DNA from: Macrostomum lignano
Taxonomy: Eukaryota
Length of the DNA: 64,000 bases
Assembly: GCA_002269645.1 (NCBI GenBank)
Contig: NIVC01000319.1
Location: 434,001 to 498,000 of the forward strand
Direction of reading: 5' to 3'
Numbering within the stretch: the stretch's first letter is position 1; every line of letters begins with the position of its first letter. The position numbers were made by a program, and so were the translations under genes. Below are positions 1 to 64,000 of the stretch, piece after piece. The notes under the pieces are model-generated. The model was given only the letters and a program-made list of their open reading frames with translations, did not search any database and was not told the DNA's origin.

Positions 1-692
1 AGGAGGGAGAGGAAAGAGTAAATGTAAGAAGAGGGGAGAGATGAGACAGAGGATCGATGAGAGGAAAGTAGAGAAGAGTGAGAAGAGAGTAGAGATGAGA
101 GAGCAGAAAGAAGATGACAGAGGGTCAAGAGGAGGAGAGGAGAGGAGAGAGTAGAAAGGATAAAGAAGAGAGGAGATAAGAGGGGGAGAGAGGAGTGAGA
201 AGAGAAGAGATAGAGATAAGAGAGGGGTGTAAGAAGAGGGGAGAAAGGAGAGATGAGATTGTAGAGATGAGACAGATTAAAGGAGAGATGAGAGAGTAAA
301 GATGAGAGATGAAAAAGGTGAGAGGAGAGTGCAGAGAGACGAGAGAAGACAAGAGAGGGAGACAGTATAGAAGAGGGAAGAGAAGAGAAGAGGAGAGGAG
401 AAAGGAGAAAGGAAAGAGAGGAGTCAGAAGAGGTGAAAGAGAAGAGTACAGAGGAGATAAGTGAGAGAACGTATAAGAGAGTAAAGATGACAGATGAGAG
501 AGCAGAGATGAGGGTGAACAGACGAGAGATGGGAGAGTAGAGAGAACAGAGGAGAGAGAAGAGAGAAGAGATTACAGAGACTAGAGGAGAGAGGAGAGAC
601 AGGGAGAGAGAAGAGGAAATAGGAGAATGAAGAGGGGAGAGAGTAGAGAGGAGAAGAGAGATGGGAGAGGAGAGATAAGAGAGAGAGAGAGT

Positions 693-723
<31 letters not shown>

Positions 724-1190
724 CGCAGAGCAGAGAGAAACGAGAAGAGATAAGAGAGAAAAGATAAAAGAATAGAAAGGAGAGATGAGAGAGTAGAGGA
801 GAGAGTTAAGAGATGAGAGAAAAGAATAGAGAGGAGAAGGAAGAGACGAGAGAGAAGAGGGGGAGAGAGGAGAGAGGAGAGGAGGGTCAACGAGAAACGA
901 AAACGAAAACGAAAAAGTAGAGAGGAGGGAGGAGAGGAGAGAGAAAAGAAGAGGGAATTGAGATGAGATAAGAGATATGAAAGAGAAGAAAGATGAGGGA
1001 GGATACGAAAGAAGATGGGAGAGAGGAGAGAGGAGAGCAGAGAGAAAACAAAAAGTAGAAAGGAGAGAGGAGAGGAGAGAGAAAAGAATAGGGAAGAGAT
1101 GAGGGAAGATATGAGAGAAGAGAGGAGAGAAGAGAGAGGAGAGACGAGGGACAAGAGAGAAGAAAGGAAACAGAAGAGACGATAGAAATT
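1..1190. repeat. GA-rich low-complexity polypurine tract
   Basis: Almost only A/G (GAGA, GGAGA, AAGAG) with no fixed unit. The minus-strand Leu/Ser-rich ORFs are artefacts of it. Confidence 0.9.
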
Positions 1191-1942
1191 TTAAAGGATC
1201 CAAGGGACATAGGGAGAGTACATATTGGCCAGAGTTTGCCAATACATGTTTTAGAGTCAGACAGACATTGCCTGACATTCTGCGCAGTACCCCAGCCAAC
1301 AATATCAACGTTTGCCTCAAACCCTAATTTTACACGAATGTGCTCCATTTTATGTCTACCTCTATCCTACTAACTATTAACAAGTTTTTGTTTGTGTATG
1401 GCCTTAGATTTCAGAATACATGCAAAAGTAGTTCCGGGTATTGGAATTCCCCGGGTTCAAAATCCGCGGGTTTCAACAGCTTGTTCATATTTATTTGGAA
1501 AATTGGTATATGCTCGTAAAACTCCACAATTGGAAGTGGGTCAAATTCGAAAAACAATGTTTTTTAATGCTTGAAATCAAGTATTCGAATTTTTTATTTG
1601 AATTTGAACGCACCCCATGGGGCTTAAGAGAGCTTATATAAAACTTCAAACGATGAAAAATTCGATTTTAAAGTGGGTCAAATATTCGAAGAATTGTGTT
1701 TTTTATTGCTTTCAATGTTTGAATTTTGAATTTGAATGCCTCCGTGGGGGCTTATTGCGCCAATGCGCTGGTATTCTCTAATTTTATTTAGTCTTATTAT
1801 TTTCACGAGAAGCCTTCGAAAATTTGCGCAGTATTTTGACTGTTTCGAACTTTATTCGTCAGTGCAATTGTCAGTGCAATTGTTTTACTGTTTTCCTATG
1901 CAGCGACAGAGAACATATGATTCATAATTCTCTGCATTGCAG

Positions 1943-4900
1943 GCACGGGAGAGTCGGGCAAGTCGACTGTCCGCAAGCAGATGCAGATCATTCACATCAA
2001 CGGTTTCAGCAACAAGTGGGTCGCAGACTGCAGCTCAGTGTTGTTTCTTGCTTGTAAAATATTTAATGTTTCGACATAATTTAAGCAAAAATATAACTTT
2101 GCAGAGAGCGCCTGGAGCTGCTGCCCTACATGCGAAGAAATATCCGGGATTCCATAGCGGTGAGAATGTTCACCTTGCGGCCTGTGTGTACTGGCAGAAG
2201 TTGATTGGCTGAAGCCGCCAGCCAATGGGAATAGCTGGGTGGAACGCGGAGTGAGGTAGGCGCGACCCCTACCCGTCAGTGAGCGCCGATTGGTTGGTTG
2301 GTGGCTGGGTTTTTTCTAAGATTGGAAATCCAGTTGCCAGCTGGCCCTTGGGGCTCAAAATCCAGTGCAAGTTGCCAATGCCTATTTTTGGTTGCCCATT
2401 GGAGGATGGATGGATATCGAGGATGGATATTTCCAGGGCTACGTTTGAAAAGCAGAAATTTGTTCCCTTAACTCTAAGATTGCTATCTATGCTGCAAATA
2501 ATAACAAACTAACAATTCCATCATATGATCATATCAATTTATATGGCACTTTTATTACACTTACAAAATCATTTTTTGAAATCGGCAACTGGTACAGGGA
2601 AAATGTAGTTGCCAGATTGGCCTCTGATACCTAAAATCCAGTTGCCAATGAAATTTTCAAGGGGCCAAAAAACTCCGTATGGCCCAAAAAACCCAGGTTG
2701 GTGGTCTGTTAGGAGATGCAGCCAATGGGAAGCGAGCCACGAAGATTTACGAGTAGGCTGGCCCCTCGACACGCACATGCCTACCGGTGTAAATCTCACT
2801 TCTCATCATATGAACTCCCAATATGAATCCGATCTTATGTATTGTTTGTCAATTAAAATCTTCAAGAACATACTACTGGTGACCGGAAGCAGCCGAGAAT
2901 ACTGTGCCCTTAAACAGACACGAAAAAGTTATTCTTTTTGTCAGAAAACTTAAAAATATATTCTTCCCAAAATATCTACAGAAGCACGTAACTTAAGACA
3001 ATAGCCAATTTTATGTAAGAAGCTGAACATATTTATCTCAGTAGTGCAACTTGATACAAAATGGCAGAGTTTGGAAGAGGAAATTGGAAGAGTTTTGCTG
3101 TCCGCCTGTCAACTTCAGTGCGATTGCCCATAATGCAATAATTTAATTAGTATAATGCGAGTTCTCCACACAGGGCCTGACAGACGACACGCAGGCACTG
3201 CAGCACTTCTGCATCCTGATTGATCACCCAGCAGCAGCAGCAGCAGGGGGAATTTCAATGAAAAAAATAGAAATCATTCGTTTTATCTTTGTTACTTAGC
3301 TACTAATAGAAAAGTGTATTTCTTTTTTCTAATATAACGTGCAGAAAGTAAAGATACGAAATTAAGAAAATGATTCAAGCATTATGTGAAGTGGATAAAA
3401 AAGCTTACTTTTTAGCCAATTTTTGCTGGACTAGGTAAACTTGCAGAAACAGATTACACGCTTTTTGCTTGCAAACATCAAACAAAATTTTATATTCACT
3501 GCCACACTGCATGGACATTCCTTTCATTCCTTAGGAGAAACTGGGTGTTGCTATTAATTTCTTCGAAGCTCATGGTCACTTGCTCTACTTACAGTAAAGT
3601 GACGCGGTGAAGCCGTTTTTGGTAGGTTCAGTTTAGCTCGTACGGATGAAATATCTTAAAGTACATCCGGGATGTGCTGTTGATTCAAACGACGGAGCTT
3701 CACTCCAACCACCAGCCTTTTGGATTAACAAGGAGGGATGGCGCGTGGTCAGGAACTGCTGGGGTTTGACAGATTGCTCTGCAAATTTTCGAATTTTAAC
3801 AATTTTATGTTTACAATTTACATATGCTCGTGTTTAGAGGCAACTAGGCAAGGGTTGAAAGTCTAAAAACGTTTAAAGGAAAAATTATCATTAAGTCTGT
3901 TTATATCTAGTAGTCACCCTGTCGACAGTTGATTGGCGCTCTTCTCCTGACACACCAGTCGCCTGTCACATCAGTTCCCTGTCACACTAGTCCCCTGTCA
4001 CACCAGTCCTCTGTCACATCAGTCCCCTGTCACATCAGTCCCCTGTCACATCAGTCCCCTGTCACACCAGTCGCCTGTCACATCACATCAGTCCCCTGTC
4101 ACACTAGTCCCCTGTCACATCAGTCCCCTGTCACACTAGTCCCCTGTCACATCAGTCCCCTGTCACACCAGTCCTCTGTCACATCAGTCCCCTGTCACAT
4201 CAGTCCCCTGTCACACCAGTCCTCTGTCACATCAGTCCCCTGGCACCCCAGTCCCCTGGCACCCCAGTCCCCTGTCACACCAGTCGTCTGTCACATCAGT
4301 CCCCTGTCACATCAGTCCCCTGTCACACCAGTCCTCTGTCACATCAGTCCCCTGGCACCCCAGTCCCCTGGCACCCCAGTCCCTGATACACCAATCCCCC
4401 GTCACACCAATCCTCTGTCACACCAGTCCCTTCTCACTCCAGTCCACTGTCACTCGAGTCCCCTGTCACTCCAGTCCCCTGTCACACCGGTCCCTGTCCC
4501 TCCAGTCGCCTGCCACACGAGTCCCTGTCACACCAGTCCCCTGTCACACGGCAAGTCCAGCCCACTATCAAGCCACCAGCTCGTCCTCAGCTTGCTCAGA
4601 TTTCACCTCAGCTGTCATGGCGATTCCCGCCTCCCGATCAATAATATCCTTGTCGCTGGGGTCGCCAGACTTGGCCCAAGACGCCACCGCGCCCATCACC
4701 AGGTGGTAAGCCAGCTCCAGCAGCTCGCACAGGGTCAGCAGGCTGCAGCCGATGTACAGGCCGAGGGTTCCGCCCATGTCAGCCAGGAAGGCCACCCATG
4801 AGTAGGAGTAGGCCATGGTGATCTTCGGCGACATGGGACTCTTCACCGAGAGCATGACTTGGATCATGGACTGAGAGACGTAGTGGCGAAAGAACGACTC

Positions 4901-7900
4901 AGTGTGAGCGGAATGGTTTCCTGCAGTGTTGGGAGTGCAGTAGAATCTCTACATGTCAGGCCTGCTATCTCTGGTTAATCAGTTTGGCAAGAATAAATTC
5001 CTCTAGCACTAGGTGCAGATCTGGGGCAGCTCACCCGATGAGAAGTTCTTAGCCAGTTCGATCAGCCGAGCAGTTCCAGGGCAACATTTTTTAAACGACG
5101 CGATGTAGGAACCGAAAAACTTCAGTATAAATCTTGCCAATCCCTTACTCGATCTCGGCCATTTCATTGAAGTGGTCTGGACGGTGTACTTCTTGTACTC
5201 GCAAGGCTGGTGCTTCGTGCAGTGGTCGATCACCTGTTGAGTGTGCTTGTCAATGAAATCTTTCATCTTCTCTTCAATTGACGTTTTCGCACTTGATATG
5301 TTGCTCATGGCGATCTCCGTCATGTTTTCAATCATGGGCACATCCTTCCATTTCCAGGGCTTTGGGTACTGGGAGACGAGAACCTTGAACCGGTTTTCCA
5401 ACAGGGTGCTCATGTGGATGAAGAAGCAGGCGCCTCGGCTGTTCTTGTACTCCTTCTGTGCACCGGTCAGCTGGTCCTGGAACTCCGGCTTGGCTTGGCT
5501 CGGGTTACAGTACGTTCCGTGCAGCTCTGAGCTGAACTCTTTGTCTTCCATTTCGAGTGAGATCTCGTACTGCCTGCCTGCAGCCAGGCTCACTTTGGTC
5601 TCGTGCAGCGGTGAAGGATACGCGCCTCTGGGCACCACCTGCAGATTGTAGCCCAGGCTGGACAGGCCGTAATACCCGTCTGTTGTCTGCCAGTCCTCGA
5701 ACGGCACGCTCTCGTTGTTGAACGGGTTGGTAATCGGATTGATGGCCGCGCCCCCATAGTTGAAATCGGAATTGTGAGGGTCTACGAACGGCCAGGCAAG
5801 CACGTTGGACCGCCTGTAGTTGAGATTATCGTATTCCTCTTCCGGCAAGTTCACCTTGAAACAAACTTCGTTGTTCGGGTGGAGAAATGTCGTTATACCA
5901 GTTTGGAACTTGCTCTGAGACAGCGACGAGTGCATCACGGCAGGAGGAATTAGAAACGCCTGCAGCCTACTCTGCAGTAAGTACTTCTGAAGAATGTGCA
6001 CAGGCATCGACATCTGTATCTTCGACACCCTTGGAAGTGTTTCGTGAGGCCCAGTACACAATTTGGAGTCATTTTCGCAGTAGAGCCTGTCATAGAGCCG
6101 GTTCAGCCTCTCAACCTCATCATTTACGATCTTGGCCTCATTCTCCTGCAGCGTGTAGGGAATGCTGCCTGAGTAGATCAGACTCGGACACAGGTAGAGG
6201 TCCGGGAACTCGAATGGAACCTTCTCTGCCTCATAAGTCTGGTCGATGGTGATGTTGATGAGCTTCTCAATGAGACTCCAGGAGCTCCTGCAGCAGAGAA
6301 CCAGAAACACAAGGAACAGGACGGTCCACATGATCTTAAGTGCGATCGACCGGGCGCCAACAGCTCTGCCGATTCCGTGAGCACTGCTTTCAGCGATGGC
6401 CGCCGCTACGATACTCCTTGTTGACATGGTTGAAAAAAGCTGGAGTGAATTTTTTGTTAAACTTTGGGAAACTGGAATATTGGGAACAGGAAAAATACTG
6501 CCTTCTATTTATCAGTGCGCTTTTGAAGCCAGCTCAGCAGCTTCCTTTCTGCCCCAACCTTCCCAACCTCATTCATTGGTCAGCGCTGCGTACTTTTTTA
6601 CATTAGTCTGGGAGTAGCGCTTCGGCATCAGTTTCCAGTTCTGTTTACGGCAGCGCCTGTTGTAGGTCGCTGTCTGTACTTTTAGCAGTGCGTTTCGCTC
6701 CGTTGACGGGGCTAAGCTGCAGTAGTCGGGTGCTTTTCCAACAGACTGGGAATATTTCCTATCATTCAGCGGAGTCAGGAATGTTGGCTAGCGCAGCTGG
6801 GAATGCTGTTATCACATCCGGTCAAGCCCCGCCCGCCAAAATGCCCGCAGTGCATTGTTGCCGGCATGCAGAAGCTCGCGCTGGACTTCGACACGCCTGA
6901 CAATCAACGCCTGGGCCGGTGGCTGCTGGAGCTGATGTCGGAGAATCAGACCAGCAACAGCCTGCCGGCCGACCGGGACCCGTTCGACTACTCGCTTGAG
7001 TTCTTCGCCGCCGTGGAGACGCTCTGGCGCGACTCGGGCGTCCAGCTGAGCTACCAGAACTCGAGCAGCTACCAGCTGATTGACTGCGCAAAATAGTGAG
7101 TAGCCGGCGGGCGACAGTGCTGAGTCAAAACTGGCCTGTGACCTCCGTGAATTCCACCTAAAGACAGTTTCCAGGGTTTGCGGCTCCATCCATGACTAGT
7201 ACTTCTGCGATACATTTCTGATTGTGAGATGTTAGACGCTGACTTGAATCAAATCATTGGCTCTCCTGTCCCCTGTCCACCTCGACTCCGAGCGCAGTTT
7301 CCTAGACAGGGTGCGCCAGTTCAGCGACCCGGGCTACACGCCCAGCGATCAGGACATCCTGCGTTGTCGCGTGATGACCAGCGACATCTCCGACATCAAT
7401 TTCGACATTAAAGACGGCGGGCACACGGTTAAGTTTCGGTGAGTGATTTGGCACTCGTTTTGAAATTCTCCAAGCTTGCGACAGTGAAACAGCAGAATGG
7501 GTGACACTTCTAGTAAGCTTGGGTTGAAAAATCATCTTGAATGAATGCAAAATTTCAACTTTGACAGCGTGTTCGACGTGGGCGGTCAGCGTGGCGAGAG
7601 GCGCAAGTGGATCCAGTGCTTCAACAACGTGACGGCCATTCTCTACCTGTGCGATGTGAGCAGCTTTGACCTGATCTTGAAAGAGGACGATGACTCGCCA
7701 ATGCCGAAGAATCGACTGCTGGAGTCGCTCGACACGTTCCAGGAGGTTTGGCTCAACCGCTACCTGCAGGACGTGTCCATCTTGCTGTTCATCAACAAGA
7801 TCGACCAGCTGGAGGAGAAAGTGCGCGCCGGCCGGTCGCCGCAGGCTCTGATCAACCACTGCCTGGAGGCGGAAGCCGCGGCGGCGGCGGCGGCGGCGGG

Positions 7901-9885
7901 TTGTCTCGTCGACCACGACGGTTGCGGGGTGGTCATGGAGCCGGACATGCGAAAGAAGTCGTGCGTCGGCCCCATCAACCTCAGGCGCTTTATTTGCAGC
8001 TTCAGTTTGGAAGCGTTCCAGCCTCCAGGTCAGTTTCCTGAGACTTCGCGGCTGATCCGGGAGCAGAGGAACGGGTCTGGCTCTGGCGCCACGACTCAGA
8101 GTTCAATTGGCCACATCCATTTGGGGCTTGTGCTTTCATGAAGACCAACCCCCAAGTCAAAGAGAGTGCACATACCTGACGATTAGAAAGTTAGGGCCGC
8201 TGTACATTTTGTGTGAGCGTGCGTGTGAGTGCGTGCCTGCGTGTGTGTGAGTGCGTGCCTGCGTGTGTGTGAGTGCGTGTCTGCGTGTGTGTGAGTGCGT
8301 GCCCGCGTGTGTGTGAGTGCGTGCCTGCGTGTGTGTGAGTGCGTGCCTGCGTGTGTGTGAGTGCGTGCCTGCGTGTGTGTGAGTGCGTGCCTGCGTGTGT
8401 GTGAGTGCGTGTGTGCCTGCGTGTGTGCCTGCGTGTGTGTGAGTGCGTGCCTGCGTGTGTGTGAGTGCGTGCCTGCGTGTGTGCCTGCGTGTGTGTGAGT
8501 GCGTGTTTGCCTGCGTGTGTGCCTGCGTGTGTGTGAGTGCGTGCCTGCGTGTGTGTGAGTGCGTGCCTGCGTGTGTGCCTGCGTGTGTGTGAGTGCGTGT
8601 GTGCCTGCGTGTGTGCCTGCGTGTGTGTGAGTGCGTGCCTGCGTGTGTGTGAGTGCGTGCCTGCGTGTGTGCCTGCGTGTGTGTGAGTGCGTGCCTGCGT
8701 GTGTGTGAGTGCGTGCCTGCGTGTGTGTGAGTGCGTGCCTGCGTGTGTGTGAGTGCGTGCCTGCGTGTGTGTGAGTGCGTGCCTGCGTGTGTGTGAGTGC
8801 GTGCCTGCGTGTGTGCCTGCGTGTGTGTGAGTGCGTGCCTGCGTGTGTGCCTGCGTGTGTGTGAGTGCGTGCCTGCGTGTGTGCCTGCGTGTGTGTGAGT
8901 GCGTGCCTGCGTGTGTGTGAGTGCGTGCCTGCGTGTGTGTGAGTGCGTGCCTGCGTGTGTGTGAGTACGTGCCTGCGTGTATGTGAGTGCGTGCCTGCGT
9001 GTGTGTGAGCGCGTGCCTGCGTGTGTGTGAGTGCGTGCCTGTGTGTGTGTAAGTGCGTGCCTGCGAACAGTATTGACGCGCTTGTGTGTGCCCGGGAGTC
9101 AGTGGAATGGGCAGAATCGCCTCAGCCCCGGTTGTGGGACCCATGTCGCCGAAGGCGTTGCGCCAGGATGTGTCACACCTTCCCTGCAGAATCTGACCGC
9201 AGAGACTTCATCACTGCGTTCCCTTGCCTGGAATTGGAGGCGTCTCCAGCTGCAGAGGAATCTGCGGTCCACCCGGAGACGGTCAGATTCGCCTGCTACG
9301 TACAGAGAATCTTTCAGGTGAGCAGCTGACAGCCGAGATCTAATCGGGAAATTTTAGAGATGATGTCAGGCTCTGATGCTCAGGCCGAGGCTGTAGCCTA
9401 GTGGTTAGAGCGTCGGACTCACGACTTGAAGGTTGGGGGCTCGATTTCCGATCCCACTGGAACAATTCGTGTCCTTGAGCAAGACACTCAACTCTGCATT
9501 GCTTCAGTTCAACCAGCTGTAAAATGGGTGCCAGCATTAGCTGGGGTAATTTAAGGGGTGCGAGGCGACCCTTCAGTCTTTGGGCTGAACGCAGTACGCA
9601 GCCTTCAGATGCGCCGCGCAATAACTGCGGCTGAGCTGTCGGTTGCACATCCAGTTGGGGCAGGCGTAATCAGTTATTATTATTATTATTATCGCTCTGA
9701 TGGATAAACAATTCCAGGAAATCGCATCGAGAAAGCGGCGCTCGGAGTACAAATTCGAGTACCACTACCACGCCTGCTACAGCTACTTCACCTGCGCTGT
9801 GAACACCGACAATGTCAAAAAGGTGCTGGAGGGCTGCCGGCGGTTCATCATTGACAAGCATCTCGAGCGATTCGGCATTCTGTGA
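1943..9885 (+). CDS. Heterotrimeric G-protein alpha subunit, Gs class, divergent; first coding exon not found. Exons 1943-2015, 2105-2159, 6851-7095, 7298-7438, 7568-8028, 9190-9317, 9718-9885
   Basis: Motifs [72 protein letters not shown] and C-terminus HLERFGIL*. All introns are GT-AG and phases are consistent. The 73-nt and 55-nt exons match the sizes and positions of GNAS exons 2 and 4 as I recall them. The 8028/9190 junction is the least certain. Confidence 0.92.
2305..2696. mobile_element. Non-autonomous DNA transposon (MITE), probably hAT superfamily
   Basis: 11-bp TIR CTGGGTTTTTT / AAAAAACCCAG flanked by a perfect 8-bp TSD GTTGGTGG (2297-2304 and 2697-2704). Confidence 0.75.
3945..4550. 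repeat. Minisatellite, about 18-bp unit (CAGTCCCCTGTCACAC/TCA)
   Basis: Visible tandem array starting just past the DEG/ENaC stop codon. Confidence 0.9.
4568..6427 (-). CDS. DEG/ENaC (amiloride-sensitive channel family) subunit, 581 aa, two exons (6427-5035, 4920-4568)
   Basis: Pre-TM1 HG motif (ESSAHGI), TM1 [15 protein letters not shown], post-TM1 [24 protein letters not shown], and TM2 [23 protein letters not shown] with a GxS filter. The 114-nt intron TCGG|GTGAGC...CTGCAG|GA keeps the frame. Confidence 0.93.
8205..9062. repeat. Minisatellite, about 22-bp unit GTGTGTGTGAGTGCGTGCCTGC, in a G-alpha intron
   Basis: Visible tandem array. Confidence 0.92.
9383..9692 (+). mobile_element. tRNA-derived SINE, copy 1
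   Basis: A-box-like TAGCCTAGTGG, B-box-like GGCTCGATTTCC, conserved body (GTGTCCTTGAGCAAGACAC...CAGCTGTAAAATGGGT) and (TTA)n tail. A homologous copy lies at 42191. Confidence 0.85.
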
Positions 9886-9939
9886 TCGGGCGGCTCGCTT
9901 GACTGCAGTGGCTGACGGCTTTCGCTCCGATGCGCTCAC

Positions 9940-11665
9940 ACTCCCCCAATCTGCTCCTCCCTCCTCCCCAATCCGCTCCTCCCTCCTACCCAATCCGCTC
10001 CTCCCTCCTCCCCAATCCGCTCCTCCCTCCTACCCAATCCGCTCCTCCCTCCTCCCCAATCCGCTCCTCCCTCCTACCCAATCCGCTCCTCCCTCCTACC
10101 CAATCCGCTCCTCCCTCCTACCCAATCCGCTCCTCCCTCCTCCCCAATCCGCTCCTCCCTCCTCCCCAATCCGCTCCTCCCTCCTACCCAATCCGCTCCT
10201 CCCCCCCCCAATCCGCTCCTCCCTCCTCCCCAATCCGCTCCTCCCTCCCCCAATTTGCTCCTCCCCCAATCCGCTCCTCCCTCCCCCAATCCGCTCCTCC
10301 CTCCCTAATCCGCTCCTCCCTCCCCAATCCGCTCCTCCCTCCCCCAATCCGCTCCTCTCTCCCCCAATCCGCTCCTCCCTCCCCAATCCGCTCCTCCCTC
10401 CCTCAATTTGCTCCTCCCCCAATCCGCTCCTCCCTCCCCCAATCCGCTCCTCCCTCCCCAATTCGCTCCTCCCTCCCCCAATTTGCTCCTCCCCCAATCC
10501 GCTCCTCCCTCCCTCAATTTGCTCCTCCCCCAATCCGCTCCTCCCTCCCCCAATTTGCTCCTCCCCCAATCCGCTCCTCCCTCCCCCAATCCGCTCCTCC
10601 CTCCCAATCCGCTCCTCCCTCCCCCAATCCGCTCCTCCCTCCCCCAATCCGCTCCTCCCTACCCCAATCCGCTCCTCCCTCCCCCAATCCGCTCCTCCCT
10701 TCCCCAATCCGCTCCTCCCTCCCCAATCCGCTCCTCCCTTCCCCAATCCGCTCCTCCCTCCCCAATCCGCTCCTCCCTCCCCCAATCTGCTCCTCCCTTC
10801 CCCAATCCGCTCCTCCCTCCCCAATCCGCTCCTCCCTCCCCCAATCCGCTCCTCCCTCCCCAATCCGCTCCTCCCTCCCCCAATCCGCTCCTCCCTCCCC
10901 CAATCCGCTCCTCCCTCCCCCAATCCGCTCCTCCCTCCCCCAATTTGCTCCTCCCCCAATCCGCTCCTCCCTCCCCCAATTTGCTCCTCCCCCAATCCGC
11001 TCCTCCCTCCCCCAATCCGCTCCTCCCTCCCCCAATTTGCTCCTCCCCCAATCCGCTCCTCCCTCCCCCAATTTGCTCCTCCCCCAATCCGCTCCTCCCT
11101 CCCCCAATCCGCTCCTCCCTCCCTAATCCGCTCCTCCCTCCCCAATCCGCTCCTCCCTCCCCCAATCCGCTCCTCTCTCCCCCAATCCGCTCCTCCCTCC
11201 CCAATCCGCTCCTCCCTCCCCAATCCGCTCCTCCCTCCCCAATCCGCTCCTCCCTCCCCCAATCCGCTCCTCCCTCCCCCAATCCGCTCCTCCCTCCCCC
11301 AATTTGCTCCTCCCCCAATCCGCTCCTCCCTCCCTCAATTTGCTCCTCCCCCAATCCGCTCCTCCCTCCCCCAATTTGCTCCTCCCCCAATCCGCTCCTC
11401 CCTCCCCCAATCCGCTCCTCCCTCCCCAATCCGCTCCTCCCTCCCCCAATCCGCTCCTCCCTCCCCCAATCCGCTCCTCCCTACCCCAATCCGCTCCTCC
11501 CTCCCCCAATCCGCTCCTCCCTTCCCCAATCCGCTCCTCCCTCCCCAATCCGCTCCTCCCTCCCCCAATCCGCTCCTCCCTCCCCCAATCCGCTCCTCCC
11601 TCCCCAATCCGCTCCTCCCTCCCCCAATTTGCTCCTCCCCCAATCCGCTCCTCCCTCCCCCAATT
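9940..11665. repeat. C-rich minisatellite, 19-23-bp unit CCCCAATCCGCTCCTCCCT
   Basis: About 1.7-kb tandem array starting about 55 nt after the G-alpha stop codon. It explains all the Pro-rich and Gly-rich ORFs here. Confidence 0.95.
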
Positions 11666-12479
11666 TACTCTTCTCAGTTCCCAATGCCCGTTCCATCTCC
11701 GCCTCCCAGTTATTCTAGTTCCGCTCTCGTCTATTTCGAGCTCCGCTTCCGCTTTTCATGAAACACTTTGAGCTCGCGGCATCTCAAGCTCGTCGGCTTC
11801 ATCAATAGTTGTAAATTAGAAATTATTAACTGACAGATGACGGCAATGATTAACAAAACATCAAATCCCGCATCGAGCTTTTTTCAACCAAATTCAAATT
11901 GTGATATTCCATATTTAGTAACCAACAAGCTTGCTTCATTACAGCCTTCAGCTTCTGTCAGTGCATAGCCATTTAATTCAGGAACTATTGCTTGACAACT
12001 AAACTTGGATCGTACTTGAAAGCTCGGGGTTGAATGGAACTGCTAAATTCTGAACTTGTGTAACCGAGAAAAGAGTGCACACCCGGAGCAATAAGTGGCA
12101 TTCTCGAGTGACCTACAGGTTTACAAGCCAGTCACATACACATTCACGCCGTACATGAATTATGCGCAAATTTGGGTCAACGATGTACGGTAAAGGTTAA
12201 CCGATTCTGCAGTTAAACTGCTTCAGCATCTTTAGAATGATGGAGTTGTTGAGTTCAGCATCTTTAGAATGATGAAGTGATTGAGTTATTCTACGAGTAC
12301 ATTTACATACAAACTTTGTTTATTCATGACTGCCTCGATCGGTTTATTCCAAAGGGAAATAAATGCTTATCCTCATCCTCAGCTGGACGTCCTCAGCTGT
12401 AGTCTCTCACGCATTCCGTCATCACGCCGACGTCGTCGGCACCTTCAACAGATAGCACTAGGTGACTATGGTTTAGTGC

Positions 12480-14396
12480 CCATGCGAGCCCAATTTATAT
12501 GTACATCGGCGTTGCGTACAGTACGTACAATTCATGCAATTTAAGTGCGGCGATCCTTCACCCCCACTCTGGTGACGGGATTTTATTCATCGTCTGAAAA
12601 TAAATATCGATCAGCCCAACTAGCAGGGCTCCACCTTTCGTCTCCAAGGACTCTACGGACTCCAATGACGCGGATCTGAAGGACATCTGAGGCGTCAGGC
12701 ACGAGCTGTCGGAGCACGAAGGCCTCCTATTGCGCGACAGCCAGCTGTTCGTGCCTGAGGTGCTACGGTTCCGGTGCCTTCAACTGGCTCATCAAGGCAT
12801 GCAAACTAGACCGCCTGTAATCGAAGGTCTGGTGACCGGGCATGCACTCGGCAGTGGAGACTCATGTGGCCGCCTGCATCAGCTGCGCGGCCTCCAACAG
12901 CGAGGCGACTACAAAGGCAACGCGCTTGAAGCCGACGGATCTACCGGATAGGCCATGGCTCGATCTCGACCTTGACTTCCTGGGGCCCGTCAAAGGAAAA
13001 TCGCTACTCGTCTGCACCGACCACTTTTCTCGGTTCCGCTGGTTGAAGCTATGGCAGACACAACGGCCGCCGCCACCACACGCGTGCTCCGACGGTGATG
13101 TAGCATCATACATGCGCAACCTCCAAAATTCGGTGCGACTTAGTTTTAACAAAAATGCGACGTAGTTTTTGGCCAAAAATGCGACTTACATGTAAAAGAA
13201 ACCCTAACGCAAAATTAACGCAACTTTGGGTACACGGTAGGAGTAACTATAACTGTCTTATTAAGGCAAGATGCTTCGTCATCTACTTAGTACTACTTGG
13301 GTATTTATTCGGGTGGGCATTTTTGCGACTTACCTTGGTTGGCCGCCAAATCGGTCGGCCGGATCGGCCGACTCGGCCGAATGTTGCGCATGTATGTGTA
13401 GCATTTTCGGCCAGCCGCTCAAGATGTCGACTGACAAGGTGTCGCCCTTCTCATCAGCGGATTTAACCAACTTCCAGAAAGACCAAGGAGTCCACCATCA
13501 TCGGATCACGCCGCTCTACCCGCAGGCCAACGGAGCCACCGAGCGCTGCAACGAGGGCCGCCTCAACAAAGCCATACGCGCAGCTTTCGCCGAAGGAAAA
13601 GACTGGACGGTAGCTGTCGACGAATACCTGGCCGCGCACGCCGCACAGCTCGACAGGAGTCGCCCCGGCAAACCTGCTCTTCGGACGCCAAGTCAATGAC
13701 GCGATCCCCAGTCTTCACCACTCGCGACCTGTGAAAGTGTCGCGGGCCGCCATTGCCGGAACGGATCGGAAGGCCAAAGAGAAGATGAAGGACTACCGCG
13801 ACCAGCGGGACCATCAAATCCAACCGAGCGCGTCCTACGGCGCCAGTAGCACCTTCGTTGAAACCGTACCGTGGACTGTGGCGAATTTCAGGAAAATGCC
13901 CTTGTTATTCAGCGCGGCGAGACCACTTGCCGACAGCACGCCACTCAGGTCAAGAAGCTGCCGGAGCCCCCCGGCCACGCAGCAGGCCGAGTCCATCGGT
14001 GAGACCGGCGGCCAAGAGGCGCCCGGCGAGCCCGCGGAGCCGATCGCGGCCAGGCCGCACCCACGCCAGGCCAAAGACGGGGCCAAGAACTACAAGGAGC
14101 CGGACCTCAGGAGGCATTAGGCCTCAGTGATTGCTTGGTAGCAGCAGACTTTGACAATATGTATTCTTTGTTACAATATTTTGTTTTTACCCCCTTATTA
14201 CTAATCCGCGCGTGGAGAGAGATGTTGTGTTCTCGCTAGCCCAGTCTATATGTACATCGCCCTGCGTACAGTACGTACAATGCATGCACTTTACGATTCT
14301 TCACCTGCACTCTGGTGGCGTGATTTATCCATCGTTTGAAAATAAACAAATATCGATCAGCCCAACTAGCAGCGCTCCACCTTTCGTCTCAGCACA
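12480..14396 (+). mobile_element. Deleted Ty3/Gypsy LTR retrotransposon remnant (integrase region between two diverged LTR-like repeats)
   Basis: Integrase fragments HELSEHEGLLLRDSQLFVP, CISC, PWLDLDLDFLGP and HRITPLYPQANGATER. A polypurine tract GGAGAGAGA precedes a TG...CA LTR at 14223-14396, and a similar sequence lies at about 12480-12645. Confidence 0.8.
13107..13396. mobile_element. hAT-type MITE (CATACATGCGCAAC family), copy 1, inserted in the Gypsy integrase
   Basis: TIR CATACATGCGCAAC / GTTGCGCATGTATG and perfect 8-bp TSD TGTAGCAT. Confidence 0.9.
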
Positions 14397-15779
14397 CTCC
14401 AGCCTTTCCTACTATAGCCATTACAATGGTTTTCTGGCAGAATCATTTAATTATCTCGACGGTCCGGAGGGCTGGCGACTTGATTCTTGCTCCAGAAGGT
14501 CGCGCTACAAAAAGTGAGTCCATGTTCTCGGGTTTTGTGTGCCTTCGTTGCTCTGTTCGGGCGCAGCAAAAAAAATTGTGTCTGGGGGGTTCCCCGAGGG
14601 CGAAAAAATGGATTGGAATTCCTGTTGCTAAACAGAAGGAAAATCCAATCATGAAAATATCTTCAGAAGTACATGATTTGAGACAATTGCCAATTTTGTC
14701 CCCAAGGCTGAACAATTTCCATCGTGCTAGCGCATTTTGAGACAAAACTGGAAGGAATCGAGTCCGTGAGCTCAGGACCTGAGTTGTCTGTCCGCCTGTC
14801 AGCTCGGTGGGACCTGCCATAATGCAGTAATCTAATAAGCACAATGCGGGTTCTCCATTCAGGGTCTGACAGATGACACACAGACACTGCAGCACCTCCG
14901 CTTCCTGATTGATCACCCAGCAGCGGCGGGGAGATGTGATTAAAAAAGCAGTAAAATGAGGTGCGAAATTGCAAAACTGATTCTAAAGATTCAGTAAGTA
15001 GATTAGATTAAAATAAATATTTTTAGTAAACTTTTTGTTAACTAGCGGAAACTGTTTAGCATGCAAAACAGTACCTCGTAAATAAGAATCTTTAAGTACA
15101 CCTGGGTGCGTTATAGATTCAAACAACAGGGTGGAAGGCATCCCAGATGGTTGGGAGGGGGCTAAAAGTACAGGCAGAACTCAAGCTCAACCAGGCAGAC
15201 TGTTAGAGGATTAACAGAGAGGATTTCACTTTTAGCGTCCATAGGCTTGCAGGAGGCAGCTGCGTTCGATATGAGAAATTGATACTAAAATTGATACAGA
15301 AATTGATACTAAAAAGATGGAAACAGAAATATTCAGAGTACAAAGTGAGCAAGCTTACAGCTCCAGCCACTGGCCACAGCCAGCTCACGCCACCGCAGAG
15401 AGACAGAGCAGCCTCCTGACCACCAGCCAAGGGTGACGGCAGCAGCGCATTTGACAAATGAGGCATGCTCCTGAACCAGCGTGCTTCAGGACTTACAATC
15501 AGGGATTCAGGAGCTGCTGAAGTTTGAAAATTTGCTCTGCATATCTGCGAAAAGTTTCGGCTTGCTTGATTCAGCTGCAGGGGGTTCTGGGCATCCGGAT
15601 GCAGCGAGGAGGCGTTGCCGCCCATTTCGCAAACCCCTGGACACCCAGAGGCAACTACAAGTAGAGGCAAGAGTTAAAAATTCTAAAAACATTAGAAGGA
15701 AAAATTAGCATAAATCAAAACCATCATAAAGTCTGTTTATATATAGTCAATGTGTCACCTGACCATCGGCGCTCTTCCT

Positions 15780-16200
15780 CTGTCGCCCCAGTCTCCTGTC
15801 ACCGCAGTCCCTGTCACCCAGTCCCTGTCACCCAGTCCCTGTCACCCCAGTCCCGTGTCACCCCAGTCCCTGTCAACCCAGTCCTTTTTCACCCGAGTCC
15901 CTTGTCACACCCCTGTCACTCCAGTCCCCTGTCACATCAACCCCTGTCACTCCAGTCCCCTGTCACACCCCTGTCACTCCAGTCCCCTGTCACACCCCTG
16001 TCACTCCAGTCCCCTGTCACACCCCTGTCACTCCAGTCCCCTGTCACACCCCTGTCACTCCAGTCCCCTGTCACACCCCTGTCACTCCAGTCCCCTGTCA
16101 CACCCCTGTCACTCCAGTCCCCTGTCACACCCCTGTCACTCCAGTCCCCTGTCACACCCCTGTCACACCAGTCCCTGTCACCCCAGTCCCCTGTCACCCT
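15780..16200. repeat. Minisatellite (CACTCCAGTCCCCTGTCACACCCCTGT unit), related to the 3945-4550 array
   Basis: Visible tandem array sharing the core CAGTCCCCTGTCAC. Confidence 0.9.
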
Positions 16201-19200
16201 GTTCTGTCATGAATCTTTTACACAATTTAGCTCGTACACAAGCAGTATAGCTGATTAATCACAAATGGCGACAAGTTCACACGGACGGATTCCGGAGCTC
16301 ACACAAGACTCCGACTTCGAGATTTACGCATAGAGAATGGAGCAGTATTTCATCTGCAACTAGGTTGAGTCCACCGAGGCCAAGCGTGCTACATTTCTCA
16401 CTGCCATTGGAGAGAAACACTACAAACTGCTTCGGGACATGTGCCATCCGTACTGACTAGCTGACCATCAAGACATACGAGAATCGCAGAGATGTCCTCA
16501 AGAATCACCTCCTTCCAAGATTGCTGCCAGATTCAAGTTTCAGCGCAGGATTCAGCAAGAAGGCGAATCGTCCACAGCCTTACTTAGCAGGTCTGAAGTC
16601 TGATGTGGTGCACTGCAATTTCAGCTCAATAATGAATTAATGAACGATTTCGCAATAAGTTTGAATTCAGCATGAGTAGCGATGCGATGCGCTCCAATTT
16701 TTTATAGAGTTCAAGCAGCTCCCACCAGACTCTGACCACCCTGACTAATTCATTGGAGACTTCGCAGAGAACTTCAAGCGAAATGTCGCAACCGTCGTCT
16801 ACGCACCGAGTCACAGCTCAGCTGCGACCGCACGCCCCGGCAGCAGGCAAGCCAGCTCAATGAGACCATCGGCATCACCCAAGGCTAACCGTTGCGACAG
16901 CTGCAGAGGCTCTCATTCACGACAGACCTGCAGGCATCGCAGCGCCAAGTGCCACGCCTGCGGCAGGCTCGGTCATCTCAAGAAGGTCTGCCCTTCATCC
17001 AATGCCTCCATCAAAATGGTAGACGAGTCTGACTCCTCCACAGAGGACGAACAGGAGGAGGAGCCCATCTTCCACGTATCGAACGCCTCCCGGTCGGCCA
17101 TCATGGGGCCCCTGCAGGTGGAAAAGACGCTGACACAGTTTGAGTGGATATCGGATCAGCTGCCAGCTTAGAACCAAAGTCCTTCTACGACCAGCATCTC
17201 AGCCACCTACCGCTGCGCCTATCGAGGACCACCCTGCGCACCTATACTGACCAGGCACGACCAGTGCCTTACGCCCCGCGTGACAGCGTTGACAAGGAGC
17301 TGCAGCGAATGGAAGCGGAGGGCATCATCAATCCGATCACCACCTCCGACTGGGCGGCGCCAATTGTTCCGGTCATTAAGAAGGATGGCTCGGATACTAC
17401 AAACGCACCTTCAAACACGTGGCCAAGCAGGAGCACTATCCATTGCCGAGGATCGAGGACCTGTTCGCACGGCTGGGCGGCGGCTACAAGTGGAGCAAGC
17501 TCGAACTGGCCAAGGCGTTTCTGCAGCTGCCGATCTTTGAGGATAGCAAGCAGTTTATCGTCATCAACACCCAGCGAGAACTGTTTTAAGTCAACCGCCT
17601 GTTACCTTTAGGCATCCGCTCGGCCAGCATCATCTTCCAGCGCGTGCTCGATACCCTGATGGGGCACCTTGACGGTGTTCGAGTCTACCAGGGCGACATC
17701 TTGGTGACGGCCCCACACTGGCTGCGCACAAGGCCAACCTGATGCAAGTGCTGCGCAAGCTGCAGGAGACTGGTCTGCACATCAAAGTGGCCAAGTGCGC
17801 CTTCTTCAGAGATTCGATCGACTACCTGGGTCACCGGATCGACCATCACGGTTTGCGGCCACTCACGGACAAGATCGAGGCCGTGCAGCCAGCGCCGACA
17901 CCGACCGATGTGAGTCAAGTGCGCTCCTACCCAGGCATGCTGACTCTATGCGAAGATCCTGCCCAACCTCGCATCGGTCGTAGCGCCTCTCACCAAAGGA
18001 GTGACATGGAAGTGGGGCGATCCCAGGGACCAGACCTTCAAAGCAGCTGCTGCTGGACTCTGGCGCCCTTGTGCACTTCAACCCGGAAGTGCCTCTTCGA
18101 TTGGAGTGCGACGCGTCAGCATACGGCATTGGCGTCGTGCTCAGCCACCGCGAGAAGGCTCGGACTATGCCATTGCTTTTGCCAGAAAGTCGCTGACCTC
18201 AGCCCAGCGCAATTGCTCCTAGCTGGACAAGGAGGTGCTGATCTCAAGTCGGCGTACAGCGCTTTTATCAATTCCTAAATGGTCGCCATTTCACCATCGT
18301 GACGCATCATCGGCCGCTCCTCAGACTGCCGGGCCCGGACAAGGAAATCCCGACACGCGCTGCTGTCAGAATGCAGAGGTGGGCCATCCGATTGTCAGGC
18401 TACCAGTACTCCTTGGAGTTCAGGCCGACCGAGAAGCCTGGAAACTGCATTTCCCTCTCCCGCCTGCACGTCGAGGAAGCCGCAGTGCACTCGCTCACTC
18501 TGGGGGACGATTCGAGCCCCCCATTCGACTGCTGCCGCCAGTGCCAAGGCAACTCAAGCCAACACGATACTGTCGAAGCTGCTGTGGGCCCTGCGATCGG
18601 GACAGGAACTGCCAGCTAAAAACTTCCAAAACTTTGCCCGACGTCAAACAGAGCTTTCTGTCGAAGCCGGTTGTGTACTGAGGGGGTCTTGCGTCGTCAT
18701 TCCGGACACCTGGACAGCTGTACTTGACGCATCCTGGTGCGAGCCAAATGAAGGCCCTCGCACGGAGCTTCGTCTGCTTGCCCAGACTCGACAAGGAACT
18801 GGAGCAGCTCGGAAGAGAGTGCGTCATCTGCAGAGCCCATCAGGCAGACCCAACAAGGCTCCAGTGCATCCCTGGCTGTTCCCCAAGGAACCATAAGGCA
18901 GCCTAAATTTCGATTTCGCCGGCCCTGTCAACGGTCGAATGTACGAGCGTACATCGTTATTGTCGACGCTGCTGTCGAGCGGGACGTCTGCTGGCCGGAC
19001 CATCGTGCACCTCCATGACGTATTCTCCCACCTGGGGCCTACCAAGTATTCTCATCTCAGACAACGGCCCCCAGTTCGCCTCTCGGGAGTTCGCTGACTT
19101 CATGCGTAGCAACGGCATCCGGCACGTGACTTCAGTGCCCTACCACCTGGCTGCCAACGGGCAGGCCGAGAGATTCGTGCAGATGCTCAAAGCTCACATC

Positions 19201-19750
19201 AGGAAGTCAGAGGCACTCTGCAGAAGTCATGCAGCGCTTCCTGTTTGCCTACCGGATCGCGCCGCATTCAAGCACCGCTGCCTCACCAGGCGAACTGCTA
19301 TTTGGAGGTCGCCTGTGATCCCATCTGGACCTCCTGCGACCGTCCCTGGTTGAGCAGATGCGAGACTGACTTGACGCACCGCCAAGTGCGATCCTTCGAA
19401 TTCGGTGACACCAAAGAGCTTCGGCAAGAACGCCGGCTGGCGGCGTGGCTTCGTCATGGCGGCGGGCAAACGAAACTACGACGTTGAGGTCGGCAAAGGT
19501 CAGGTCGGCGCCACATCGACTAACTACTGCCAGAGAAGTGTCAGCAGCCGCCAGCAGTACCGGCCGTCGCGGCACCCGAGCAAGCACCAAAATCAATCTC
19601 GGAACTCTGAGGTGGGCCCCGACAGCTCAATTTCAGAAACTTCAGCAGCGGCCCCGATAGCTCTCGCTGGACCTGCTCCGGTCACTGAAGTCACTGGACA
19701 GCATGCCGCTCTCGCCTGCCAGGTTTCAGGCGGGCCAGTGATTGAACTTT
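16200..19750 (+). mobile_element. Degenerate near-full-length Ty3/Gypsy retrotransposon (gag-PR-RT-RH-IN)
   Basis: PBS-like TGGCGAC at 16265; gag RMEQYF..KRATFLTAIG; knuckle CHACGRLGHLKKVC; protease-like DIGSAASL; RT ARPVPYA..SDWAAPIVPVIKKDGS with a decayed YQGD; RNase H CDASAYGIG; integrase LISDNGPQFASREF..PYHLAANGQAERFVQ. Many frameshifts and stops. Confidence 0.9.
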
Positions 19751-19849
19751 GAGACACTGACTTGACTCATCAACAGATCTTTAATCACCGTGAGTTTTTT
19801 TAATTCCATGTTAAGTGATTAAAAACCTATTTATAGAAATCTCCAGTGG

Positions 19850-20255
19850 CCAAAGGGCATATCATATTGTAATCAAAGACAAATCGTTTATTATCAGCGC
19901 CTGACAGGCCAATCTTCTTTGTCGAATTGTAATAAACGGCGTGATCTTTAGACTGCAGTTCAGAAAATTCATTAATACTGTAGTTCTCCTATTGTGACAC
20001 AAGGCATCTCTGTATGCAGCTTCATTTAACTCATTCCTAACTACATGTTTAGGAACACCCTTTGATTTTTAGTGGGATCTGATGGCTACATTTTACAAAA
20101 TAAGATTTTGCTCTCAACCCGATAAATTCGGTGATGATTTTGCCATCATTCTTATCCTTTATTTTCCTAATCACTTTCTTGTTACTAGGGCCAAACATTT
20201 GATTGCCATTCTGCGTTTTGAATGATTCTGAGTATTCAGATAGGTCATGCAAGTC
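19850..20255 (-). mobile_element. Polinton/Maverick-type protein-primed PolB C-terminal remnant
   Basis: NKKVIRKIKDKNDGKIITEFIGLRAKSY...KG, then LQSKDHAVY...KIGLSGADNKRFV. This resembles the KKVIGKMKDE/EFVGLRAKMY/ALSxxDDKR pattern of Polinton-type PolB. Confidence 0.65.
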
Positions 20256-20829
20256 CTTCTACGTCAAAAGACTTGTCACCCCCTTTTTTGCGTCCTTTTT
20301 TTTTTCACTGAGAGTCACCCCCCCTGCGTATGCCACAGCCAGTGGCTTAATCGGTTGTTTATTTATCCCCGGGCTGTGCGCTATGATTGGCCGTGGCCAT
20401 GTCGCCAGCTTTTCCCTTTGGCGGGTTAGTGATTGGCTGGGCCTGGCGGCGGTCTCGGGGTTGCCTCCCCCCGGGCGGGGTGGTTGGCTGGGAGGTTGGG
20501 TCGGTGGTGGGGTGGTGAGTTGAAGAGCTTGTGGCCCTCCCCCCTCCGCGCAGGCGTTGGCTATCTGGGTGGGTAGTAAACATTGCAGAGGAAAGAGTTC
20601 CTAGTCCAGCAATTTAAAGCGGGGACAGACAGATACGGGATAAACTGCGCAATTTCACACAGCAGGCCTTGCTCTCTCTTTCCACTTCTCTCTACACTGA
20701 GTGATGCCGCTAGAATATAATATGTTTTCCATAAATCATTATATATTATAGAATTTTCTAACAACGTTATAAAAACTTCTAAAGTCGCGTATTAGAGCAA
20801 AAACATTCACCACCCAGGCCTCTTCATGT

Positions 20830-21560
20830 CCATGCCATCAACTGAACGCAAAACTGACGAGTCAAAAGCCTGCAATAAATTAGCATAACTAAAAAGATTT
20901 TTGCTGATGCCACGGTGAAAAACTTTGAAGAAGAGGAAAACAAGTTGTGAGACGAAATAATCGATTTCGGCGATTTGTAAAACAGCAAAAATATGGATCA
21001 ACACGTACAATGCGCTGACCAGGCGATTTCAATGTGAAGAAATCGTCTTACCGACGTTTAGCGGTAATATAAACAAGACCAAGATGCGAAGGAGGTGAAG
21101 GAAGAAGAAGCAGTAAAAAATTGCTTAAGAGCTTCGTGAATCAACGAAGATTGGAAGACTTCAAGTGCGGTCATCACCAAATCGAATCCGTAGTCGAGTA
21201 GATTAGGAAAATAAACTAAGGATTTTCCTACGGCATAAAAGCCGGCGGGATTCTGCAGCACGTAAGGACGACCTAAAAAAACAAAAATATAAGGCTTTAT
21301 AAGAAATATAAAATTTTCACTCGCTTGGGTGAATTTTTTTGATCCGCGTTGCGAAGCTCAGCCGCCAGCACCCATTACTGAAGTGCAGCGCAGTTTCTCT
21401 GTCACGCCTGCGATCTAAGATCAAGTTCGCAACAGAGGCGCCTCAGCTAATTCAGGAAGAAGACGAAATCGAACTCCTACATCAACCAAATCAGCAGCTG
21501 GTGGAGGCTGAGCTGGGCAAGCTGGAGGCGGCTGGCATTATCGAGTGAGTCTAAGTGGAC
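20830..21560 (+). pseudogene. Heavily decayed gag/RT-like retroelement fragment
   Basis: One stop-riddled charged frame at 20830-21270, plus QQLVEAELGKLEAAGIIE, which resembles the Gypsy RT N-terminus. Confidence 0.3.
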
Positions 21561-22049
21561 TGAGAGCTTCAGTGCATAAAACCGAATACTGCAATATTCG
21601 ATCCTTACAGTATTGAATTCAGAAAAATGGGACCATTTTTTTTCCTTTACAACAAATAAGGAGTGGAAGTATTTTATGAGTAGAAGCTGTCCTGACAACT
21701 ATGTACTGTACGTCAGGGATATACATCGTAACATTTTTATATTTAGAATTGCACATTTAAACTGCAATTTCTTTCAACTGTCCTCCATTTTTTGGTACAC
21801 GGGGGGGAGTAAAAACCCTCACGGTTGATTCTTCACTCTCTTTCCCCAGATTTTTCTTCAACTTTATTATCCCATTCTCTCAATCACAACCGCTGGAGCA
21901 AACTCTTCACCATTAAAATCCTCTCAAACTCAGAGTTTGAAATGTTAAACAGTATGTTGGCTCGTTTACCTTTAAACACCTAAAAGGTAAATTCAAATTT
22001 AAGTTGCTGCGAATTAAAATATTCAAACCTTTAACAAAATCAACAATTC

Positions 22050-24460
22050 AAACTATGAGGATGGACGAGACAAAGCGGCATTTGGCGAGCAAGAGGCGGC
22101 ATCCGCGCAAAGAAGCAGAAAAAGGGGTGCAAGCGAACTCCTAAGCCCAAGAAAGGATAAGACAGTTCGTCCGAGAAGAGAGGGAACATTACAAATGCTG
22201 GGACACCATCTGACCAACCGCCCGACGCTTGCGGGCCTCAGAGGCACAGTCACTGAAGTAGCGCCCCACAAGTCAGAGCGCCAGTCACCCAGGGCCATGG
22301 TGTCAGGCAGAGCCACCCCCGGAGAAGGCGACCGGGATGAAACCGCAGTTCCAGTGCCTGACGCAGAAGCGAGATCAGCAGACGAGGCTTCAAACGCTGC
22401 CTCTGCGAGCCCACGCGGTAGGAGAACAGCGGGGCGGTGGCGCCGATGCGATTCTGGCGCAGGTGGCGCGACACAGCACTGACAGGGCAATAGGCAGCGC
22501 CGGCCAGACAAAGCAGCTGCACCGTGTGGACACGCTGGCCGAATTGGTTGGTCTTGGACCGCTGCAGCTGCAGCACCAGCCCGGAGCCGGAGCTGGATAG
22601 ATGGCCAGAGCGCAGCTCCAGACCGGCAGCAGGTCGCCGACTCGGATCAGCCACCGCCGGCGCCAGGCCACCAGCAAGGCGGCGCAGAATGCAGACCACA
22701 GATTCGGGACAAAGCCGCGATGGGCCGCAGGGTCGTTCACCAGCCGCCGCAGGTGGTCAGGCTCGAGCGCAGTCGCCTGCTTGGTCCGAAGCCCCAGGAA
22801 GAGCCGAGCGCCCCTCGCAAGGAACTGCAGCCGTGCCGCCTCTCGAGCTAGGTCTGGCGAGCCGGCCAGCTGGTGGAGCACCGAGACGGAATTGATGATG
22901 GACCGCTGGGCTAAGAAGGCGTTGATCCGTGATTGCACCAGGTGAACCAACGTACTGACACAGGTCGCTCTCGCTGGCGGTGGTCGGACCGATGCCCGCC
23001 CGATCACAGAACGCATGCCAGGCCTTGAATTGGCAACGGCAGGATCTCCAGGAGCTGTCTGCGAGAGCAAGGCGGCAGCGGAGACTGCTTTCTGGGGCGG
23101 CCCGTCCCGAGAGCGGAGGCGACCTGAAAGCGGAGGGCGGAGTGAGAAGACACCGAGAGCGCGTGCATGGAAAAATTTGTCAGACAAAAGGCAGATATGA
23201 CCGTAAAAACAAAAGCAAAAGTTAAGCAATCCAGCACGAGAGCCAAGCATTTGAGACGCGGCGTCACGTCTCATATTTTTATAATTTTCATAAGTCCTGT
23301 CAGGTGATAAGCCTCAATACAAAGAGGTTGGGATGACTGCAGAACAAGTGATTAACCATGCTAACAGCGGCGGTACTATTAGACCAGAATCGAGCCAAAC
23401 TTCGAAACCGTCAACAGTAGAGTCATGGCTTCCTTGAAGTTAATGTGTAAATTCATTAACTGGCCATCAAAGTCTCTCTCCCAATGGATTTAGACCCAGT
23501 CAGAGACGGTTGAGGTCCTCAGAATGCCTGCCGCACCTTCGGTGCAGCTGTCAGACTCAATCGCTGCAAGCTCTGGTACGAGCGTAGTTTGGCCAGAGAC
23601 TACTAAGCGGCAACCAGGCCAGCGCTTTCTGCCATCAATCTAGGTGCATTTTCAGCTCAGACCTAAGCACAATTGGAGCCTTGCAGTCATAATCCATTGA
23701 GGTGATCACCTCCATGAAGGAAATGCCGCAGCTGACAATTGATTTGACACAGCCAACCAAGCTTCCTCGACAGCTTCTGCATGCGACCGCAGTCCCTCAG
23801 TAGGTTGTCAATCTCACTGGCTTTGCCAGCAGGAAGGCTCATCGTACCCTTGCGTGTATCGATGCTTATTCCCAGAAAAACCAGCTGTTGCAAAGGTTGA
23901 GTCGACTTATCCCAGTTAATAGTAAGTCCCAGCGACTGCAGCAGATTAGTAAGAAAATCATAGGCCCGCCGGGCCCGCTCTCCGAGTCAACTGCCATTGT
24001 CAAATCGTCCAGGTAGTTGACGGTGGTGTGAAAACCGCACCGCACCATGTAGCGCTTCACCGCTGATGAGAGCCGATGAAAAATCTCACAGGAGGCGCAC
24101 GAACCGAAAGGCAGCCTGTTATCGAACATCGCAGTCTCACAGTCCTGACCGTGAAAGCGCCACTTCAAGCCAGAAAGACGATGGTCATTGGGACTGATGG
24201 CGACGGACCTGTAGGCATCTTTCAGATCCATTTTGGCCATGTAGGAACCGGGCTTTAAATGCTTTTTGAATTCTCGAACAGAGCCAAAACGGATGCCTTT
24301 TTCCTGCTGATAGTAGTCATTAACAGAGTCGCCGAGCCGAGCAGACAGATCGTGAATGAGGCGGACTTTCCCGTTGGATTCAGTCAAGGACTCAATGGGG
24401 TTCACTTTCACAGACTCCTTGGGTAACGGTGTAGCGGCCCGCTGAGCTTTCACCTTGGCG
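22050..24460 (-). mobile_element. Tyrosine-recombinase retrotransposon (DIRS/Ngaro type), degenerate: RT, RNase H, YR
   Basis: RT KVRLIHDLS..SVND..MAKMDLKDAYRSV..DNRLPFGS..IFHRLS..NYLDD (23866-24453); LVFLGISIDT..MSLP; YR LVLQLQRSKTNQFG..CPVSAV (22250-22900). Frameshifts present. Confidence 0.88.
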
Positions 24461-24724
24461 GCATTCTGGCTAGAATATTTAGTTATCTCTCAGAGCAGTA
24501 ATATTAGGTTGCTTATCTTTAACCAAACGAAAGCCATGAACGATACCATTCATCAAATACTGCTTGTCTGGGTCGTAATTCAGCAGCTTCTCCCAAGCGA
24601 AGCCTTCAAATCTCCAGCAGAGGAGTTTAAGCAGACTATCAATCCGCAACTAGCTCAAGACAGTTTTCCGATGCCAACACCGGAGGAAGCTCTCTCCACA
24701 GTTGCCACAGGTGCACGAGGTACA

Positions 24725-25150
24725 GCATACTTGATTTAGAGAAAGCGTATAACCAGATAGAGCTGGGTGAAGAATCGAAGGCCCTTACTGAAATGTCGAC
24801 TCTGTTTGGTAACTTTCGCTATAATCGTCTGGTGTTTGGTTTAAAAACAGCACTTAGAATTTTCCAGCGCTACATTTCCCAAGTCATCCAAGGTATATCT
24901 GGGTCGATTGCTTATATTGATGATGCGCTGATTGGAGGCAAAGACGAGGCTAAGTTGCAATGTCGAGAAGAGCAGGTGCTCAAATGGCTAGTCAGTGAAA
25001 TCGTAGCAGGCTGTGGTTCCTAGGCCACACTCTAGACAATGGTCGCATCTAGTCGAACGACGAGAAAGTCAGTGCAATCAAGGAGATGAAGCCACCAAAG
25101 AGCTTGGCAGAGTTAGTCATTTCTGGGATTAGGGATGTTCTGTTCTCGTT
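24725..25150 (+). mobile_element. Ty3/Gypsy reverse transcriptase fragment
   Basis: LDLEKAYNQI..FRYNRLVFGLKTALRIFQRYISQVIQG..AYIDD..FLGH..DEKVSAIKEMKPPKS. Confidence 0.8.
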
Positions 25151-26158
25151 TCGAGCAGATTACCAGAAATACAAGAACAGGACTGTTCACGTGATCTTGA
25201 GCGCGAGTGAGCCACAGAGACCCACGATTCTCAAGGAATCGATTCTTTAAGTTGCTATGCTCATATGAGCCTATTTTGAATTATTTAAATTAAGGTCTCA
25301 TCAAGGAGTCTCCAGGCTAGCAATCCAAGTAGCTAGTGTATATTGTGGTCAAGCGGTTCGCATTAGACGAAAGAAATTGTACCACGACTACGTGGCTGTC
25401 TGGTGGTCTTCGATTTTTTGTTACCACAGACATTTCCATTTGTACTATGATGTCAAAATAAGCGACGTCATCTATTGCACCGAAATGGAGACTCACGTGA
25501 ATTTACATTGGGGACTAACACACGAGGTGTCTATGGCCCAAGATAGACAGTTGGAAGTGTAAAGAGTCGGGACTAACCTAGAGGTTTTATCGGACAATTG
25601 GATTAGCGACAATCGGACTGCATTTGCGGACCCTTAAAAATCCCTTACAAGCCTTTAATTTGGCTACAAACTTTCAGTCATACGAGCCAAAATTAGAAAT
25701 TAAAAATAAAATAATGTTTAAAACAATTAATTTTCACAATTTAATAGTAAGGTAAGCTTCCATTGAACTACAGGCAAGCACAGAATGAATTATGAAGCTG
25801 TCAGCCCATCCAATACCAAGCTAAACAGCTCCTGTCCAGTTCCACTGTACACTTGGCTGCGTACACAGGAGGAGTGAATGTACACTGCCTGTCTTCTCTT
25901 CTTATTCGTAGCCTCCGCCAGCCCTGTTCTCTCCTCTCGGTCGTCCTCAGGCCTTTCTCACCCCAGCCCACAACCCACAGCTCCGTTGCCATTGGCAACG
26001 CTATGAGGCAGGCGGCTCAGCGTACAGCAGAGAGGACAGAGGTAGGTATGGAGGCATAACTAATGAAAGAGTGTAAAGGAGAGTCGCAGGAATGCGCAGG
26101 CTTTGAATAACTAACTAGTTTGAGAAGTCTGTCAAGAAGGAGCAGATAATTGACGCAA

Positions 26159-29100
26159 ATGCTTGATCGGCATCGAATCATTGGCCTGCTGCGGCTGCTG
26201 CTGCTGCTTCTTCCGCTTCCGGCTGTGCTGGCCCAGTCGGAGACGCAGCTGCTCGACCCGCAGTACTACAACATCGCCCCGTGCCCCTGCGACCTGCAGC
26301 CCAGCACCTGCGACGTCGGCTGCTGCTGCGACACGGCCTGCACGGACAACGATAAGACCCTCTTCGACTGCGCTCAGGGCTTCTACGGCGGAAACACCAG
26401 CTCCCTCGAGCTGTACAGGAGGTGCAACTCAACTGACAGCGGTAATCCGGATTACCACCCCTTCACCTGCGTGCTGATCGAGAATTACAATGCCTACCTG
26501 GGCCGGTATTTCACGGTGCAGACCATCGCCACCGACTGGCAGGCGAAGAGGAGCAGCGGCTCCGCTGCGAGCCTGGCCGGCCAGTTTCCCGTGCAGACCA
26601 TCCTGGGACTGCAGGTGCGTGGTTCGCGCTCCGAATCTCATGAAGATGTATTAGAGATTGCTCTGAGATTGGAATGCATAGTGCACTACCGATTGTATTT
26701 TTGATATTCAAAATTTCAATTGTTTGTCTACTTTGTCTGTAAATCTCGAATGTGTCTGTATAGATCTCGAATGTGTCTGTATAGATCTCGAATGTTTCTG
26801 TATAGATCTCGAATGTTTCTGTATAGATCTCGAATGTTTCTGTATAGATCTCGAATGTGTCTGTATAGATCTCGAATATTCTGTATAGATCTCGAGTGTG
26901 TCTATAGATACTATATACGATATCAATAGACTGTCTGTAGATACCTAGCGACTGTCTGTAGATACCTAGCGACTGTCTGTAGATACCTAGCGACTGTCTG
27001 TAGATACCTAGCGACTGTCTGTAGATACCTAGCGACTGTCTGTAGATACCTAGCGACTGTCTGTAGATACCTAGCGACTGTCTGTAGATACCTAGCGACT
27101 GTCTGTAGATACCTAGCGACTGTCTGTAGATACCTAGCGACTGTCTGTAGATACCTAGCGACTGTCTGTAGATACCTAGCGACTGTCTGTAGATATAGCG
27201 ACTGTCTGTAGATACCTAGCGACTGTCTGTAGATTCATTCACCAGCACGTTCATCCGCCGCGGTTTCCAGGAATCGTCACCAGCCACTGAGCAGCGCGCC
27301 GGCCTGCTGCTGCTGGAGGTGCCGGGCGGCGTCAACCCGACCTGGTTGAACTCCGGCCAGGCCGCCAACAACCGCCTGGCCCTGCGCGCAGCGGAGCCTC
27401 GCTGGCGGCTGCGACCGCAGCGCCGGAATCGCCTACCTGCAGGACTCTTCGGACAGCTGCGACGTTACGGTGTCGGCCGCCGTCTGTCAGGGCGGCGTGG
27501 CCTCGCCAATCGATGCAAACATCTTCGCCATCGCCTGCGCTGGCGCAGCGCCTCCTGCAGCGTGTCGGTGCGCACAAACAGGTCGGCCTCCGCCCAGTCG
27601 GTGCCGGTCACCGTCACCTACCTGACTCTCAGCTCTGCCGTCGGCTATCAGAAAGGCCTGAGGGGCTCAAGTCCCACGACCTCGCCTGGCAGTCTGGCGC
27701 CGCCCAGCCAGACCGGCACCACCTGCAACAACGCCGTTCTGGACGTCCAGTACCGCTTCGTGTGGAGCGGCAGCAGCATCGTCAGCCTGACGGCCACCAT
27801 CTACATGGCGGACGTGACTGTCGACTCGACTGTGTCGCAAAAGTTTAGCGTCACTTTTGTGCACCAATCGGCAGCGTCGTTGGCAACGGTTACTAAGCGC
27901 TCGGGACTGGTAGGATACGACACGGGGGCGCCGCTGATCGGTGGAGTTCGCGGCTCCAGCGGCCCGGTGAGCCGCCGACTAACCAGCTTTGGGGTTTCTT
28001 CTGGGTAGCTGGATGAACAGGCAGCTTGCCTGGTGCAGAGAGTTGTCTCTGATCTGTGGATGATCTGTGAGCCTCAAGGTTCAGAGAGTTGTCTCTGATC
28101 TGTGAAGCGTCAGTGACCTCAAGGTTCGGAGAGTTGTCTCTGATCTGTGAAGCGTCAGTGACCTCAAGCCTCAAGGTTCAGAGAGTTGTCTTTGATCTGT
28201 GAAGCGTCAGTGACCTCAAGCCTCAAGGTTCAGAGAGTTGTCTCTGATCTGTGAAGCGTCAGTGACCTCAAGGTTCGGAGAGTTGTCTCTGATCTGTGAA
28301 GCGTCACTGACCTCAATCCTCAAGGTTCAGAGAGTTGTCTCTGATCTGTGGATAATCAGTGAGCCTCAAGGTTCAGAGAGTTGTCTCTGATCTGTGGATA
28401 ATCAGTGAGCCTCAAGGTTCGGAGAGTTGTCTCTGATCTGTGATGCGTCAGTGAGCCTCAAGGTTCGGAGAGTTGTCTCTGATCTGTGATGCGTCAGTGA
28501 GCCTCAAGGTTCGGAGAGTTGTCTCTGATCTGTGATGCGTCAGTGAGCCTCAAGGTTCGGAGAGTGTCTCTGATCTGTGATGCGTCAGTGAGCCTCAAGG
28601 TTCAGAGAGTTGTCTTTGATCTGTGAAGCGTTAGTGACCTCAAGCCTCAAGGTTCAGAGAGTTGTCTCTGATCTGTGAAGCGTCAGTGACCTCAAGGTTC
28701 AGAGAGTTGTCTCTGATCTGTGAAGCGTCAGTGACCTCAAGGTTCGGAGAGTTGTCTCTGATCTGTGAAGCGTCAGTGACCTCAAGGTTCGGAGAGTTGT
28801 CTCTGATCTGTGAAGCGTCAGTGAGCCTCAAGGTTCAGAGAGTAGTCTCTGATTTGTGAAAAGTCAGTGAATACAGTCTTCGCAGAATACAGGTTTAATA
28901 CAGCATTTTGGTTGATTCAATCTAGGAGGTTTTAGGCAGAACACGCCACAAGTAGTTTTACAGTCGGTTCACACCTGCTGAACTCCCGCAGGTGAACGCC
29001 AGCTCCAGCTATTGGCCAACCCTGTGGCGGGCGACCTCAGGCGGAGCATGTCCCGCTGCCGGAGCCACCGGCGGCGACCCGGTGCTCTTCCAGTTCGACG

Positions 29101-29857
29101 CGACTTCCTACTGCACCGAGACGGTGTCGAACTTTACCAACTGCTTCAGCCTTCGGCAGCAGCTGCAGGCCCGGCTGAGGCAGCAGTTCTCAGCCGGGGT
29201 CATCGGAGTGTTCGGCAGTGCCAACACCACCACCGCCAATGACTGGGTGAGCGCGCTGACCTTTGCGACAGGGACACAGGCTCTGGGGTTGGGTCACTAC
29301 CATAGCCGTCACACCATCGGTAGTGAAATGAGTTTCCCATGAAGACCCTTTCGCAATCGCAGGTGAACATCCTGGAGCAGAACCTCACCGACTACACGGG
29401 TCTGGACTTTGCCATCAGCAACAACAACGTGACCCCCGCTTGGACCGAGATGCCGGACCTGTGCCTCGGCCTGCCCACCGAGATCGTGCTGTCGGTGCTG
29501 TACGCCCAGCAGGGCAAGGCAAACGACTCCAGCATCTGGCAGGTGGTGGGCGCCTACTTGAGCTACAAGCAGGTGCACGTGGCCGCCACCTGCGGGCCGA
29601 CTGGCTGCAGCGGCACCCAGCTGCTGCTGTCCACCGGAGTGAAGTTCGTCCGCGTGCCGCCGGACTGGGCGGACAACAGCCAGGCCGGCCTCGGCCCGTA
29701 CAAGACGCCCTGCTGGTGGGGCATCTGCTGGGACGAGCTGGCCTTCCCGCTCACTACCGACTTTGAGGGCGACAGTCGGGCGTCGAGCATCGCCTGGGTG
29801 CTGTTCATCGTGCTGGTCGCGGTGTACGCCTTCTGCATTTCCCGGCCCTGGTGGTAG
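26159..29857 (+). CDS. Tectonic-family ciliary transition-zone protein; exons 26159-26614, 27271-27966, 28992-29246, 29363-29857
   Basis: Signal peptide, the diagnostic CPCDLQPSTCDVGCCCDTAC, CNNAVLDVQYRF..VSQKFSVTF..KRSGLVGYDTGAPL, and a C-terminal hydrophobic segment. All introns are phase-0 GT-AG. Exon 2 carries a compensated frameshift pair (see findings). The TCTN1/2/3 paralogue cannot be assigned. Confidence 0.92.
26745..27232. repeat. Two adjacent related 21-bp minisatellites in Tectonic intron 1
   Basis: CTCGAATGTGTCTGTATAGAT units (26745-26900), then GACTGTCTGTAGATACCTAGC units (26930-27232). Confidence 0.9.
28040..28860. repeat. Minisatellite, about 45-bp unit, Tectonic intron 2
   Basis: Tandem CTCAAGGTTCAGAGAGTTGTCTCTGATCTGTGAAGCGTCAGTGAC. 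Confidence 0.9.
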
Positions 29858-29894
29858 CTGCCGCCCAGACTGCTGAGCGCGTGCACAGTGAACA

Positions 29895-30430
29895 CAACGA
29901 TGCGGTCCAGCGTCTGTCTGATACCCACCCACCCGAACACAATGATGCGGTCCAGTGTTTGTCTGATACCCACCTACTCGAACACAATGATGCGGTCCAG
30001 TGTTTGTCTGATACCCACCTACTCGAACACAATGATGCGGTCCAGTGTTTGTCTGATACCCACCCACCCGAACACAATGATGCGGTCCAGTGTTTGTCTG
30101 ATACCCACCCACCCGAACACAATGATGCGGTCCAGTGTTTGTCTGATACCCACCCACCCGAACACAATGATGCGGTCCAGTGCCTGTCTGATAGAATACC
30201 CACCCACCCGAACACAATGATGCGGTCCAGTGCCTGTCTGATAGAATACCCACCCACCCGAACACAATGATGCGGTCCAGTGTTTGTCTGATACCCACCC
30301 ACCCGAACACAATGATGCGGTCCAGTGCCTGTCTGATAGAATACCCACCCACCCGAACACAATGATGCGGTCCAGTGTTTGTCTGATACCCACCCACCCG
30401 AACACAATGATGCGGTCCAGCGTCTGTCTG
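29895..30430. repeat. Minisatellite, 45/50-bp unit, just after the Tectonic stop
   Basis: Tandem CCCACCCACCCGAACACAATGATGCGGTCCAGTGTTTGTCTGATA, some units with an extra GAATA. Confidence 0.9.
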
Positions 30431-30849
30431 ATAGATAAAAAATGCTAATTTTCGAATCACTGGCAGAGCCAACTAGTATATAATGTTTACAAAAATTATA
30501 TCATTACTATATCCATTCCTGTGCTACGTTTCAAGGTATTAAGTGTTCTTACGTGATGAGTGCTAAATATGCACTTTAGTTAAGAGACACTGTACTTTAG
30601 TTAGAATTTTATAATCCTTTTTGGGTTTTTTTCTATTTATTTATTGCGTCTGTGTCTGCAGCGAGCTGTTGGTTGGGAAACTGCCAGCTCTGCCTCTGCA
30701 GGCTCATTTCGCAGTTGTAAAGTACACACCGAATTGAACAGCAACTGTGCCAAGTGTCAGGGTAGGGTTCTGCTTTTGCAAAGACAATGGGGAACCGTTT
30801 TAGTTGGGAAATTTATATATTAAGCTATAAACCTGAGTGCGTTTTGTGG

Positions 30850-31280
30850 CTCGAGTGGACACCCTCTCCTAGATCTCCAGGTTGTGGACACCCTCTTCTA
30901 GATCTCCAGGTTCGAGTGGACACCCTCTCCTAGATATTCGGGCTCGAGTGGACACCCTCTCCTAGATATTCGGGCTCGAGTGGACACCCTCTCCTAGATC
31001 TTCGGGCTCGAGTGGACACCCTCTCCTAGATCTTCGGGCTCGAGTGGACACCCTCTCCTAGATCTTCGGGCTCGAGTGGACACCCTCTCCTAGATCTTCG
31101 GGCTCGAGTGGACACCCTCTCCTAGATCTTCGGGCTCGAGTGGACACCCTCTCCTAGATCTTCGGGCTCGAGTGGACACCCTCTCCTAGATCTTCGGGCT
31201 CGAGTGGACACCCTCTCCTAGATCTTCGGGCTCGAGTGGACACCCTCTCCTAGATCTTCGGGCTCGAGTGAACACCCTCT
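30850..31280. repeat. Minisatellite, 32-bp unit
   Basis: Tandem CTCGAGTGGACACCCTCTCCTAGATCTTCGGG. Confidence 0.9.
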
Positions 31281-31436
31281 TAATCTACACAATCAGAAGG
31301 GAGTGCAGCAAGCAGAAGTGCAGAGAAAAACCAGTGTCACCTGAGGCAGCAGCCGCAGTTTGAATTACAACAGAAAAACAGGATTTTCAGTCTCTGGCGC
31401 ATCTCAGGAAAGTGCAAACTGGGAGCGCGAAGCGCC

Positions 31437-40910
<9,474 letters not shown>

Positions 40911-41000
40911 GCTGCTGATAGTGCTGCTTCCGTAGCTCAACGCTGCTCTTCGCTCGGGTTTTCCCTGTCACTTTTTAACCCGCGCGTTGCAAAGCTGGCC

Positions 41001-41036
41001 TGATTGGCCCGCTAATTATCTGAGCAGCGATTGGTC
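41001..41036 (-). promoter_or_regulatory. Two CCAAT boxes upstream of the sGC start codon (candidate promoter)
   Basis: Minus-strand GACCAATC and GGCCAATCA about 28 bp apart, about 90-125 nt upstream of the ATG at 40910. Confidence 0.4.
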
Positions 41037-41565
41037 GCAGCAGCCAGTCAGCAGCAGCAGCAACAGGGCTGCAGCGTGTCATTCGGTTAAAACAGAAAAA
41101 AAACTGATTTGAAAATTGAGCCAGCCGGAGCTCATTAATTTTCCCGCCAGCAGCCAGCATGGAAACGGCGACAGGAAATCGAGGAAGCGGAAAGCTGGAT
41201 TTTAATTTCAGCAGTGAGCACCCTCTCAGTTCATGGACAAGCAGCCCTTCCCAGGCCGCAACAAACAAATCAAGACTTCTGATCGACTGCCTGCATAGCT
41301 TTGATAAATTAGCCAATGCGGGTTAAATGTTCAAGTATAATCGATTTATTTAGTTATACTACTCGAACCATCTTTAATGATGGCTAGCAGGTAACTGTTA
41401 CATGCAGCACTGTATGACTCAAAGGTTATTTAAGGCAAAAGCTTACGAAATAAAATTGCCTGATTCGAATGCATAGAATTTGGTCCTATACTACATGTAG
41501 CTAAAATGCGAGCGGTGTTTCCAGAGTTTTCCATCCGACAGTCGAGTCCAAGCTGCAGCCCGGCA

Positions 41566-44379
41566 TCACTTGTTGTCCCCGCTCTCCGCCGCCTCGGTGG
41601 GATATTTCTCCCGGAAGTAGGCCCGGCTGGCCTCCGGGTCGGGCGCCAGGCCGGCGTCCCCCGAGTTCCAGTCGGCCGGGCAGACCTCGCCGTGCTCGTC
41701 GGTGAACCGGAAGGCCGTCAGCTGGCGGTATAGCTCGCCGACGCTGCGGGACACCTGCGGACAGGCGATGAAGGGTGCCCGAGGGTCAGGGTGCACCGAC
41801 CCGCATCCGGGATACATTTCCCATTCTTGGTTCGGCAAGTCCCCATGCAGATAAAAATACGCCAATCAAGGCGAACCACGAACTCTCACAATCGCACGAG
41901 CTGTCTGCAATTTCCTTGGGTAGCCGATCAACCTTCAAGTAGCCCCGGCCAATTTAATAGATTAATCATTTAACAACAATGAATGACTGAGGCCACTGAT
42001 GAACCGTTCGGTTTGGCAAATTAATGCAAATTTAGCGAGTCTATAGAAACAGAGAACGCTCGGGTGCCCACGCAAGATGAAGCTTGAAGCGATGAGCCAT
42101 GCAATGCACTGTGGGAGGCCCTGCAATATCAGCAAATCCGAGACAACGGCAAGCCTAATCAAGCAGAGCAGGAAGAGTTACCTAGGCTACGGGGTTGTAG
42201 CCTAGTCGTTAGAGCATTGGACTCACGATTGAAGGGTCGGGGGTTCGATTCCCAATCCCACTGGAACAATTTGTGTTCTTGCATTTAACTCTGCATTGCT
42301 TCAGTTCACCCAGCGGTAGAATGGGTGCCGGCATAAGCTGGGGTAATTGAGGATGTGTGTGGCGACCCTCTAATCTGTGGACTGAACAGCCGTACGCAGC
42401 CTTCAGATGCGCCGCGCGCTAGCTGCGGCTGAGCTGTCGGTTGCACATCTGGCCATTAGGGCAGGCGTAATTATTGATAAAAATAATTATTCCTAAATAA
42501 ATGTACTCCTTCATCTACATTCAAGAGTTGGCAATAGTTCACAAAACATATTTTTTAATTCTGCCAAAGCATTTACCAGCAAGGAGTGCAAGTCGTAAAT
42601 AACATATTTTTTCGGCAAGCGCAAAAATATATGAATCATTTTTTATTCTGCGCAGAGACGAAGTCGGGGAGATGAAAAGCACTAACGGCTCAGGTGAGCC
42701 CCGAGTGCTGATCAACAGTAAACACCGGCTTTGCAATCGAATTTCTTTGACAAGCTGCAAGGGATTAGCAGGCGGCAGTCAGGAAATAATGCAGTGATCG
42801 CCGTCAGGCATTTTCCCGAATTCAAGAGAGCTGCAGCGGCCTGAAGCTGCAACTCAAAGGCCTCTGTTTGTTTTGCTGATACTGGACAGACTGCAAAACC
42901 TTCCGGACAAAAGCTGCCATATCCGATTGCAGAAAACTATACGGGTCAACAACTGACGGATAGGCGTTCCACTTGAGCTTGGAGCAATTTATACAGAAGG
43001 CTGGGTAAACACAGGCGTTTATGGCCTTTCAAATGCCAAAGCATTGCTTCAAGACTGCGTGCAACCTTGAAAACGGAAAATAAAAAGCCCCACAAAGTCT
43101 CCTTGCGAAAGAGTGTAATCATGCCAAGAAAGTGCTGCGTTGCAGGATGCAGCCCTAATTATGTCATCAAAGAAAGGTGCATTGTCTTATGGCTTCCCGA
43201 AAGAGGCCAAATGGCCCGGCCGATGCAAGTTACGTAAATAGCCCAAGCCGACTGTCTGACCGTTTGAAAGCAGCTTCTGCTCGCCCCGTTTCTATAAAAA
43301 GCTGTCGATTTTGTTTGTCGTAACGTTTGAATGAATAAACTTGTTAACGTGACAGCATGCAGCTTCAGTTTAACTTTATTGTCAGCCTGGATGCATCAGT
43401 GATGTCTTACATGAAAGTCCAGGCCTCGAGATAAAAAATTACACAAGACGTCATGCACTCTCGTAGCTCCTCACGCCCCAAAGCACCTTTGAACTGAATC
43501 TGGGTGACAATTGGCCATCCAGTTTCTTTCTCTTCTGGAGCGCTGATTGGCTGAATGGAAACTGCCCACTGTACATGTTCGCATAAGCACCGGTTTCCTT
43601 TCTACCCTCCGCTCCACCAACTCTGAGCGTAAACGACCGTTTACCGTATTTGGGACCCTGAGCTCTGTTCTTAATCTTACGTTTTTTTCAGTTTTGCAAG
43701 CGTCCCTGCTAATTCCCAGGGCCCCTTCCCTGCATGTCCGCCTCTGCTAAGCATGGAGAGTAGCTACAACCTTCGAGTTACTGGAGCCCAAGTTCAGTGG
43801 CGCTCTTGTGCAACCATAAAAGTCTCAAACTTTCGTCCGCAAAGTCGCTCCCAAGCCCCTCACCATGGCATCGTTGATGGTGAGCTGGCGCACCACCCCC
43901 TTGTCGTCAAGAATGACGTGGGCTCGGTGCAGCAGCTCCGCCTTGGCGTTCCACACACCGGCGAAGTGGCAGCTGAACCGGCCGGCGCCATCGCAGATGA
44001 CGGGGAACGGCAGTTCCTGCAGGCCGCCGCGGCTGGCCGGCGTGTCCATCCAGCGCTGCACCTGGTCGACGCTGGCGTCCACCACGCCGACAACGTAAGT
44101 CTTGTGCTGATCGTGCAGCTCCTTGACCATGTCCGCTGAGACGGCGTGAAACTCATCGAAAAGGTCGCTGCCAGAGTCGGACAGGCGGTCGACGGCCGGG
44201 CCGTGGGTCGGCAGGAACAGCAGCAGGAGGTAGCTGTGCGACAGGCGGTAGGTGCGAAGGCTCACCTCCTGGAGACTGCCGCCGGCAACCGCGACTGCGG
44301 TGGCGTCTTCCGGGGCGACTTGGCCAACCGAGACGGGCTGGCTGGAGCTGCCGCCGGCCGGTTTGCGATAATTCGACAT
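41566..44379 (-). CDS. Typical 2-Cys peroxiredoxin homologue lacking the peroxidatic Cys (pseudo-peroxidase), 234 aa; exons 44379-43864, 41754-41566
   Basis: VGQVAPE..YLLLLFLP..VVGV..WMDTPASRGGLQELPFPVICD..LHRAHVILDDKGVVRQLTINDAM|VSRSVGELYRQLTAFRFTDEHGEVCPADW..SRAYF aligns to the AhpC/Prx1 family. Phase-0 GT-AG intron, intact ORF with GC-rich third positions. Confidence 0.9.
42191..42490 (+). mobile_element. tRNA-derived SINE, copy 2 (in the peroxiredoxin intron)
   Basis: Colinear with 9383-9692; TAGCCTAGTCG A box, GGTTCGATTCC B box, AT-rich tail. Confidence 0.85.
43121..43220 (+). pseudogene. THAP-domain remnant (P-element-like transposase N-terminus)
   Basis: MPRKCCVAGCSPNY, then after a frameshift KGALSYGFPKEAKW, matching the THAP CxxxxC...FPK...W pattern. 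Confidence 0.5.
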
Positions 44380-46359
44380 TATACGTGCTGTTGTGTAGTC
44401 ACCAGGACTTGCGAGTGTGATCTGTCAGGATATATGCACTTGTAGGTCCTGGTGGCAATTGGCACAAATCCCGAGTCTATGGCCCAAGTAAACTTACCGC
44501 TTTGAAAGTACTTTTTTACGCAGCGAAAGGCAAGCAGAGCAAAAAATGTGATCACGATGTCACGCGCGAGCCTATCTAAACAATCTATTTTTGAGTTAAA
44601 CTGACGAGCTGCACTTTCTACCGCAGCGAATCGGCACGCACAATGTTACATTTGTGCCATACCTCGACAACAGTTATTATAAATAATGTGATGGTAAAGC
44701 TGAGACAAGATGTTTTGGAAGGCTTCCACGCTATCGTGATGCAGAATATTTTTGTTAGGATCAAAGGGAAGAAGAGTGATGGAATTAATTACAGTCTCGA
44801 TTTTCAGCCTCGAAGAAGCGTAGAGCATCGGCAGGTCGGTCGGGAATGGAAATAATTGCTGCATGCAATTCAAGGCAGCAAAAGAAGATCTGTGTTAATC
44901 AAGCTGTTTGCGGGCGTGATAACCAGACCCAATTTGGCATAATTGTTCGAGGCTGTGTTGCTTTTGGTGTCAAAAAAGCATCCTGAGTATGTCTTGATGA
45001 ATGCGCATTTAGATCTCAGTGATGATAAGTGAATGAATTATTGAATCGATATTTCTTGGTTTTTTTCATTGCATGCGGAGGCATCGCCACGGGGGGGGGG
45101 CGCAGGGTCCCCCAGTAAAAGAAATGGAGGGACAAGACAATGCCTTAGACATTTAGACATTTCTTGGGTACCATTTTGAAATGCTCATAACTTTTGGCAG
45201 GTACATTGGTATTGCTGTGAAATTTATGCTTCGAATAAAAACCAGCGTGAAAGAGAATGTGGGTAAAGCTTTAACTTATTTAAACAATCCTGCTGTCCAC
45301 GGTGAACAGAGTCCGGAAACTTTTTTTTCAAATTTTAGCACGGAGTCAAAAAGGACTTGGTGTCAATCAACAACAGGATGAACACTGGCTAATGATCACG
45401 CACTTATTTCGCTTTAATTACTGCATGATCGACAGCTGAGTTAGTTGCATGCCGCATGACGCAGAATAACATCGGTACTGCGAAGACAAAAGGTCGATCT
45501 CAAACTCAAGCTCAGTAGGAGGTCAATCGATCTCAGTGAACACTCTTATAAAAGGATGCTGTGTACCGACTAGCCGACCAGCAGCTCCTTCGGGAGCGGA
45601 TGCATTTGCGGACTGGGGCAGGGATTGTACCGACCGATTCACTGCAGCTTTAATCCACTGTAGCAATCCAAGCAAGATGTGCACAAAAGGACGAAGCTAA
45701 TTTCCTGTTGGTGCAGCTTTAATTCGCTATAATAAAACATTGAGTTGTCCATTGGTGTAATAAAAGTAAGAGTATATTCGCCTCAATGGCACAGGACAAA
45801 GTCCGGGCTGCACAGCCTTACACAGGATGCACTTCTGCGCCGATAATTCTTGTTGACAGTGTCAGAGTGGGCGTTGCACACCTACGCATTAGGGGTTGGC
45901 CCTCTGCAGCAGCGGGAATCGGATAGGCCCCAAGCGATGTCTCCAAGCTTGTATCAAACGAAGAATCCTCTACGAGGAAATTACTCGTAGGAAAACGGAG
46001 CCTAAAGAATTTGTGGACAGGCAAGGCGATGATGGATAACGGGCATGCAGGAAAGTACTGAGCAAACTAAGGATTATCGCGGCATGTTAAGCTGAGTGAC
46101 ACGTTTGATATTAGGAAGCCTTCTTAATTACCCGAACCAATTTACAAGCGATCTTATCAGAACTACCCTTATTTAAACATTTAGAGTTTAATTGCAGAAT
46201 CAGATCAAGGCCGCACTGCCTTACTATAAGCAGTATGAGGCGGTCGATGTTAGTCAACGATTTTAAATCTACACTGTCTCGAAGTCGAATGGCTCATGCT
46301 TTGTAAGTACATCATATTCTCATGGCGCATTAGGGGGCATCCTTCCAGTGTCGTCATGA

Positions 46360-47155
46360 CCCGATTACGGGCGATTCTTCTGATGTTCTCGTGGCGGATT
46401 ACGGGCGATTCTTCTGATGTTCTCGTGGCGGATTACGGGCGATTCTTCTGATGTTCTCGTGGCGGATTAGGGGGGGGGTTCTTCTGATGTTCTCGTGGCG
46501 GATTAGGGTGATTCTTCTGATGTTCTCATGGCGGATTAGGGGCGATTCTTCTGATGTTCTCGTGGCGGATTAGGGGCGATTCTTCTGATGTTCTCGTGGC
46601 GGATTAGGGTGATTCTTCTGATGTTCTCATGGCGGATTAGGGGCGATTCTTCTGATGTTCTCGTGGCGGATTACGGGCGATTCTTCTGATGTTCTCATGG
46701 CGGATTAGGAGCGATTCTTCTGATGTTCTCGTGGCGGATTAGGGTGATTCTTCTGATGTGCTCATGGCGGATTAGGGGCGATTCTTCTGATGTTCTCGTG
46801 GCGGATTAGGGCGATTCTTCTGATGTTCTCATGGCGGATTAGGGGCGATTCTTTTGATGTTCTCGTGGCGGATTACGGGCGATTCTTCTGATGTTCTCAT
46901 GGCGGATTAGGAGCGATTCTTCTGATGTTCTCGTGGCGGATTAGGGTGATTCTTTTGATGTTCTCATGGCGGATTAGGGGCGATTCTTCTGATGTTCTCG
47001 TGGCGGATTAGGTGCGATTCTTCTGATGTTCTCGTGGCGGATTAGGGGCGATTCTTCTGATGTTCTCATGGCGGATTAGGGGCGATTCTTCTGATGTTCT
47101 CATGGCGGATTAGGGGCGATTCTTTTGATGTTCTCGTGGCGGATTAGGGGCGATT
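46360..47155. repeat. Minisatellite, 32-33-bp unit
   Basis: Tandem CGGATTAGGG(G)CGATTCTTCTGATGTTCTCRTGG. Confidence 0.92.
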
Positions 47156-47492
47156 TTTTGTTCTCATAACGGATTCGAGACAATCATTTGCTACTTTCAG
47201 GGTATAAAAGGGTATCCTTTCAATGTTCAAATTAAGGATTAAGGGCAGTTCTCAGCGGACTTTACTTAGGTGACTTGACTTGAAGATGAGCCAACGCAAA
47301 GGAAAATCAATGAAATCAGCAACATCAAAACACGGAGAACAGAAAAAGTATTTCCAGTGAAAGCAACAGCCAAGTGAAACATGGGGCTTCAGCCAATTAG
47401 CATTCAATTATATTGTCCTAACAATTCCAGTCCTGCAAGTTCAGGTGCGGTCTCAGTGAACGCGCACCAAAAGTTGATTGATTTGAACAAAT

Positions 47493-50400
47493 TCACTCCA
47501 GGACCTCCGCTCGCTTCTGCGCCACGCGCTCCTGGCGCCGCTTCCTGGCCTCCCTGGCGCGGGTCCGCCTGGCCTCGGCCTGGTCCATAAGCTGCTTAGT
47601 GCGAGCCCGCTCCGCCTTCTTCCTGTGGATGTGCTCAACCAGGACGCGCTTGTTCTTGAATCCGTTGCCCTTGCAGCTCATGTACAGCTGGTGGTACAGG
47701 TGCTTGTCGAGCTTCTTGGCCTCGCGGTAGCGCTTGAGCAGGCGGCGAAGGACGCGCATGCGGCGCATCCAGAGCACCTTCTCGGGCATGCGGGCGTTAG
47801 CCGTGCCCTTGCGCTTGCCCTGGCCCATGTGGCGGCCCTTGCGCCTGGCGATCAGGTTCTTGCGGCAGCGGGCGCGCGAGTGGACAGCTACCGGCTTGCG
47901 GATGATCAGGCCGTCCTTGACGAGCTTGCGGATGTTCTGCCGGCTGTTGGCATTGGCGATTTCGCTGTTCTCGTTGGGGTCCAGCCAGATCTTAGCTTTG
48001 CCGCACTTGAGAACCGCGGCGGCCAGGCGCTTCTGTAGGCGCAGGTTGCTAGGTGGTGGAGAGGGCAGGGGCGATTGGGAATGAGGATTAATATGATTGC
48101 AGCCTGAATTACAGTGGCATTTGCGATCTTGAGTACAGTGTTGAACAATAAAACAGAATACAACAATATATAAAAATAAGATATAATTTAATTTACAAAC
48201 CAGCCAGTGTTTTTGTCTATCAGCTATGCTAGCCTATAGTGCAAGACCTTCACTATAGCAAAGCACTAAATTAGATACCAAAAGTACCAAGCATAAGATA
48301 CAATAGAATAAAAAATTGCAACCATAGCTAAAACCAAAAGTACAGCAAAGCTTTTGAGTATTTTTGAAATCATATCCTATGATTTTATCCTAGCTTGGAA
48401 AGAAGTTTGAATTTATAATTTATAATATTTTGATATATTAAACCTAAACTACAAAACATGAAAATGTAATCTTTTTCAGTTACAGAGTGGCCTAAAGAGC
48501 TTTTTAAGAATCTGGGCAGTGTGGTAATTACTGTTTTAGCAGCTGTTTCTTGTTAGTTATATTATCATTATATACAGTCTATTATGCATACTAGAACAAA
48601 AATCTATATTAGGCAAATAAATGCCAGTTTATGCAAAAAACAGAACAATTCCTTAAAATACTGTATATGCAAAAATCTCTTAAAGGAAATCAGCTGACTT
48701 TTTAATGAGAACAAAACTAAATGAACTCTTGACCGGGTGATTCCCAAGGTTGCACATGTATGTGCACAAGCTTGGGAATCACCTGATTGTTTCTATTGGC
48801 AATATGCACATGTAAGTTGCAATTGGTTAAGAGTAATCATGTGACTACTAACTATTTTGTCCAATAGTAGCATGTTAATTTAGATTATATAATAAGACAC
48901 ACACAGAGTTTTGATTTTTATAGGTTGAGATTTTTGTTAGCTTTAGTAGACTGAATACTAACTGAATAAGAAATTGATTGTCAAAACTGCTTTGTGTGGC
49001 TTTTACTTTAATTGACTTGATTTGAATGTTGAATTACAAGTGCTACAATTCATATTATTGAAACAAAAAAGAGCTAGCCTAAAAGTGAACATACATGCGC
49101 AACAGTCGGCCGAGTCAGCCGATCTGGCTGACCGATTTGGCGGCCAACCAAGGAAGTCGCAAAAATGCCCACCCGAAAAAATACCAAAGTATTAGTACTA
49201 AGTAGCTGACGAGGCATTTTGACTTAATAGGACAGTTATAGTTACTCCTGCCGTTTACCCAAAGTTGCGGTAATTTTGTGTTGAGGTTTTTTACATGTAA
49301 GTTGCATTTTTGACCAAAAACTATGTCGCATTTTTGTTAAAACTAAGTCGCATGGCCAACCGAATTTTGGAGGTTGTGCATGTATGGAAGTGAATAGATT
49401 GAACTGCTAATGTAGCAAAATAGCAATGCAGATTTGAATACTAAGGGAAACTTGCTATGGGAGGAATGCTAGCTATCTGGGGTTGCTTGCTTTATATAAG
49501 GGTTGTTTGCTTTTGGGGATGCTTGTTTGGGAGAATTGCTCAAATGTCGAGACTTACTAAAATAATAACCTGAATAACTGAGATATCAAGGCTTACTAGA
49601 GAAATTGCTAAGATATAATTTACTAATAGAATTATTGAGATGTTAAGCCTTGAGAAAAAAATGTTGAGATAGCAAGGCTTAAAAGGAAATACTATGATGG
49701 CAAGGCCTAAATGGCATTGCTGAGATATCAATGCTTATAAAGGAATTGTTAAGATGTAAAGGCTTATAGAAATGGAAATGCTCATCCCTATGGTCCCATA
49801 CCAATAATTCCAATTTTATCCACACAGATCTGTCTTGATAATTTCCAACTTATCCCTACAGCAACTTATTGAAATAGCTGCCACCATTCAAGTATTTAGA
49901 CCGTGTCAATAATTCTAATTTCATTCACACAGATCCATGTCAATAATTTTCAGCTTATCCTCATGGCAGATTAGAAGAGGGAATCTTAAAATGAATCTGT
50001 AAAAAGCTGTCTATTTGTTTTCACTGTTTTACAAATCTTCCTATTCAAATAAACTACTGAATACTAAAAACTTTTTCATCATTGAAAGGGTTAATTTTAA
50101 ATATTTGCTTAGCTGTCAGATTTGCTTAGAACAACTGAACAATCCTAAGATTGAGGCAAATAAGACTTGCAAAATTCAAAATTTAATATGTAATAATAAT
50201 GATTAATAATACTAATAATAATGACAATATAGATTTAATGTTAGTATTATAAAACTAAATACAAACAACTGCACAATCTTAGCTGTGGGGATAAGCTAAA
50301 AATTATTAACATGGATCCATGTGGATAAAATTGTAATTATTGACATGGCCTATAGACCTGAATGGTGGCAGCTATTTCAATTAGCTGCTATGGGGATAAG

Positions 50401-53400
50401 CTTGAAATTATTGACATGGATAGGTATAGATAAAATTGAAATTATTAGTATAGGACCATGGGGATAAGCATTTCTTAGGGAAATTGCTAAGATATCAAGT
50501 CTTGGGGGAATTACTAGGCCTAAGATATTAAGGCTTGCTAAGGGAATTACAAAAATGTCAAGTCTTATAGAGTCTTGGGGTGGGAATAGCTGATGTCAAG
50601 GCTTTGAATTGCTTAGATGTCAAGGCTTAAGCTAAGGGCAATTGCTAAGATATAAAGGCTAAGGTTAGAAGCTACATATATAGTTATTAAAAAATTATTA
50701 TATCCTTTGTTTGCTCCCTAATAGGAAAGAAGAGATTGCTAGTTTTATTCTAGACACTTTCAAATAAATAGCACTTAGGCCAACTATATTATGCAATTTA
50801 AACTCCTATATATCCTATTGAAAATGAGGGTAAATATTAAGAAGTTATTCAACTAATAGCCTGAAAGTTGATTAACAGGGTCCTAGTCATTTTGTCAACT
50901 GGCCATTTTGTCAACTTGGTTTTATCACTGGTTGTTTCGTCAACTAGCCAATGAAGCAATCTCAAACCTTAGTCACTTCGTCAACTGGCCAACAAGAAGT
51001 GTTCCAACATTGGTCAGTTCATCAACTGCCAATAAACTACCCCCCGCAGCTGCAAAAAAGTAAAACTGAACCCTGAAATGACTAAGTTGACAGGCTAATT
51101 AATATTCATACCCTTCTGCAACATCTGCCGACTTTCGATTGATGCATCTCTGTTATACGCTTGTACATGTACTAACAAAATATAATGTGCTCATGTGTTT
51201 GAAATGTGTGCAGCACGACGAGGTTGACATCCCATGTTACACATTTGTATATGTTAAATTTTGAGTGCAGAAGTTAAGAAGTAGTACATATAGTTGAGGA
51301 GTACCCGGACCAAAGATAATGCTTAAAGTGGCCGGGTCCTCTATTCGCAAAACATACACATATAGAAAGCATTCCAAATCAAGCCATTATATACATTAAT
51401 GTGGCCATGTATGACTGCATAGCAGGTTGCTTGGATGGAACAGGTTGGCGTGGTGATACAAAAGCTGCGTTGTCACTTGCATAGGCAATCTTGAAGGCGG
51501 CACACGGCAGGCCAGCATGCACCACATCAACTTATTAATTGAACAACTTCATCAGCGTCCAGGCAATTGACAATGTATAGCAGGATGGTCTTGATCACCA
51601 CCTCGCCTAGAACAATGCTGCCCTCAAGCAGTCAGCTGCATGTATATTAAGCTGGCTTTGCAGACTGCAGGACTCCCCCAGACTACATGTAAATATACTG
51701 TAGCTCAAGCCAGTAGTGTTGGAACATACTATTTATTGGAACATACTATTTGATGGGAGGGCACATTGCACATAATTTCTTCTAATCTAAGGGCACCCAA
51801 CTCCTGCTGTTATATCAGTTTGTGGCATTATGACATAACTAGGGCCAATATTCAATTCTGTGTTAGAGTAGCCGAAAGTCTAGCTGAAAATGCTCAAATT
51901 TTCAACTAATTCAAAATTGTGCAACTATACTGCACTCATTTCAAGGACTGCGCTTAAGTGACTTCAGTGGTCCAATTGACTGGGGCGCCAGTGCCGTGAG
52001 TTTGCTGAAAGATGTCAATCTGTATCTCGCTCTATGGCTAGTGGGATGGCCACCTTGTCAGGGTCAGCAGCACTTTTGGTAGCATACATGCGAAACCTCC
52101 AAAATTCGGTCGGCCGTGCGACTTAGTTTTAACAAAAATGCGACGTAGTTTTTGGCCAAAATTGCGACTTACATGTAAAAAAAACCCTAAAGCAAAATTA
52201 ACGCAATTTTGGGTAAACGGCAGGAGTAACTATGACTGTCTTATTAAGCCAAAATGCCTCGTCAGCTACTTAGTACTACTACTTGGGTGTTTTTTCGGGT
52301 GGGCATTTTTGCGACTTCCTTGGTTGGCCGCCAAATCGGTCGGCCGGATCGGCCGACTCGGCCGACTGTTGCGCATGTATGTTTGGTAGCTTAAAAGATT
52401 TCTTGCTCATGGCGCAGGGCTTGCAAAACATGGTCATGGCCAAGTCTTGTGCAGCTACATGAGCAAGAATGCACGAATCAAGAGTATGCCGCTGTGGTAC
52501 TACACCCAATATTGCCGATCGGTTTGTGCATCTACCTGTGCCTTTGCATCTGTCTGCTTGTGTCTGCTTGTGCTTTCTTATAGTGCATTGTACATTTTAG
52601 TGTTAAGCATAACAGGAGTGAAATACCTTAATACATGTATGGCATAATCAATTGATGAGCATGCATGAATTGTGTGTAATTATATATTCTGATCAAGACT
52701 CAAGAGCATTACTAGATATCAAGATTCACTGCAGGGGCTTCGGTTGACTATGCACAGCAGGGTGGAGGGGTGGGAAGGTGCACGTAGTCTACCAATTTTC
52801 ACGACTGCATATATAGGGGACTTTATAGCAGTCCTTGATGCCTTTTGATAGGAGAAATACCCATGTTATATAGTCGCATGTATGGTCGCATAACAAACAA
52901 ATACTCAAAGATTCATTAATCTTAAGGGTGACATATCTGCATAGAATATTTTTGCATTGAAACATTTAACCTAATGGACATACAGTCTGATATTGCAAAA
53001 TTGCAAAATTTGTTCATTTTTAAAAAATAAAGCAATTAATAAAACAAGTCATTGATATAACAATAATTGTAAGCTATATACAAGATATGCAGCCGTATCA
53101 GCTACATACATATATCATTCATATAATAAAAATTTTAGTCACTTTGTCAACAAGCAAATGGGAAGGACCTAGGTATTGGTCACTTCATCAACTACCAATA
53201 AAGTCGCCCCAACACTTTGGTCACTTCGTCAACCAAGTTGACGGAATGCCAGTTGACAAAATGACCATCACCCGATTAACACAATTTTAGACAAATAAGT
53301 TTCTAGTTTATTTGTCTGCTGAAATATTTATTATTTTCTTTTAAAATTGCTTGCTAAAAATTGTTTTTCTAAAAATTGCAGCAACTGAGCAAATATTTCA

Positions 53401-53631
53401 AGGACTGTCAGTGGACATTGGTATATTGCATTGCAAAACAAATATAATATAAAATGGATGGAGACGAAGTGTAGGCTAGGCTATGATAAAAAATTTAAAA
53501 AAAATTAAATATAATTGGACACTTATTAGACAATAGATATCAGACTGGCAGTTTTCACAATAGGCCCTAGTTAGGCCTAATTCAACATGTAATTCAAGCA
53601 AATAAATAATGAAAGAGCAGTCTTACCTCAT
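47493..53631 (-). CDS. RPL19: 60S ribosomal protein L19 (eL19); exons 53631-53627 (ATGAG) and 48048-47493
   Basis: [72 protein letters not shown]. The acceptor CCTAG|C needs a phase-2 ATGAG first exon, and ATGAG|GTAAGA is present at 53631-53621. The first-exon placement is less certain than the main exon. Confidence 0.95.
49090..49386. mobile_element. hAT-type MITE, copy 2
   Basis: Same TIR family in reverse orientation; TSD AAAGTGAA / GAAGTGAA (7 of 8). Confidence 0.88.
49775..50474. mobile_element. Foldback-like element: about 200-bp imperfect inverted arms around an AT-rich spacer
   Basis: 49775-49975 is the reverse complement of about 50280-50474 (e.g. GAAATAGCTGCCACCATTCA / TGAATGGTGGCAGCTATTTC). 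It sits inside a degenerate GAAATTGCTAAGATATCAAGGCTT array. No TSD resolved. Confidence 0.65.
50876..53275. mobile_element. 2.4-kb non-autonomous DNA transposon flanked by TTAA
   Basis: Inverted ends GTCATTTTGTCAACTGGC..GTCAACTTGGT / ACCAAGTTGAC..GCCAGTTGACAAAATGAC, subterminal GTCACTTCGTCAAC repeats at both ends, and TTAA at 50872-50875 and 53276-53279. Confidence 0.65.
52083..52381. mobile_element. hAT-type MITE, copy 3 (nested in the TTAA element)
   Basis: Same TIR family; perfect TSD TTTGGTAG. Confidence 0.9.
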
Positions 53632-53644
53632 TCTTCAAAAGAAG
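53632..53644 (-). promoter_or_regulatory. Candidate 5' TOP-like pyrimidine tract of RPL19
   Basis: Minus strand CTTCTTTTGAAGA directly precedes ATGAG|GTAAGA. 5' TOP tracts are typical of ribosomal protein mRNAs. Confidence 0.5.
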
Positions 53645-55549
53645 TATATGGCCAAATCAGGGCCTTTGCTAAAGAATGTATTGTACTCCTAATTCTGCTC
53701 ACTAATGCTAAATTTAATATTTACATGTAAACGTTCCGTCATTTGTCTTGCACTAAGGTAATATTTTTTCCTTTACAAGGATAAAAAAGTTTAATTAAAT
53801 TTATTTATTGAAGAGAATAAAAGCTTTTAAACAATGTTAGCTGAGCGAAGTGTTGTATTTTTTGTTAATATCGTTTGTCCTTAAAATTAAATGTGGCCGC
53901 ACTTTTTTAAATATTTATCATTATAAAAATTTTTAAATGACTAACGTAAATATTGCCAATATATAGAATCTCTTTACATTTCGTCTTTCGATATTTGATA
54001 TTGACTGATTAAGACCTATATACTTATTTTAAGCACCTACTGGATGCATTGCCCTCCATCAAGTTTATGCAGTACCCGTTTTATAATTCCTTATATGTAC
54101 TTTTCGTTTAGTTAGCCGTTAAACTTGAAGTTCGAACGAAGATTCGTAGAAATTTTTTACAAAACTCGTACTTTAAAGATACCCTCCTGGCCTCTTGAAT
54201 TACTATTAAATACATAGAATTATACTGGCCAAACATGATTTTTGCCTGAGCCAAACTTAGTACTACTACTACTACTTTCAATCCTAGGTTGAACCTTGAA
54301 CTGTCTGTTCATATAGGCCTAGCCTGAGCCACAAAATCTAATTCCTATCTACTAAAAAACTTTAAATATTATTTATTAACTAAGGCTTTGCCATTTTTAC
54401 TTAATCGCTTTGCTTTTAGTATTAATGCTTCAAAGTTATAATGTTTACTAAATCTGGCTTTTTGTCAAAGCCAATCTTTATTGATGCAGGGATTCCCCAA
54501 GTTATATTCAAGATTGATATTTGGAAATAACAAAATCTCTGCTTTTAAAGCACCAAATGCCATGATTTTTTACAGAAGAAACATCACCCACGAGATAAAC
54601 TGACTTTATAAAAATACGGCTACAGATTGAAAGGATTTTTTACAATTTGCCAAAAACTGGTGCTTCCCTATCTCTACAGTGTAATAAATTGATATTTGAT
54701 TTTGAGTATTTCTGCTTGCTCTCTGTTGCTGAAAATTGACATGCAGGACTTCACCCAGACACTAATCAATTATCATAACTCAAACTGAACTCAAAGCTTC
54801 ATGCTTGAGAACTATTTGAGAAAAACTGATGTTCCTTTTTATATAGCATAGTGTAACATTTTATATTAAGTTGAAAGTTTTTTTGCACTGAATAAATTAT
54901 AATTTAGATGAAACTCAATTAGCTTTTTAGTCTTAATTGTTTAATTAAATAATAATTTAATAATTAGATTAAAAAAGCAGACGGAATACTTGCCGATTGT
55001 GGAAAAAGTTTAAAAAGCATGTTAACTTATAGCATAGCACCTGCATTTTCATCTAGCAAAAATGAAGCAAAACAAGCAGTTTTTGTTCCTTTCTGCTGTT
55101 AAATGCATTCTATGGGTCACATTGTAGACCAAATGCATTTGTCTTAAGAATTGCTCTCTTTATAATTTTATCCTGCTTGTCGAAGTAAGACATCATCCAA
55201 AAGGAATGTCTTGTTGTCTAGTAAAAGAGAACGAAGAAATTGACTACTCAGATTAAGTATGACAGTAGACCGGCTGATATACTAAAACTTTACCAAAAGC
55301 TAAAACTTTTTGCACAAATTCTCATGTATTGTTACATGCTTCTCTATAGACCAAAAATAAGACCTGCATCTATTTCTGAAGAGTCAGGGTCAAAAAAATA
55401 AAAAACTTGGCCTTCTAAACTTTTTGCACAAATTTGGAATGGTGTGTCCTTATAGTCTAGAAGTCCTTGAATAGTGTACGCGTCATGCATATTTAATGCT
55501 GCACAAAGCTAAGCCTTTGAATTGTATGCTAATCAATCAGTTGAGTAAA

Positions 55550-55900
55550 TTGGTGTAGTTCGAGCAGTAGAAGTTTGTCTCTTCTTGCATTGTCGATGCA
55601 CAGATGCAGTGGATCTAGTCTAGACAGGATAAGCACTCGATCTACCAGTAGTGCATGCACAAGAATTAAAATTAAAAGTAAAGTGAATTGTGTGTATGTA
55701 TGGATATTTGGCACAGAGGCTGTAGCAGGTATTTACATGTATATATGTACAAGAATTTTACAACTCACCCAATAAATTGTTGCTGCACTGTCTGCTTTTG
55801 GTGGCTCTTCTGCTTGACAAATGGCACAAGAACCTTGGTTGCTATCGACATCACTTTTGCTGATTACTCGAGCAACAAAATCGAATATAGCTACATCTAC
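55550..55900 (-). pseudogene. Spliced PHD-finger remnant inside the MULE-like element
   Basis: CAICQAEEPP..TIYW|GTGAGT intron TAG|IECLSCLD*IHCIC..FYCSNY gives C4HC3 spacing with TGG>TAG and TGC>TAC lesions. Confidence 0.6.
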
Positions 55901-56001
55901 ATGCACATGTAATATACTGGAGATAGGAACATCATTTTTTCTCAAATAGTTCTCAAGCATGAAGCTTTGAGTTCAGTTTGAGTTATGATAATTGATTAGT
56001 G

Positions 56002-56927
56002 TGTAACAGGGGGTTTGCTTCCCTCTTTAGTTATCCCACTGCTGGTACCAAAAGCTGTCGTAGGGCTCTTAATTATTCCTTTTGCTAGCCTTACTAGCTG
56101 CCACCAAAGTTGTTTCAGGGGTGATTCTTTCTTCTTAATAGTAATTTCACACTGTCACCAAAAGCTATCACAGGGCTAATTTACTAATCTCTTAAGTGTT
56201 CTTCTTAGGTTGGTAGCTGCCACCAGGATTATCCTATTAATAAATTGTGAGTTTATCAATCTTAGAATAATCCGAGAAATGTTTCTTAGAATAGGTCTGG
56301 GTATTTAGTCTGAGTATTTAGTCTGAGTATTTAGTCTGAGTATTATTCTTAGAAAAACTATTAGCCCTGAAAGGTGTACTCTTCTGATTATTCTGGTAGC
56401 GTTCTATTATTCTGGTAGCGTTCTACTTAATAATGGCCTGAGCGGTATTTTGGCTTACTGGTATATGTATTTCATGTACTTTGCAAGTCCTTGGGCGTTA
56501 CCGAGATCAGAGGGTCACAGCCTCCGGTTATTCTTACACGTATTACTTCAGATCTACTTCGCAACTTCTTACTACTCAACACCTTCCTTCTTAGTAGTAT
56601 ATATGGTCCACACTTCCGTCTACTTCACTCTTACTTCTTGAAAGGAATTAACACAGAAAACACTTCTTCAATTCTTATTTTCTCGGAACTCTTATTAACT
56701 GCTATTAATCGGTATGATTGCGAACCGCGATGCGCGAGGTTGGCAAGTTGCTCCTTCCTCCGCCGAAATTTGCTTGTATTTATACTAATTTGACTCGTAG
56801 ATTAAAACAAAAATTATATTTGTAAAATATTATGAAAAAATCGTACAGTATAACAAATTATTTACTTAGCGTTTAGGCACGAATTTGAAAACATTATTAC
56901 TCGTAAAATTATAGATCGCCCTGCACA
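56002..56927. mobile_element. Probable solo LTR inserted in the right TIR of the MULE-like element
   Basis: TGTAACA...TGCACA ends with 4-bp TSD AGTG. Removing it restores a continuous inverted arm. Confidence 0.75.
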
Positions 56928-57957
56928 AGTGTCTGGGTGAAGTCCTGCATGTCAATTTTCAGCAACAAAGAGCAAGCAGAAGTACTCAAAATTGAATATC
57001 AATTTATTACACTGTGGAGATCAAAAAGCACCAGTTTTTGGCAAATTGTAAAAAATCCTTTCAATCTGTAGCCGTAATTTTTTTTAAGTCAGTTTATCTC
57101 GTGGGTGATGTTTCTTCTGTAAAAAATCATGGCGTTTGGTGCTTTAAAAGCAAATATTTTTGTTATTTCCAAATATCGATCTTGAGTATAACTTGGAGAA
57201 TCCCTGCATTCTTTATTGGCATTGCTAGGCCTAGTTAGTCAAATTGTGGCAATCCTCTAGTTTTGCACATTTAATTATTTTTCAAAAAAGGGACTTTATT
57301 AGTTACTGCGAGTAAATATTTGAGCTTGCGCAAGTGTAAAATATTGCAGTTATGTAGCAGATGTTGATATTATGTCTATGATTATGGTTATTATTTATTA
57401 GGCCTAGTTTGAGATGGCTAAAGCCTAATATAAAAAATATTGTCAGGAGAATGATGGTATTTGTGAGTCTAATAGATGTATTGTATACAAAGTTTTTGCA
57501 TCAATAGGACATCTGTGGATTACTATTTTTGGACCATCAACAGACCAAGCATATTTGCTACAATTCTACTTGTAGTAGCATAATGTGCATACCAAAATTT
57601 GGCTTTTAAAATTTTTATTTAATTATTTTTCATTGCTTTTGCGATTATTAAAAACAAAGCAAGTTTGTTTTAGAATTGCTATTCATAGAAATTAATGAAT
57701 GTTATAATAAGTGCTAATAATAATTTCTTGTTTTACCTACCTAAATTATAATTATTCATTTGTATATAATAACTTTACAAACAAACTAAACCAAGTGGTA
57801 TGAGCATATTAGAGAATATTAAAATATGTAGCAAACATATAGTAAAAATAAAACTATTATTCCATGAACCCGCAGATATAACACAATGTGAAGAAAAAGT
57901 AAGCAAAAAGCATATAAAATTTTACAACATATACTAATCAATAGTCATGACAAAAAG

Positions 57958-58110
57958 CAGTTGCGCAGCCAGAAAAGGGCATAGCCCCTCAAAGCTCTAA
58001 AAGTTTTGAAAATGCCATTGCTATTTATATAAAATACTGCTAAGTGGTGTCATTGTAGATAGCCCCCTGCCTTCCTCCCCCCTCCAAAAAAAATCCTGGC
58101 TGTGCTACTG
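57958..58110. mobile_element. Short degenerate MITE
   Basis: TIR CAGTTGCGCAGCCAG / CTGGCTGTGCTACTG (13 of 15 match); no clean TSD. Confidence 0.4.
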
Positions 58111-58939
58111 ATAAAGTGTGTGAGACAAAGAAAAATATATAAAATAAGGTATATAAAAAGTAAATAATTTTTAATAACCTAGCCTTTATTCCTTATCCTT
58201 ATTGCTGTTGCTAAATATATAAGAATATTTGGTTTCTTTTTCAACCTCAGCCTATTACTGGCTCTGCTTGCTGGTTCCCACTGTTGGCCAGCCACCTCTG
58301 TTGTTGCAGTGACCAGTTGCACCGCAGCTTATCTTCTTGCTTCTTTTGCCCATTGCCTTTCTGCTGCGTGCTTCTCTTTTCTAGGTAAAGCTTGATGATA
58401 ACTTTTGATAGGAAAGAGAATGTTGGGAAGTTTTGAAATTAAAATAAAGTACCCAAGTTAAATAGGGGAGAGAAACTGTCAGAGATGGGAAAGAAACAGG
58501 TAGAGGGTTGAGAAACAAGAATCAGATAGGGGTTGATGGGTATATATAGATGGGTCATGGGTATATCTAATGCATTGTCACATTGCACCTTGTTCTTGGC
58601 AGCTTCACCCTCAGAAGTTGTAACCTGCTGTTAGTATAAAGTGCAAACAATTTGACAATTAAATTGTGTTTGTTGTCCATACAGTCTGTTGCCTACATTC
58701 CCGAGATTATGCTATGGACTTCTATATACCTGGATGGAAGCAACTTGAAAAATGACCAAAATCCTATACCTAAAACATAGTACAGAGAGATGGGTAAAAT
58801 CCTCATGCTCAAATCCCATTAGTTCATAAGTGTAAATAGACAAAAATAGTTGGGTCCCTATGTGGTAAAGACTGTAAAATCCCCTTGAAACTATACTTAT
58901 TTATTCTTTAAAATATACCTTATACTAGTACACACAGGC

Positions 58940-59775
58940 ATGTGTGAGCAACTGTCAGAGCCAAAATGAATCACTTCATTATCAAATTGGTTTGCCATCT
59001 AATTGTGTGAGCAACTGTCAGAGCCAAAATGAATCACTTCATTATCAAATTGGTTTGCCATCTAATTGTGTGAGCAACTGTCAGAGCCAAAATGAATCAC
59101 TTCATTGTCAATTTAGTTTGCCATCTAATTGTGTGAGCAACTGTCAGAGCCAAAATGAATCACTTTATTATCAATTTAGTTTGCCATCTAATTGTGTGAG
59201 CAACTGTCAGAGCCAAAATGAATCACTTTATTATCAATTTAGTTTGCCATCTAATTGTGTGAGCAACTGTCAGAGCCAAAATGAATCACTTTATTATCAA
59301 TTTAGTTTGCCATCTAATTGTGTGAGCAACTGTCAGAGCCAAAATGAATCACTTTATTATCAATTTAGTTTGCCATCTAATTGTGTGAGCAACTGTCAGA
59401 GCCAAAATGAATCACTTTATTATCAATTTAGTTTGCCATCTAATTGTGTGAGCAACTGTCAGAGCCAAAATGAATCACTTTATTATCAATTTAGTTTGCC
59501 ATCTAATTGTGTGAGCAACTGTCAGAGCCAAAATGAATCACTTTATTATCAATTTAGTTTGCCATCTAATTGTGTGAGCAACTGTCAGAGCCAAAATGAA
59601 TCACTTTATTATCAATTTAGTTTGCCATCTAATTGTGTGAGCAACTGTCAGAGCCAAAATGAATCACTTCATTATCAAATTGGTTTTCCATCTAATTGTG
59701 TCAGCAACTGTCAGAGCCAAAATTAATCACTTCATTATCAATTTAGTTTGCCATCTAATTGTGTGAGCAACTGCT
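58940..59775. repeat. Minisatellite, 63-bp unit, about 13 copies
   Basis: Tandem TGTGTGAGCAACTGTCAGAGCCAAAATGAATCACTTTATTATCAATTTAGTTTGCCATCTAAT; it explains the 260-aa repetitive ORF. Confidence 0.93.
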
Positions 59776-59833
59776 CCAACCAATGCATGCCCAGTGCAAG
59801 ACTCAATCGCACAGTTATGCCAGGCACTAAGCT

Positions 59834-62732
59834 ATGTCTGACAGCGATGACCTTGTAATCCTGAGTCCGCCAACTGCCCGGAAAGGATTTCAAGGCCACC
59901 TGCTAATCAGCCCCGAGCGGGTCAAGAAGGAGCCAGCTGTGCAGATTGGCATGGTCAGGCCCTCCCTGTCAGCAGCATCCACTAGCAATATTAATACTCA
60001 GCCAGGTCTGTCAGTTCCTCTACTGAACTCTCAGTCTGCCTCCAGGACTTTGAGCATTCCTAGTTCGCGTGTTCCCGTTACTTCCAGGTGAGGAATTTAG
60101 TTTAACTGGGGGGTCACAGCATTCCAGGCCCACGGTGGGCTCATTAGAAGTACAATAAGTACTGTGTTATCCAAAGCCAACAACCCCCACTCCACCGCAG
60201 GCACCCCGCTATCGTATCGGCAGCAGCTGCAGGCGGCCCCAGGCTCAACCCGGCTCTGCAGACCCCCGGCCCAGGACTGTATTATCGCACTGTGAATCCT
60301 CGAGAGCAGCAGCTCGACTCGCAGCCTCATCAGCAGCAGCAAGCAGCCAAGAGCTCACTAATTCAACCCGGAATGCCTGGCCCTCCAACCGCTCAGCTTC
60401 CCGGCCAGCCGGCCAGTTCCTTCGTCATCAACAGCCAGTCTGGGGCGCCTCGTGTTGACCAGACCGCCCCTGTGCTGCTGGACTCCCGCCTGATCCTGTC
60501 TCACGTGTCCCCGCTGGAGAATCACGACTCGCACCAGCTGCTCAACCAGATCAAGTATCCGCACGAGCCCTCGGCCATTATCAAATGCATCGAGTGCTGC
60601 GACCAGTTCTACTTCCGGCACTGCTACCAGCATCACAGGTTTGCTCTTTATCTGGGAGATTTGAGTATGGTGGATTGCTAAGCTAGCCAATTTCAGATAA
60701 ATTAAAATCCAATGGATTGCTAACCTAGCCAATTTCAGATGAATTATAATCCAATGGATTGCTAACCTAGCCAATTTAAGATAAATTATAATCAAATCAA
60801 TGGATTGCTAACATAGCCAATTTCAGATAAATTAAAATCCAATGGATTGCTAACCTAGCCAATTTCAGATGAATTAAAATCCAATGGATTGCTAGTCTGT
60901 CCGTCCATTTAATGCCCTTTAATCCCTTTCCCTCGTCGCCAGGGAGCGCCAGGTGGTGTCCATCACCTACAACTGCGAGATCTGCAACCGCAAGCTGGCC
61001 TTCTACAACAAGTGCGCCCTGTTCGCCCACGTCCGCACGCACAAGCTGGGCTCCGTTGACCCCAGCAAGCTGACCATCTGCAGCCTACCGCTGCCCAAGC
61101 TCAAGACCCTGAGCGAGGTCAGCCTGAAGCAGGGAGTGTCCCAGCTGGAGCAGGCGCACGCCAAGTACCAGGAGGCGTTGAAGGCTCTCAACGCCTGCCT
61201 GCCGCCGGGCAGTCAGCAGCAACAGCAGCAGCTGCTGCAGCAGGTCGGCCAGCTCGGCGCCAACTTGAACCTGACCGGCGCCGGAGCGTCCACTGCGGCC
61301 GCCTCAGCGTCCGCCACTACGGCTTCTGCCCCCACCTCCACAGCTGCCGCTACCGCCGGGCTTCCCGGGACGTCGTCAGGCAGCGCCGTGGTGCCGATCA
61401 CCATCGACCTTGAAGAGGGCAGCGGCGCCGGTGGCGGCTCCGACTCCGCTGCCAACTCTGTTGCTGGCGATGTCGCTGCGACTGTCGCCACCGACATGAG
61501 CGCAGCTTCGACTGCCTCTGGGGCGGCCGGCCAAGAGGCCAAAGACTCCCGCCCGACTGCCGTTGTGGAGCCGGCTGTTCTCCAGGTTGGCGCGGGCTGA
61601 ATGATATGGGGGAAAGCGTGGTGGCGGTTCCTCCCTCATCACTCATTCCCTACTGCTCCCCTGTCCCGCAGTCCCACCCTCATCACTTATTTCCCACTGC
61701 TCCCCTGTCCCACAGTCCCACCCTCATCACTTATTTCCCACTGCTCCCCTGTCCCACAGTCCTAACCAGATCACTCATTCCCCACTGCTCCCCTGTCCCA
61801 CAGTCCCAACCAGATCACTCATTCCCCACTGCTCCCCTGTCCCACAGTCCCACCCAGATCACTTATTCCCCACTGCTCCCCTGTCCCACAGTCCCACCCA
61901 GATCACTCATTCCCCACTGCTCCCCTGTCCCGCAGTCCCACCCAGATCACTAATTCCCCACTGCTCCCCTGTCCCGCAGTCCCACCCAGATCACTCATTC
62001 CCCACTGCTCCCCTGTCCCACAGTCCCACCCAGATCACTAATTCCCTACTGCTCCCCTGTCCCGCAGTCCCACCCAGATCACTCATTCCCCACTGCTCCC
62101 CTGTCCCGCAGTCCCACCCAGATCACTTATTCCACTGCTCCCCTGTCCCGCAGTCCCAACCAGATCACTTATTCCCCACTGCTCCCCTGTCCCACAGTCG
62201 CTGGTCGTCTTCGGCCAAGGCGACGCCGCCCCGGCCGAAGCCGCGGCCTCCTCGGCTTCAACGATTCCTCGGCCGCGCCAGCAGCAAACCTGCGGAGTCT
62301 GCGGCGGCTCATTCGACAGTCTGGCCGTCCACCTGGGCGACAGCCTGAAGGAGTGCCCGCTGTGCAAGAAATTCGTGCCCGACAGCCGCTGCGCCCTCCG
62401 AGCCCACTTCCGGCTGCACTTGTCCGCCCCGGGCCCGTGTCCGGAGTGCGGCGAGGAGGTGGCCCCGGCCACCGCCACCCAGCTGGAGCGGGAGGTGGCC
62501 ATGCGGGTTCACCTGAGGTCGCAGTGCTTGCACCTGCAGCGCTCCAAGGTGTTCATCTGCCTGAAATGCGAGTACCCGCCCAGGGCTTTCTCAGCTCTGA
62601 GGCAGCTGGCTGACCACATCATTCACAGTCACACTGAGAAGTTCTTCAAGTGTACCGTGTGCACCCTGGCCTTCAGGCACACCAACCAGCTGGCTGCCCA
62701 CCTGGAGAAGGAGCACAACTCGCAGCTAACTG
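59834..62732 (+). CDS. C2H2 zinc-finger protein of the ZNF532/592/687 family, 3' incomplete. Exons 59834-60087, 60201-60638, 60943-61585, 62198-62732
   Basis: IKCIECCDQF..|RERQVVSITYNCEICNRKLAFYNKCALFAHVRTH resembles the family signature VTCNHC..LVFYNKCSLLSHAR. Further fingers CPLCKKFVPDSRCALRAHFRLH and CTVCTLAFRHTNQLAAHLEKEH. Phases are consistent; the donor at 62733 has no downstream exon in the window. Confidence 0.85.
60680..60895. repeat. Short tandem repeat, about 42-bp unit, in a ZNF intron
   Basis: ATCCAATGGATTGCTAACCTAGCCAATTTCAGATRAATTA repeated about 5 times. Confidence 0.85.
61625..62197. repeat. Minisatellite, about 44-bp unit containing a 3' splice-site sequence
   Basis: Tandem CCCACTGCTCCCCTGTCCC(A/G)CAGTCCCACCCAGATCACT(C/T/A)ATTC; the last unit supplies the acceptor at 62197. 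Confidence 0.9.
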
Positions 62733-62809
62733 GTATGCGGCTTCTTCTTTAGCGGCCGTTCCCCAGTACTGCCCCACTGGATATGGTCCTATGAGCATGT
62801 CCCATTGAC

Positions 62810-63390
62810 CCTATAGATATGTCCCCATTGATCCTTTAGATAAGATGTGTCCCCATTGATCCTTTAGATAAGATATGTCCCCATTGATCCTTTAGATAAG
62901 ATGTGTCCCCATTGATCCTTTAGATAAGATATGTCCCCATTGATCCTTTAGATAAGATATGTCCCCATTGATCCTTTAGATAAGATATGTCCCCATTGAT
63001 CCTTTAGATAAGATATGTCCCCATTGATCCTTTAGATAAGATATGTCCCCATTGATCCTTTAGATAAGATATGCCCCCATTGATCCTTTAGATAAGATAT
63101 GTCCCCATTGATCCTTTAGATAAGATATGTCCCCATTGATCCTTTAGATAAGATGTGTCCCCATTGATCCTTTAGATAAGATATGTCCCCATTGATCCTT
63201 TAGATAAGATATGTCCCCATTGATCCTTTAGATAAGATATGTCCCCATTGATCCTTTAGATAAGATATGTCCCCATTGATCCTTTAGATAAGATATGTCC
63301 CCATTGATCCTTTAGATAAGATGTGTCCCCATTGATCCTTTAGATAAGATATGTCCCAATTGATCCTTTAGATAAGATGTGTCCCCATTG
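62810..63390. repeat. Minisatellite, 28-bp unit
   Basis: Tandem CCATTGATCCTTTAGATAAGATATGTCC. Confidence 0.93.
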
Positions 63391-63399
63391 ATCTTCAGG

Positions 63400-64000
63400 T
63401 CCCTTGTTCTTGTCCTATGTACATCCCTCGGTCTTATGGACATGCCACCTCAGTCCTATGTACATGTCCCCTCGGTCCTATGGACATGCCACCTCGGTCC
63501 TATGGACATGCCACCTCGGTCCTATGGACATGTCCCTCTCGGTCCTATGGACATGTCCCTCTCGGTCCTATGGACATGTCCCCTTGGTCCTATGGACATG
63601 CCCCCTTGGTCCTATGGACATGCCCCCTTGGTCCTATGTACATGCCCCCTTGGTCCTATGGACATGCCCCATACATGCGCAACAGTCGGCCGAGTCGGCC
63701 GATCTGGCCGACCGATTTGGCAGCCAACCAAGGAAGTCGCAAAAATACCCACCTGAAAAATTACCCAAGTAGTAGTATTAAGTAGCTGACGAGACATTTT
63801 GGCTCAATAAGACAGTCATAGTTACTCCTGCCGTTTACCCAAAGTTGCGTTAATTTTGCTTTAGGGTTTTTTACATGTAAGTTGCATTTTTGGCCAAAAA
63901 CTACGTCGCATTTTTGTTAAAACTAAGTCGCATGGCCGACCGAATTTTGGAGGTTGCGCCTGTATGACATGCCCCCTTGGTCCTATGGACATGTCCCCTT
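63400..64000. repeat. Minisatellite, about 22-bp unit, interrupted by a MITE
   Basis: Tandem GTCCTATGGACATGCCCCCTTG. Confidence 0.88.
63670..63966. mobile_element. hAT-type MITE, copy 4
   Basis: Same TIR family; perfect TSD ACATGCCC. Confidence 0.9.

Follow-up and report, generated by a model that had tools for sequence, protein, structure and literature searches.

Peroxiredoxins (Prx) are credited with chaperone, signalling-relay and scaffold roles beyond that of a peroxidase, and these roles are hard to tell apart from catalysis unless engineered mutants are used. Gene BOX15_Mlig020987 of the flatworm Macrostomum lignano raises the question of what a Prx-like protein may do when its peroxidatic cysteine is missing while the gene itself is intact. 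A naturally dead, maintained Prx1-type subunit would, if true, represent a ready-made separation-of-function case, and M. lignano, for which stable transgenesis is available (PMC5730564), is a suitable species for testing it.

Gene structure and family assignment

The window analysed here is the whole stretch of 64,000 nucleotides from contig NIVC01000319.1 (positions 434,001 to 498,000). Positions 41566-44379 of the window correspond exactly to the coding sequence of BOX15_Mlig020987 on the minus strand, from stop codon to ATG, and two exons joined over a GT-AG intron encode a product of 234 aa (Table 1). The sequence of exon 1 is identical to the L003 exon, and the splice sites of the intron are the same in three paralogous loci. 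With a GC3 of 0.877 in the coding sequence versus a GC content of 0.478 in the intron, the intact, spliced and GC-rich reading frame described in an earlier note on this DNA was recovered; the GC3 of the neighbouring soluble guanylate cyclase (sGC) gene is 0.836. Two antisense ORFs lie over exon 1 on the plus strand (43753-44139 and 44146-44445), have no Pfam match and are taken to be by-products of high GC.

Table 1 Features of BOX15_Mlig020987 in the window.
Feature	Position	Strand	Remarks
5' UTR, at least 30 nt	44380..44409	-	appears as SPGDYTTARI in "5-prime partial" deposited models
Exon 1	43864..44379	-	codons 1-172, ATG at 44379-44377; tblastn match with PRDX1
Degenerate active-site loop-helix F55-F77, FLPTHGPAVDRLSDSGSDLFDEF	44149..44217	-	alignment; 3 of 13 columns that are ≥80% conserved kept
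Asp64 codon GAC	44188..44190	-	peroxidatic-Cys column, HMMER and MAFFT
Lineage-specific 12-residue insertion M84-Y95, MVKELHDQHKTY	44095..44130	-	between helix alpha2 and strand beta4; predicted helical
Arg152 codon, retained active-site Arg	43924..43926	-	aligned with column ≥90% conserved
Strand beta7 region D159-D170, DKGVVRQLTIND	43870..43905	-	B-type dimer-interface strand; 67% identity to human PRDX1
Single intron	41755..43863	-	2109 nt, GTGAGG...CCGCAG
Exon 2	41566..41754	-	codons 173-234 and TGA stop
Resolving-Cys motif GEVCPADW	41668..41691	-	Cys197 at 41682-41680
YF motif Y218-F219, C-terminal helix	41614..41619	-	alignment
Candidate poly(A) signal AATAAA	41345..41350	-	about 215 nt past the stop codon; sequence match only

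Pfam searches detected AhpC-TSA (PF00578; 38.1 bits, cut-off 26) and 1-cysPrx_C (PF10417; 38.8 bits, cut-off 21.1), the latter covering residues 186-218, and human PRDX1 and PRDX2 were the best solved relatives (E about 1e-28). An AlphaFold model of the monomer, run on a 40-sequence alignment, adopted the Prx fold with a pLDDT of 85.3 and a pTM of 0.83, while single-sequence input gave a pLDDT of 36 only; the catalytic loop was the only unconfident part (pLDDT <50 at residues 61-69). Foldseek comparison of the model returned human PRDX2 (7kiz, TM 0.87) as top match, with TM values of 0.87-0.91 (target-normalised) to PRDX2, PRDX4 and TSA2. Profile alignment and structure prediction, both of which the earlier note had proposed, point in the same direction, and on these grounds we assign the protein as a Prx1/AhpC-type (typical 2-Cys) peroxiredoxin homologue.

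The active-site loop lacks the peroxidatic cysteine

Conserved positions were judged in HMMER and MAFFT alignments. The peroxidatic motif P-x3-T/S-x2-C expected at the start of helix alpha2 reads P57-THG-P61-AV-D64 in the flatworm protein, and the 23 residues of FLPTHGPAVDRLSDSGSDLFDEF (55-77), which pair almost one-to-one with the 24-residue Prx segment, contain no cysteine, as the earlier note had observed. That note had offered two ways of counting; both alignment programs agree with the first and place Asp64 in the Cys column, whereas they give no support to the alternative, a Leu at this position. The roughly 12 extra residues that it had located within the active-site segment really lie at 84-95, past helix alpha2. 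The loop replacements comprise C64D, T61P, P65R, E67S and F60G/F62A, and the losses are concentrated: of the 13 conserved columns within residues 55-70 only 3 survive, versus 29 of 37 in the remainder of the protein (Fisher p=0.00066).

Several trivial explanations could be ruled out. No FTFVCP-like motif in a hidden or alternative exon was found within 38-50 kb of the window, which excludes an alternative exon restoring FTFVCP in this region, and selenocysteine recoding is excluded by an ORF devoid of in-frame TGA. Nor is an assembly error involved, as three more GCA_002269645.1 loci and the UniProt entries A0A1I8I8E1 and A0A1I8GLU2 carry the identical active-site segment. The reading of residues 84-95 as an unspliced mini-intron was likewise rejected given their exon-like GC, their presence in transcript-based models and their predicted helical structure. 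Without a peroxidatic Cys, the protein is not expected to show thioredoxin-dependent peroxidase activity (EC 1.11.1.24, as named in UniProt). With the gene intact and apparently under constraint, this agrees with the statement of the earlier note that the protein cannot be a conventional peroxidase.

Retained elements suggest a partner subunit

The motifs that had been reported as kept were all found by alignment, namely Arg152, GGLQ (residues 118-121, three of the four positions of GGLG), Cys197 within GEVCPADW, and YF at 218-219, with Cys197-Pro198 and Trp201 occupying invariant columns of the 40-sequence alignment. Cys197 is the third remaining cysteine next to Cys129 and Cys137, which are new and lineage-specific. 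Across residues 159-222, identity to PRDX1 amounts to 0.67/0.52/0.45, compared with 0.50/0.67/0.52 for active Prx; for residues 15-158, similarity is about half of that among active Prx. By this measure, beta7, alpha5 and the resolving arm are conserved to the same degree as in active enzymes, although generic structural constraint or an old gene conversion, rather than a role in trans, could also account for this. A recent conversion of the 3' part by a canonical paralogue is unlikely, since the C-terminal third is at most ~55% identical to any protein of the collection searched.

The C-terminal arm of Prx1-type proteins acts in trans on the active site of the partner subunit, and the Cp loop also contributes to the A-type (dimer-dimer) interface. 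Because this trans-acting arm is kept at enzyme-like conservation, we propose a pairing with the canonical Prx1 of M. lignano. The protein probably assists ordinary peroxiredoxins without being an enzyme itself, and as a whole the gene can tentatively be read as a maintained, catalytically dead 2-Cys Prx paralogue that hetero-oligomerises with canonical Prx1; the hetero-oligomer mechanism in particular, which is derived from the conservation pattern, is put forward with the same reserve. The flatworm protein would pair via the B-type interface with a canonical subunit, such that one live site would combine the peroxidatic Cys of the partner with Cys197 and the YF arm of the flatworm protein, while the second site of the heterodimer would be dead. 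The rewritten Cp loop contributes to the A-type interface, so an incorporated subunit would be expected to alter the dimer/decamer balance, hyperoxidation sensitivity or relay behaviour of the active enzyme.

For M. lignano, a qPCR assay of a canonical prdx1 transcript used primers encoding RGLFII and FQFTDK (PMC5043416), and therefore a possible partner exists. B-type heterodimers and heterodecamers of Prx1-type isoforms have been described in yeast, human, plant and Leishmania, with decamers being stabilised by some isoforms and broken by others (PMC13038412). Among the functions listed in the earlier note, a hetero-oligomer modulator of active Prx fits both the conservation pattern and this literature best.

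Less likely alternatives: a locked pocket or a new function

Replacement of the peroxidatic Cys by Asp serves experimentally as a hyperoxidation mimic, with Asp mutants mimicking the sulfinic state. An unlikely alternative to the partner subunit is hence a constitutive holdase or scaffold, in which Asp64 would mimic the sulfinate, form a salt bridge with Arg152 and lock a homo-oligomer (decamer or higher) acting as an ATP-independent chaperone. While the Asp in the peroxidatic-Cys column, the kept Arg152 and the retained fold and YF helix are in line with this proposal, the other pocket residues are gone (T61P, P65R, E67S, F60G/F62A), and the rewritten Cp loop is one that supports the decamer interface. 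Nor does the AlphaFold model, which has no confident helix at 61-69, indicate a pocket that is locked and fully folded in a sulfinate-like state, and the enzyme-like conservation of the resolving-Cys arm would be left unexplained. The "natural hyperoxidation mimic" suggested by the earlier note is thus weakly supported: the aligned Asp64 and the kept Arg152 stand, whereas Thr, Pro, Glu67 and the loop aromatics are lost.

To a similar degree, we doubt that the protein has acquired a new function apart from Prx partners, be it ligand, haem or client binding, or a thiol switch formed by Cys129, Cys137 and Cys197. The lineage-specific nature of C129, C137 and the 12-residue helical insertion would suit such a function, as would the strong divergence of the N-terminal two-thirds in a still kept ORF, but there is no positive pointer to a specific ligand, and conservation is highest in the dimer strand and in the arm that acts in trans.

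Probable selective maintenance of the gene

The genome carries the gene as three or four intact copies. Between residues 11 and 232, three paralogous loci differ at 2 synonymous and 0 non-synonymous sites; the 3 replacements present, like the single in-frame Ser indel, are confined to the tails. Among the paralogues, exons have diverged less than the introns would predict (Poisson p=0.008 and 0.014), although this test involves very few substitutions and homogenisation of the copies could mimic constraint. Deposited M. lignano gene models were built from StringTie/TACO/TransDecoder transcripts based on RNA-seq (PMC5730564), and two deposited models of the gene carry its translated 5' UTR. Exact look-up of the 234-aa product returned no spliced cDNA-like Logan contig, and no expression or orthology data for Mlig020987 were found in the literature covered or in the covered parts of M. 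lignano supplements.

Orthologues outside M. lignano were not found: a word-index search returned the M. lignano cluster only, and in an exhaustive search of 1.84 billion representatives one cluster scored <1e-30 and all others reached ≤97 bits. Identity to any active Prx is ~33%, and the best non-self match lies at 97-99 bits. The missing orthologues, together with the low power of the paralogue tests, would be compatible with a functionless relic, i.e. a Prx copy that was disabled only recently, continues to be transcribed and has been caught before disabling mutations accumulated. We consider this quite improbable, as ORF, splice sites and GC3 (0.88) are intact despite such low identity to active Prx. 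Neutral drift that deep nearly always yields stop codons, which were gained by 95-99.8% of ORFs in a neutral simulation at comparable divergence. Furthermore, the losses are clustered in the catalytic loop and not uniform, and the fold carries 0 replacements across the three loci. The claim of the earlier note that the gene is no decaying pseudogene is therefore borne out by the absence of replacements in residues 11-232, the GC3 and the concentration of the losses in the catalytic loop. Taken at the sequence level, these data suggest that the gene is under constraint and selectively maintained, and it very likely encodes a functional non-peroxidase protein.

The neighbouring guanylate cyclase and the remaining cysteines

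A downstream gene with HNOB, HNOBA and guanylate-cyclase domains lies ~650 bp away on the same strand, a gap under the 1-kb operon criterion for M. lignano (PMC8629364). UniProt entry A0A1I8GK59 fuses the Prx-like and sGC genes by a GT donor that overlaps the stop codon and an acceptor immediately before the sGC ATG. A candidate 5' acceptor of the sGC gene lies at about 40948 or about 41075. The protein could be a dedicated redox or haem partner of the adjacent sGC, co-transcribed as a spliced-leader operon, and the Cys-Pro motif kept at Cys197 is in line with this. Yet adjacency in a eukaryote is weak evidence and the fusion may be a prediction artefact, so that this option is very unlikely. 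Least probable of all is a peroxidase that uses C129, C137 or C197 as peroxidatic residue: three cysteines remain and Arg152 is kept, but the thiolate-activating P-x3-T-x2-C pocket is destroyed and none of the remaining cysteines lies inside it.

Comparison with known systems

Human PRDX1 and PRDX2 (7kiz, 1qmv, 4xcs) have in common with the flatworm protein the fold (TM 0.87, target-normalised), the two Pfam domains, the conserved Arg, GGL, the resolving Cys in a GEVCP-W context and the YF helix, with beta7 being nearly identical. In contrast, the flatworm protein features Asp64 for Cys, Pro61 for Thr and changes at 10 of the 13 conserved loop-helix positions, as well as the 12-residue insertion, GGLQ for GGLG and two new cysteines, at an overall identity of ~33%.

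With regard to the proposed partner subunit, close parallels are the hetero-oligomer pairs Tsa1-Tsa2 (yeast), PRDX1-PRDX2 (human), BAS1A-BAS1B (Arabidopsis) and Prx1-Prx2 (Leishmania), in which a second isoform likewise occurs alongside a canonical one (PMC13038412). Like these pairs, the flatworm protein, which is without an evident targeting signal, keeps the dimer strand and the resolving arm, and the proposed role in decamer tuning would match. However, both isoforms of the described pairs are active peroxidases, whereas the flatworm partner would be naturally dead, similar to the engineered Cys mutants of the same study, and would constitute a natural test of Prx1-type isoform hetero-oligomerisation (PMC13038412). 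Rat PrxI C52S (PDB 2z9s), which is among the best matches, and Asp mutants also carry a non-thiol residue at the peroxidatic position, but the flatworm change arose naturally, and the protein has in addition lost the remaining pocket residues and gained the insertion.

Phrase searches of the literature for natural peroxiredoxins without peroxidatic Cys gave engineered mutants only. Other natural Prx1-type proteins of this kind were found among sequences, namely KAK8838833.1 of Tritrichomonas musculus (P0081), a protein with Ser in place of the Cys (P0031) and a Prx-Mpv17/PMP22 fusion (P0032) encoded on a gene-dense metagenome contig of eukaryotic origin. They share with the flatworm protein the loss of the Cys and the retention of the VCP resolving motif and the C-terminal arm, but are 26-37% identical to it, have Asn or Ser at the Cys position and are without the 12-residue insertion; P0032, unlike the flatworm protein, is additionally without the Arg. 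The three Cys losses appear to be independent and to have occurred in distant lineages.

It is conceivable, though rather doubtful, that resolving-arm-only subunits represent a recurrent, selected class of Prx1-type regulators forming asymmetric heterodimers with active peroxiredoxins. Its members may comprise the flatworm protein and independently arisen VCP-retaining paralogues from Tritrichomonas and an alga-like eukaryote. They may donate the resolving Cys and the YF arm without contributing a peroxidatic site, and in this way determine decamer stability, sensitivity to hyperoxidation or the output of a relay, while the M. lignano protein might also be co-transcribed with the soluble guanylate cyclase.

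The UniProt name "thioredoxin-dependent peroxiredoxin" probably mis-annotates the function of A0A1I8I8E1 and A0A1I8GLU2, and counts of Prx isoforms that are based on Pfam domains will score such dead copies as enzymes.

Gene model, fold and active site

The window DNA originates from the Macrostomum lignano genome, and the peroxiredoxin (Prx)-like locus agrees with contig NIVC01000319.1 (GCA_002269645.1) without a single mismatch across 5.8 kb. Its coding sequence spans exactly the interval 41566-44379 claimed in the earlier note, contains no in-frame TGA, and encodes a 234-aa product identical to UniProt A0A1I8GLU2 and, save for a translated 5' UTR, to NCBI PAA85546.1 (BOX15_Mlig020987g3); a translated 5' UTR is present in two deposited models of the gene. 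Deposited Mlig gene models were built by StringTie/TACO/TransDecoder transcript assembly (PMC5730564), which provides the proposed cDNA check at gene-model level only.

Pfam analysis returned AhpC-TSA (38.1 bits) and 1-cysPrx_C (38.8 bits), each over cut-off, and the closest solved structures were PRDX1 and PRDX2 (E ~1e-28). The AlphaFold model, computed from a 40-sequence alignment (single-sequence input gave pLDDT 36), reached a pLDDT of 85.3 and a pTM of 0.83, with values below 50 solely at residues 1-3 and 61-69, the one-time Cp loop. Its first Foldseek match was human PRDX2 (7kiz, E=1e-20, target-normalised TM 0.87), with PRDX3, PRDX4, TSA1/2 and tryparedoxin peroxidases among later matches.

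HMMER and MAFFT alignments concurred on the key positions: the peroxidatic Cys is replaced by Asp64 and the Thr by Pro61, Arg152 matches the conserved Arg, and invariant columns hold Cys197-Pro198 as well as Trp201; GGLQ and YF were found at 118-121 and 218-219, so that both the loss of the peroxidatic Cys and the retention of Arg, GGL(Q), resolving Cys and YF were borne out as first described. The degenerate active-site segment FLPTHGPAVDRLSDSGSDLFDEF (23 residues) pairs nearly 1:1 with the canonical segment of 24 residues; the roughly 12 extra residues assigned to it are real, but lie past helix alpha2 as MVKELHDQHKTY (84-95), for which a helix is predicted. No FTFVCP-like alternative exon, named in the earlier note as a refuting observation, was found between 38 and 50 kb of the window. 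At the sequence level, and for one species, the feature is confirmed with its insertion relocated. By descent and fold the protein belongs to the Prx1/AhpC type, but it lacks the catalytic feature that defines peroxiredoxin enzymes and, judged by that feature, is not one, so that peroxidase activity is predicted to be absent; the public-database auto-name 'thioredoxin-dependent peroxiredoxin' is probably wrong as a functional statement.

Evidence for maintenance of the gene

As initially suspected, the evidence speaks against a decaying pseudogene. Among 50 columns with at least 80% conservation across active Prx1-type hits, the protein keeps 32, namely 3/13 in residues 55-70 vs 29/37 elsewhere (Fisher p=0.00066), and this clustering differs from the uniform losses expected of decay. 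M. lignano is a recent polyploid, and the ORF and both splice sites are intact in three paralogous loci. Protein-level differences among these are confined to G9S, G10S, N233K and one in-frame N-terminal Ser codon, leaving no replacement in residues 11-232, alongside two synonymous differences (V29, L180). Exon mismatches fall below the expectation from intron rates of 1.2-1.8% (Poisson p=0.008 and 0.014), a comparison based on few events and subject to copy homogenisation as a caveat. GC3 amounts to 0.877 vs an intron GC of 0.478, similar to the adjoining cyclase gene (0.836), in agreement with the intact, spliced, GC-rich ORF originally described. In a neutral simulation comprising substitutions only, stop codons arose in 95% of ORFs that retained 70% identity and in 99.8% of those that retained 50%; identity of the protein to any active Prx is only ~33%. 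We consider the protein very probably a maintained non-peroxidase.

Possible function

The protein lacks the residue that every Prx needs for peroxide turnover, and its parts at enzyme-like conservation are those that act on a partner. Identity to human PRDX1 across strand beta7, helix alpha5 and the resolving arm (159-222) is 0.67, 0.52 and 0.45, on a par with the median across active Prx hits (0.50, 0.67 and 0.52), whereas residues 15-158 reach 0.23-0.38 vs 0.43-0.71 for active Prx. In Prx1-type proteins, beta7 forms the B-type dimer interface, the C-terminal arm covers the partner subunit's peroxidatic Cys, which is attacked by the resolving Cys of that arm, and the Cp loop contributes to holding the decamer (A-type) interface. 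Taken together, these features led us to the tentative proposal, to which we assign somewhat less than an even chance, of a dead subunit pairing with canonical M. lignano Prx1. Such a heterodimer would possess one live site, composed of the partner's peroxidatic Cys and Cys197 and YF of the Prx-like protein, and one dead site, and the rewritten Cp loop would probably shift the dimer/decamer balance. A canonical prdx1 transcript has been assayed by qPCR in M. lignano with primers encoding RGLFII and FQFTDK (PMC5043416), which do not match the Prx-like gene beyond homology. B-type heterodimers and mixed decamers have been shown for Prx1-type isoforms of yeast, human, plants and Leishmania, some isoforms stabilising decamers and others breaking them (2026, PMC13038412).

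A holdase in which Asp acts as a hyperoxidation mimic, as the earlier note suggested, is a possible reading, given the retained Arg152 and the alignment of Asp to the Cys column, but one weakened by the disappearance of Thr, Pro65, Glu67 and the loop aromatic residues and by an AlphaFold model in which 61-69 is unconfident and non-helical. A new ligand-binding or thiol-switch function through the new Cys129 and Cys137 is conceivable. A functional link with the soluble guanylate cyclase encoded downstream on the common strand is speculative; the ~650 bp from stop codon to cyclase ATG lie within the 1-kb operon criterion applied to M. lignano (PMC8629364), and the UniProt model A0A1I8GK59 joins both genes, which may be an artefact of prediction or point to a pair in an SL operon. 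A functionless relic is unlikely given the same evidence that argues against a pseudogene, including the transcript-based models.

Distribution

A word-indexed search of 5.8 billion clusters recovered the M. lignano cluster as the only close relative, and an exhaustive search of 1.84 billion representatives yielded one cluster below 1e-30 (next best 97 bits); neither contained an orthologue sharing the Cys loss. Weaker matches include three more Prx1-type proteins in which the VCP resolving motif persists despite loss of the peroxidatic Cys: KAK8838833.1 of Tritrichomonas musculus, a Cys-to-Ser protein, and a fusion of Prx with an Mpv17/PMP22 domain (6001-7326 of ENA metagenome contig k141_2150739, which is eukaryotic, gene-dense and apparently intron-poor). 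These look like independent losses, and such losses may be recurrent. Phrase searches of the open literature for natural Prx of this kind returned engineered peroxidatic-Cys mutants only.

Genomic surroundings

Features of the window
Feature	Position	Strand	Remarks
ASC/DEG-ENaC exon	5009-6427	minus	amiloride-sensitive sodium channel
Retroelement fragments	13271-18278	plus	integrase + reverse transcriptase, weak
Tectonic-family gene	26150-28008	plus	DUF1619
Soluble guanylate cyclase gene	40955-33400	minus	HNOB, HNOBA, Guanylate_cyc
Prx-like exon 2	41754-41566	minus	
Prx-like intron	43863-41755	minus	2109 nt, GTGAGG...CCGCAG
tRNA-like element	42191-42260	plus	antisense in Prx-like intron; Rfam tRNA 33.7 bits, threshold 29
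Short ORF	43067-43237	plus	in Prx-like intron; contains PRKCCVAGCSPNY
Prx-like exon 1	44379-43864	minus	
Ribosomal protein L19 coding region	47472-48044	minus	72% identity to human RPL19, 191 aa, one block
ZNF592-like C2H2 zinc finger	60953-61600	plus	

In the A0A1I8GK59 fusion, the GT donor overlaps the Prx-like stop codon (AA|GTGATG) and the acceptor lies at ~40948. The L19 region is located ~3.1 kb upstream of the Prx-like gene on the common strand, an order kept in 3/3 paralogous loci. Two of these carry ~45 nt extra in the 5' UTR abutting the ATG (L001 9957-10000, L002 10031-10073, vs window ~44380), and L002 has an additional in-frame Ser codon (MSSNYRK); its NCBI model PAA68523.1 does not show this. 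The tRNA-like element, which received no ARAGORN call, is probably a tRNA-derived repeat or pseudo-tRNA. No Pfam domain was matched at E<=0.01 by the short intronic ORF, which may derive from a transposon; PRKCCVAGCSPNY is similar to the beginning of a THAP-type zinc finger. Long micro-/minisatellite arrays crowd the window (e.g. 59-1179, 8217-9065, 9941-11664, 32580-33380, 34868-36021, 37150-38995, 46363-47155), with units including (TGTC)n, (AGAT)n and (ACAGACAG)n within cyclase introns, as well as a C-rich unit of 20 nt present in ~88 copies, and account for extreme GC-skew bins and many long mechanical ORFs.
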